From Isurus oxyrinchus (taxonomy: Eukaryota), in NCBI GenBank assembly GCA_026770705.1, contig JANJGN010000012.1, positions 77,686,001 to 77,750,000 on the forward strand: a DNA stretch of 64,000 nucleotides, read 5' to 3'. The translations under genes were made by a program, and so were the position numbers. Under the pieces are notes generated by a model. It was not told the origin of the DNA, searched no databases, and saw nothing but the letters and a program-made list of their open reading frames with translations. Positions 1 through 64,000 of this stretch are shown piece after piece (the first letter of the stretch is position 1; every line of letters begins with the position of its first letter).

Positions 1-3000
1 TCCCTCTTCCCTCCACAGCCCCTCTCCCGGGCCCTCCCTCCTCCTGCCCCTCTCCCTGGCTCTCCCTCCACTGTCCCTCTCCCTGGCCCTCCCTCCACTG
101 TCTCTCTCCCGGGCCCTCCCTCCACTGTCCCTCTCCCGGGCCCTCCCTCCACAGTCCCTCTCCTGGGCCCTCCCTCCACAGCCCCTCTCCCGGGACATCC
201 CTCCTCCTGCCCCTCTCCCAGGTCCTCCGTTCACAGCCCCTCTCCCGGGCCCTGCCTCCTCCAGCCCCTCTCCCGGGCCCTCCCTCCAGAGCCCCTCTGC
301 CGGGCCCTCCCTCCTCCAGCCTCTCTCCCGGGCCCTCCCTCCTCCTGCACCTCTCCCGAGCCCTCCCTCCTCCTGCCCCTCTCCCGGGCCCTCCCTCCAC
401 AGCCCATCTCCTGGGCCCTTCCTCCTCCGGCCCTTCTCCATGGTCCTCCCTCCATAGCCCCTCTCCTGGTTCCTCCCTCCTGGGTTCTCCTTCCACAGCT
501 CCTCTCTGGGCCCTCCCTCCTCCTGCCCCTCCTCCCAGGCCCTGCCTTCACAGTGCATCTCCTGGACCCTCCCTCCTCCCTGCAGAGCTCCTCTCTGGGC
601 CCTCCCTCCTCCTGCCACTCTCCCGGGCCCTACCTCCTGTCCCTCTCCCGGGCCTTCTCTCCACAGCCCCTCTCCCGTGCCGTCTCTCCTCCTGCCCCTG
701 TCCCGAGCCCTCCCTTCAGAGCCCCTCTCCGAGGTCTTCCCTTCTCCCCCCACCCCCAAGCCCTCTCTGGGCCCTCCCTCCTCCTGCCCCTGTCCCCTCC
801 CTCCACAGCCCCTCTCCTGGGCCTTCCCACCACAGCCCCTCTCCTGGGCTTTCCCACCACAGCCCCTCTCCCAGGCCCTCCATCCACAACCCCTCTCCCA
901 GGCCCTCCATCCACAGCCCCTCTCCCAGGCTCTCCATCCACAGCCCCTCTCCCGTGCCGTCCCTCCTCAGCCCCTCTGTCTGGCACTCCCTCCTCCTGCC
1001 CTTCTCCCGGGCCCACCCACCACAACCGCCCTCCCGGGCCCTTCCTCATCCAGCTCTTCTCCCGGGTCCTCCCTCCACAGCCCCTCTCCTGGGTCCTCCC
1101 TCCCTTCACAGTGCATCTCCTGGGCCCTCCCTCCTCCCTCCACAGCCCCTCTCCCGGGTACTCCATCCACAAACCCTCCCTCCACAGCCCCACACCCGGG
1201 CCCTTCCTCCACCAGCCCCTCTCGCGGGCCCTCCCTCCTCCTGCCCCTCTCCCAGGTCCTCCTTTCACTGTCCATCACCTGGGCCCTCCCTCCTCCCTCC
1301 ACAGCTCATTTCCTGGGGCCTCCCTCCCTCCCTCCTCCTGCCCCTCTCCCAGGTCCTCCTTCCACAGCCCCTCTGTCGGCCCCTCTCTACTCCCTCCAGC
1401 CTCCACAGTCCCACTCCCAGGCCCTCTCTCTTCCCTCCACAGCCCCTCTCCCGGGCCCTCCCTCCTCCTGCCCCTCTCCCTGGCCCTCCCTCCTCCTGCC
1501 CCTCTCCCTGGCCCTTCCTCCACAGTCCCTCTCCCGGGCCCTCCCTCCACAGCCCTTCTCCCGGGACATCCCTCCTCCTGCCCCTTTCCCAGATCCTCCG
1601 TTCACAGACCCTCTCCCGGGCCCTCCCTCCTGCTGCCCCTCTCCCGAGCCCCCTCCACAGCCCCTCTCCTGGGACCTCCCTCCAAAACCCCTCTCCCGGG
1701 TCCTCCCTCCACAGCCCCTCTCTTCACAGCCCCTCTACCAGGCCCTCCCTCCTCCCACTCAGCCCTCTCGCAGGCCCTCCATCCTCCAGCCCCTCTACCA
1801 GGTCCTCCCTTCACAGTGCATCTCCTGGACCCTTCCTCCTCCCTCCACAGCCCCTCTCCTGGGTCCTCCCTCCTTTCACAGTGCATCTCCCAGGCCCTCC
1901 CTCCTCCCTCCACAGCCCCTCTCCCGGGCCCTCCCTCCTCCTGCCCCTCTCCTGGGCCCTCCCTCCTCCTGCCCCTGTCCCTAGCCCTCCCTCCTCCTGC
2001 CCCTCTCCCTGGCCCTTCCTCCACAGTCCCTCTCCCGGGCCCTCCCTCCACAGCCCCTCTCCCGGGACATCCCTCCTCCTGCCCCTCTCCCAGGTCCTCC
2101 GTTCACAGCCCGTCTCCCGGGCCCTCCCTCCTGCCGCCCCTGTCCCGAGCCTCCTCCACAGCCCCTCTCCTGGGACCTCCCTCCAAAACCCCTCTCCCGG
2201 GTCCTCCCTCCACAGCCCCTCTCTTCACAGCCCCTCTACCAGGCCCTCCCTCCACCCACTCAGCCCTCTCGCAGGCCCTCCATCCTCCAGCCCCTCTACC
2301 AGGTCCTCCCTTCACAGTGCATCTCCTGGACCCTTTCTCCTCCCTCCAGAGCCCATTTCCTGGGCCCTCCCTCCCTCCTCCTGCCCCTCTCCCGAGCCCT
2401 CCCTACAGAGCCCCTCTGAGGTCTTCCCTCCTCCGCCTGCAGCCCTCTCTGGGCCCTCCTTCCTCCTGTCCCTCTCCCGGGCCCTCCATCCACAGCCCCT
2501 CTCCTGGGCTCTTCCTCCTTCAGCCCCTCTCCTGGGCCCTCCCTCCTCCAGCCCCTCTCCTGGGCCCTCTCTCGGGCCCTCCCTCCTCCTGCATCTCTCC
2601 CGAGCCCTCCCTCCCTCCTGCCCCTCTCCCGAGCCCTCCCTCCCTCCTGCCCCTCTCCCGGGCCCTCCCTCCTGCCCCTCTCCCGGGCCCTCCCTCCACA
2701 GCCCCTCTCCCGTGCCGTCTCTCCTCCTGCCCCTGTTCAGAGCCCTCCCTTCAAAGCCCCTCTACGAGGTCTTCCCTCCTCCCCCCACCCCCCAAGCCCT
2801 GTCTGGGCCCTCCCTCCTCCTGCCCCTGTCACGGGCCCTCCCTCCACAGCCCCTCTCCTTGTCCTTCCCTCCACAGCCCCTCTCCTGGGTCCTCCCTCCA
2901 CTGCCCCTTTCTTTACAGCCCCTCTACCAGGCCCTCCCTCCTCCCACTCAGCCCTTTCGCAGGCCATCCATCCTCCTGCCCCTCTCCCGGGCCCTACCTC

Positions 3001-6000
3001 CTGTCCCTCTCCCGGGCCTTCCATCCACAGCCCCTCTCCCAGGCCCTCCATCCACAGCATCTCTCCTGTGCCGTCCCTCCTCAGCCCCTCTGTCTGGCCC
3101 TCCCTCCTCCTCCACCCTCCACAGCCCCTCTCCCGGGCCCTCCCTCCACTGCCCCACTACAACCGCTCTCCCGGGCCCTTCCTCATCCGGCTCTTCTCCC
3201 GGGTCCTCCCTCCACAGCCCCTCTCCTGGGTCCTCCCTCCACAGCCCCTCTCCTGGGTCCTCCCTCCACTGCCCCTCTCCTGGGTCCTCGCTTCACAGTG
3301 CATCTCCTGGACCCTCCCTCCACCCTCCACAGCTACTCTCCTGGGCCCTCCCTCCTCCCTCCACAGCTCATTTCCTGGGCCCTCCCTCCTCCTGCCCCTC
3401 TCCCAGGTCCTCGCTTCACAGTGCATCTCCTGGACCCTCCCTCCTCCCTCCAGAGCTCCTCTCTGGGCCCTCCCTCCTCCTGGCCCTCTCCCGTGCCATC
3501 TCTCCTCCTGCCCCTGTCCCGAGCCCTCCCTTCAGAGCCCCTCTCCGAGGTCTTCCCTCCTCCCACCACCCCCAAGCCCTCTCTGGGCCCACCCTCCTGC
3601 CCCTGTCCTGAGCCCTCCCTCCACAGCCCCTCTCCTGGGCCCTCCCTCCTCCAGCCCCTCTCCTGGGCCCTCTCACGAGCCCTCCCTCCTCCTGCACCTC
3701 TCCCGAGCCCTCCCTCCACTGCCCCTCTCCCGTGCCATCTCTCCTCCTGCCCCTGTTCAGAGCCCTCCCTTCAAAGCCCCTCTACGAGGTCTTCCCTCCT
3801 CCCCCCACCCCCCAAGCCCTCTCTGGGCCCTCCCTCCTCCTGCCCCTGTCACGGGCCCTCCCTCCACAGCCCCTCTCCTTGTCCTTCCCTCCACAGCCCC
3901 TCTCCTGGGTCCTTCCTCCACTGCCCCTCTCTTCACAGCCCCTCTACCAGGCCCTCCCTCCTCCCACAGCCCTCTCGCAGGCCCTCCATCCTCCTGCCCC
4001 TCTCCCGGGCCCTACCTCCTGTCCCTCTCCCGGACCTTCCCTCCACAGCCCCTTTCGCGTGCCGTCTCTCCTCCTGCCCCAGTCCCGAGCCCTCCCTCCA
4101 CAGCCCCTCTCCCGGGCCTTCCATTCACAGCCCTTCTCCCAGGCTCTCCATCCACAGCATCTCTCCCGTGCCGTCCCTCCTCAGCCGCTCTGTCTGGCCC
4201 TCCCTCCTCCTCCACCCTCCACAGCCCCTCTCCCAGGCCCTCCCTCCTCCTGCCCCTCTCCCAGGCCCTCCCTCCTCCTGCCCCTCTCCTGGGTCCTCCC
4301 TCCACTGCCCCTCTCCTGGGTCCTTCCTCCACAGCCCCTCTCCCGGGTCCTCCCTCCACTGCCCCTCTCCTGGGTCCTCCCTCCACTGCCCCTCTCTTCA
4401 CAGCCTCTCTACCAGGCCCTCCTTCCTCCAACCCCAGCCCTCTCGCGAACCCTCCCTCCTCCTGCCCCTCTCCCAGGTCCTCGCTTCACAGTGCATCTCC
4501 TGGGCCCTCCCTCCTCCCTCCACAGCCCCTCTCCCGGGTACTCCATCCACAAACCCTCCCTCCACAGCCCCACACCCGGGCCCTCCCTCCTCCAGCCCCT
4601 CTCCCAGGTCCTCCTTTCACAGTCCATCGCCTGGGCTCTCCCTCCACCCTCCACAGCTACTCTCCTGGGCCCTCCCTCCTCCCTCCATAGCTCATTTCCT
4701 GGGCCCTCCCTCCTCCTGCCCCTCTCCCAGGTCCTCACTTCACAGTGCATCTCCTGGACCCTCCTTCCTCCCTCCAGAGCTCCTCTCTGGGCCCTCCCTT
4801 CTCCTGGCCCTCTCCCGTGCCGTCTCTCCTCCTGCCCCTGTCCCGAGCCCTCCCTTCAGAGCCCCTCTCCGAGGTCTTCCCTCCTCCCCCCACCCCCAAG
4901 CCCTCTCTGGGCCCACCCTCCTGCCCCTGTCCCGAGCCCTCCCTCCACAGCCCCTCTCCTGGGCCTTCCCTCCACAACCCCTCTCCCAGGCCCTCCATCC
5001 ACAGCCCCTCTCCCAGGCCCTCCATCCACAGCCCCTCTCCCGTGCCGTCCCTCCTCAGCCCCTCTCCCGGGCCCTCCCTCCTCCTGCCCCTCTCCCAGGT
5101 CCTCCACAGTCCCTCTCCTGGGCCTTCCCTCCACAGCCCCTCTCCCAGGACATCCCTCCTCCTGCCCCTCTCCCAGGTCCTCCCTTCACAGTGCATCTCC
5201 TGGGCCCTCGCTCCTCCCTCCACAGCTACTCTCCTTGGGCCCTCCCACCTCCCTCCTCCCTCCACAGCTACTCTCCTGGGCCCTCCCTCCTCCCTCCACA
5301 GCTACTCTCCTTGGGCCCTCCCTCTTCCCTCCACAATCCATCTCCCTCCCTCCCTCTGCAGCCCCTCTCCTGGGTTCTCCTTCCACAGCTCCTCTCTGGG
5401 CCCTCCCTCCTCCTGCCCCTCTCCCAGGTCCTCCCTTCACAGTGCATCTCCTGGACCCTCCCTCCTCCCTCCAGAGCCCATTTCCTGGGCCCTCCCTCCT
5501 CGTGCCCCTCTCCCGAGCCCTCCCTACAGAGCCCCTCTCCAAGGATTTCCCTCCTCCCCTTGCAGCCCTGTCTGGGCCCTCCTTCCTCCTGTCCCTTTAC
5601 CAATCCCTCCATCCACAGACCCTCTCCTGTGTCCTCCCTCCACAATCCCTCCCCCCACAGCCCCTCTCCCGTGCCGTCCCCTCCTCAGCCCCTCTGTCGG
5701 GCCCTCCCTCCTCCTGTTCCTCTCCCAGATCCTCCCTCCACAGCCCATTTCCCGGGCCCTGCCTCCCTCCCTCCTCCTGCCCCTCTCCCGGGCCGTCCCT
5801 CCTCAGCCCCTCTGTCGGGCCCTTCCTCCTCCTGCCCCTCTCCCGGGCCCTCCTTCCTCCTGCCCCTCTCCCGGGCCTTCCCTCCTCCTGCCCCTCTCCC
5901 GGGCCCTCCCTCCTCCTGCCCATCTCCTGGGCCCTCCCTCCACAACCCCTCTACCAGGCTCTCCCTCCTCCCACTCAGCCCTCTTGTGGGCCCTCCATCC

Positions 6001-7325
6001 TCCTGCCCCTCTCCCAGGTCCTCCCTTCACAGTGCATCTCCTGGGCCCTCCCTCCTCCCTCCACAGCTACTCTCCTTGGGCCCTCCCTCCTCCTTCCATA
6101 GCTACTCTCCTTGGGCCCTTCCTCCTCCCTCCTCCCTCCACAGCCCACCTCCCTCCCTCTCTCTGCAGTCTCTCTAGGGCCCTTGCTCCTCCTGCCCCTC
6201 TCCCGAGCCCTACCTCCTCCTGCCCCTCTCCCGGGTACTCCCTCCTCCTGCCCCTCTCCCAGGTCCTCCCTTCACAGTGCATCTCCTGGGCCCTACCTCC
6301 CTCCTCCTGCCCCTCTCCCGAGCCCTCCCTATTTCCTGTCCCTCTCCGAGGTCCCCCCTCCTCCCCCCCCAGCCCTCCCTGGGTCCTCCTTCCTCCTGCC
6401 CCTCTCCCAGGTCCTCCGTTCACAGCCCCTCTCCCGGGCCCTACCTCCTCCTGCCCCTCTCCGGGGCTCTCCCTCCTCCTGCCCCTCTCCTGGGCCCTCC
6501 TTCCTGCTGCCCCTCTCCCTCCCTCCTCCTGCCCCTCTCCTGAGCCCTCCCTACAGAGCCCCTCTCCAAGGTCTTCCCTCCTCCCCCTGCAGCCCTCTCT
6601 GGGCCCTCCTTCCTCCTGTCCCTCTCCCGGTCCCTCCATCCACAGACCCTCTCCTGTGTCCTCCCTCCACAATCCCTTCCCCCACAGCCCCTTTCCCGTG
6701 CCGTCCCTCCTCAGCCCCTCAGTCGGGCCCTCCCTCCTCCTCCACCCTCCACAGCCCCTCGCCCAGGCCCTCCATCTTCCCTCCTCAGCCCCTCTCCCGA
6801 GCCCTCCCTCCTCCTGCCCCTCTCCCAGGCCCTCCCTCCTCCTGCCCCTCTCCCGAGCCCCCTCCACAGCCCCTCTACCAGGCCCTCCCTCCTTCCACTC
6901 AGCCCTCTTGCGGGCCCTCCATCCTCCTGCCCCTCTCCCAGGTCCTCCCTTCACAGTGCATCTCCTGGGCCCTCCCTCCTCCCTCCTCCCTCCACAGCCC
7001 ATCTCCTTGTCCTTCCCTCCACAGCCCCTCTCCTGGGTCCTCCCTCCACTGCCCCTCTCTTCACAGCCCCTCTACCAGGCCCTCCCTCCTCCCACTCAGC
7101 CCTCTCCCGGGCCCTACCTCCTCCTGCCCCTCTCCCGGGCCCTCCCTCCACAGCCCCTCTCCCAGGCCCTGCCTCCACAGCCCCTCTCCTGGGCCCTGCC
7201 TCCATAGCCCCTCTCCCGGGCCGTCCCTCCTCAGCCCCTCTGTCGGGCCCTCCCTCCTCCCTCCACCCTCCACAGCCCCTCACTGCCCCTCCCCCACCCC
7301 AGCCCCTCACCACCCATCTCCCAGG
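1..7325. repeat. C/T-rich complex minisatellite (about 27-28 bp modules with higher-order duplications), probably intronic in the CASS4-like gene
   Basis: Recurrent modules GGGCCCTCCCTCCACAGCCCCTCTCCC, GGGCCCTCCCTCCTCCTGCCCCTCTCCC and TTCACAGTGCATCTCCTGG run throughout. Pyrimidine bias on + is extreme. The array runs off the left edge. Confidence 0.95.
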
Positions 7326-8041
7326 CCCTCATTGAGCATCACTCCTGTCTCTGGTCCTTGTGAGGCATGTTCCAACAGTGGCAGTGGTCAGTTATTTCAG
7401 AGTGTCAAAATAACACTGTATTACACTACGTGAACAACAGCCTCCATGTTTTCCACATCACAACCAGATTTTGCAAAATTCTCATGCGTGAACATGTGAA
7501 GATATTTGCAGTCTGGGAAATATGTGCAGCAAAACGTAACTTTATAAGCAGAGTTTACTTACTGCCATTTGGGTTGTTTCTACTGCGGCTATGTGGAACT
7601 CTGATCCAGAGAGAATTCCATAAATCTACTTCAGTTTTTTTTGGACAGATTTGTATTTTAATAATCAGAACTCTTCAATCACTGGATGCGACATCACAGG
7701 CAAAGCAATTCTACCTGTGGGAAATGCACCCTCTGCAGATGTGATGTCACCAAGCTCAGCGTTTAAATATTCACTCACTCCAAAGGATCAGGATCCCATT
7801 TAAATTTCTACCGACTCCCAGGAGTCCCTTTTTCCCCTGTAACAGTCGCCACGCTTCAAAAAAATACTTCATTGGCTGCAAAGCACTTTGGGATGCCCAG
7901 TGGTCATGGAAAGTGCTACGTAAATGCAAGTCTCTCTTTTCTCCTTGAAATACTGTCACATTCCCAGGGTCCCCTTTAAATAAATATTGACACAGTCCCA
8001 GGAACTCACTTTAGATTTTAATACAATCCCAGGAAGTTGCT

Positions 8042-8234
8042 AAACAAGAAAAGAATTACCTGGAAAAACTCAGCAGGTCTGGCAGCATCAGCGGAAAAGA
8101 AAAGAGTTGACGTTTCGAGTCCTCATGACCCTTCAACAGAATCTTCTCCGCCGATGCTGCCAGACCTACTGAGTTTTTCCAGGTAATTCTGTTTTTGTTT
8201 TGGATTTCCAGCATCCGCAGTTTTTTGTTTTTAC
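8042..8234. mobile_element. Miniature Penelope-like element: two inverted terminal fragments
   Basis: The arms are reverse complements (AATTACCTGGAAAAACTCAG / CTGAGTTTTTCCAGGTAATT) and match the termini of the 49307-53063 element. A 14-bp direct repeat CCCAGGAAGTTGCT lies at 8028-8041 and 8235-8248. Confidence 0.85.
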
Positions 8235-8884
8235 CCCAGGAAGTTGCTGTTCTGTCTAAAGACAGTGTCAGGTACCTGAAGGAGCACAGTGCCCTTGTGT
8301 AGAATTTATTTAAACACTGGACTGTCTGGTGATGTTGGCTAGGAATGCCCAGACTTGTCTTAGGTTAATGCAGCAAAGCCTCACAAGCCACAATTCAATT
8401 CTATCTTGATGCTAATGGTTTTTTGATTAAGGATCTATCCAGGGATCAGTCTTTCTAAAATTATAGGCTCTTGAAATTCAAAAAAACAAATATGAAATAT
8501 GAACACAAATGGAACTGAGCTCCTGTTCCTGGTGGCTGGGGTGAGCACACCCCTTGTTTAGATGATACCTAAGGATGTTTTACACTGGACCAATTTACTG
8601 CTGTAAGGATTACAGCCCATTGCTAGAACAATTCACTTACAAATTACTTATTTGAACACAAACTGTATTTTGAAAATACATTTGAGATGTCATGTTTGTG
8701 AGGAGAAATCCTACCAGAAATGTCAATTCTGGAGAATTCCTAACAGTTGCAAGTTGTGGGGGGGAATTGCACTAACTCCAAGAAGCCAGAGTAAGATGGC
8801 TGCTTCACCCGAATTAGAGTGGAGAGTGTAACACTGTTTTGGGAGCGGGATGGGTAGTTGAAGTATAATTTTTTTTGTATATGT

Positions 8885-9190
8885 ATCCATTCTCAGCTTG
8901 TGGGTGTCACTGGCTGGGCCAGCATTTATTGCCCATCCCTAATTGCCCTTGAGAAGGTGGTGGTGAGCTGCCTTCTTGAACCACTGCAGTCCCTGTGGTG
9001 TAGGTACACCCACAGTGCTGTTAGGGAGGGAGTTCTAGTTGACCCAGCGACAGTGAAGGAACGGCACTATATTTCCAAGTCAGGATGGTGAGTGACTTGG
9101 AGGGGAACTTGGAGGTCATGGTGTTCCCATGTATCTGCTGCCCTTGTCCTTCTAGGTGGTAAACCCTTCTAGGGTTTGGAAGATGCTATC
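8885..9190 (-). mobile_element. LINE 3' tail fragment (family with GGGATGGGCAATAAATGCTGG tail)
   Basis: Near-identical to the tails at about 10240, 22820 and 35640, which are attached to RT-coding sequence. Confidence 0.75.
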
Positions 9191-9448
9191 GAAGAAGTAG
9201 CAGATGGACTGCAGACTCAAGAAATAGTGATCCTGATAGCTTCTGCAATGCAGCTGCCCACTTGGCCAACTTAAAGATCATGTCCCTGTAGCCATGCAGC
9301 TGGGCCTGCCTGTTGAAAGATGCTCCTCGAGCATGCCAAAGGCTGGTGCTGGCATTTATGAGGCCTTGACCAAAGGTCTCTCTGAGTGGGCCTCTTGCGG
9401 GGCCATGAGTAACAGTCTCCTGATAATCTCGCTGGTGTTTCCCTGCAG

Positions 9449-9529
9449 CGGAAAGAGGAATTCGAAAGGCAGGAGAAGGAGAGCATCAAGCAAAAAGAGA
9501 GAGAAAGTTTCAAACAGAAAAACCAACAG
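9449..9529 (+). CDS. CASS4: CAS-family scaffold (CASS4-like), penultimate coding exon, RKEEFERQEKESIKQKERESFKQKNQQ
   Basis: Acceptor tttccctgcag and donor CAG|gtaact; 81 bp, phase 0-0. KEEFERQ matches the segment after the YDYVHL motif in NEDD9/BCAR1. It splices in frame to 13058. Confidence 0.8.
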
Positions 9530-10034
9530 GTAACTGCCCAGCTCTCACTGGGATTATGTAAAGTACATTTTACTTAAACTAAATTTGCACTGTTAATGAT
9601 TTTCAAAACTTCTTCAAGTAAAACATCAGAGGTGTTCTCATTAAAATATTTTTATGGTCACATTAGGCAGGCAGCCTTTATTTTCAGTGCTAGAGGGCTA
9701 ACCATGGTGAACAGATTTCAACATTCATGGTGGACGTTCATCGCCAGTTCTTGCTGGACCACTATCAAGTTCTGCTCTTCTCTGTCAAACCTTTTTAGAA
9801 TGCAGGATGCTGGGTCCCTCTTCTCCACTGCCTCTTAAACCACTCTCCCCTGCCTCCTCCACCTCACCCCCAACAACAAATTGGAGTGGCCGATGAATTC
9901 CCTTGTCATGAGGATTGATCAGCTGCCTCTGCTGCTTCCCTCCTCTCGCCTTGCCTACCAGGCCAAACTTTTCTGAAGGCTTCCCCCTATGACAGCTTAA
10001 AGCTCTATCTTTCTCTTGTTTCCATACATGGCAT

Positions 10035-11760
10035 ATTATTTACAACACACAAACACAACTATTTTGCCCAAAAGGTCTGTACTGGTGTTTATGCTCCAGA
10101 AGAGTCTCCTCCCCACCCTTCTTCATCTAACACCATCAATGTATCCTTCCATTCATTACTCCCTCCTATGTGTATTGAACTTTCCCTTAAACGCATCTAT
10201 GTTATTCACTTCAACAATTCAATATTTTTCTTTATTCATTCTGGGATGTGGGCATCGCTGGCTAGGCAAGTATTTATTGCCCATCCCTAATTGTCCTTGA
10301 GACGGTGGTGATGAGCTGCCTTCTTGAAGGGTTGCAGTCCATGTGGTGTAGGTACACCTACAGTGCTGCGAGGGAGTTCCAGGATTTTGACCCAGTGACA
10401 GTGAAGGAACAGTGATATATTTCCAAGTTAGGATGGTGAGTGACTTGGAGGGGAAATTCCAGGTGGTGGTGCTCCTACCTCTCTGCTGTTCTTGTCTTTC
10501 AAGATGGTAGTAGTTGTGGGTTTGGAAGGTGCTGTCGAAGGAGGCTTGGGTGAATTCCTGCAGTGCATCTTGTAGATGGTACACACTGCTGCCACTATTC
10601 ATTGGTGGTGGAGGGAGTGACTGTTTGTGAATGGGGTGCCAATCAACAAGGCTACCTCGTCCTAGATGGCGTCAAGCTTCTTGAGTGTTGTGGGAGCTGC
10701 ACTCATCGAGGCAAGTGGAGAGTATTCCATCACATTCTTGACTTGTGCCTTGTAGAAGGTGGGCAGGCTTTGGGGAGTCAGAAGGAGAGTTACTCGTCAT
10801 AGGATTCCTAACCTCTGGCTTGCTCTTGTAGTCACAGTTTTTATATGGCTAGTTCAGTTAAGTTCAGTTTCTGGTCAAAGGTAACTCCCAGGATGTTGAT
10901 AATGGGGGATCTGTTGATGGTAATGCCTTTGAATGTCAAAGGGCGATGGTTAGATTCTCTCTTGGTCATTGCCTGGCACTTGTATGGCACGAATGTTACT
11001 TGCTTGTCAGCCCCAGCCTGGATATTGTCCAGGTCTTGCTGCATTTGGACCTGGACTGCTTCAGTATCTGAGGAGTTGCAAATGGTGCTGAACATTGTGC
11101 AATCATCAACGAACATCCCCACTTCTGACTTTATGATGGAGGGAAGGTCATTGATGAAGCAGCTAAAGATGTTTGAGCCGAGGACATATAATGATTCCAC
11201 ATTCTAAGCACTCTCTGAGTAAGAGGTTATTTCTGAATTCCCTATCGGATTTATTAGTGACTATCGTATATTGGTGAATCCTGGTTCTGGCCTTGCCCGC
11301 AAGTAAAAGCATCTTCTCTGTGTCTACTCTATCAAAATCTTTTATAAAGTTCAGAATCTCTATTAGGTCACCCTTCAGTTTTCTCTTTTCTAGAGAAAAG
11401 AGCTCTAGCCTGTTCAATTTTTCCTAACACATATAACCCCTCAGTTCTGGTATCATTCTAGTAAACATTCTAGTAAACCTTCTCCAGTGCCTCTATCTCC
11501 TTTTGGCAGTATGGAGATCAGAACATAGCTTCTCTGCTTTTCAATTCAATCCCTCTAGAAATGAACCTCAGCATTTTGTTTGTTTTTTTATGGCCTTATG
11601 AAACTGTGCCACTACTATTATTGATATGTATTTTCACTCCCAGTGCATCTGTCCGTCTGACGATTTAAACACTTACTTTCTAAAGACTATGCGGCCTCAT
11701 CTAAAGAGAATGTGTATTCTTCCTACATAAATGTACCACCTCACACTTAACTAAATTACA
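10035..11760 (-). mobile_element. CR1-like LINE 3' fragment interrupted by a second LINE
   Basis: ORF 11163-11417 (RLELFSLEKRKLKGDLIE) is the typical CR1 ORF2 C-terminus. The tail portion at 10035-10215 resumes at about 11187. Confidence 0.7.
10232..11186 (-). mobile_element. 5'-truncated LINE (RT C-terminal part plus 3' tail)
   Basis: ORF 10841-11200 has IFSCFINDLP...GMFVDDCT (RT motifs 4/5) and carries the shared family tail. Confidence 0.85.
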
Positions 11761-12309
11761 GATTTGCAGAACTGTTGTGGTGCAGGAGGAGGTCATTTGG
11801 CCCATCATATCTCCACCGGCTCTCCAAATGAGCAACTTACCTAGTGCCATTCTCCCTGCCTTCTCCCCATAGCCCTGCACAATCTTGCCTTCTGTGCTGC
11901 CTTTTAATGCTGCAGTGTAAGCACCCTAAGATGGTTGTTCTAGGGCCTCCAGCAATTCCCCCCACCACTTTTGAGTCGGCGGGGCTGCCCACCTTTGAAC
12001 CTTCTCAACTGACAGACTCGTCTGAAGCCTCCTTATCTTGACGGATTATAGCCCAATTTTGAAGTTTATTTGCCAGTTACGCACCCATTTTTGTCATCTC
12101 CATATCCTAACATTAATTGCCTCAGTTGGCTAGCTGCCTTTTGCAGGCGGGTCGTTATTCTGCCCCTGACCCAGCCCTCCCAAAAATGGCTTGGGGAGAG
12201 ATGGTGTTGGCAAACCAGCATGCCAGCCGGTCTCCCTGAAATCACCGCACGCCTATGTCGGTTTTCACCCTTAGGAGCTCCGAAAGTCCTCCGCATGGCG
12301 TTTCATTAT

Positions 12310-13030
12310 TGGTTTCCAGCACTTCTGCCTCAGGGTCAGAAGGTTGTGGTTTCAAGCCACAGTCCAGAGATGTGAGCAGAAAATTCAGGCTGAAAATGCC
12401 TGTACAGTAGGGAGTGCTGCACTGCTGAAGGTCTTTTGGATATGACGAGGCCCTGTCTACTCTCTCAACTGATGCTAAAGATCTCAAAGTACCATTCAAG
12501 GAAGAGCAGTGGAGTTCTGCCTAGTAGTTGGTAGCACACATGCCTCTGACCCACAAGGTTCTGGGTTCAAGTCTCACCCCAGGGCTTGAGCACAAAAATC
12601 AAGGGGAGACTGAGGGGGTGCTGCACTGTTGAAGGTGCTGTCTTTCAGATGAGATGTTACTCCAGTGCAGGTAAGAGATCCCATGCCATTATTTTGAAGA
12701 AGAGCAGGGGTGTCCCAACCAATAATTATCCCTCAATCAAATCACAAAAAACAGATTATCTGGTCTTTTATCACATTACTGAATGTGGGAGTTTGCTGCA
12801 AACAAATTGGCCGCAGTGTTTCCTACATCACAACAGTGACTACACTGTTCTTCATTGGTTGCAAAGCATTTTGAGATGTCCAGTGGTTGTTGAAAAGCAC
12901 TATGTGAATGCAAATCTTTATTTCTTTTATTTCATTGCTGTTTGTGGGAGCTTGCTGTGCGCAAATTTGGCTGCCACATTTCATACATTACAACAGCGAC
13001 TACACTTGGCTGCAAAGCAATTTAAGATGT
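12310..13030 (+). mobile_element. Nested tRNA-derived SINEs, DeuSINE/SacSINE1-like
   Basis: Two heads with B-box-like GGTTCAAG, a central GTGCTGCACTGTTGAAGGTGCTGTCTTTCAGATGAG...GAAGAAGAGCAGGGG domain (recalled Deu domain), and a duplicated tail. One copy sits inside the other. Confidence 0.65.
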
Positions 13031-13057
13031 CCTTAACTCAATTTTGCTCTTGTATAG

Positions 13058-13498
13058 ATGACGGAAGAAAAGATTAGAAAACCAGGTGACGGCAGCGTTA
13101 AAATGAGTCTGAAAGCGACCCAGCCTGTGACCTCTGGCTCTGAACAATGCAAAATGTTCTTCAACGCCCTGCAAAAGGCCATCGTCGCATTCACTGATAG
13201 CGTCAATGGAAACCAGCCCGCAGATATTTTAATCAAACACAGCAAGGTGGTGATAATGATCGGCCAGAAACTGGTGGACATGCTGTGTCGGGAGACAGGA
13301 CAAAAGACTGTTCACAAAGAGATGCTCAGTCGAAGCAACCAGTTTTGTGGAAGGATGAAAAAGGTTGCTGTGGCAACCAAGAATGCTGTGATGCATCCAA
13401 ACCCAATGGCCTTGCAAGAGATGAAGGATCAGGTGACAGAGCTATCCCAGCAGGCTGAGCAGCTCAGGCTCCTACTAGAGCAGGCCACTGCCTCATAG
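13058..13498 (+). CDS. CASS4: CAS-family scaffold (CASS4-like), terminal coding exon encoding the C-terminal FAT-like four-helix domain
   Basis: Acceptor ttttgctcttgtatag precedes 13058. The protein ALQKAI..NQPADILIKHSKVVIMIGQKLVDMLCRET..VAVATKNAV matches the CAS C-terminal domain. GQKLVD without the VFIG insertion is the CASS4 pattern rather than BCAR1/NEDD9/EFS. Confidence 0.88.
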   Translation: MTEEKIRKPGDGSVKMSLKATQPVTSGSEQCKMFFNALQKAIVAFTDSVNGNQPADILIKHSKVVIMIGQKLVDMLCRETGQKTVHKEMLSRSNQFCGRMKKVAVATKNAVMHPNPMALQEMKDQVTELSQQAEQLRLLLEQATAS

Positions 13499-13665
13499 GG
13501 GAGCTGAAAGATGATGAAAAGGGAGATTTTATATCTCCTCTCGACTAAAATTCACTTTAAGAAAAATATTTGCAGTTGTCTAGATAAACCATTTTCTCTC
13601 TTGTCCTTTGAGTTCAGCCAGTTTTTAGTTTGAGAAAACATGGCAAGGTGGGATCTTGGTGTAAG

Positions 13666-13671
13666 AATAAA
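13666..13671 (+). promoter_or_regulatory. Candidate polyadenylation signal of the CASS4-like gene
   Basis: AATAAA lies about 170 nt after the stop codon. More distal signals may be the ones used. Confidence 0.35.
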
Positions 13672-16576
13672 CATGTCTGCCTCCTTATACCCAACAACAG
13701 GTTGACCTCAGAGAGAAACTACAAGTTGGATTTCCAACCAATTAGCACTTTGTTTCTGTGCAGTGGTGTTAAAGGAAATGATCACATTGTCCAGTTGAGT
13801 TGAATGGTAAAATAGCCAGTATTTATGAATGGGAGTGGATATTATATGAGGTACTTCAATGCTGGAACATCTCCATTATACATAATTTATCTGGTTTATC
13901 ACAAACCTGCAACATCAGAATTCACGTCACCGCCCCCCCCCCACCCTTCTCACACCACCAATTTCTTAGTTCGAACTGTCCTTTTACTTTAAAGGACGTG
14001 CATATTATATTTTCCCTTCCTGCACTGAGGTTGAAAAATAAATGGATTTGGCACAGGGACAGTTGCAAAATAACATTTGTGTGAGATGGATATTCTCCAC
14101 TTCACTACAATATGCCTCATGAAGTAGGTGACCCAACAACAAACAGGGTTTGGAGAGGTGTAGAGACACACTCACAGTGATGACCCGCAAACAGATGGTA
14201 ATGTTACCGAGGGTGCTTCCACCTAACAATGGCTTGCTTCACTACGCCTTCCGCACGTAGCATCTTCCATCACAAAAGTGTGAGAGTGAGAGCTCAGGCC
14301 GTTTCACTAGGGTGAAATTCGGCTTGGACGGTGGAAGATTAGGGGCAAAACGGGTTGTTGATTCTCTATTACTTGCTTTGTACTATATCCCAAGACAAAT
14401 TTCATCCCTAGTTTGTTTTCAAATTTATCACTTTCTACTCATTACACAGGAAGACAACTCAGTCTATTCCAGACGGATTCTGTGTTCATTTTCTCCCTTG
14501 CATGAGGGAGATAATCCTGAGCTCAGTATTTGACATCACATACTTGTGTTTAATAGTTTCTTGTTTTGGTAAATATCAATTATAACCAAGGATCATTTCC
14601 TATGACTAGGTACTGGATTATATTTGATATAAATTAGATCAAGGCAAATTTCAGATTAGTCTGGATCCAGGCAGGGCTGAATAACAGTTTCAGATCAATC
14701 ACTCACTGACTATCAGAGTAAGTCAGAAAAAAAAACCATGAGTAATGAGCAGAAAATAAAATATTAGCAGTTGGTGCCTTAGCAAATCTGAGGAGGGGCT
14801 TAGTGGTGAGGGAACAGAGCCAAGGTTCATGTTCCTCATCGCTATCCAGTAACTAGCTAGAGAGTGCCTGGGTTTGTTCGTAGGGTGAATCAGCTGAACT
14901 GTGATGCACATTACTACCAAATGACACTTCCTATCGAGGCTCCCATTATGAAAGGGCATTTGGGAACTGCACCACCATTGTGATCCCACATTTCAGAAAC
15001 CAAAGGACTGGGAAAGAAAACAAGCAATTTATTGTCTAGCACAAATAGTGACCATTCATGCACCTTGTTCCAAATCATTTCCATCTCATTCATCATTATC
15101 TAACATTCCAATATGATTGCTACAGTGCCAGGTTAAGATAGGAATTGGATGCAGCTCACTGTCTCTAGATTCCCAGTTTCTAATCTCTCTTCTGAGTGAA
15201 AGCTGTCAAACAACATTGGAAGGTAGATCCCGATTAGTGGAATGAAGAGCTCCAAATTGAAAATGGACTGCAAAACACTGTTTTAAAAAAATACTTAATA
15301 AAAATCCAAGGAATGAGATTTCAAGAGGGAATAAATTATTTCATTAAATGATTCCTGTAAATATTACACATGAAAGGACTGAATATAGGAGTAATGATTA
15401 TCATCATAAAACTTTACTTTGAGAATTTGCTAAAAAAAAAGTTTAGTGTTGTCATTGGAGTTTTCATAGAACATGCTTTCAGTGAACTGATTTTTTTAAG
15501 ACCAACCATGTTCCTATTGTTTAAGTTACAGGGAAGGTCTCTCCGCCCCAGGGAGCCTCTTTACTGAAAGAGAAGGAACACTATATCTCCTTTAGTGTTT
15601 CTGCTTCTTTCCAAATGTTTAGTTTTGAATAATGATACCATTAGGAGACTGATTAAGGAGCAGATTCTAAGCTGGACAGGATATACCAGCTGAATTGGTG
15701 CAGTGATATATGGTGAGAAGTGGGCCCAGTAGGCTAGGTGTTCAGATAGAGATCCATTGCCTTTTTGTGCCATGGTCCTCTTTGGGTGGTCCAGCCAGTG
15801 ATCTGTCACAGACATTAATCCAGCTCCCTTGCACTATAGAGCTCAGTAACACCTAACCAGAATCCCGCATTACACACAGTATCTCTACTGATGTAAATCC
15901 ACTTCTGCACACAAAAGGGTTCAGTAATCCCACTATACCCTGCGCCCCGTCTTACTGAACATATCTCAATATTGGACCAGAATTTTATGTCAAAATAACA
16001 GCGAGGACACTGGTTCCTGCTGTTATTTACGTGTAAATAGTGCAGCAAGTTCAAGCAAGGAAGAGATGCACCGTTTAATGTAAACATCCAAAAGTTGCTG
16101 TCTAGTTGTGCTCCCAAGTTGTTAGCTTTGCAAAATTGCAATTCTGTTGTCTGCCTCTCATGACCTTGCTGTATTTACATGGTAGACACCAGCTAAACCC
16201 TGGGCAGATATTTAGGGCTAGTAACTTAAATAGCCTTTTAACAACATACAAGTTGTTAATTATCAACCACTCTGGTACTAATAAATTAATTATTGCAAGT
16301 GTGGAGTCTCGATTCTTCAGGTTTAGAATTTTCAGAGAGATTTTAAAAATGTCAAATTTTAAATTTTACATTTTTTTCTTTTTCTTTTTGTCTCTCTCTG
16401 TCCAGTCTTTCTTTCCTTCTCTTTCTGTGTATGATTTGACATTGAATTTCCCTCCTTTTATTTGCCCTCCTCTTTTTTAGTTCCTAAATTTTAGACCTCA
16501 TTGGTTAAGAAGATACACTGTCCCATTGTTCGTCAAGGTCCCAGATGTGCCATTTCCCTCACTTATGCTGTCCTCA

Positions 16577-16915
16577 GGGAAGGCGATGGCGTAGTGGTAT
16601 TCCTCACTGGACTAATGTTCCAGACACCCAGGGTAATGCTCTGGGGACCTGGGTTCAAATCTCTACCACGGCAGATGGTGAAATTTGAATTTGATAAAAA
16701 TCTGGAATTAAAAGTCAAATGATGACCATTATCAATTGTTGTAAAAGCTCATCTGGTTCACCAGGAAATTTACCATCCTTATCTGGTCTGGCCTACATGT
16801 GTTAAATGTGGTTAACTCTTTAAAAAAAAATGCCCTCTGAACAAGGGCACTTAGGGATGGGCAATAAATGCTGACCTAGCCAGCGCCAGCGACGCCCACA
16901 TCCCATGAACATTTA
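16577..16915 (+). mobile_element. tRNA-derived SINE sharing its 3' tail with the local LINE family
   Basis: A-box TGGCGTAGTGG, B-box GGTTCAAATC, and tail AGGGATGGGCAATAAATGCTG...CCCACATCCCATGAA. Confidence 0.8.
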
Positions 16916-17144
16916 AAAAATCTCAGCTTTGTAACAAATTTCCTTTTGAGTTAAAGAATGCAGGATGAAGCCCAACTAATGGCTGATGATGTTAGATGCC
17001 CTGTTACATCAACATCTGTCCAGTAATTCTATCTCCAGCCAGAGCTCTACATTACAGCCTGTCCACGTCTGATATGCAATACCAGATCCCTTGTACTGTG
17101 CAGCTCAGAATCGCTTCTGCCCAGCACCTCGTTACTGACAACAA

Positions 17145-17570
17145 TCTGCATTTATATAGCACCTTCAGTGTAGTAAAACGTACCAAGGCACTTTATAGGA
17201 AAGATTAATGAGCAAAATGTGATATCAAATCACATCAGACGATATTAGAACGGATGACCAAACAGATTGGTCTAAGAGGTGAGTTTTAAGGATCGTCTTA
17301 AAGAAGAAGTAGAGAGGCAGAGGGGTTTCAGGAGGTTAGGGTCTGAATAGCTGAAGGCATGGCTGCCAGTGGTGGAGCAAAGAAAATGAGGGATGTGCAA
17401 GATCAAAAGTGGAGGATCAAGAAATTTTGCAGGATTGGTGGGCTAAAGGAAGGTAGCGAGGGAAAGGTGAGGTTATGAAGGGATTCAAAAACATAGGTGA
17501 AAATTTTAAAATTGAGACGTTGCAAGACCGGTAGCCAACGTAGGTCTCGTAGGTCAACAGGGGTGATTAT
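17145..17570 (-). mobile_element. Old L2-like LINE 3' fragment
   Basis: ORF 17403-17657 contains ITPVDLRDLRWLPVLQRLNFKI, a degenerate L2 LHWLP motif. Confidence 0.6.
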
Positions 17571-18354
17571 CGTTACTGGTGTAAATCTCATACTGTAGGG
17601 CTGAGCTAGGCCTTCCCCAGAAACCTGTCTTGATGGTATTTTTACTGATACAAACACAGCTCTCTCAGTAACTACTCCTAGTTGCCACTGTCAATACTTT
17701 CAGTATTCCTTATAGAAACAAAAATATTTTCTGGCCAGAAATAATTTTTAAAATGCTCGCATTAAACAATGTTCTGCAACCATTTAAATTGCACTGGGAT
17801 TTTGATGGTGATGGTCACAATATAATAATTATAATTTGACTTTTGTTTCAATATAGCTGTGTTTTCATATTTGTGCACCTTTTAAGCCTTTAGCTGCAGT
17901 TTGTTAAAATTCCAAAGTGGTGGTATTCCAAAATTGGTGTATCATGCACCATCTTGCAGTTTCATAGATGCGTATTAGTCTTTAAAATAAAAAAAATTGA
18001 CTTTAGTGATAATGAGAGCTTCCTCTTTGTGTGTGAAAATGGTGCTCGTGCATACAGAGCCCTTCCAGACCACCTTTATATGGGATTTCCGTTTCCCTGA
18101 CTTCAAAAATGTGGGACAGAATCATAAAGAACAAGAAGACCTCAGGGTTTGTTTTCTGGTCAGTGTTGTTCACTCTCAATAGCTCGGGGCTAGGAAAGGG
18201 GTAGGATAGAGGTGTGTGATACCCTTCACAATCAAAGAGCCCGATAGTACTATCTTACTGGACTCCCACGTGCAGAATGGCCATATAGGATAGGGATAGG
18301 GCAGAGCAGAATACTTGGAGAAATTTCAAAGGAGACATAGACAGTTAGAAAGAG

Positions 18355-18700
18355 GACTTGCATTTACATAGTGCCTTTCATGACCTTCAACTATGCCAGT
18401 GCAGTTCACAGTCAATGACAGCCATTTTGCACACCACAAGATCCCACAAACCACTAGGTGATAAATGACCATATATTTTAAGTTTGATTAGGGATAGATG
18501 TTAACCAGGACACTGGAAGATATTCCTACTCTTCTTCAAATAGTGCCACAGAATCTTGGTTTATAAATCCTATCCAATTAACAGCACCTCTGACAGTGTA
18601 GCACTGTATAAACCTAGATTTTGTGTTCAAGTCTCTGGCTAGGGACTTGAACTCACAACTTTCTAACTCAGAGGCAAGAGAGCTACCACTGAGCCAAGGC
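18355..18700 (-). mobile_element. Degenerate DeuSINE-like SINE
   Basis: Reverse-complement similarity to 12520-12915 (CTCTTCTTCAAATAGTGCCA, ACAGCACCTCTGACAGTG, CTTGAAC). Confidence 0.6.
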
Positions 18701-20709
18701 TGCCACCAGAGCAGGCTGCTGTTTCAGGCAACACCACTTGAACAAATTAAATTATGTGCTTGATTGAAGCTTTTTGTAGAACCCTTCAGCCTTACTGTAC
18801 AATGATTTGCAAATGTAAAATTCATAATTCTTTTGTATCTCGGATCTATGCAGTTGTTATTCTGGTGACATCACACTATGCTTGAAGAGGCGGTGCTGTT
18901 TGACCTGTTTTTATGATCAATCCCTGTGTTTTTGTATATTTTCATTAAAGTATTGTTGCCACAGTTTGAGTGCCTTTCACTCTGCAAACAACTCAATTAC
19001 TGCCTTAAATGAGCAACAATTTCTAAATGACAACACAGCTTGAGTGGGGAAACAGCAGGGGGCAATGGTTGAAGGTGCTGGTAAATGGGTAAGCTTTAAA
19101 GAGGCTTTTGAAAGAGGAGTGAAAGTAGAAACAAGGCCAAAGGGTTTGGGGAGAGCACAGGACATGAGGACTGAAAGTTGATCTTGGAGAAGCGGTGACA
19201 CACAGCAGACCAGACCTGAGAGATGATGACCTTCCACAAAATGCAAGGCTGCAGAGGAGGACAGGAGAAGTCACGTAGGTTGGTATAGTCGAGAATGAGG
19301 ATTCAAAATCAGTGATTGAGGAATGGAATAACAGAAGATTTTCTGGTACAGCTTTTAAGGAATTCGTGAGCACCCTATTCTCTTCAGTCAGTACTCAAGT
19401 TGTGAGACCACTTCCTTCATGTCATTTCCCCCTTTTATTATTTAAGTATCTTGAAAACAACTCAGTATTCTAACAATGCAACAATATTTAACAGTGTTTG
19501 GCTACTTTCAATATTCTCATCTCTATAATAAGTCCTCACTTATAGTTGTAATTGTGTTCCTGAAGATCATGACTAAATGAATCAACTTTAAATGAATCAA
19601 AGGTTCTCGTAGGAATCAATGCTAAATCCAGAGTTAGGTTCCTTTAGACAATCCTGGCCTGGAAAAACCAATGTATGAGTTGAAATACAATACTGTACAT
19701 GTGCAGATGCATTCCTAGAGGAAATAACTTGCAAAATAAAATAAATCACTAAATATAAATACTGTACATCCTTATATAAAACAACCTTGAAATAAATAAA
19801 TTCAAAAATATAAACAATACAATATCCGGTAAATGTAAATAAATGTTAAAAAAATGCACTCACCATGTTTTAGATGGAGCCCAGGACTTCACTGAGAGTT
19901 CAGAATGGGAGCTGGGAGCCGGGGGACAGCAGCTGAAGAAGTCCCGATGCTGGCAACAGACACTGGTGACATTAAAGGTAAGAACAGAAGCAGGAACAGA
20001 ATCCGGGGGAAGAGGGACTTCAGCACTTGCCTGTGCACGTGCTTATACTCCACACAATTCTCTTCCCTTTATAGCTATATTATCTCAGCCTTTCAGAATA
20101 TCTTTCTATTCTCTTCTCTCATGTACTTGTCTATTCTCCTTTTGAAAACATCTAAGTTATTTGACTCAACCATTGCCTGTGGTGGCGAGTTCCACATTCT
20201 AACCTGTCTTTGAGTAAACTATTTTTCCCAGTCTTGGATTCTCCCACAAATGAAAACATCCTCTCCAACCATTCATAATTTTAAAGGCATCCATTAGGTC
20301 TAATCTAAGTCTTCTCATTTCTAAAGGAAAACCACCATTTGTTCAGTCTTTCCCTATTATTATCTTTCAATGTTGGTACCATCCTCGTGAATCTTTTCTG
20401 CACTTTCTCCAGTCTTTCTATGCCCTTTGAATGGTAAGCAGAACTGTGCACATTACTGAGTGCAGCCTGATCCAATAACATAACCTCACTACTTTTGAAT
20501 TCTATACCTGAGAAATAAATCCAAGTGCTTTCTTAGCATTTTTAATTACTGTGCTGACTTGCAACTCTGCTAATGATTTGTTCACCAATATCCCTAGATC
20601 CCTTTGCTCTTCTGCATGCTTTTCAGGCTGGAGGAAAGTTTGTAGTGGAGTTCCCCAGGGTTCAGTATTGAGATCCTTGCTTTTCCTGATATATATTAAT
20701 GGTCTAGAT

Positions 20710-21636
20710 TGGGCTTGTCCAACCTGTGTCCACCCGCGAAGCCCCTCCATGTGGCCCCTGAAGCAATTGTTGAAAATGTTGGGAGGATGGGTCAGTGAGT
20801 TTGAAGACTTCTGCAGGGGACTGCTTCTCCAATCACAGCCTGTCCCTCTCCTGTGTTTGCTGCTGATAGCCTCACTATTGAAGGCATCAGCACAAACATG
20901 AAAGCGGACCAGGTTGTGATTGGTGGAACAGTGAACACCAGCAATTCTGGAATGCTCATCACGTTCTTCCCCTCAGTTTACAGTGCTTTGGCCCGGCTCC
21001 AGCCACACTCTCCTGGTTCCTCCACCTTCCCCGGCTCTCAGTGTTCCCCTCAGAGGGCACTTATATTTGTGCACTGCTAGGTAAGTGAGTGAGTGAGTGG
21101 GTGTCTAAAAGAGAGAGAGGGTGAGCCCAAGNNNNNNNNNNNNNNNNNNNNNNNNNNNNNNNNNNNNNNNNNNNNNNNNNNNNNNNNNNNNNNNNNNNNN
21201 NNNNNNNNNNNNNNNNNNNNNNNNNNNNNNNNNNNNNNNNNNNNNNNNNNNNNNNNNNNNNNNNNNNNNNCTCCCAGTCTCAGGGTTCTCATTCACCCTC
21301 ACCCACCAACAATCACTCTCACAGGGGGAGGGGTTGAATGAGTGAGCACCCTGAGACTGGGAGTGAGCTGGACACACACTCTCTCACCCTTTCACGCTCA
21401 AATGGTCACCTTAATTAGAAAAAGAGTAATAAATAATTAATTTATTGTTGTAATTTTTTTGCTCAGCAAGTTGTTTCTTTTCATACGTCAGATTCTTTGA
21501 TTTGAAATTCAAGTTTGTTGTGCCAAACCTTATCTTCCTGAAATTTGCTCAACGCACCCCCCCTCACTCCCTCCAAATGTGAGGAAAATTGAAATATGTC
21601 CCCCACCCCCAATGCAAAAAGGTTGGACAAGCCTTG
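20710..21636. mobile_element. Non-autonomous hAT/Charlie-like DNA transposon (MITE), containing the assembly gap
   Basis: Terminal inverted repeats GGCTTGTCCAACCT (20712-20725) and AGGTTGGACAAGCC (21620-21633). The left flank GTCTAGAT fits the Charlie NTCTAGAN target. The element interrupts a CR1 RT frame. Confidence 0.65.
21132..21270. other. Assembly gap (139 N)
   Basis: Run of N. Confidence 1.
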
Positions 21637-22399
21637 CCTGGCCCTTGGTGTACTGGGAGCCATTTCAAAATTGTGGATGATACAAAACTGAAGCATAGTT
21701 TACAATGAGGAGGACAGTGTAGAAAAGCACATAGACAAGTTGATGGAATGGATGGAGAGATGGCAGATGAAGGTCAATGCAGAGAAATGTGAGGTGATAC
21801 ATTTTAGTAGGAAGAACATGGACAGTATAAAAGTTCAACTCAAAGATGGTGCAGGAACAGAGGGTTCTGGGTGTATATGTGCATAAGTAATTATTAATAG
21901 AGGTATAGAGTACTAGAGCAAGGAGGTTATGTTGAACCTGTATACGACACTAGTTAGACCTCAGCTGGAGTATTGTGCATAGTTCTGAGCGCCGCATTTC
22001 AGGAAGGATGTGAAGACATTGGAGAGTACAGAAAAGGTTTACAAGAATGGTCCCTGGGATGAGAAACTTCAGGTATGAGGATAGATTGGAGAAGTTAGGA
22101 CTGTTCTCCTTGGAGAGGAGAGGCTGAAAGGAGATTTCATTAGACCATAAGACCCAGGAGCAGAAATTAGGCCATTCGGCTCATCCAGTCTGCTCTGCCA
22201 TTCAATCATGGCTGATAAATTTCTCAACCCCATTCTCCCCGTAACCTTTGATCCCCTTACCAATCAAGAACCTATCTATCTCAGGTATTCAAGGATGAGG
22301 TATTCAGAATCATGAGGGGCCTGGACAGAGGAGATAGGGAGAAACTGTTCTACTCGTAAAAGGATTGAGAACCAGAGGGTGCAGATTTAAAGTAATTGA

Positions 22400-22530
22400 C
22401 AAATGAAGAATCATACAGACTTGAAACATTAACTCTGTTTCTCTCTCCACAGACTCTGCTAGACCTGCTGAGTTTTTCTAGCATTTTCTGACTTTATTTC
22501 AGATTTCCAGCATCTGCTGTGTTTTGCTTT
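22400..22530 (+). mobile_element. Older Penelope-like terminal fragment
   Basis: GACTTGAAACATTAACTC...AGACCTGCTGAGTTTTTCTAGC...GATTTCCAGCATCTG is a diverged version of the Penelope termini elsewhere in the window. Confidence 0.6.
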
Positions 22531-22811
22531 TAGCTTAGAATGTGGAACTCACTGTTAGTAGGTATAATTGAGGTGAACAGCATAAATACATTTAAGGGGA
22601 AGCTGGATAAGCACATATGGAGTACGATGTTATGCAATTAGGGTTAGGTGAAGAGGAGTGGTTGAAGGGTCATATGGAAACATAAACACCAGCTGATAAG
22701 GCCAAGTGGCTTGTTTCTTTGCTGGAATCTTTATGTAGTTCTATATTCTAGTTTTTTTCACTTGCATCATTCAGTTATTTCAGGTAGTACATACTTGGCT
22801 TTCTTGTTTTT

Positions 22812-24645
22812 TTAATTCTTTCACAGGATGTAGGTTTTGCTGGCTGGGCCAGCATTTATTGCCCACCCCTAGTTGCCGTTGAGGTGGTGGTGGTGAGCTG
22901 CCTTCTTGAGACGCTGCAGTCCATGTGGTGTAGGTACACCCACAGTGCTGTTAGGAAGGGAGTTCCAGGATTTTGACTCAGCGACAGTGAAGATTTCCAA
23001 ATCAGGATGGTGAGTGACTTGCAGGTGGTGGAGTTCTCATGTCTGCTGCCCTTGTCCTTCCAGGTGGTAGAGGTTGCAGGTTTGGAAGGTGCTGTCTAAG
23101 GAGCCTTGGTGAATTTCTGCAGTGCATCATATAGATGGTACACACTGCTGCTACTGTGCATTGGTGGTAGAGAGAGTGGATGTTTGTGTTTGGGGTACCA
23201 ATCAAGTGGCCTGCTTTGTTCTGGATGGTGTGAAACTTCTTGAGTGCACTCAGCCAGGCAAGTGTAGAGTATTCCATCACACTCTTGACTTGTGCCTTGT
23301 AGATGGTGGACAGGCTTTGGGGAGTCAGGAAGTGAGGTACTCATCGCAGGATCCCTAACCTCTGACCTGCTCTTGTAGCCACAGTATTTATATAGCTAGC
23401 CCAGTTCCGTTTCTGGTCAATGTTAACCCCCAGGGTGTTGATACTGGGGTATTGAGTGATGGTAATTCCATTGAATGTTAAGGGGGTGATGATTAGATTT
23501 TCTCTTGTTGACGAAGGACATTGCCTGGCACGAATGTTACTTGCCACTTGTCAGCCCAAGCCTGAATGTTGTCCAGGTCTTACTGAAGCAGTTTTTTCCC
23601 ATATGCAGCATGAGTCGTCGTAAATGGTGCTGAACACTGTACAATCAGCAGCAAACATCACCACTTCTGACTTTATGGTGGAAGGAAGGTCATTGATGAA
23701 GCAGCTGAAGATGGTTGGGCCTAGGACACTACCCTGAGGAACTCCTGCAGTGATGTCCTGGAGCTGAGATGACTGACGTCCAACAACCACAACCATGTTC
23801 TTTTGTGCTAGGTATGACTCCAACCAGCGGAGAGTCCCCCCCCCCCCCCACCCCCGACCCCACCACCCCCACCCTGCTTCCCACTGACTCCAGTTGCTCC
23901 GGAGGAGGCTGAGATGGATTATCCAGTCGGCACTTCTGGCTGAAGATTGTAGCAAATACTTCAGCCTTATCTTTTGCACTGCTGTGCTGGGCTCCTCCAT
24001 CATTGAGGATGGGGATATTTGTGGAGCCTCCTCCACCAGTGAGTTGCTTAATTGTCCACCACCATTCACGACTGGATGTGGCAGGACTGCAGAGCTTAGA
24101 TCCATTGGTTGTGGGATCACTTAGCTCTATCACTTGCTGCTTATGCTGTTTGGCAAGCAAGTATTCCTGTGTGGTAGCTTCATGAGGTTGACACCTCATT
24201 TTTAGGTATGCCTGGTGCTGCTCCAGCAGGCCTTCCTGCACTCTTCATTGAACCAGGGTTGATCCCCTTGGCTTGATGGTAATGGTAGATGGGGGATATG
24301 CTGGGCCATGAGGTTACAGATTGCGGTTGCGTACAATTCTGCTGCTGCTGAAAGCCCTCAGCACCTCTTGGGTGCCCAGATTTGAGCTGCTAGATCTGTT
24401 TGGAGTCTATCCCATTTAGCCCGGTGGCCACACAACACAATGAACAGTATCTCAAAGGGAAAGCGGGCCTTCTTCTCCACAATGAGTGTGCAGTGGTCAC
24501 TCCTGTCAATACTGTCATGGACAGGTGCATCTGCAACAGGTAGATTGGGGAGGATAAGGTCAAGTAGGTTTTCTCTCTTGTTGGTTCCCTCACCACCTGC
24601 TGTACGCCCAGTCTAGCAGCTATGTCCTTTAGGACTTGGCCAGCC
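22812..24645 (-). mobile_element. Degenerate LINE with internal deletion
   Basis: ORF 23551-24120 has GVPQGSVLGPTIFSCFINDLP..MFAADC. The family tail is at about 22820. Confidence 0.85.
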
Positions 24646-24989
24646 CAGTCAATTATTTCAGGGAGTAATAACTTGGCTTACCTATTTCAGACATATAGTT
24701 TTTGTGCAAGTTCCAAAGCAGTGCTATCCAATATAAATTGCTGACTAACCACAGGTTAGGCTATGGCGATACCATTTGGTTTGGTACAAGACACATGCAC
24801 TCATTTTAGAAGAAAACATCTTACACATAATACAGATAAAACACTTCACGAGTATATTTACTTAAATTTCTGTGCTGCAAGTTCTTTTAGTTTTGTACAA
24901 GTCTAGCATCATTCACTAAGCAAGGAAGCAGAACTGTTTTCAACCACAATCTGTAATCTTGTTGTTCAACATGTCCCTCAGTCTACCAT

Positions 24990-26775
24990 TATCATTAAGC
25001 CAGCGTACTAATCCTGGTTCAATGAAGAGTGCAGGAGGACATGCCAGGAGCAATACTAGGCATACCAAAAAAATGAGGTGTCATTCTGGTGAACACAGGA
25101 CTATTTGCGTTCCAAACAGCATAAGCAGCATGCAATAGACAAAGCTAAGTGATCCCACAACCAACAGATCAGTTCCAAGCTCTGCAGTCCTGTTACAGCC
25201 AGTTGTGAAGGGTAGTGGACAATTAAACAATTAGCTAGAGGAGGCAGCTCCAAAAATATCCCCCTCCTTGATGAGGGAGCCTATCAAGTTAATGTAAAAG
25301 ACAAGGCTGAAGCACTTGCACCCACCTTCAGCCAGAATTGCTGAGCGGATGATTCATTTTTGTTTCCACCTGAGGTCTCCAGCATCATAGATGCTAGTTT
25401 TCAGGCAACTAAATTCACTCCACATGATATCAAGAAATGGCTGAAAGCACTGGATTTACAGCAAAGGCAATGGGCCCTGATGACAACGTGTGGTGCTGAA
25501 AACCTGTGCTCCTGAACTAGCTGTGCCCCAAGCCAACCTGTTATGGTACAGATACCAGGCTGGTATCTACCTGAATGTGGAAAACTGCCAAGGTACATGC
25601 TGTTCACAAAAAGCTAGACAAATCCAATCGGGCCAATGACTATCCATCAGTGTACTCTTGATCAAAGTGATGGATGGTGTCATTGGCAGCGCTTTCAAGT
25701 TGTACTTAGTAACATTCTGTTCACTGACACTCAGTTTGGATTCCACAAGGGCCACTTGGTTCCTGGACCTCATTACAGCTTTGGTCAAAACATGGACAAA
25801 AGAGCTGAATTCCAGAGGTAAGGTGAGATAGACTACCCTTAACATCAGGGCAGCATTTGACCGAGTATGGTAGCAAGGAGCCCTGGCATTACTGAAGTCA
25901 ATGAGAATCAGGAGGAAAACTCTCCATTGCTTAGAGCCATACCTGACACAAAGGAAGATTGTGTTTGGAGGCCAAATATCACAGCCTTAGGACATCACTG
26001 AAACAGTTCAAGGCAGTATCCTAGGCCCAACCATCCTCAGTTGTTTCATGAATAACTTTCCCTCCAGCATTAAGAGGGAAATGGGGATGTTCGCTGATGA
26101 TTGCACAATGTTCATTTGCAACTTCGTACATACTGAAGCAGTTCATGCCTGGATGCAGCAAGGCCTGGACAACATTCAGGCTTCGGTGGATAGGTGACAA
26201 GTAACATTTGCATCAAACAAGTGCCAGGCAAAAACCATCTCCAAAAAGCGAGAATCTAACCATCTCCTTCTGACATTACAATTGCTGAATCCCCCACTAT
26301 CCATATGCTGAGGGCTTGCCATTGACCAGAAACTTAACTGGACCACCATATAAATACTGTGGCTACAAGAGCCAGTCAGAGGCTGGGAATTCTGTGACAT
26401 GTAACTCACCTCTTGAATCCTCAAAACCTGCCCACCATCTACATGGCACAAGTCAGGAATGTGATGGAATACTCCTCACCCCCTGGATAAATGCAGCTCC
26501 AATCCCACTGAAGAAGTTCATCAGAATCCAAAACAAAGCAGCCAGTTTGATCAGCACCTCAGCCACCACCTTAAGTAGTCAATCCCTCCACCACTGGCAC
26601 AGTGGTAGCAGTGTGTACCATCTACTAGATACACTGCAGCAACTCACCAAGGTTCCTTCAACAGCACCTTCCAAACTTGCAACGTCTACTGCCTAGAAGA
26701 AAAAGGTAGCAGGCACATAGGAACTCCACCAGCTGCAAGCTCCCCTTCAAGTTGCACATCATCCCAACTTGGAAT
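24990..26775 (+). mobile_element. Degenerate LINE, same family, opposite orientation
   Basis: Homologous to 22812-24645 (GTTCAATGAAGAGTGCAGGA; GGGATGTTCGCTGATGATTGCAC encodes FADD). Many stops and frameshifts. Confidence 0.85.
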
Positions 26776-27260
26776 TGTGCATTGGAAGCAGTTCAGAGGT
26801 TTACCAGACCAATACCTGGAATGGGCAGGTTGTCTTATGAGGAAAGGTTGGACAGACTAGGCTTGTATTCTATGGAGTTTAAAAGAGTAAGAGGTGACTT
26901 GATTGAAACATATAAGTTCCTGAGGGGTCTTGACAGGGTGGATGTGGAGAGGATGTTTCCTCTTGCGGAAGAATCTAGAACTAGGGGTCACTGTTTAAAA
27001 ATAAGGGTCGCCCATTTAATACAGAGATGAGGCAAAAATTTTTCACTCAAGAGGGTCGTGAGTCTTTAGAAATCTCTTCCCAAAAAGGTGGTGGAAGCAG
27101 AGTCTTTGAATATTTTTAAGGCAGGGGTGAATAGATTCTTGATAAGCAAGAAGGTGATATGTTATCAGTGGGATGCAGATTTCAGGTAACCATGATCTTA
27201 TTAAATGACAGAACAGACTCGAGGGGCTGAATGGTCTACTCCTGCTCCTTGTTCGTATGT
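26776..27260 (+). mobile_element. CR1-like LINE 3' end inserted in the tail of the preceding LINE
   Basis: ORF 26752-27030 reads ALEAVQRFTR..LSYEERLDRLGLYSMEFKRVRGDLIETYK. The host tail resumes at about 27261. Confidence 0.85.
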
Positions 27261-27504
27261 CACTGTTCCGTCGCTGTGTCAAAATCCTGGAAAGTAGAAG
27301 TGAATATCGGGGAAAATACTTAAAAAGAGAAATAAAATTTCCTTTCAAAGTAACTTCAATTCAATTCTACAAAATGTAAATGAACTAAAACAAAAAATCT
27401 GATGAGATGATTTTTATAATGCCTATTGGTTCCTGACAACCTCAATAGATATTATACCTACCGCATCTCATCAGTGCAATACTTCAACATCCACATTAAA
27501 ACTG

Positions 27505-28190
27505 GTCAGAGACACCAGGCAGAATCTCTCTGTCAGACACCATGCAGGATGACATCTTAGGCACACACTCACACAGTCAGACACCAGGCAGGGTTACATC
27601 TCACACAAACACACACACACACACAGACAACAGGCAGCATTACATCTCAGGCACGCATACACACATACAGCAGGATTACAACTCAGACGCGTGTACTCAC
27701 AGATGCAGTCAAACACCAGGCAGGATTACATCTCAGGCAGACATGCACACAGAGACACAGTCAGACAGCAGGCAGGATTACATGTGACTGTGTGCGAGAG
27801 AGAGATGTAATCCTGCCACAGTCAGACACGCTGCAGGATCACGTCACCCCCACACAGTCTGACACACTGCAGGATCACGTCACCCTCACACAGTCAGACA
27901 CGCTGCAGGATCACGTCACCCCCACACAGTCTGACACACTGCAGGATCACGTCACCCTCACACAGTCAGACACGCTGCAGGATCACGTCACCCCCACACA
28001 GTCTGACACGCTGCAGGATCACGTCACCCCCACAGTCAGACACACTGCAGGATCACGTCACTGTCACACGCACACACGACAGGATTACAGAACGCACACA
28101 CACGTGCGCACATGTGGCAGGATTACATCGCGTGTGCGCGCCTGCGTGGCAGATTATATCACACACACTAAGGCAGGATTACATCGCGAG
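27505..28190. repeat. Tandem repeat: homogeneous 36-bp units (about 27819-28062) within older GGCAGGATTACATC/CA-rich units
   Basis: Unit CAGTCAGACACGCTGCAGGATCACGTCACCCCCACA, 6-7 copies. It translates as the QSDTLQDHVTPT repeats in ORF 27792-28319. Confidence 0.9.
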
Positions 28191-28505
28191 GAGGCAGTGG
28201 CATACTGGTATTGTCACGGACTAGTATTTCATAGAGTAATGCTTTGGGGAACCAGTGTTCGAATCCCACCATGGCAGATTGTGAAATTTGAATTCAATAC
28301 AATAAATATCTGTAATTAAAAGTCTGATGACGAGCATGAAACCTATTTGGTTCACAAATATCCTTTAGGGAAGGAAATCTGCTGTCTTTACCTGGTCTGT
28401 CCTACATGTGACTCCAGGCCCAAAGCAATGTGGTTGACTCTTAAATGCCATCTGAGCAAGGGCATTTAGGGATGGGCAATAAATGCTGGCCCACATCCCA
28501 TGAAC
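28189..28505 (+). mobile_element. tRNA-derived SINE, same family as 16577-16915
   Basis: B-box GTTCGAATCCC, body GGCAGATTGTGAAATTTGAATTC, and tail AGGGATGGGCAATAAATGCTGG. Confidence 0.8.
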
Positions 28506-28756
28506 AAATATAGAAAAACACAGTCAGCAGTCAGGATTACATCTCGAGTGCACATACAGTCAGACACACACACGCTAAATTACGAGTGCTGCTTTTTTGA
28601 TTCAGTCTCATCCATTTATCATTGTACCAAAGTTTGCCTACGCTCAATTTACATAAGCTTTAACCAGAATGAATAAAATGTCTCATGAACATTTCCTACT
28701 AACCTTTCATCACAGTTCTCGGCGCGTACAAGAAACCATCCATGGTTAATTTATCT

Positions 28757-28762
28757 TTTATT
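28757..28762 (-). promoter_or_regulatory. Candidate polyadenylation signal of the gamma-adaptin gene (3' UTR about 2.5 kb)
   Basis: AATAAA on - ends a repeat-poor, AT-rich stretch downstream of the stop at 31232. Confidence 0.45.
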
Positions 28763-31231
28763 ATTGCATACAAAGTTTATGATCTACATTTAGGTCTGCA
28801 CCACTCTTTTGTACAACATTCATAGAACAAAGTAAACAAAAAAATGCTCATTTGAACACTTTCAAAATGTAAAGAAAATTAAACTGTAAACATGACTTTT
28901 TTCCCCCCACAGAAAAATGTGGTGCTGGAGAAAGAGCTTTCCAGTGAACTCAATGGCCTAGTGAGAGGACCGTCTGCCCTGTGCTGATTGTGTAGCTGTT
29001 TGGCTGCATACGGTGCCTGGATAGCTTGGATCACTTCCACTAATATCAACATTTAGGCAATGTGATCCTTGCCACTCATGCATCTCTGGGCATATGCAGA
29101 ACTCTTGAGCAGTGCTCATCAACTTTTATCAGCATATGAGAAGCATTTGTCTGGTTTCTTTTTTTTTGCTTGCAACCTGGAAAATAGAACCTGCCATAAA
29201 GTTTTAGTGTAGACAAAGATGTGACCACCAGCATGGCATTTATGACCATCACTATTGGGTTTGAAACCCATACATTGTACCATGTTGATGTGGCAATGGT
29301 TCATTTGAGTAGAAGTTGTCAATCTGCTTTTTACTGCATGATGACAACACAGCTTCAGCAGCAAGACAGACAGACTAAACAGACTTACGGTAGCAGGAGA
29401 ACCCATCGGTGGCATTACAGAACCCTACAAACACACACCAGCCACCAAATAAATCAAAATACTGGAAAACATTTCAAACTACTGAAGTTGGGTATATAAA
29501 TGCTTATGGTGGCACACCTTCATATCTCTAACGCTGGAGCAAATGACTGTGGCAGCACTTTCCGTCTGCAGATTTGGAACATAAATCTCACAACTCATAC
29601 TGTACCTTCCACACCTGCAGCTGTACGAGATCTGATGAGAACGGCAGGGCAAGTTATACGTTACACATTATAAACAAAAGATGAGTGACCTGGGTGTCAT
29701 CGGATGAAGCAAATGCAATGACAAATGATTTCAATTTAGCACCCCCCTGACCTTGCCCAATCTGCCTCTGACCTGTAAAGGCAGCAATAGAAAGAATTTG
29801 CTTAAAACATCAACAGAATTTTGTTCTCAGAGCTACACAAACTGCAGCTAGGCTACTAACTACACACCTTATTCAAAGGTGAAAGCAGCGTAATAAATGC
29901 TGCAAATACAGGCCACCAGCCAAGTCTAGAACTTAGACTTAATGACGAGAAAACAAATTTATTTAGATGTGGTTAACAGTTTGCATGGAAAATAACTAAT
30001 TTTTTTGGGGAAAACTTTTACAATCTCCTGCAGTGAGACAAACCTCTCCTCAGGTCTAAACAAAATGGTGGCGCTGTTTTGTACTGATGGAATGGCTTTT
30101 TTGGTGTGCAAAACATTATAGATTTTGCACATTTTCTGGGGACAGTGAACAAAGACAGACTACAAAAATGTGAGGACTGTACCAATTTACAACATAATCA
30201 ATAGAATGGGCAACAAAAAATAACACACAGAAAGATGTTTGAACTACCGGAATTTGAGTCCCTGAATACCCATCACTGAACCCGTGACATGACTCATCAC
30301 CTGGTGGTTAAAGCCACAAATGACTTTTTGTTTTAAATGGTTACATTTTGGTGAACAGCCTGTGTCTAATTCCGTTTATTTTTAAGATCAGTGCAAAACA
30401 GTTTGTAATTAGAACTGTAGATCTTGAGTAAATGAAATGGTGCATTTTTCTAACAGCTTAGTGTATTGGTTTAAAAGGCGCATTGTCATCAGGCCTTCCT
30501 TCAGGAAGAACGGAAGAAAAATCTGGACTGTAAACAAAACTGCTATTTCCCCCACTGCCCCTCCCGTTCCTCATTTGATGACGGAGCATCTCTGCGGTGG
30601 AGTGGGATCGTCACATTGGGGCACCATGATAACATTGTACTGGTGAAAGGCTTCCAGATCAGTGTCATTGGAAAGTCCACCAAGGTAGGGAGGGCTCAGA
30701 ACGTGGAAAGGGGATCGACCCCCTTTTACAGAGCTTCCGTTCTACCTGAACAAAACCAGCAATGCAGCAGCCCACAAGTGCAACAGGATCTCAAACTAAA
30801 TTAAATAAATGGATATACTAAATTGTATGAGAAGTCACAGCATTAAATTGTGAATAATCCTTTTGCTTTGTCTGAATATTTCAATAAATAGAATTCTGAC
30901 CTAAACCAAATGGGCTGGATTCTAACCTCATGATTTGTTTTCTACCTACTCATGTAGGTATGATTTTTGTTCATCAAAGCTAGGTAACATCTTATTACAA
31001 CCAGATCCATTAGTTACAGATTATTCAAGACATGAGATTCCACCTCATACGCAATGGATCCATCACAGAAGTAATGTCCTTATACAGTAATTAGGAAATA
31101 TTCAATTTCCTCTCCAATACTGGGGCAGTCTGATGCCAGTTTTGTCCACAGGGATGATTGTACATTGCAGCAGCTTCTGGCTAGCGACCACAGTGTAAAG
31201 TCTAGTCCATGGATTCCATCTTAATGCTCAA

Positions 31232-31333
31232 TCACTCCCAAGCTTGGGGTGGGAATTCGTTGACATCTGCCATAACTTCAATGGGTGCTTCTCTGTGATT
31301 ATACATTAACTTCAGTCTCATCCTTAGCGGGTG
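31232..31333 (-). CDS. AP1G1-like: Gamma-adaptin last coding exon, HPLRMRLKLMYNHREAPIEVMADVNEFPPQAWE*
   Basis: Acceptor ttcccctttaaag; 102 bp ending in TGA. Matches the AP1G1 C-terminus LRMRIKLTYNH...VNNFPPQSWQ*. Confidence 0.92.
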   Translation of the reverse strand, partial: HPLRMRLKLMYNHREAPIEVMADVNEFPPQAWE

Positions 31334-33854
31334 CTTTAAAGGGGAAAAAATACTTTAGGTCAAACTTTTAATGTATTGCTGAACCCCCAATTACCTCACT
31401 TGACTCTGGGAAACTTCCTTTTACTGAAGGTGATGATTCTAGAACATGGTTTACTGATTAATATTGTCCTGAGATAATTCCAACAGGAGATCCAACAGCA
31501 GAAACGAGAGGCTTCGAGGTCAATTTGACGCATCTATATACTCCACTCTGCAATGGATGCCCTAAGTGAAAGCAAATCCAAAATTCCCTCTTCTCTGACA
31601 AACTCAACTGAGAGGCAACTCAAATCTGCATCTACTTCGTGCAGCATGTGTTGGAGAATTGTAATCTCATTATTTGTCACCATTTGACACTCCAAATTAC
31701 AACTGCCAATCGCGGCTTGGTTTTCAGAGATTATCCCTTGAGTGACAAAAAGAAACACCAGTAGGTCAACAGCCCCAGGACAATCTCTAGAACTTCAAAT
31801 GAATGTTCATATGAATACAGAAAAGCAGGGGCTGGGAGAGCAGGTCACCTCAATGCAAGCTGTGTGTTGACTGACACAGTTACTTTTGGTCCCAGCTTTT
31901 CTTCCTTTTCCCACAATGGGTGGGAAAGTTATGGTTCCATAGACACCAGTAACTTGACCAAGTGGGTACTTCTGTCAGTAAGTTATTCACCATGTTGCAA
32001 TTACAGCTGGTCCTAACTTTTACTCCACACCCTCATGCACACCCACTTTCTAGTTCTTCCCATTCTTAAAGCCCAGAGGTAAGTGTAAAAGTGCTTTACA
32101 ATGGATCCAGATCTCAGATTAAATGCACATTGAGCCTACAGAAGTGAGCTGTTCTATTCAATTAACACTATTTTATATATGCTCATTGGTGAACTATGGA
32201 ACCCAAGCACTCTGAATATCCAGTGAATCTCTCACCTTGAGCAGTTTGCCAGAAAATTTGGCCTCTCTCTTCTTGCCTGAAGGTGTCCATTCCTCACTAG
32301 GGGGCTGTTTCATGGCTACCATAATAAAGTTGCCACTGTTTGCATGCAAGCTTAGGTAGGGCTATTCAATCACAGCTGCCCCCACTGTCTTCAGCTAATG
32401 TAAGGGAACATTACTAATTTATTCTCTCCCTAGTCCAGAGGTGCTGTAGTCAGTTCTTGTATCTTAAAGTCAACAAAGACAAAATTGAACCTAAGACATT
32501 CTAGGCTGAATGGTTTTGTTTTATAGTGCTCTGTGCATTCATCACTGAGGGAAGCTTAACCTGGAAATATCAAAGTGGTTTTGAGCATAAAGAAGTTTAA
32601 CATTAAACCTGGAATTACTAGCATAAGAATTAGCTTAACAGTAAGAGGTAGTTACATTCATAGATAAAACTAAAATTATAACAGACCTCGTGTATAACAC
32701 ATATACACTTCCTGCAAGCATATTTACTTCCGGTAACACATTACTGCCCTCACTTTTTTGTTGTTAACTCCTATTATACAACAGTATATTCTCTAAGCAA
32801 TGCTATGGGAGATCTGTTAGAATTAAAGTCAAATCAGGTGACAGGCTGACTGCAAACAGCTCAAGCTCATGAGATAAATTCATCTGCTGATTTAGTCACA
32901 ATGAGTGCAATCAGCTTTGATTTTCTTCCATTGCAAGTCACAAGGCATCAACAAGCCCTGTACATTACACAGGCTTAACACTAGAGGAAACCAATGATGC
33001 ATGAAAGCTACAGATACTGTGACATGCACTAGAAAACACTGCAACCATTTTCTGTCACAGTGCATTAATGACCCTGTCAAAACCTTTTTGAGATATCTTA
33101 TCAAAAACTCAGCACTGGATTACTTTTACAGGATGAATTAAATTTTTAAGTAGGGGAAAAAACAGAAGGTACATAATTTGAATAAATTAATAGATGTCAA
33201 TCATTTCAGTAACCTGTACAGTACCAAACCTATAAACCAACTGATGTATCCTTTCTTGTGATAGACACCAATTGTAAAGTTCAGCCCAGCCATTCGATGG
33301 TGCACTGCCCAGTGAAGTCCTGAGCCAAGCTGACAAGGATAGCCCCAGGATCAACTCCTGGTGTCTGCTGAGTTATGGTGGTAAGCAGCTACCATTGCCC
33401 TCAGCACCCTTTAGCTGGTGTGGGTTGGTCAGAACACCATTAGGAGCCAGTTCTCAATCAGAGTCCAGTGGCTCACTGGAGAACCGTAGGACTTGGCTGA
33501 GAACAGTACCAAGTTCAGCTGAACTGCTCACAGCTTGTATTGATACTAGGGGATGGTCTGGAAGCTGTGGCACTGTACCCCAGCAGGGAAGCCCTTAAAT
33601 GCAGGGGGAGAAAACTAGAATGGGGAAAAAAATCAGCACTGGGTGTGCATGTGGTGTATAAACTTCCTTTATTGCATTCTGATACCCAACAGAAATCAAC
33701 ACATTAAGACAAGCAATACTGTAAAATATCCTAACCCAATTTCTTTATTTAACTAAATGGAACTCCATACAAAGAATAAAAGGGTGAAAGAGGCATGAGA
33801 AAACACTTAAAGGGATACATTAGCAGGTTGGGGTGGGAGTGGGAAGAAACTTAC

Positions 33855-33953
33855 CTTCTGTGAATTGAGAACTCTCATCAACTGTGTTACAGCTCCAGAA
33901 TTCCTAGCAGGAATGATGCTGCCACTGGGAGACATCAATTGCAACTGGAAAGA
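33855..33953 (-). CDS. AP1G1-like: Gamma-adaptin exon (ear), [33 protein letters not shown]
   Basis: ttgcag / gtaagt; 99 bp, phase 0-0. Confidence 0.93.
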
Positions 33954-34414
33954 CTGCAAGAAAACATGGTGGGTGTAATTATTTCTCAGACTTTTTAATT
34001 TTTAAAGTGGTCAACTCAAACTTGTTTTCTTTGCCTCTCTCACCAATTTCCTCCCCTTTTGGCCTTTCCTGTAGGTATTGGGTCCTTATCAAAACACCAT
34101 CCCCTTACCCACAGGACTGAGTTGGCAAGCTATTTTCCTGTGGGTTCATACAGCCAGGTTTAATGTTGTCGTCATCACCCGATGTCCAAACATGCAGGCT
34201 TCCAATGAGTTTCTGGTGAGCATTCAGCTGCAGCGATTTTGGCTAATGTTCTGCTCCCTAACCCAAGGAATATTAAAGCCAACTGCAATAACCCCACCAT
34301 TACTTTCACTAAACCAACATACTACAGGATGGGAATTGTCCCTGGGACATTTAAAAATCTAAGCCACAGGTACACTGTATCATCATTAGCAACCAGCAGG
34401 CATATTTCAGCAGC

Positions 34415-35600
34415 TTGCATTTATATAGTACTTTTAATGCAAAAAAACACAGCAAGGTGTTTTTCAGACATATAATCAAATGCTGAGTCAAAGCAGTGAT
34501 CTTGAATAGGGTGGCCCAATCAGATCTTAGAGGAAAGGAAGGTTTAGGGAGAGAATGCCAGAATTTAGGGGTCTGGGCAGTGGAAGGTAGGGCCGCCAAC
34601 AGCAAAGTAATGAGAAGGAGAGATGCACAAGAGGCCAGAATCAAAAGCTTTGGAGGGATGGACTGCAAGTCTGGTAGCAAGGTGAGGCCATGAAGGGATT
34701 TAAATACAAGGATGAAAGATTTAATTTAAAGGCAATAGGGGACCAGTAGCCAATGTAGGTTAGTGAGGACAAGGCGATGGATGAATGGAACTTGCAATGA
34801 CACTAGCTACAGCAGAGTTTTGGATGAGCTGAAGTTTGTGGAGGTTGCAGAGTAGAAGCCTGCCAGGAGAGCATTGAAACAGTCAAGTCTGATCAGGCAG
34901 GAGCAGAGGTAAACAATGAGGTGGAAGACGATGGTCTTTATGATGAAGAGAATATGGATGAAAAGCTTAGCTTGGTGATAAATAGCAAAAGGTCACAAAC
35001 AACAGCCTGGTTCAACTTGAGAAAATAATCTGGGAAGACTAAGGAATAGGTGGTGAACAGAGCTCATTGTGGAGGCTGAAGATAATGACATCTGTCATTA
35101 TGTTTAACTGGAGAAAGCTATGATGCATCCAAGCTGGATGTCAAATAAATCGCCTGACATCAAGTTACAGTGGAGAAATCTGGAGGCAATGGAGAGGTAG
35201 AACTGGATATTGTCAGTGTAGGCTTGGAAGCTAACTCTACACCTTCCGATATCATGAAGGGTCAGCATTTAGATGTGAAGGAAAAAGATTCCTGAGGGGT
35301 TCCAATGGCAATGGTGTGAGGGCAGGAAGAAAAATCATTGCTGGAGATGCTTTGGCTAAGAATGGATAGGTAGGGGTGTAATAAGTGAGGGCAGGTGGAC
35401 TAAGCTAGAAAAGAGAGGAGAGACATTGAAGGAGAGGGATGCTGTGGTTGCAGGAAAATTGAATTATAGTGCACCATAGCCACTCTCAGGATGTCATCTG
35501 TAACTTTGATTAGAATCTTTCAGTGCTGTGGCAGGGGTGAGGGATTGGGGCAGAAATGTGACTGGCAACATTCAAAGTTACAGGAAAGATTTAAGAAGTG
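34415..35600 (-). mobile_element. Old L2-like LINE fragment
   Basis: Purine-rich decayed segment. The - strand gives KFWHSLPK (L2 WNSLP motif), with a tail like that at 17145. Confidence 0.5.
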
Positions 35601-35632
35601 ACAACGTGTTCAAAGACCTTGATTTTTTTTTA

Positions 35633-37300
35633 ACTCATTCATGTGATGTGGGCGTTGCTGGCTCGGCCAGCATTTATTGTCCATCCCTAATTGCCCTTGA
35701 GAAAGTGATGGTGAGCTGCCTTCTTGAACCGCGGCAGTCCATGTGGTGTAGGTACACTCACAGTGCTGTTAGGGAGGAAGTTCCAGGATTTTGACCCAGT
35801 GACAGTGAAGGAATTACGATATATTTCCATATCAGGATAGTGAGTGGCTTGAAGGGGTTTGGTTAGATTTTCTCTTGCTAGACATGGTCATTGCCTGGCA
35901 CCTGTGTGGAGCAAATGTTACATTCCACTTGTCCGTCCAAACCTGGATATTGTTCAGGTCTTGCTGCATTTGGACATGGACTGCTTCAGTATCTAAGCAG
36001 TTACAAATGGTGAACATTATGCAATCATCAGCAAACATCCCCACTTCTGACTTTATAATGATGAAACAGCTGAAGATGGTTGGGCCTAGGACAGTACCCT
36101 GAGGAACTCCTGCACTTGATAGCATGGTTGATGACCCCTTCCATTATTTTACTGATGGTCAAGAGTAGACTGATGGGACAGCAATTGGCTGGGTTGGATT
36201 CGTCCTGCTTTGTGTGTACAGGACATACTTGGACAATTTCCACATTTCTGGGTAGATGCCACTGTTGTAGCTGTATTGGAATAGCTTGGCTAGGGACATG
36301 GCAAATTCTGGAGCACAAGTCTTCGATACTATTGCCGAAATAGTGTCAGGGCCCATAGCCTTTGCAGTATCCAAGTTAAATCCAGTATATTTCCAAGTCT
36401 GGATGGTGTGTGGCTTGGAGGGGAACTTCCAGATGGTGGAGTTCCCAAGTATCTGCTGCCCTTGACCTTCTAGATGATAGCGGTTGTGGATTTGAAAGGT
36501 GCTAAGGAGCCTTGGTGAGTTGCTGCAGGGCATCTTGTAGATGGAATACACAGCTGCCATTATACATCGGTGGTGGAGGAAGTGAATGTTTGTGGATGGG
36601 GTGCCAATCAAGTGGGCTGCTTTGTCCTGGATGGTATTCCATCACTTGCCTGGCTTGTGCCTTGTAGAAGATGGACAGGCACTGGAGAGTCAAGAGGTGA
36701 GTTACTCGCTATAGGATTCCTAGCCTCTAACCTGCTTTTGTAGACACAGTATTTATATGGCTAGTCCAGTTCATTTTCTGCTCAATGGTAACCTCTAGGA
36801 GGTTGACAGTGGGGGATTTGGCAATGATAATGCCATTGAAGGTCAAGACGCAATGGTTAGATTCTCTTTTGTAGAAGATGGTCACTGCCTGGCACTTGTG
36901 TGGCATGAATGTCATTTGCCTGTCATACCAAGCCTGGATATTGTCCAGGTCTTGTTGCATTTGGACGTGGATTGCTTCAGTATTTGAGTGGCGGCAAATG
37001 GTGCTGAATATGGTGCAATCATCAGCTAGTATCCCCACTTCTAACCTTATGATGGGAGGAAGTTCATTGATGAAGCAGCTGAAGATGGTTGGGCCTAGGA
37101 CACTACTCTTGAGGAACTCCCGCAGTAATGTCTTCGAACTGAGATGATTGATCTCTAACAACCATAACCATCTTCTTTTGTGCTAAGTATGACTCCAACC
37201 AGCAGAGAGTTTCCCCCCACCCCCCGATTCCTGTTTTGATTCCTTGATGCCACACTTGTTCACATGCTGCCTTGATGTCAAGGGCAGTTACTCTCCTCAC
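35633..37300 (-). mobile_element. Mosaic of two rearranged LINE fragments (FADD family)
   Basis: Two RT segments: GVPQGTVLGPTIFSCF..GMFADDC (35832-36125) and SVLGPTIFSCFINELP..ILADDC (36727-37161). Confidence 0.85.
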
Positions 37301-37790
37301 CTGAGGATAGGAAGTTTGCAGATGGAGCAGTAGTTTGCAAGGACTGTAACAAAGAGGTATTTTTTTTGGGGGGCAGTGAGTACAATAGCCAAGGAGAGGA
37401 AATGAATTACAGTACAAAGTAACATGGGGTCTAGGTAAGCAAGTTGGGTATTCAGGGTAGTCAGAAGTGGATTTTGGCTCAAGGGAGCAAGAAGTGAGTC
37501 TCAGACAAGAAAAGGCATGAGGGGAGATAGGAGAGAAACTAGAGAAATAAGCAAAGTTGAGGCTTTGTGTAAAGGAGTAAGGCAGCTGAACAGATGGTCT
37601 TAATCTTAATCATTAAGAATGGTTTAATAACAATTTTGGTAAAATAATAAAAAACTCCAGTTACCAGCTCCTACGACACTCACGTTCTATCAGTAAAGAA
37701 AAAGAATGTCTCTCCTGTATCATTTCATCCCAGAACTCGATCTTCCATTTGCATTTGTTGACCACCAAAACAAAAACTGTTTGGACAAAC

Positions 37791-37951
37791 CTTTGGTACG
37801 GCAGCTTGCAAAACAAAGTTGCTCATGTCCATCTCAGTTGAATTTGATGCTCGTAGAGTGATAAACAGCATATTCGGGTTTGCTTTGGACCGTTCGAAAG
37901 AAAATTCTATTTTCAAACCATTTTGATCATATGCAATGATAGAAGGTATAC
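37791..37951 (-). CDS. AP1G1-like: Gamma-adaptin exon (ear), [54 protein letters not shown]
   Basis: ttccag / gtttgt; 161 bp, phase 1-0. Contains the QAAVPK GAE-domain motif. Confidence 0.95.
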
Positions 37952-40258
37952 CTGGAACAAACAGCTTCTATTATCAGATTTTATACACATTATTCTAAAA
38001 ACAGTAAATTTTCATTTATATAATGTCTCATCAGGTCTCCTAAGGCATCCCTATATGCTTTGCATATAATGAATTACTTTTTAAGTGCAATCACAGTTGC
38101 TACTTGCACCCTTCTTTGAGCATGAGGAACTCTGACACAGTCAGAGCCAGAACCCTGAACAGTCAGATGAGACTTTCCTTTAACATCTCATCTGACAAAT
38201 GTCATGCTCAGCAATGTTGCACTAAAACAGCAGACTAGTAGATATGCTCAAGTCCTGGAGTGGATCATGAGCCCACAACTTTCTTTGTGTCCAGGGTGCC
38301 ACCACTGAGCCACACTGGTACACAGTGTGCATTAAACAGCCCTGAACTGTCAATTCTTTTAAGAAATCCCTGTAGAGCAATGAAACACAGCTTGAAAAAA
38401 ATCAACATGATTATCTAGAAAATGAGCATCACTGAGCAATTTTATATTGACTATGAGCATAACATGCATTATCAGGCCATAAGTTCAGGTCAGACTTCTC
38501 TGCTGCTTAAAAAGCAGTTAAGACTCCTTTTCTCAGATCCATCACAACATCTCAGCTAAGATGCTGGACAGGGAGCTCCAGATGATGCTCAGCAATGCCT
38601 GGAACCCAATTTCTTTTCTACTTTTGCCTGCTTCTTTCCTGAAGGAGTCAACTCCTGTTGGGGTCTAGTTGCATTCTCAAGGAAGCCCCCTCACCCAAGC
38701 TGTTATTATTTATGTATCCAATCATCTGGGGTTGGGAAAAGTTGAATCAAATACTGTCCTCACTGGACGTCCCCCCATCCCACCTTTCAGTCCAAGGCTG
38801 CTAAGGCCTGACTACTCCAGCTGAGAGAAGTGAGCTCAGCACGGACTAGAAATTGAACCCAAAACCTTATGGCTTCAGTTAGCTTTACCAAATGGTCCAC
38901 CTGGAGAACTCAACTTCCATGTGGGACCACATGGTATCCATAAGAGGACATTGTTGTCAAAGCTTCTTCTAACCATATGGGTAACATGTCTCCATCTAAC
39001 TTATTAGCAAGTAAGGCCCACTCTATTAAAAAGCACTTTTATATTGTCATGCCACCTTGTTCCTGATCTGACTGCAGCCTATGCCCTCATTGGTAATGGT
39101 TTGGTAGTGAATGCTCTGGTGGGGTCAGCCTGGGGCAACATACGAGACGTCTATAACCAACTGGGTCAGCTACATGTGAAGATCAAACTGCAATCCCAAA
39201 GTACAACACTTTGATAATAACAATATTTAAATATGGTTCATAAACTGAGTACACACCAAAGTCGTGAAATCACTGTCACTCAATGTGAAATAAACTCCAA
39301 AAATACAATTGTTACTGACAATTCTCAGGTCTCTTGATTTTTACATAGGCCCTGATCACAATGCACCACTTAAATTTTGTTCATGATCATAGCCCAAGAT
39401 TCACCAGGATAATTCATGACCATGTTAGTAGAGTCTTTACCTTCTAATCCATTCAGTAACTATTGGTTTATGTTCAATGCTGTGCTACATTCTTCAAGAT
39501 CCATTTGTGGCTGGGGAAAAATCTGACACTAAAAGAGAAGATTAAATAGTGGTCCAGACAGCAACTGCTCAGGACTTGAACTTGGTGATTGGATAATCCA
39601 GAGATGTTCAACCTTTGGCCAGGAATCGACAAAGCCACTTCACAAATTCATCAGGCTCATCAAGAATTATAGATTACAGCTCCTCAGTCAAAATAGGAAT
39701 TGCTTCACCCTGATCTTTCCTGATTCTTCCAACTGCTAGTACAGAGTCCCAAACAAGTGGAGATGAGGGCTTTTAACAAATGAAAGGCAGCCAGCAAGGA
39801 ACAGTTGATTAACTGATGAGGAATAAAACAAATAAGTCATCTTTATTCATGTGGGTTCACATGCCCTCCACCACCTAGAACCCACAGTATCAAGGTGTTG
39901 TAGATGGATTCTGATTACAGGCAAAGGGAAATGGATTGGACAGGGTCCTTCTGACTGACAGATTAAACAGAGTTTAATCTCATCAGTTTGGCTGATGAGG
40001 CCCCTGTGTACAAGGACTAGCTCACTGCTCTGTCCACTTGAATCAGTTCTCCCTTCTCTGAATGACCTTCAGTTTATTATATTTAGAACTCCAGTGCCAT
40101 CTACATACTCTAATCTCTCAGAACAAATGGAAACTCCACACTAAGTGTTTATGCCACAAACAGCTGCAAACAGATTGCAAACTATCCCACATCTGTGCAT
40201 GCTGTTTTGTTATTATTTTGTGGCAACGTGGAGTTGGCATAAAACTGTTACATCTTAC

Positions 40259-40354
40259 CTTGCTTTAAATTGACAACATTCTGTGGACCGGGGGGAACAA
40301 TACCATCAAGTACCAATTGTGGTTGCGCACCTGATAGACCTGATGATTGCGAAT
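40259..40354 (-). CDS. AP1G1-like: Gamma-adaptin exon (hinge), DSQSSGLSGAQPQLVLDGIVPPGPQNVVNLKQ
   Basis: tttcag / gtaaga; 96 bp, phase 1-1, open frame. LVLDG corresponds to AP1G1 FLLDG. Confidence 0.8.
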
Positions 40355-41952
40355 CTGAAATATATTTCAAAAAGGCATTAGGGAAAAAAATGAGGTCTTG
40401 TTTTTACTCTTCCCCTTTGCAACTCAGCAAAGCCATGTACAATTCCTTAGGATCCGACAGTATTTTTTAAAAAAGCTTGAATACCAGCAGGGTTTGGGAA
40501 GCACTGTTTAAAAGAGGTGGCGGCGGTTGGTGTGGGAAGCACGGATTAAAAGATAGGCAATTATCAGTTTGTAGACAGTCAATAAAGTGTACTATTTGGA
40601 CATCATTCAAATAATGTGTGTATTAATACTGCACTCATTAGATTTCATAATGCCTCAGGCAATGTATTCAGTGAGTACCTGAGTGAACAATAGAAGGGTC
40701 AGGTTTTATCCTTGGTCTGTGCCATTAGCTGACTGCTTTGCAGGGCTACAGCAAACCTCGGTGAAGGAGGAAAGAAACTGGCTACCCAGTGATATCACTG
40801 GAACCTGGATGGGGAGATGATTGTTAAGGCTATAATTCCCCTGTGGTCAAAGAGCCTGTTGACAGTCACAATCAAGGCTCACCCATCACATTGAGAAAGA
40901 GAGTCAATGTGGTTAACTTAGATCATTCTTCCATAGAAACCTGCAGTTCTCCCCAAAGAAACTTCCAATTCCTTGATGGCTTCAATAACCTAGTTAGAAA
41001 ATTATCCCAGGTATTAATCACTCGGTGAGGAAATACCTCCTGTCATCAGTCCAGAATTTTTACCTGCATCAGTTACAACAAATAATGTAATGTGAATAAT
41101 TGTCACTTAGGAGAGATATCTGAGTCTGTCATGTACCTGTGCTGCTATATCCCTGCAAGGATTAAGGAACTCCGGAAGAGGAGGACAGAGAGAAAATAAC
41201 AATGCCCAAATCAAGAAATAAAGATAATGTTCAGTTTCTTTTTGCCTGCCCAACTGAGTGTGGAGATCTGGATAGCATGACTGAAGTTCAGGATTTGGCT
41301 GGGGAGCTGAGTGAAAATTCTCATCCACTGAAATCATTTCTGGAGATTTCTGTGCAGAGAAAAGGAGTGCAATTTATGACCTAATTTTAGAGTTCACCAA
41401 TGGGTTATCTTTTTGCAGATAATTCACTGCTGATTTAACTGTGGTCAATTGGAGTCTCTCCTCACATCACTCCTGCCCAAATGTAAAGGCAACATTAAGA
41501 AACTATTTCTGTCTCCTAGGCCTAATAGTTGAAATATTAGACTCTGGAACCAGAGGTTATGAGTTCAAAACTCATCATGGCAAACAAAAACTGAATTTGA
41601 CAACTGACAATTTGTGGAACAGTAATAGAAAATAATCATCTTGTAAAAATCCATCTGGCTTACTGATATCCCTTAGGGATGGACCTGCTGCCCTTGCCTG
41701 GTCTGATCCACACTGTGTAGTTGATGCCCTCAGGTCAGCAATGGAGGGTATAATAAAAAAAACTTGTCCAGTGCCCAGATCCTCAAAAATAAATTTTTAA
41801 CACATCCAGAATGCATCATGTGACTTTAACAACTGCATTAAACTGATATATAAATGCAGGTTGCTGTGTTAAGAAAAAGAAGCAAAAAACTTGCATTTAT
41901 ACAGCACTTATATCATCAATCACATATATATTCCATGAAGTTCTTTGCACAC

Positions 41953-42073
41953 CTGGCAGGTTTAATCCATCCAAAAGATCTAGTAACTCTCCACCCGTTT
42001 GAGGTACTTTATTTTCTTGAGGCACCGACGGAGCTGGGTTACTGTCGTCAAGCAGATCAAGCAAATTGTTAAC
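41953..42073 (-). CDS. AP1G1-like: Gamma-adaptin exon (hinge) with two clathrin boxes, VNNLLDLLDD...GGELLDLLDGLNLP
   Basis: tttcag / gtgtgc; 121 bp, phase 0-1. LLDLL occurs twice. Confidence 0.93.
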
Positions 42074-42843
42074 CTGAAACAACATGCTATGAATTAAAAC
42101 ACTGCATCATGAACTTTGCCCATCTGTTAGAGGTGAATAGGCCAAGCAAGTTGTCAAAAATCAGTCAATGGACCCCAAGCATTTTATTGTCCATGAGTTC
42201 ACTTCCACTGATATATTCTACTGTCCCCTCGTATTATAACTTCAGTCAAATGGATGGGTTAATATGCACTGACACAACGTGATGTGTTACGTTTTGGTAG
42301 CAAGCCAGTAATGGAATCCACATTTTCGAGAACTTGATTTGATTTTTTTTTGTGCAATCTTCTGTTTCCTTTCTGCCTGTGGTAGAGGGTTATCTCCTGT
42401 CACTTTAATGGAACACCTTATCAAGTTGCTGCTCTAGAGGTTGGTTGGGAGCGGGGAGAACCCACGTGTTTGATGGAATTTGGATCCAAATAGGTCACTG
42501 TGGATGACTCCAGGAGGCAATGTATTGGGCCTGGGTTTGAAGCTGTGCTGTGCCATTTTCTTTTAAATTTTGAACAGCCTACCTAGCCAGTAGATTTGGA
42601 TTTTTCGCTACAAACATCAGATGAGATAAATTAGTTGGCCCTGCCAATACTCTGCTGGGGTTCCAGAGTTTCATTTTCTTTAATTTAGAAAAATGTTATT
42701 GGTGATTTAAACTTGTATCCAGTTTTCAAAGTCAGAGTAAGCAGAAGTGTCAGAAAATTGAACTCCATAAATGTCAACCACTAGCTATTTATTTTAACAG
42801 TTCACTTTGTGTTTTTTTAAATATAATCTTTAGAACAATCTAC

Positions 42844-43230
42844 CTAAGCGGGGTTGTTGTATTTGGTGACCACTTTGGTGCCTTCGGAGACAGCGTGTTT
42901 GGCCAGTTCCCCTGGCAGCATGAGGCAGACGGCGCTCTGGATCTCCCTGGCCGAGATGGTGTGGTGCTTGTTGTAGTGAATGAGGCGCGAAGCCTCGGAG
43001 GCGATGCGTTCGAAAATGTCGACAACGAAGGAATGCATAACACTCATGGCCTTGGACAAGATCCTGGTGGAAAGGTGGAGCTGCTTCAGCACCTTGTACA
43101 CATAAGTGGAATAGCTCTGCTTGTGAGATTTTCTCCACTTCTCAGGTGGCTTCTTGGTTACTTTAGTCAGCGACTGTTTCGACACCTTGCGGGGCGCATC
43201 GCCCTTCACTGCAGCCACCATCTCAGGCAC
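42844..43230 (-). pseudogene. H2B: Intronless divergent histone H2B copy nested in a gamma-adaptin intron; ORF open but probably decaying
   Basis: [37 protein letters not shown] and [15 protein letters not shown] are H2B motifs. The expected MPE start reads GTG-CCT-GAG, with the next ATG at 43221. Conserved residues carry CpG-type substitutions, and no histone 3' stem-loop is seen. Confidence 0.85.
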
Positions 43231-43289
43231 TCCACTCGACTTGGACCAACTCAAGTCAGTGTATCAAGGGAAAATCAATTTAATTCTTT

Positions 43290-44385
43290 GGAGATAATTG
43301 CACAAAGTTAGGACTCAGGGATTGAGGAAAATATATTAGCAAGGATTGAGGATTGGTTAATGGACAGAAAACAAAAGCAGGAATTAATGGGTCATTTTTG
43401 TGTGTACAAATTGTAACTAGTGGAGCATTGCAAGGATCAATGTTAGGGCTTCAGCTGTTTACGATCTATATCAATGATGAGGGGACCAAGTGTAATGCAT
43501 TCAAGCTTGCTGACAATAAAGATTAGCTGGAGAAAGTAAGCTGTGAGGAGGCTATATAGACTAAATGAATGGGGAAGAACACTCTAAATGGAATATAATG
43601 TGGGGTAGTGTGAACTTATCTACTTTGGAAGAAAAAATAGAAAAGCAGAGTATTAAAAGATGAGACTGGGGAATATTGGTGTTCAAAGGAACTTGAATGT
43701 CCTAGTGCATGGATCACAAAGGCAACACGCAGGAACAGCAAGCAATGAGGAGAGCACTCAGTATGTTATACTCTAACATATTTGTAATAAAGGATAAGAG
43801 TAAAGAAGTGTGGTACAATTGCATAGAGTCTTGGTGAGACACCAGGAGTATTGCTTACAGTTCTAATCTTCTTACCCAAGGAAAGACAGCCTTGGAAGGA
43901 ATGCAACAAGCATTCACTAGATTGATTCCTGGCATGAAGAGATTGCCCAATGACTATTCCATAAACTGGGCTTATATTCCTAATAATTTGGAAGAATGAG
44001 GGGGGCTGTCATTGAAAGATAAAAAATAGCCCTTGAGGCACTTGATAGAGAAGATGCGAGGGGGATTTTTCCCCCGGCTGCGGAATTCAAAACTGAGGTG
44101 GTTGCAGTTTCAGTTTAAGTGGTAGGTGATTTAAGACTGAGATGAGGGGAATTGTCTTCACTCAAGAGGGTTGTGGATTTTTGGAATTCTCTACACCAGA
44201 GAGTGGTGGTTGCTCAGTTTTGAGAACATACAACGACATAGATTTCTGGATAAGAAGGAAATGAAAGGATATGAGGATAATGCGGGAGGTGGACTCGAGG
44301 TTGAAGATCAGTCATGATTATATCAAGTGGCAGAGCAGACCCAAGGGTTTGAATGGCTTACTCCTGTCCCTATTTCTTATGTAAC
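43290..44385 (+). mobile_element. 5'-truncated CR1-like LINE
   Basis: Degenerate RT (WLMDRKQ, ATCTATATCAATGA, AAGCTTGCTGAC = KFAD-like) with a tail ending CCTATTTCTTATG. Confidence 0.8.
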
Positions 44386-44987
44386 TTGAGGTTATCAATT
44401 GCAAATGTTGGAGGCAGAAATAGAGGCCATCAGGACGAATCAGTTGTCTTTTGTTCGTCTTTTAGCTTCTGCTGAAACGGGACATAATCATCAAAAAGAG
44501 ATACTTAAACACTCGCTCTTAGCTCTCAAAGTTAAAATTCTATCTAAACTATCCAGATTCCCATTTCACCACTTGTCTCTTTAAATTCGCTTAATATTTC
44601 TGTATCAATATGCAATCTAAAAATCTCACATTCACGATCCAAAACATTATATGCTGAGTCTTCATTCATCGACTTAGCTCATTATTGTACACCATGCTTA
44701 TTCCCCATTAACAGAAATTCCTATTATGTAACATACTTAACGTCAATTTATTCCTCATTATTAAAGTTTGCCTCTCATTAATCCAACTCAATAATTAAAA
44801 TATGACAGGCTGCTTTAAATTGTGATTTGTCAGACAGTAATTGATTAGTCCCCATTAAGACTTAGGCTGGCATATATGACACTGGATTTTTCCTGCAGCT
44901 GTGATTCTTGCCTCAAAGTATCTTTGTATTCAGCAGATTCTGTATTTCAAAGACACAGTTGAAAAACATGCAGTACATTCCACTTAC

Positions 44988-45123
44988 CTGGGCTTGTTGG
45001 GACAGCTGCTCTTGTACTGGTAAGCTGCCCCCTTCCTCCTTCTCTTCACCATTAACCACAGCATGCATCGGCCCATTGGCTGCACTCTTCTGTACGAGAG
45101 GCATTCGCTCCAGTAAGGCTGGT
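44988..45123 (-). CDS. AP1G1-like: Gamma-adaptin exon, (R)PALLERMPLVQKSAANGPMHAVVNGEEKEEGGSLPVQEQLSQQAQ
   Basis: ctttag / gtaagt; 136 bp, phase 2-0. Contains the ALLERMP motif. Confidence 0.93.
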
Positions 45124-45284
45124 CTAAAGAAATATGGACGTTCAGTATCACACAAGAGAGCCCGTTTGATGGGGTTCTCACTGCTACATCTTGCTTTATT
45201 TCCTACCTAAGAAAGCTTCAAATTTCACATTTATTTTAACGCCAGCTTTGGCCTATTTCCTGATCATACCAGTCTGATACAAGC

Positions 45285-46400
45285 AGAAACATTGAAAATT
45301 TCTGGCACAGAAGGTAGCCATTTAGCCCATCTGGTCTGTGCCAGCCGAAAAAGAACAATCCAGCCTATGCCCACTTTCCAGCTCTTGGTCTACAGCCTTG
45401 TAAATTAAGCGCTTCAAGTGCACATCCAAGTTTTTCTTTTAAATGCAATGAGGGTTTCTGCCTCAGGCAAAGCATTACAGGCCTCGCCCCCACCTGTCAA
45501 CACCCTTAGTGCAAAGATTTCTCAACTTCACTCTAATCCTTCTACCAATTACTTCAAATCTATGCCCCCTGGTTAATGACCACTCTGATAAGGGAAATAG
45601 ATCCCATCTAAACCTCTCAATTAAATCACTTCTCAGCTTCTATTCTAAACAAAACAACTTAATCGAATTCAATCTTTGCGCGTAGCTAAAATTCTCCATT
45701 CCTGACATCTGAATAAATCTCCTCTGTACCCTCTCCAGTGTGATCACATCCTTCCTGTAATATGACCAGAACTAGTGCTTTATATAGTTCTAGCATATTC
45801 TCCCTGCTCTTATAGCCTATGACTCAGCCAATAAAGGAAAGTATTCCATATAGCTTCTTGAGCACCTTATCTACTTGCTCAGTTCAGGGATCTGTGGACA
45901 TGCATTCCAAAGTGCCTCTACACTTTTCAATATCCTATCATTTATTGTGTATTTCCTTGCTTTGTTTGCTCTCTCCAATTGCACTGCCTCACACTTCTCC
46001 AGACTAAATTCCATTTGTCACTTTTCTTGCAGTCTACAGCTTTCTTCCTCACTATCAACCACCATTAATTCTTGTACCAACTACAAACTTCTTCAATGTA
46101 AGAGGCAATGTAAGAATGATTAAGCTGAAGTCATTTATATAAACCAGGAAAAAGAAGGGACCTTGTACTGAGCCCTGTAAAACCCCACTGGAAACAGCTT
46201 TGTAATTACAAAAAACATTTGTCTACCATTACCCCATGCTTCCTGCTGCTGAGCCAATTTTGGATCAATTTGCCACGTTCTCTTGGATCCCATGGGTTCT
46301 TTCTTTTCTGACCAGTGTGCCATATGGAACCTGGTCAAGAGTGTTGCTAAAACCCATGTGGACTACATCGAATGCACTTTCCTCATCGACCCTCCTGGTT
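45285..46400 (-). mobile_element. Degenerate CR1-like LINE
   Basis: RVDEESAFDVVHMGFSNTLDQVPYGTLV is a decayed VD-VY-DF-KAFDKVPH RT motif. A CR1-type tail lies near 45300. Confidence 0.75.
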
Positions 46401-47146
46401 TGAACAGAGGAACAGGAAAGTGGCAACCACATTGCTAGAAATATATTATAGAACCCTGCCTCCCCGCAGAACGTCTGAGCCACTGCTGGTGCTGTGTACT
46501 TGGCTCTGGCTGTACTCCCCAGAGGAACCATCGCCATCAGCAGTATTCAGCAAAATCAAAAAGGCCCATAAAAATTAGAGCAGCATGTGCATAAAAAATA
46601 ATTTACAACTAGCTTTCACTGCTGGCTCGCTTGGTACAGGCATTGTTCGACTAAGCCAACCTGGCCCCAGGTTCCCTTTTTGGTTTGTGCTCTGTTGGCA
46701 GGATCTCCCTTCTCTAACCTAGGGACATGAGGATACCTGCTACATGGTACCTGGTCTGTGCTGCTATCTATCAACCCCTTGGGATAAGCGGCAAAACCCT
46801 CACGGTGAAAGAGGTTACTGATGTTCACTGTCTTACCTCAACTGAAAAATGCTCTATTAGGTGAAGTACTGAAAGGAAACTGATAGGAGGCAGCAACTTC
46901 AGAGTTGGGGGGAGAGAAAAGCAAAGGAAAAAAAGTGGGAAAAATAAAAAAAAGTTAATTCTGAATACTTGTGAGGGAATTGAAAAAATCAATGTCACTA
47001 ATTTATGTCACTCCTTACTTGGCAAATGTGAGGGTACCAAAAGAAACAAGCTGCTTCAGTTAATCCATTTAAAAAAAAAGATTCACTAATGACTCCCTTT
47101 GCTTGAGCATGAACATTTTGGTTCAGTGGGCCTTTCTGGGTCCTAA

Positions 47147-47592
47147 ACAAAAACAGAATTACCTGGAAAAACTCAGCAGGTCTGACAGCATCGGCGGAGA
47201 AGAAAAGAGTTGACGTTTCGAGTCCTCATGACCCTTCGACAGAACTTGAGTGAGTCCAAGAAAGAGGTGTTAAAGTGCACCTATGTGTTCTTTTGTCCTG
47301 TTGTTTGTGACATCTTTTGATGATTTGCTTCTATCACTGCTTGTTTGTCCCTACAACCACACCAACCCCCTCCACTTCTCTCTCTCTCCGCACCCCCCTC
47401 CACACACACACACCTTAAACCAGCTTATATTTCACCTCTTTCTTGGACTCACTCAAGTTCTGTCGAAGGGTCATGAGGACTCAAAACGTCAACTCTTTCC
47501 TGCTCCGCCGATGCTGCCAGACCTGCTGAGTTTTTCCAGGTAATTCTGTTTTTGTTTTGGATTTCCAGCATCCGCAGTTTTTTTGTTTTTAT
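47147..47592. mobile_element. Short Penelope-like element with inverted arms
   Basis: Inverted repeat of about 120 bp. A 15-bp TSD CTTTCTGGGTCCTAA lies at 47132-47146 and 47593-47607. Confidence 0.9.
47208..47246 (-). ncRNA. Minimal type I hammerhead ribozyme-like motif (best-preserved copy)
   Basis: The - strand reads AGUU-CUGUCGA-A-GGGUC-AUGAG-GACUC-GAAAC-GUC-AACU: stem I AGUU/AACU, stem II GGGUC/GACUC, palindromic ACGU stem III, GUC site. Confidence 0.7.
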
Positions 47593-47838
47593 CTTTCTGG
47601 GTCCTAAGCTGCCAAATGCTAGACATTAACTTTTAGAGAGCATTGGATGACAACTACTTGAAGACCTCTACCAATGCCAGTCAACAAAACAAGGACAAGA
47701 GCAGCTCAAGAGAACTTCCCAAACCTGGACTGGGAGCACAGACCATAAAGGATGATGAGGATGAGTTGCACCTTACTTTTATATTTCAACACATGCTGCA
47801 AGACTCATTTCCACAATATAAGGTCAAGTCTCACTAAC

Positions 47839-47943
47839 CTCATGTGGTCAAACCTCATGAAGAGTGCATTGTACTCCACTGCTCGTTGTTGAAGTTCCAC
47901 ATCTAAACTGCTTCCATAGGTAGAAACTGCCTTCCTGATGCGA
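47839..47943 (-). CDS. AP1G1-like: Gamma-adaptin exon, (D)[35 protein letters not shown]
   Basis: tttcag / gttagt; 105 bp, phase 2-2. Contains the [10 protein letters not shown] hallmark. Confidence 0.95.
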
Positions 47944-48792
47944 CTGAAAGGATAACAGGTTGCAGTCAAAGAGTGAAATACCTTGTGAAAAGCTTAGTGA
48001 TCTGAATCAAATAGGCATTGGAAAAGTAAACCAAACTTTCCAAAATAATTTATGCTTAAAGGAACATTCCAGGATCCAGGATTCCCTTTTATCTTTAAAG
48101 TGCCAACTCTCACTGGGTAAAGTTCCACTGGCAGACCTCAGTATTGGCAATTGTACCTCAGTGAGAGCACCTTCAGGATAGATGGAGATGTTCATCTAAA
48201 AATGTTAAAATAGGAGATGGTGCTATTTGTACTTGGTCAATGCCAGGTGGCCATTAAGTAACCCAACTACTTTCAGAAAATGCCAACAGCTTTAGATGGC
48301 TAAGCTCCTGCGGGAAGGGAGTGGGATCCTCAATGAAGAAAATATCAACAGGAGAATGAGCTAATCCGTATATTAGACAATGGGGTCCACAATCTGCAAA
48401 CTGTGACAAAACTGTAGTACACAAGTCAATGAAGGAGCTGTGGACAGTCTGAAAGACACTAGGGTTCCTGTCCTGCCTTGTGCATAGAGAACAGACACAG
48501 GAGCTCAGATGAACAATGATGACTGTGAATTACTTCAGGATCAGGTTACCGTTTTTTGAAAATAACTTGAAAATAGAAGGAGCATTTGACAACCAACTCC
48601 CCATTCCAGTGATAAAATGCTTCTCAATAGGTACCAGCAAGGACTCCCAATATTCTCAGAATTTGTACTCTACCTCTCAGCTGAATCAGCACAAAGGTTT
48701 TGAGATTTCTTATAGACAGAAAATCAATTGTTGTGCATTTTGTATGTTTTAAGAAGAGGAAAGATTGAGATACCAACACACTTTCTACTTAC

Positions 48793-48920
48793 TCCGTGCT
48801 GCTCTGCAGTCGTGTGCTAAGCTTCATAATGGCGGTCAGTGCATATTCCCGTGTTGTAAGTGCCGAGAGGCTGGACTGCAGAATCTTCTCCAAAACATCC
48901 AAAACTTCATCTTCTGTAAC
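48793..48920 (-). CDS. AP1G1-like: Gamma-adaptin exon, [42 protein letters not shown]
   Basis: atttag / gtaagt; 128 bp, phase 0-2. Confidence 0.95.
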
Positions 48921-49406
48921 CTAAATAAGAAAGGAAGTAGCTCAGTAGAGTTATCAAGACAAGAGTTGCACAGTGCATACACAGGAAGCTCAATAAAAGC
49001 TACAGGACTCAAAACAATGAAGAAAATTTATTTTTAATTAACCAGGCCATTTACATTTGGAAAGAATATAGTCCATCAGTGACAACGCAATGGAATCTAG
49101 CTTGGAACTCTGATGCCATATTGTAGACAGTACTCTACAAATATCCAATTCCAGCATTCTCCAACTGTAAACAAACCAAACTTCCTAAATACAGTTTAAT
49201 ATTAATTTCAGCAGAGAAATTGACAATTCAATTCAGCCATTTTTTTCCCTCAAAAATGATGGGAAAGAAAAGGCCAGCTGGTCAATGCAGCCCGTCCCAT
49301 ACACATAAATATAAAAACAAAAAACTGCGGATGCTAGAAATCCAAAACAAAACAGAATTACCTGGAAAAACTCAGTAAGTCTGGCAGCATCGGCGGAGAA
49401 GAAAAG

Positions 49407-49445
49407 AGTCGACGTTTCGAGTCTTCACGACCCTTCAACAGAACT
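49407..49445 (-). ncRNA. Hammerhead-like motif in the Penelope left arm
   Basis: AGUU-CUGUUGA-A-GGGUC-GUGAA-GACUC-GAAAC-GUC-GACU. Confidence 0.65.
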
Positions 49446-52424
49446 GAGTGAATCTAAGGAGAGGGGAGAATTATAAGCTAGTTTAAGGTGGGGCGGGGGG
49501 GGTGGGGAAGAGAGAAGTCAGGGGTTGGGGTGGGGGGGGGTGGTTGTAGGGACAAGCAAGCAGTGATAGGTGCAGATAATCAAAAGATGTCACAGACAAA
49601 AGAACACAGAGGCATTGAAGGTGGTGATATTCTCTAAACGAATGTGCTAATTAAGAATGAATGGTAGGGCACTCAAGGTATAGCTCTAGTGGGGGTGAGG
49701 TGGAAAGACTAGCAGGGCATAAAAGATTTAAAATAATGGAAATAGGTGGGAAAAGAAAAATCTGTATAAATTATTGGAAAAAACAAAAGGAAGGGGGAAG
49801 AAACAGAAAGGGGGTGGGGATGGAGGGGGGAGCTCAAGATCTAAAGTTGTTGAATTCAATATTCAGTCCGGAAGGCTGTAAAGTGCCTAGTTGGAAGATG
49901 AGGTGCTGTTCCTCCAGTTTGCGTTGGGCTTCACTGGAACAATGCAGCAAGCCAAGGACAGACATGTGGGCAAGAGAGCAGGGTGGAGTGTTAAAATGGC
50001 AAGCGACAGGGAGGTTTGGGTCTTTCTTGCGGACAGACCGCAGGTGTTCTGCAAAGCGGTCGCCCAGTTTACATTTGGTCTCTCCAATGTAGAGGAGACC
50101 TCATTGGGAGCAACGAATGCAGTAGACTAAGTTGGGGGAAATGCAAGTGAAATGCTGCTTCACCTGAAAGGAGTGTTTGGGCCCTTGGATGGTGAGGAGA
50201 GAGGAAGTGAAGGGGCAGGTGTTGCATCTTTTGCGTGGGCATGGGGAGGTGCCAAAGGTGGGGCTTGAGGAGTAGGGGGTAATGGAGGAGTGGACCAGGG
50301 TGTCCCGGAGGGAACGATCCGTACGGAATGCCGCCGGGGGGGGGGGGGGGGGGGGGGGGTGAAGGGAAGATGTGTTTGGTGGTGGCATCATGCTGGCGTT
50401 GGTGGAAATGGCGGAGGATGATCCTTTGAATGCAGAGGCTGGTGGGGTGATAAGTGAGGACAAGGGGGACCCTATCATGTTTCTGGGAGGCAGGAGAAGG
50501 CGTGAGGGCAGATGCGCAGGAGATGGGCCGGACACGGTTGAGAGCCCTGTCAACAACCGTGGGTGGAAAACCTCAGTTAAGGAAGAAGGAGGACATGTCA
50601 GAGGAATTGTTTTTGAAGGTAGCATCATCAGAACAGATGCGATGGAGGTGAAGGAACTGAGAGAATAGGATGGAGTCCTTACAGGAAGCAGGGTGTGAGG
50701 AGCTGTAGTCGAGGTAGCTGTGGGAATCACTAGGCTTGTAATGGATATTGGTGGACAATCTTGTCAGCTTGCTCCTGCCCCACGGAACTCATTTCTCGTT
50801 ATCTTGATTCCCTTCTCTCTCTCCTTGTCCAGTCCCTTCCCACCTACATCCGTGATTCCTCTGACACCTTACGTCACATCAATTTCCAGTTCCCTCTTCA
50901 CCGCTTCCTCTTCATCATGGATGTCCAATCCCTCTCCACCTCCATCCCCCACCAGGATGGTCTGAGGGCCCTTAGCTTCTTCCTCGAACAATCTCCATCC
51001 ACCACTACTCTCCTCCGTCTGGCTGAACTTGTTCTCACACTGAACAATTTCTCCTTAAACTTCTCTCACTTCCTCCAAATAAAAGGTGTGGCTATGGGTA
51101 CCCGCATGGGCCCCAGCTATGCCTGTCTCTTTATGGGGTATTGGAACATTCCTTGTTCCAATCCTACTCCGGCCCCCTTCCACAACTCTTTCTCAGGTAC
51201 ATCAATGATTACTTCGGTGCTGCTTCATGCTCTCGTTGGGACTTGGAAAAATTTATTAATTTTGCTTCCAATCTCCACCCCTCCATCATTTTCACATGGT
51301 CCATCTCTGACACTTCCCTTCCCTTCCTTGACCTCTCTGTTTCAATTTCTGGTGATAGACTGTCCACCAATATCCATTACAAGCCCAGTGACTCCCACAG
51401 CTACCTCGACGACAGCTTCTCCCACCTTGCTTCCTGTAAGGACTCCATCCCATTCTCTCAGTTCCTTCGTCTCCGTCGCATCTGTTCTGATGATGCTACC
51501 TTCAAAAACAGTTCCTCTGATATGTCCTCCTTCTTCCTTAACCGAGGTTTTCCACCCACGGTCGTTGACAGGGCCCTCAACTGTGTCCGGCCCATCTCCC
51601 ACGCATCCACCCTCACGCCTTCTCCTCCCTCCCAGAAACATGACAGGGTCCCCCTTGTCCTCACTTATCACCCCACCAGCCTCTGCATTCAAAGGATCAT
51701 CCTCCCCCATTTCCGCCAACTCCAGCACGATGCCACCACCAAACACATCTTCCCTTCACCACCCCCGGCGGCATTCGGTAGGGATCATTTCCTCTGGGAC
51801 ACCCTGGTCCACTCCTCCATCACCCCCTACTCCTCAACCCCCACCTATGGCACCTCCCCATGCCCACGCAAAAGATGCAACACCTGCCCCTTCTCTTCCT
51901 CTCTCCTCACCATCCAAGGGCCCAAACACTCCTTTCAAGTGAAGCAGCATTTCACTTGCATTTCCCCCCAACTTAGTCTACTGCATTCGTTGCTCCCAAT
52001 GCGGTCTCCTCTACATTGGAGAGACCAAATGTAAACTGGGCGACCGCTTTGCAGAACACCTGTGGTCTGTCCACAAGAATGACCCAAACATTGCTGTCGC
52101 TTGCCATTTTAACACTCCAACCTGCTCTCTTGCCCACATGTCTGTCCTTGAATTGCTACATTGTTCCAGTGAGCCCAACGCAAACTGGAGGAACAGCACC
52201 TCATCTTCCGACTAGGCACTTTACAGCCTTCCGGACTGAATATTGAATTCAACAACTTTAGATCTTGAACTCCCTCCTCCATCCCCACCCACTTTCTGTT
52301 TCTTCCCCCTTCCTTTTGTTTTTTCCAATAATTTATATAGATTTTTCTTTTCCCACCTATTTCCATTATTTTATAATCTTTTATGCCCTGCTAGCCTTTC
52401 CACCCCACCCCCACTAGAGCTGTA

Positions 52425-52718
52425 ACTCTTTCGAGTACAAACCCGTTTCCATCTGTTTATTCAGATGAAGTTACATTGTTTCATAGTTTTGCCATTGTGA
52501 GATTTGAACTCTTGATCTTGGGTTTACAAACCCAGTACCATAACCACTTGGCTATTTAGGCCAAGCCCCACTAGAGCTGTAATTCTTTCGAGTACAAACA
52601 CGTTTCCATCTGTTTCAGATGAAGTTACATTGTTTCATAGTTTGCCATTGTGAGATTTGAAATCTTGATCTTGGGTTTACAAACCCAGTACCATAACCAC
52701 TTGGTTATTTAGGCCAAG
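52425..52718 (-). mobile_element. Two tandem copies of a short tRNA-derived SINE, each bounded by the same 16-bp direct repeat
   Basis: Units at 52425-52565 and 52582-52718, with A-box TAGCCAAGTGG and B-box GAGTTCAAATC on -. CCCCACTAGAGCTGTA occurs at 52409, 52566 and 52719. Confidence 0.85.
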
Positions 52719-52960
52719 CCCCACTAGAGCTGTACCTTGAGTGCCCTACCATCCATTCTTAATTAGCACATTCGTTTAGATATCACCTTCAAAACCTGTG
52801 TTCTTTTGTCTGTGACATCTTTTGATTATCTGCTATCACTGCTTGCTAGTCCCTACAACCACACCACTCCCCCCGCCACTTCTTTCCTCCCAACCAACAC
52901 CGCCCCACCCCCCCCCACCTTAAACCAGCTTATAATTCACCCCTCTCCTTAGATTCACTC

Positions 52961-52999
52961 AGTTCTGTTGAAGGGTCACGAAGACTCGAAACATCAACT
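52961..52999 (+). ncRNA. Hammerhead-like motif in the Penelope right arm (GUC changed to AUC)
   Basis: AGUU-CUGUUGA-A-GGGUC-ACGAA-GACUC-GAAAC-AUC-AACU. Confidence 0.55.
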
Positions 53000-54889
53000 C
53001 TTTTCTTCTCCGCCGATGCTGCCAGACCTACTGAGTTTTTCCAGGTAATTCTGTTTTTGTTTTGTCCCATACTCATGATGGCTGGAGCATCAGGACCTTT
53101 CACTACACTGTAATACTAGACTGTGGATCTATACTATTAGCCCTATATTACTAAAGTCCTGATTTTAGGCTTAGTGCTGTGGTGAGGTACTTTCAGAAAA
53201 TGATGGTGGGGAGTGGGGGGGCGGGGTGGAGAATGAGCAACTCTTCTCTGCTAGCTCTGAAAAGCATTGATAGAAGGCTTGTGTGAATGGACTATTTCTT
53301 CCACATCCACCACTTGTATGCTCAGACACAGGTGGGTACCAAGGGACATTAAATCTCAAAGCTAACATAATATGACTGTGTTCGGACACTTTTAGCAACA
53401 TGTGTTCTGTTTCAATTAGTTTGTAATTAGCATTGAAGTGTTTGAATATTGTTGGCATAGCTTAAATATATCCAAATTAACAACCAACCATGCATATTTT
53501 TCAAACTGATTAATGATGAAGAGTCTAAAAATTGTGTCACAGCCAAGGCCCTTGGCCACAGAATTATACAGAAGTGTAGTTTTCACAGAATCACATAATT
53601 TTACCGAGTGCGAGTGAACATAAAGCTGAAGGCAGCTTTAACAAGTTTGGTAACACTCCAATAAATAGTTTTAAGTGCAGAAATGACACCAGTGGATATC
53701 GTATTTTAAATTCAAATTGAATTCAGTAGATGGCTACAAGAAAATCCTTCAATTTACTGAAATTCCCACATTTTATCAACTGAGCAGTAGAATTTCCACA
53801 GGGTCACCCAATCATCCACAGTAACTTCAGTGGGAAATCCAGGGAATCCCCAGAAAAAAAAACAGTACAGCTGTGGATATTCAGACAAAACACCACTGGC
53901 AAACGATGAAAGCTGTCAATTCAGTTAACTGCCAACTCAAGTGCAATCAAGTCTTGATCTTTAATTCAAGAGCAAACGGCTCTTTCTGAACAGCAATTAA
54001 AGAATTGGTTCCTCTTGGTTCCCCACACTTGCCACCCCACCCCCCATCTCCCTCCACTTTCTCAAGCTCACTCCTAAGTCATTCATGATCTTTCTCCTCC
54101 AGAAGGGCAAGGGTGTGTCCTGGACCCCACCAATTCCATTCCAGTTGTATGCCAAAAGATACATCAGGGGGTCTTGAGTTAGCTCTCCCCAATTTTACCT
54201 CTTATCTCCAAAATGAAGCTCCAGCCACGACTTGGCATTTTCTTCTTACTGGGACCAAAGCTTGCATATATATGCTACCTTTAACTAGGAAAATGTCAAA
54301 ATGTACTTTATGAAAGGGATTGGGGAAAAAATAGGTAGGAATAAAGAAATAGATAATGAGCTAGGATGAGAAAGTTTGGAGAAAGTATCAAAAGCTTAGT
54401 TAAAAAGATAGATTTTGAGTCTTTTAAAAGGGTAAAACAGAGGAAGCGGGGATTTGGGAGGTCAATCTAAACAGCAGAATCAAGATTGTTGAAGTACTAA
54501 TAATGTAGTAAAGGACACAACTAGTGTACAAAAGGCCTGAGAATCAGAAGAATGAAAGACATGAAAGTGAACATAAAGTTGGAGGTATCTTCAGGTCAAG
54601 TAGGGGAAGCCATGGAGATACAAGAGACCAGAAGTTCAGCAAATTGTAGGACACCACTCAGTAGCATAATGTGATGCAACAGCTATATGAGCGTCACCTT
54701 ACTTTTAACACTTACATTGCCCTTGCACAATCCAAAGACCAAGAAATAATTCAGCAGTCACTAGAGTGTTAAATAAGTGAAAGCATCATCAACCAGTTGT
54801 AATACAGCTGTTTGAGACTTTCACTGACTTTGTCAGGAAAAGACAGGTCTTTACAGTGTGCTAATATTGTCTTATGCACACAATCACAC

Positions 54890-54979
54890 CTGAACTGGTG
54901 TTTCCTCCTCAAACTCGCCCGACAGTAGAAGGTCCCCATATTCTCCAATGCACCACACTGCCACTTGCACCAAGGGTTG
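54890..54979 (-). CDS. AP1G1-like: Gamma-adaptin exon, [30 protein letters not shown]
   Basis: ttgcag / gtgtga; 90 bp, phase 0-0. Contains the WCIGEYG motif. Confidence 0.96.
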
Positions 54980-55344
54980 CTGCAAAAGAGAAATGAGTCT
55001 AAGTTCAAATGTGCGTGCTAGTTATGGATCAGTCCATTTTCAAGCAAATTCAGACATATTAACTCATACATTAATACAATGGCCATGTAACAGAATATAT
55101 GGAAACTACACTATGGGGTTAGGAAACGTACTGTTTAAAGAGATTAAATTTTCATTGAATGCTTCAAGGTTTGTCAGAGAAATCGGATTTAAAAGAACAT
55201 ACATTTTATAATAAATCAGACTGGAGTAACTTACAAAATTAAAATTGCATCACTGACTCAGGAGAGGAGGGGTTGATGGAAAGAAAGGGGAAGCGTGCGA
55301 AAAGCAAGGGAGAAAAAAGGAAGGGTACAGGGAAGAGTTGGGGG

Positions 55345-56750
55345 GGCCAATCTTCAGCCAATTCTATTCACTCCCATATATCAAGAAATGGCTGAAGGCA
55401 CTGGATGCTGCAAAGGAAATGGGCCCTGACAACATCCTGGGAACAAGCTCATGCCTAGCTGCCAAGCCCTAGCCAAGCTGTTCCAGTACAGCTATAACAA
55501 TGGCATCCATCCGGCAATATGTCCTGTCCACAAAAAGCACAACAAATCCAACTGGGCAGTTACCGCCCCATCAGTCTTCTCTCGATCATCAGTAAAGTGA
55601 TAGAAGGTGTTACCAACAGTGCTATCAAGCAGCATTTACACTGCAATAAGTTACTAACCATTGCTCAGTTTGGGTTCCTCCAGGGCCACACGTCTCCTGA
55701 TCTCATTACAGCCTCGGTCCAAACATTGAAAAAAAAGAGCTGAACTCCAGAGATGATGAGAGAGTGATTGCCCTTAACATCAAGGTAGCATTCGCCTGAG
55801 TGTGGAATTAAGAAGCCCTAGCAAAACTGAAGTCAATGGGAATCGGGGGAAAACTCCACTGGTTGGAGCCATACCTAGCACAAGGAAGATGGTTGTGGCT
55901 GTTGGTGGCCAATCATCTCAGTCCCAAAGCATTGCTGTAGGAGTTCCTCAATGTCCTAGGCCCAACCATCTTCAGCTGCTTCACCCTTCCCTCCATTATA
56001 ACGTCAGAAAAAGGGATGTTCACTGATGATTGCAGAATGTTCAAAACTATCCGCAACTCCTCAGATACTGAATCAATCCATGTCCATATGCAGCAAGACC
56101 TGGACAAGATACAGCCTTGGACTGATAAGTGGCAAGTAACATTTGAGCCACACAAGTGCAAGCGATGACCATCTCCAACGAGAGAATCTAGCCATCTCCA
56201 CTTGACATTCAATGGCATTACCATCACCGAATCCTCAATTTTAACATTCTGGGGCTACCACTGACCAGAAAGTGAACTGGACCAGCCAAATAAATACTGT
56301 GAGCAGGTCAGAGACTGGGAATCCTGTGGTGAATAACTCACCACCTGACTCCCCAAAGCCTGTCCACTATCTACAAGGCACATGTCAGGACTATGATGGC
56401 ATACTCTCTACTTGCCTGGAATGAGTGTGGCTCAGTGTGCATTATATACAAGATGCACTGCAGCAACTCATCAAGGCTCCTTTGACAGCAGTTCCAAACT
56501 CTTGACCTCTACCACCTAGGACAAGGACAGCAGGAGCATGGGAACATCATCACCTACAAGTTCCCCTCCAAGCCACATACAATCATGACTTGGAACAATA
56601 TTGCCGTTCCTTCACTGTTGCTGGATCAAAATCATGGAACTCCCTTCCTAACAGCACTCTGGGTGTAGTTACACCACATGTACTGCAGCAGTTCATGAAG
56701 GTGGGCAACAAATGTTGGCCTAGCCAGCGATGCCCACATTCCATGAAAGA
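55345..56750 (+). mobile_element. Degenerate LINE (FADD family) with 3' tail
   Basis: ORF 55519-55743 has YRPISLLSIISKVIE...QFGF (RT domain 1). The family tail is at about 56700-56745. Confidence 0.85.
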
Positions 56751-57257
56751 ACTAAAAACCAAACGCTAAAGGGGAATTCGCTACATTAAATTGGATTTAG
56801 CCAAGACTGTACTACTGTGGAGCTCAATTGTGTGATCTCATGTTATTAGACACTTCTGCTCAGATTTAGACAAACCATTATAACGGAGAGATGATTACTT
56901 TGGTCACCATACTACTCTGCTATGCACAAATATTACTGGATATTTGGTGTCCATTTCTTGCTACCTCTGATAAGCTAAGAGCTAAAGGCTTTTAAGCAGA
57001 ATATCTTCTTAATTAATGTTATTCTAGTTGGTTTAATATAGATAACTAAAACTGAGGTATCATACATCAAGCTACATGCAATTCAGTAATAGCCAGTGAG
57101 TGTATTTGCCACGCTAAATGTAAGTGTCATTAAATAAGATTTTTTGCAGACAATCACCTCTACATCAATGGTTTTGAATTTTCCATAGTTAATGTTGGTT
57201 CTGATCCAAGATAGACTATTATTCTTTCAATGAAGCTGCTTCACCCTTATTACCTAC

Positions 57258-57380
57258 CTGCGAAATATCCACCCGTATGGCCTGATAAAGCTTCTGCACA
57301 ATGTATGCATGAAGTGAGTTTGCATTACTGATGAGTTGAATCAACAGAGGCACTGAGTCATCTCGAACATAACTACCAGC
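57258..57380 (-). CDS. AP1G1-like: Gamma-adaptin exon, [41 protein letters not shown]
   Basis: caacag / gtaggt; 123 bp, phase 0-0. Confidence 0.95.
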
Positions 57381-57491
57381 CTGTTGAGAGGGAGAAAATA
57401 AAATATATCGCAGCAGTGAAACTTACCCACTTAACATTCTAAGAATTTAAGGAGCAAAAATTGGAGGCAATTGCAAGGAGGCAATACATAC

Positions 57492-57546
57492 GGTGGTGAG
57501 CACTCTCATGATGGTGTCGATATGCCATCTCTTGTTCGGTGCATAT
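57492..57546 (-). CDS. AP1G1-like: Gamma-adaptin exon, (K)YAPNKRWHIDTIMRVLTT
   Basis: ttccag / gtatgt; 55 bp, phase 2-0. Confidence 0.95.
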
Positions 57547-58005
57547 CTGGAAAAGACATTACCCATAACACAGAACTTAGCCACGGTGTGCCCGCATTTA
57601 GCTGATTAAATGAAAAGAATGTAGTGGATACTCTATATAGGCAGAGAGCTGCAGCGCCCAATGTAAATACAACATTTGGACTTTACTCAAGGACTTTTGG
57701 TTCATATTTTGTGCCCAAATTTTAGTCATTTTATCCCATCTTGAATGCATCATTTCCACAAAACAGACAAGGCAAACAACCTGTTTCTGTACAATGTCGA
57801 GAAGTCCCATGCTTGGAGATGCAAAGACAACAGCAGCCTGACTGGGAAGTAGTTAGCTTTTGGGCAGCTGATTTGAATTGAACACAGGCTTTTAATCTCC
57901 ATCAAATGCTCAAGCAAAAGACCGTGAGGACTGGGAAATGCCTTAAGCTATTAGGTGCCTTGTAAGCTAAATATCTATAACCAAGAAGAACAGATAGTGT
58001 GCCAG

Positions 58006-58063
58006 CTTGTTAACTGGCCCATAATATGTGAGATCTTGTTAACTGGCCCACAGTATGTGAGAT
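58006..58063. repeat. 29-bp tandem duplication
   Basis: CTTGTTAACTGGCCCA(T/C)A(A/G)TATGTGAGAT, two copies. Confidence 0.85.
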
Positions 58064-58906
58064 TCAAGTAGGCTGGAACTGGTATATTTATTTATTTTCT
58101 TGTCTCTTCCAAACAGAGATTTTAACTGTGGCAGAAAATTTAATTCAGAGTGTGCCAAGTACCAGCAATGCTTCCCCCGCAATGGTTGTGAGTTAGAAAT
58201 CACTCTGTTTGTTCTTTCTTTTCAATGTGGTACGTGATAGTCATTGTTGAGTCTGACTGAAGGCTGGCAGGATCCAGGTCAGCATTGCGTGTGGTCACTG
58301 TTTGTAGCTCTTGAGACTCACCAATATTACCTGATGCATGTAGCTGTAGAAGCATCTTGTCGGTGTCACCGACGGCAGTTTTGTCTTGCTTATATGCAAA
58401 GACAGGGACTGCCACAGCTTAGCAACAGATCACCAGCAAGAGACATCTAAATTGCAGCATCCATTAGAGATTCAAGGGGGTAGAGGCAGGTCTGCACCAA
58501 AATATACTTCCATTTTCATCAAAGCAATTTGACCCTTGATAACTGATTGTGGGAAGTCAGAGAAAATATTTTATCCCTGTGCATCTCAATGACAAGAAGT
58601 GGAAAATAAAACTAGATCCAAATTAGACCAGATTTCTTTCTAACGCCACATGTTTCCATGTGTGTCATTTGTTTTTATTCAATAGCAAACTTTCTCCTTC
58701 TTACAATGTATTTCCTATTTATTGTTTCACGTTCTTGATCAATTTCATTTCGTTGCAGCACCTAACTGGAATGACCCAATTGTTAAAAGTTCTTAATAGC
58801 GGTTACCATTTATTGTGCAGGTCTGTGTATTTTTAGATGTAGTTATCAATATTTTAGTACTAATATACTATCTGACACTCAGGGCTCCCTTCTGAATGCA
58901 AAGTTT

Positions 58907-59924
58907 TGTTGCAGCACAAAAATAGGTCTGAGAATTTAATGTACACTTTTACTTTAAGGGTGAATATACTTTCACGAAAGCAACCTTATCTGTCACCCAA
59001 AATATATACACATGTGTGTATGTCTAGTTTAATTAAACTGCAGACAGTCAAACTACAAGGTTGGAATCATCAAAAGGGGTTAGGTGTAAAACAGGCATTT
59101 GAAATGGAGATGGGTAAGCTAGGATGTAGTCTCAGCAGATACAGTGTGAAAGGAATATGCATTGATGCATAAGTTGAAAGGTTGATATGCAAAGGGGCAT
59201 GATAAGATGTTTACAACTGGCAGGATAAATAAGGCAAAGTTATTAAGTTCATTTTCCCCGAAAATGCTGGTCATAATGATAAAATAGATTTTTATATTCT
59301 GGGAAAAGTAACTTCCAAAGAAAAGTTGAAACATTGGGATTTACAGGTCAAAAGGGAGAAATATGTTTAAAGAAAGATGGAAAGTTGTGTAGGGATTGGC
59401 CTTGTGAGGTCTTGGAAGGTGCACCGTGTGAAACAGACCTGTGGAAAAGCCTTTAGCTACCCTGGAGAAGTTTGCTGTTCTAGTAATCAAGGTTTTGTTA
59501 AAAGCCTTTGGAATTCCATTGCTGAATGAGAGGGAGAGAGAAGCTGTAAAACATCTCCCTTATAGCAACCGTGGGTGCTTGTGGTATTATTGCTGGATGT
59601 TTTATAGGTTAAGAATCTATTTGGACTGCTTCCTGGAAGGGGTGTGTAGTTGGAAGTCTAGTTAAGTAGAAATCTAGTGAGGACTGTTATAAAACTAAAT
59701 GTAACTATGTAACTGCAGTCTTGTGTGTTAAGTTTTCTTTTGTTAACAAATGTTTTAATTTTATCTTTAAAACCTCTAAAGTTGGTAGTGGACTCTTTAC
59801 TTCAGACTTCAGTGCATAAACCTTCACGTAATACATACAAATTTCAAAATCGTTATGAAAGCCTGGCCAAGTTTCCCTCTGGGATTTGGTCAGCTGGGCA
59901 GATACCACCTGCCATATCATAACA
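58907..59924 (+). mobile_element. Possible solo LTR
   Basis: About 1 kb bounded by TGTT...AACA with an LTR-like 3' end. No convincing TSD was found. Confidence 0.3.
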
Positions 59925-61023
59925 GAGTGAAGGGTAGAAATGTAATGTGGGGTATCTTTAAGGGAACGGAGATACAGTATCCAAGAAAAGGGAAGAAGAG
60001 GTGGGGGCAGTGTGTGTCTTTGTTCTTTGCAGCAAAGATTGATCTAGAAGGAAGTGTATAATTTGCGGAGTAAGGCTGAAATGTTGTGGAAAGCGTGTTC
60101 CAGCTGTTGGAAGCTCCTGCCTGGTGGTGTTTTCTTGTACCTGATCCAGATTACATCCATGGTGAATGCATCTAGGAGTTCTCTATTGTCTCACATTGCG
60201 GAGAGGGCTAATATGTGCTAAGAGATTTTCAGAGAGGTATAGGCATTTTTCCAGGCATATGGCAATGATTGGATTATGGGTTATTTCCAGGCTTTTGTTG
60301 ACCTTCACTGGAGGTCTACAAAAGTCAGGTGCTTTAGCAGGAATACTTTCGAAGGCTCTGGTCTCCATGATTTTTGTGGGCTGACTAATTTCCTGAGCAT
60401 AATTCCCTGGACCGGGTCAGAGATTGCAACAGAGACTGGGATGGATGATTCTGCCTTAATAGCTGGGGAGCCATAACCATTTAAAAGGCATTTGTGGCAC
60501 TCAACCTGTCCATAAAACTCTGGATATGGGCTGATAAAGATCTTGGAATTGCTGGACTATGAGCTAGGAACCTAATTTCCAGCATGTAAAGCAGACAGGT
60601 AGCAGAATAAATTCACTTTTATTGGGCTTGCTTTCCCTAGGAAGGGTACGTCAGGTTATTCAACATGCCTGGGCCAATATGTATATTGGTCTGAATTTAG
60701 TAGTGATCGTCTTTATGAAGTACAGTGATTTGGAGATTTACTTAAGTAAGGCAAATAAAATCAAACTGCAACTGATCTTAAGCATAGGAAACACAAGGCT
60801 GTCATTCAATAATGAGTTAAAATTCAAAGCTATGTGTTCATCAAACACTAGCTAAGATTCACCAGATGAATGCATGCTTAGCCAAAAACAAACAAACATT
60901 CCATGGTTGCATCCTGGCTGTAGGAGTGCATTTGGTTGATATAAAAGCAGAAAACAGGGACAGGATTTTCAAAACAAAACTGTGGATTCTACCTAGACTT
61001 GCCATTTTCTATCCTCTACTTAC

Positions 61024-61164
61024 TTTTCTGCTGCCAGAAATATTCCAGAAGCACAGTCAGCCTTAAACTCTGGGTCACAGTGGTCCAGGAAGTAGAGCAG
61101 CTCTTTCATCATTCCTCGGACATTGCTGCCATTAACCAAGGCAAAGCACAGATCCATTGCACGC
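61024..61164 (-). CDS. AP1G1-like: Gamma-adaptin exon, (R)[46 protein letters not shown](K)
   Basis: atgaag / gtaagt; 141 bp, phase 2-2. Very close to the recalled AP1G1 trunk sequence. Confidence 0.95.
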
Positions 61165-62984
61165 CTTCATGTGACAAGAGACCAAAAGATTGATATTAAA
61201 ACTGGAATGAAGCACTTAATATTTAAATATAACCTTCATTCAGAATGTCTGAAATCAGCTATCACAAGAGTTAAACAAGTACAGACCTCAACAAGACTTT
61301 TGAAGCCCAAAGGTCGATGGTGCAGTTTGCTCTAGTACCACTTCCTGCCACTAGAGGATGCTTAGGATTTTCTCTAATGCAATTTTTACAATTTTGTCAG
61401 CCTTTCGTATCAGATTTGGTGCCAATTAAAACTCAAGAAAAACAGACCATGTCTGTCAGCACAGAGGAATCTAGTTAAATGGCTGAATATGAATTCCTTT
61501 TTATTGAACACAATTAACTAGCAATTTCACAGTGTATTTATTGGAATGATAACAGTGTACACATGGTAATGATTACAAAGCGACTAAGGTAGTTTAAATG
61601 CTTTATAGAGTCTACTTCATTCTTTGAATTATATACTCCCCATGCATGCACTGAGAGGAACTGCCTCTGGAAAGCCCATGCACAGTATGACACTGCTGAC
61701 GAATGGAACTGTACACAGTCTGCTTCTCCTGTGTTATATAAAGTCCGAGTTGTCACAGTCTTGTCTTAACTAAATAGTATTCGCAAATTTCAATGATTGG
61801 ATAGGTTTGATTGTAAAACATGGATGACACACAACATTTGAAGAATGAATTGACCCTACAGGATGGGCAAGCAGGATGGGAAAGCCTTTTCTGACCATCT
61901 CCATATGCTGTGCATGTGTTCTGATTTCTGCGTTTCTCCTCAATTTTTTGGGCCTCTGGTGAGCAAATTCTATCCATAAGCTTGTCATTATGCTTTTCCA
62001 AGCCATTTAGATCCTTTTGATCAACTGCACAGACTTATTTTTATTAATACTTGGAGGGAACAGGTCAAATTAATATCCTATGTGAAAATGCTCCCAAGGA
62101 TGTCTACCAAATCTGTAGCTGGGTTGCTATTAGAAGGGTTCCATTGATTTTAGATGAATCCTCTATTACCATCTATTTTGGGAAGGGTGCTGATAACTTG
62201 CTATTTGGATTTGCCCATATGGCAGCAATCATGAGAAACCCTATGAAGGTTGCTTTACTGTGACTTATGTATGAATCTGGAGGGAGGGCGTTACTCTGCA
62301 GATGGGCCTTCCCGAGATGAACACATGAGATTTTGAGCCAGTCAGGTGTTCAAATGTCTCTGGCAACTTTCCATGGGGAAAGTCCAGTTCCTAATCACCT
62401 ACTGTTAGTGAGGAAAGGAGAAGTACTTCCCAGCAGCTCCTTGTGGTTTCACTGACTAGTCTGTACTACTACACAATGGAGCATGGATGTTAACGAATCA
62501 GCAAGCTGACAGATGGATTTAAGAGAATCAAATCCCTCATTAAGACATTCTGCAATTTCTTTGGAGGCACTAGGACAGAAATGTGACTACCCACCATGGC
62601 AAAGGAACATTAATAAATGAGCTTTGCTTAGGAGTTGTAGGAACCAAGCTGTTGGGGAGGTGCAGAGGTAGGTCACGACCCAAAAGCACATCTACCTTGA
62701 AAAGATGCCATATCACTGTCTTCTCCACACCTTCCTTCTACAAAGGAATCAGTGGATGGGCCTTTCAAATAGCTCTGTCACATTTCCACAGATGTACTAC
62801 ATAAATGCAAGTTGCTGCTATTTATCTTTACCTATCGTCCACAGTGGAGGATGCAGGTATCAACACATAACAGTATAATAATACTTCCCCTATTAATTTT
62901 GGCGGCCTGCTCAATTTCCCCCTCACAACCATATATTTGAGTTAACGCTGTATTGATCCAACCCCGGATATGCAGTTTGAACAT

Positions 62985-64000
62985 AAAAGCCATGAGCAGA
63001 CCATGCAGCCCCTTGAGCCAGCTTTGCCATTCAATACGATCATGGCTGATCTTCTGCCTCAACCCCACTTTCCCATCCAATCTCATATCCTTCGATGCCC
63101 TGAGACCAAAAACATGTCTATCTTGGCCTTAAAAATATTCAATAAAACATCCACAACCCCGTGGGGTGAGAGTTCTAAAGATATGGACCGCAGCAGTTCA
63201 AGAAGACAACTCACCACCACCTTTTCAAGGGCAATTTGGGATGGACAATAAATGCTGGCTTAGCCAGCGACGCCCAGATCCCAAGAATGAATAAAAAAAA
63301 ATTTACAACGGTCAGTGAAGAAATTTCCTCACATACGAGTCTTAAATGATCGACTCATTATCCTGAGACTATGCCTGTGTTTAAGATTCCTCAGCGAGGT
63401 AAATACCTTCTCGGTGTCTATCTTGTCAAATCCCTCCAGAAACTTGTGTGTTTCAATAAGATCATCTCTCAATCTTCTAAAGTCTCATCCCTGGAACCAA
63501 CCTAGTGAAACTTCGCTGTACTGCCTCTAATGCAAGTGGTATCCTTCCTTAGATATGGAGGCCAAAACCACATAGTGTCCCAGGTGTGGTCTCACCAAAG
63601 CCCTGTACAATCACAGTAAGATTGCCTTATTTGTGTACCCCAATCCTCTTGCAATAAAGGCCAACATGCCATTTGCCTTCCTAGTTGCTTGCTGCAGCTG
63701 CATGCTAGCTTTGTGCTCCTTGTACTAGTACATTCAAGTCCTTCTGAACATCAACATTTACAGAATCTTGCCTTTCAAGAAATATTCTGTCCTTCTTTTC
63801 TTTCTACCAAAGTGAATAACCTCTCACATCCCCACATTATATTCCATCTACCACCTTGGCGCTGAGTCACTTAACCTGTCTATATTTCTTTGCAGCCCCC
63901 TCATAGCTCCCATTCCCATTTAACATTGTATCGTCAACAAACTTGGATGCATTACTCTGTCTCTTTGTCTAAGTCATGAATATAAATTGTGAATAACTAA
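62985..64000 (-). mobile_element. CR1-like LINE 3' portion with a nested + strand tail of the FADD-family LINE (about 63185-63300)
   Basis: CR1-type tail (ATCATGGCTGATCT, also at about 22205) plus decayed RT sequence near 63930. The nested tail reads GGGATGGACAATAAATGCTGGCTTAGCCAGCGACGCCC. Confidence 0.75.

Follow-up and report, generated by a model that had tools for sequence, protein, structure and literature searches.

The five hammerhead motifs in the window (the whole 64-kb stretch of Isurus oxyrinchus DNA that was analysed) are the terminal-repeat hammerheads of a Penelope-like retrotransposon, probably an endonuclease-bearing one, with a linker of the Neptune/Nematis type. We lean, with some reserve, towards reading them as a hammerhead of weakened catalysis, which a young and abundant element that copies itself from uncut RNA has retained for a structural or a low-level, protein-assisted role.

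Motifs of the window and the element that carries them

The five motifs reported in a preliminary description of this DNA were all found, at 8105..8142 (-), 47208..47246 (-), 47456..47494 (+), 49407..49445 (-) and 52961..52999 (+), and U was present at core position 6 of each (window positions 8136, 47239, 47463, 49438 and 52968). Stem II was identical in the five copies and loop II differed among them, as had been described. The fold is in accordance with the minimal type I hammerhead of Penelope terminal repeats proposed there, the core except position 6, the stems and the position flanking the ORF all fitting. The copy at 47208 has a U6/C7 core and is otherwise intact, with the predicted cut after 47212. 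The copy at 49407 (U6/U7), named along with it as best preserved, does not show the full consensus because G replaces A just past the cut site. The copies at 47456 (U6/C7) and 52961 (U6/U7) bear the two lesions already noticed, which are G-to-A changes at CpG sites and represent ordinary post-insertion decay; the one at 47483 alters G12, and the one at 52993 alters G16.2 with loss of the stem III palindrome. The AGUU start claimed for every copy fails at 8105 (U6/U7), which begins with GAUU because the inversion junction cuts this copy, clipping the 5' arm of stem I. The relic suspected near 22405 is indeed a related, decayed terminal-repeat end (22404..22536, +) but not a U6 copy: it has about 74-78% identity to the U6 copies, its loop II and tail are those typical of the older A6-type sister subfamilies, and upstream of G8 the sequence has either been cut off or decayed. 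None of the nine Rfam matches obtained for the window was a hammerhead, even at E<=10.

The copies of the window form part of inverted insertions. Two terminal-repeat ends joined head to head, with 129-nt inverted arms, make up a short insertion (47147..47592) bounded by a 15-bp target duplication (47132-47146, 47593-47607). A 5'-truncated Penelope-like element with an inverted truncated copy (49303..53063) is bounded by an exact 9-bp target duplication (49294-49302, 53064-53072); it holds a frameshifted remnant of the RT-endonuclease ORF (50758..52265, +), matching residues 418-926 of an intact relative by tblastn, and an inverted copy of the 3' part of this ORF (49837..50761, -; residues 624-926). 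The third insertion is a very short head-to-head one (8042..8234) with a 14-bp target duplication (8028-8041, 8235-8248). Between the two larger insertions lies a host exon (48795..48920, -), whose match to AP-1 gamma-1 chains (E 2.6e-10) upholds the earlier assignment to the gamma-adaptin gene; Adaptin_N exons are found upstream of it on the same strand. The importance hinted at for sense copies in gamma-adaptin pre-mRNA was not borne out, each being one arm of an inverted insertion. Folding placed the 47208 copy inside a predicted duplex some 130 bp long, and cutting of this pre-mRNA by the window copies would be unlikely because of their place in inverted insertions.

The element is present in tens of thousands of copies in the genome, and an open frame of 926 codons was found in 6 of 141 scored protein matches. 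Five of these six intact ORFs are 98.6-99.1% identical and the sixth about 95%; the U6/C7 motif stands in a flanking repeat of five of the six, and direct motif copies lie on both sides of the ORF in L076, L080 and L081. The single ORF encodes 918 aa from the first Met, contains the DKG and YIDD motifs and matched Pfam RVT_1 with 32 bits (cut-off 29.6), while its Atlas look-alikes carried RVT_1 and HTH_animal at 0.98. The C-terminal GIY-YIG match (E 0.018, 15.8 bits) was below the Pfam cut-off of 22.6, and a GIY-YIG motif-like string is present at residue 822. A CX2-5CxxC linker, which defines the Neptune and Nematis clades (PMC8557442), runs from residue 784 on between the RT and the endonuclease. 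No match was obtained for the broken ORF pieces of the window in Pfam or for the intact ORF in a PDB sequence search, and the matches listed from the assembled contigs of public runs included no spliced joint across the putative 5' intron. Of the 72 difference rows from these contigs, the 40 listed did not include position 6. Pseudo-LTRs, an inverted 5'-truncated copy, an optional tail of 30-40 bp and target duplication are all present. A non-LTR retrozyme was considered and rejected: such retrozymes are described as non-coding tandem units with a hammerhead in each (bioRxiv 2026.07.22.740005), whereas here the units are either coding elements of 3.3 kb or truncated ends that lie dispersed.

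Origin and conservation of the U6 core

The genome was searched with the exact motif pattern, leaving positions 6, 7 and loop II free. This gave 87,876 matches against 0 for the reversed control pattern, so the motif is not due to chance. The position-6 frequency, which the preliminary description had left to be counted, came to only 679 matches with A6. Among the first 100 matches listed 98 had U6, and among the first 100 A6 matches listed 77 had older loop II types, as counted by eye. U6 was found in 58 of 95 sampled copies, the other six core positions of C3 U4 G5 A6 N7 G8 A9 conforming. In 1.4 Mb of unselected DNA the motif was otherwise intact in 36 of 58 U6 copies versus 2 of 34 A6 copies. 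In a midpoint-rooted tree of 43 rows, built after three long copies whose motif could not be read had been set aside, all 29 U6 rows together with two point revertants fell on one side of a 100/100 branch. On the sequences compared, U6 has one origin, which lies in a ladder-like master lineage. Because of this single origin, and because it adjoins intact 918-aa ORFs which are about 99% alike, U6 is not decay; the view that it is a family trait is thus sustained, as U6 also dominates the genome matches. Copies of the earliest U6 grade are rare, at about 6 of 58 U6 copies, and showed no compensating change alongside U6; the burst of copies came later, with C7.

The remaining features of the fold were well kept in the 58 U6 copies, with G12 in 51, A13 in 57, A14 in 58, A15.1 in 58, C15.2 in 54, G16.2 in 52 and U16.1 in 58, giving the palindromic 15.2-16.2 pair followed by H17. 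Stem I has 4 bp and stem II has 5 bp, G10.1-C11.1 occurs in 50 of the 58, and an extra A follows A9 in 57. After A6U, changes were found at 0 of 12 other core positions, two CpG sites included, and at 1 of 18 stem positions (A-U to G-U, keeping the pair), compared with 3 of 7 free positions (Fisher p 0.016) and 51 of 171 upstream sites (p 0.001). Position 17 went from U to C, which is within the allowed NUH set. The hammerhead fold therefore looks still constrained after A6U as judged from few events, the comparison resting on four changes over the 37 sites of the motif with the two revertants left out of the count. The downstream tail changed at 7 of 57 sites and did not differ significantly from the motif (p 0.25), so the motif might merely sit in a generally conserved end. 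Two stem II pairs of the A6 subfamilies showed double-sided changes (GC 21/AT 5 and AT 14/GT 10/GC 7, counted with no shuffle control); the U6 lineage had a single stem change, one-sided. Coding constraint as the source of U6 was ruled out, the ATG lying about 140 nt downstream. A second, permuted hammerhead formed with an upstream near-copy of the 3' half was discarded by reasoning alone, as stems I and III would not fit into such a geometry.

Cleavage, copy ends and competing explanations

Ten natural copies were folded singly and paired. The hammerhead stems were rarely preferred with either A6 or U6, so thermodynamic folding cannot separate the two. A natural A6C hammerhead is slow, with kobs <0.1/min (PMC3088659), its activity being strongly reduced in Mg2+ and good in Mn2+ (PMC7151607), and low activity is described for all single mutants of the CUGA turn (PMC9901934). 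By analogy, A6U likely weakens self-cleavage. The cited hammerhead papers give no rate for A6U. The literature search found no published U6 or CUGUNGA hammerhead, the one paper listed for A6U being on twister ribozymes, though Lunse et al. 2017 may cover position-6 variants, and nothing on shark Penelope hammerheads; the searchable supplement of PMC4209133 returned no shark entry. In the anole Poseidon element, insertion in vitro was unaffected by hammerhead mutants, RNA that had not been processed served as the main template, and the hammerhead cleaved only with protein (PMC11167929), and Naiads spread without canonical hammerheads (PMC8557442).

The ends of the copies bear on the template. 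Of the U6-lineage copies, 34 have their start within -100 to +45; in 16 of them it falls in -41..-29, against a uniform expectation of 3.0 (0 of 20,000 simulations; 15 of 20,000 with partners discounted). Since 17 of 68 copies in the older group also start there, this pile-up says nothing specific to U6. Only one of the 34 short copies starts at the cut (expectation 2.1), with an upper 95% bound of 15% for this small sample. In the older group, nine apparent starts at -3..+5 were each examined and rejected. None was a clean start at +1, and most of these copies had an upstream inversion, an internal deletion or a hammerhead that was decayed or divergent. The 3' ends are bimodal, at +63..+71 (30 of 56) and +97..+104 (21 of 56). 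Short copies that start at the first bases of the motif rather than at the cut are in line with uncut RNA as the template, although cut RNA might be present and never copied. Self-cutting is likely not needed for jumping: the element multiplied on, the motif was otherwise kept and copies rarely begin at the cut, all of which point to weak and dispensable cutting.

The mechanism we propose is as follows. A master lineage would have fixed the A6-to-U change and then cleaved itself more weakly, the element copying from uncut RNA. Reverse transcription would begin in the tail, at two sites lying some 65 and 100 nt beyond the cut, two such sites having been measured for Poseidon (PMC11167929), and would run to the RNA end or a strong stop at the first bases of the motif. 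Such starts and stops could yield the many 100-135-nt and head-to-head copies, and the hammerhead-shaped fold would be retained for its structural or assisted role.

The preliminary description had left two options, an active variant core and mobilisation without efficient cleavage. The latter gains from 5' ends not gathered at the cut and from the slow published position-6 mutants. The former gains from the constraint on the rest of the fold. There is some chance, though a rather low one, that U6 is a working variant core, cleaving adequately when helped by the element protein, Mn2+ or a partner in a dimer, and that it serves to make circles or to trim tandem transcripts. This reading would explain the fixed other core letters (12 of 12 unchanged, the CpG sites among them, when 30% of upstream sites changed) and the change at position 17 within NUH, and it agrees with the good activity of A6C in Mn2+ (PMC7151607), with the protein requirement of the anole hammerhead (PMC11167929) and with the copy that starts exactly at the cut (L191). 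However, one such start among 34 is no more than chance, the earliest U6 copies lack compensation, and A6 stands in all 44 published metazoan alignment rows examined, from a search that itself required A6 (PMC4209133).

A dead ribozyme is slightly less probable again. Here the constraint would act on DNA or primary sequence, as a transcription start with an internal promoter or as a protein-binding region. The 5' ends gather at the first base of the motif, in the hexamers TTAGTT, TCAGTT or CAAGTT, which we take to be close to the initiator consensus. The terminal repeat of D. virilis Penelope holds an internal promoter (PMC2377424), and the similar conservation of motif and tail also suits this explanation. 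Against it, the changed positions are those free in a hammerhead (N7, loop II and H17) plus one pair-keeping stem change, and older subfamilies changed both sides of stem II pairs (G-C/A-U and A-U/G-U/G-C). Very improbable is a hammerhead acting as a brake, by removing the cap or detaching the priming site, whose release by A6U drove expansion: cleavage would indeed part the ORF from both tail sites downstream of the cut, U6 now dominates among intact copies and hammerheads may parasitise these elements according to Craig et al. (PMC8557442), but the earliest U6 grade is rare with the burst arriving later, a useless brake should decay whereas the core was kept, and order of events is not cause.

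Comparison with known systems

Published accounts treat what hammerheads do for Penelope-like elements as an open question (PMC4209133, PMC8557442, PMC11167929). In this shark one lineage altered a mutagenesis-sensitive core base, kept all else and came to dominate the genome. The need for cleavage becomes testable on natural sequences, because A6 ancestors, early and late U6 copies and single-base revertants exist. Neither Rfam nor a descriptor search that demands CUGANGA picks up this hammerhead-like family, the most abundant one in the genome.

The motif resembles the metazoan Penelope minimal hammerheads (PMC4209133) in its presence in both terminal repeats, the short stem I, the extra base after A9, G10.1-C11.1, the GAAA followed by a palindromic C-G and UH, and a low expected monomer activity; it differs in U6, the core variant reported there being a compensated U3-A8 pair. 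With the Bcep176 A6C hammerhead (PMC3088659, PMC7151607) it shares a natural, uncompensated change at the same core position. The base is U here and C there, and Bcep176 is a single phage ribozyme of measured low or Mn2+-preferring activity, whereas the shark motif is of the dimer type and present in tens of thousands of copies. Like Poseidon of Anolis carolinensis (PMC11167929), the element has an ORF with an RT and a putative GIY-YIG domain, a tail that ends at two points beyond the hammerhead on its downstream side, a head-to-head potential through priming on both strands and an uncut RNA template, the last being what we infer here. Unlike Poseidon, whose ORF starts inside stem II (PMC11167929), it has its first ATG about 140 nt past the cut, and its ORF carries the CX2-5CxxC linker of the Neptune/Nematis types. 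Naiad and Chlamys (PMC8557442) likewise reached very high copy numbers without a canonical hammerhead; they are described as lacking the canonical motif and as having an N-terminal endonuclease, whereas in the shark element the whole fold is kept bar one base.

U6 as an inherited trait of the family

The five motifs of the preliminary description, which start at 8105(-), 47208(-), 47456(+), 49407(-) and 52961(+), were all recovered at exactly these positions, each with U at core position 6, canonically A (U6). Stem II was identical in all five, as claimed, and both reported lesions were present as G-to-A changes at CpG sites. The full pattern attributed to the five copies does not hold throughout: an inversion junction has removed the beginning of stem I from the 8105 copy, and of the two copies called best preserved, 47208 and 49407, the latter has G as the first base past the cut site. 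The relic near 22405, a decayed terminal-repeat end that had been assigned to the family, resembles the older subfamilies and not the U6 group. The Rfam scan proposed as a check gave 9 matches in the window at E<=10, with hammerhead families absent.

An exact-motif search of the 4.98 Gb assembly that left positions 6 and 7 and loop II unspecified gave 87,876 matches, compared with 0 for the reversed control pattern. Among the first 100 matches listed, position 6 was U in 98 and C in 2. The exact motif with A6 gave 679 matches; the first 100 of these listed, counted by eye, comprised 77 of older loop II types and 23 of the young type, the latter fitting scattered back-mutations. Because the search motif was fitted to the young family, 1.4 Mb was also sampled at arbitrary places. 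The sample held 141 profile matches, 95 of them spanning the motif (position 6: U 58, A 34, C 2, gap 1), and 36/58 U6 copies were otherwise intact versus 2/34 A6 copies.

The midpoint-rooted tree of 43 long terminal-repeat copies was ladder-shaped, with a 100/100 branch separating all 29 U6 rows and 2 point revertants from the 12 other A6 rows. Mean pairwise difference was 0.21 for A6 rows, 0.13 for the earliest U6 grade (successive subfamily along the ladder) and 0.03 for the latest. The ladder, this falling divergence and the near-identical intact ORFs with U6/C7 (U at 6, C at 7) indicate a single A6U event in a master lineage that stayed active long afterwards. The claim that U6 is a family trait and not random decay is thus confirmed by genome-wide counts, tree and intact ORF loci. 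Lone older copies at L146:7397, L139:5760 and L167:3276 carry U or C at this site in a sequence context unlike that of the U6 lineage, probably as individual mutations.

The element and its insertions in the window

A protein search of the genome, in which 141 of 132,000 candidates were scored, revealed a 926-codon open frame in 6. Counted from its first Met, the intact ORF encodes 918 aa; it matches Pfam RVT_1 above cut-off and GIY-YIG weakly, below cut-off, with DKG, YIDD and CX2-5CxxC motifs present. The CX2-5CxxC linker, described in PMC8557442 as defining the Neptune/Nematis type, points to that type here. Motif-bearing direct repeats lie on the ORF flanks; U6/C7 adjoins the ORF in 5/6 intact loci, and five intact ORFs are 98.6-99.1% identical. 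The 3' ends were bimodal relative to the predicted cut site (+63 to +71 in 30/56 copies, +97 to +104 in 21/56), corresponding to the optional tail that PMC11167929 and PMC3846280 describe for Penelope-like elements.

At one locus, the 5' untranslated region includes a putative GT..AG intron (L081:2849-2936) that ends 2 bases before the ATG and spans both tail end points; the contigs listed showed no spliced joint across it. Another locus, L089 (G000:C12:13119000-13128900), consists of 3,315-bp units of the element in tandem, each with the U6/C7 motif and with 100% identity over the 2,001 bases compared; it is a very recent tandem insertion or duplication.

The window motifs are housed in three insertions (8042-8234, 47147-47592 and 49303-53063), each consisting of two mutually inverted arms and flanked by a target duplication (14, 15 and at least 9 bp, respectively). 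The largest, 49303-53063, carries a frameshifted RT-endonuclease ORF remnant and an inverted copy of the ORF 3' part. The gamma-adaptin gene lies on the minus strand, which puts the 47208 and 49407 copies in sense orientation, as noted earlier. End-to-end pairing of the 47208 copy with its inverted partner was predicted by folding; for the 49407 copy, an inverted partner of 159 nt lies 3.4 kb away. The large insertion contains, within its 3' repeat, a non-element 173-bp direct duplication (52409-52734), 95% identical. The window also holds a C-rich long satellite (1-7500, unit 27-28 nt), a minisatellite array (27519-28130, 36-nt unit) and another dispersed repeat family with many copies 70-87% identical (8867-11187, 22800-24343, 25400-26774, 35624-37302, 55353-56701 and 63183-63303).

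Cleavage and constraint on the fold

The motif appears, from sequence, to match the minimal Penelope hammerhead in all testable features except A6, and is therefore a variant, not a canonical member. No A6U cleavage rate was found in the literature searched. For A6C, a natural phage ribozyme is reported to cleave at <0.1 per min (PMC3088659), and the rate is described as strongly lowered in Mg2+ and little in Mn2+ (PMC7151607). A full mutant scan is stated to give low activity for every single change in the CUGA turn (PMC9901934), and minimal Penelope hammerheads are described as weak already, dimers included (PMC4209133). These slow mutants and weak parent motifs suggest that U6 likely reduces cleavage. 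Folding predictions gave no separation of A6 from U6 copies. That U6 makes a working variant ribozyme is an unlikely reading, though the best placed of the alternatives.

Majority changes were counted across five successive U6 grades (4, 4, 5, 11 and 5 rows). After A6U, changes affected 0/12 other core positions and 1/18 stem positions, namely A-U to G-U, versus 3/7 hammerhead-free positions (N7, one loop II base and H17), 51/171 upstream sites and 7/57 downstream sites. Constrained motif positions differed from free ones (p 0.016) and from upstream (p 0.001), with p 0.25 against downstream. The pattern is that expected of a retained hammerhead fold, but with four events and an adjacent tail almost equally conserved. 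Conservation of a dead motif as promoter or binding sequence, to which that tail is relevant, is slightly less probable again than a working variant.

Immediately upstream of stem I, L081:2751-2768 and its equivalents in the youngest copies form a near-copy of the motif 3' half (stem II 3' arm, GAAA, UC), built up stepwise through the successive subfamilies. One fold prediction has this near-copy pairing with stem I, blocking the hammerhead in read-through RNA.

Template state and comparison with known elements

Copying from cut RNA would be expected to give short copies that begin at +1. Among 56 U6-lineage copies, 22 reach past -100. The remaining 34 include 16 that start in -41 to -29, around the first stem I base (-34), and 1 at -3 to +5, against uniform expectations of 3.0 and 2.1. 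In simulation, 0/20,000 runs reached 16 in any 13-nt window and 15/20,000 reached the discounted 11/29. Tight head-to-head pairs made up 22 of the first 100 matches listed, the two cores being 2-14 bases apart in ten of the eleven pairs; window 8042-8234 is an example region of such short copies. The older group has the same pile-up (17/68 copies), which therefore predates U6.

The pile-up could be caused by transcription start, a splice acceptor or stem I-aided template switching. The hexamer at the site resembles an initiator, and a pyrimidine tract plus AG is present, as in a splice acceptor; in D. virilis an intron is reported to end at helix I (PMC4209133). Whatever the cause, the template RNA likely bore the entire uncut motif. 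We lean towards a ribozyme with weakened cleavage whose retention would reflect a role that is structural or assisted by protein, its host element transposing from uncut RNA. That U6 released a brake on the element is very improbable.

The element class and the link of hammerheads with Penelope elements are already known. No published U6 hammerhead variant was found in the literature searched, whose scope excluded Lunse et al. 2017 (most relevant) and one PMC4209133 supplement file; what is new and testable is that U6 is fixed and that its natural variants form a series which can be dated. For the anole element, PMC11167929 reports that hammerhead mutants inserted normally, that cleavage required protein and that the main template was unprocessed RNA, with which the uncut-template reading proposed here agrees.
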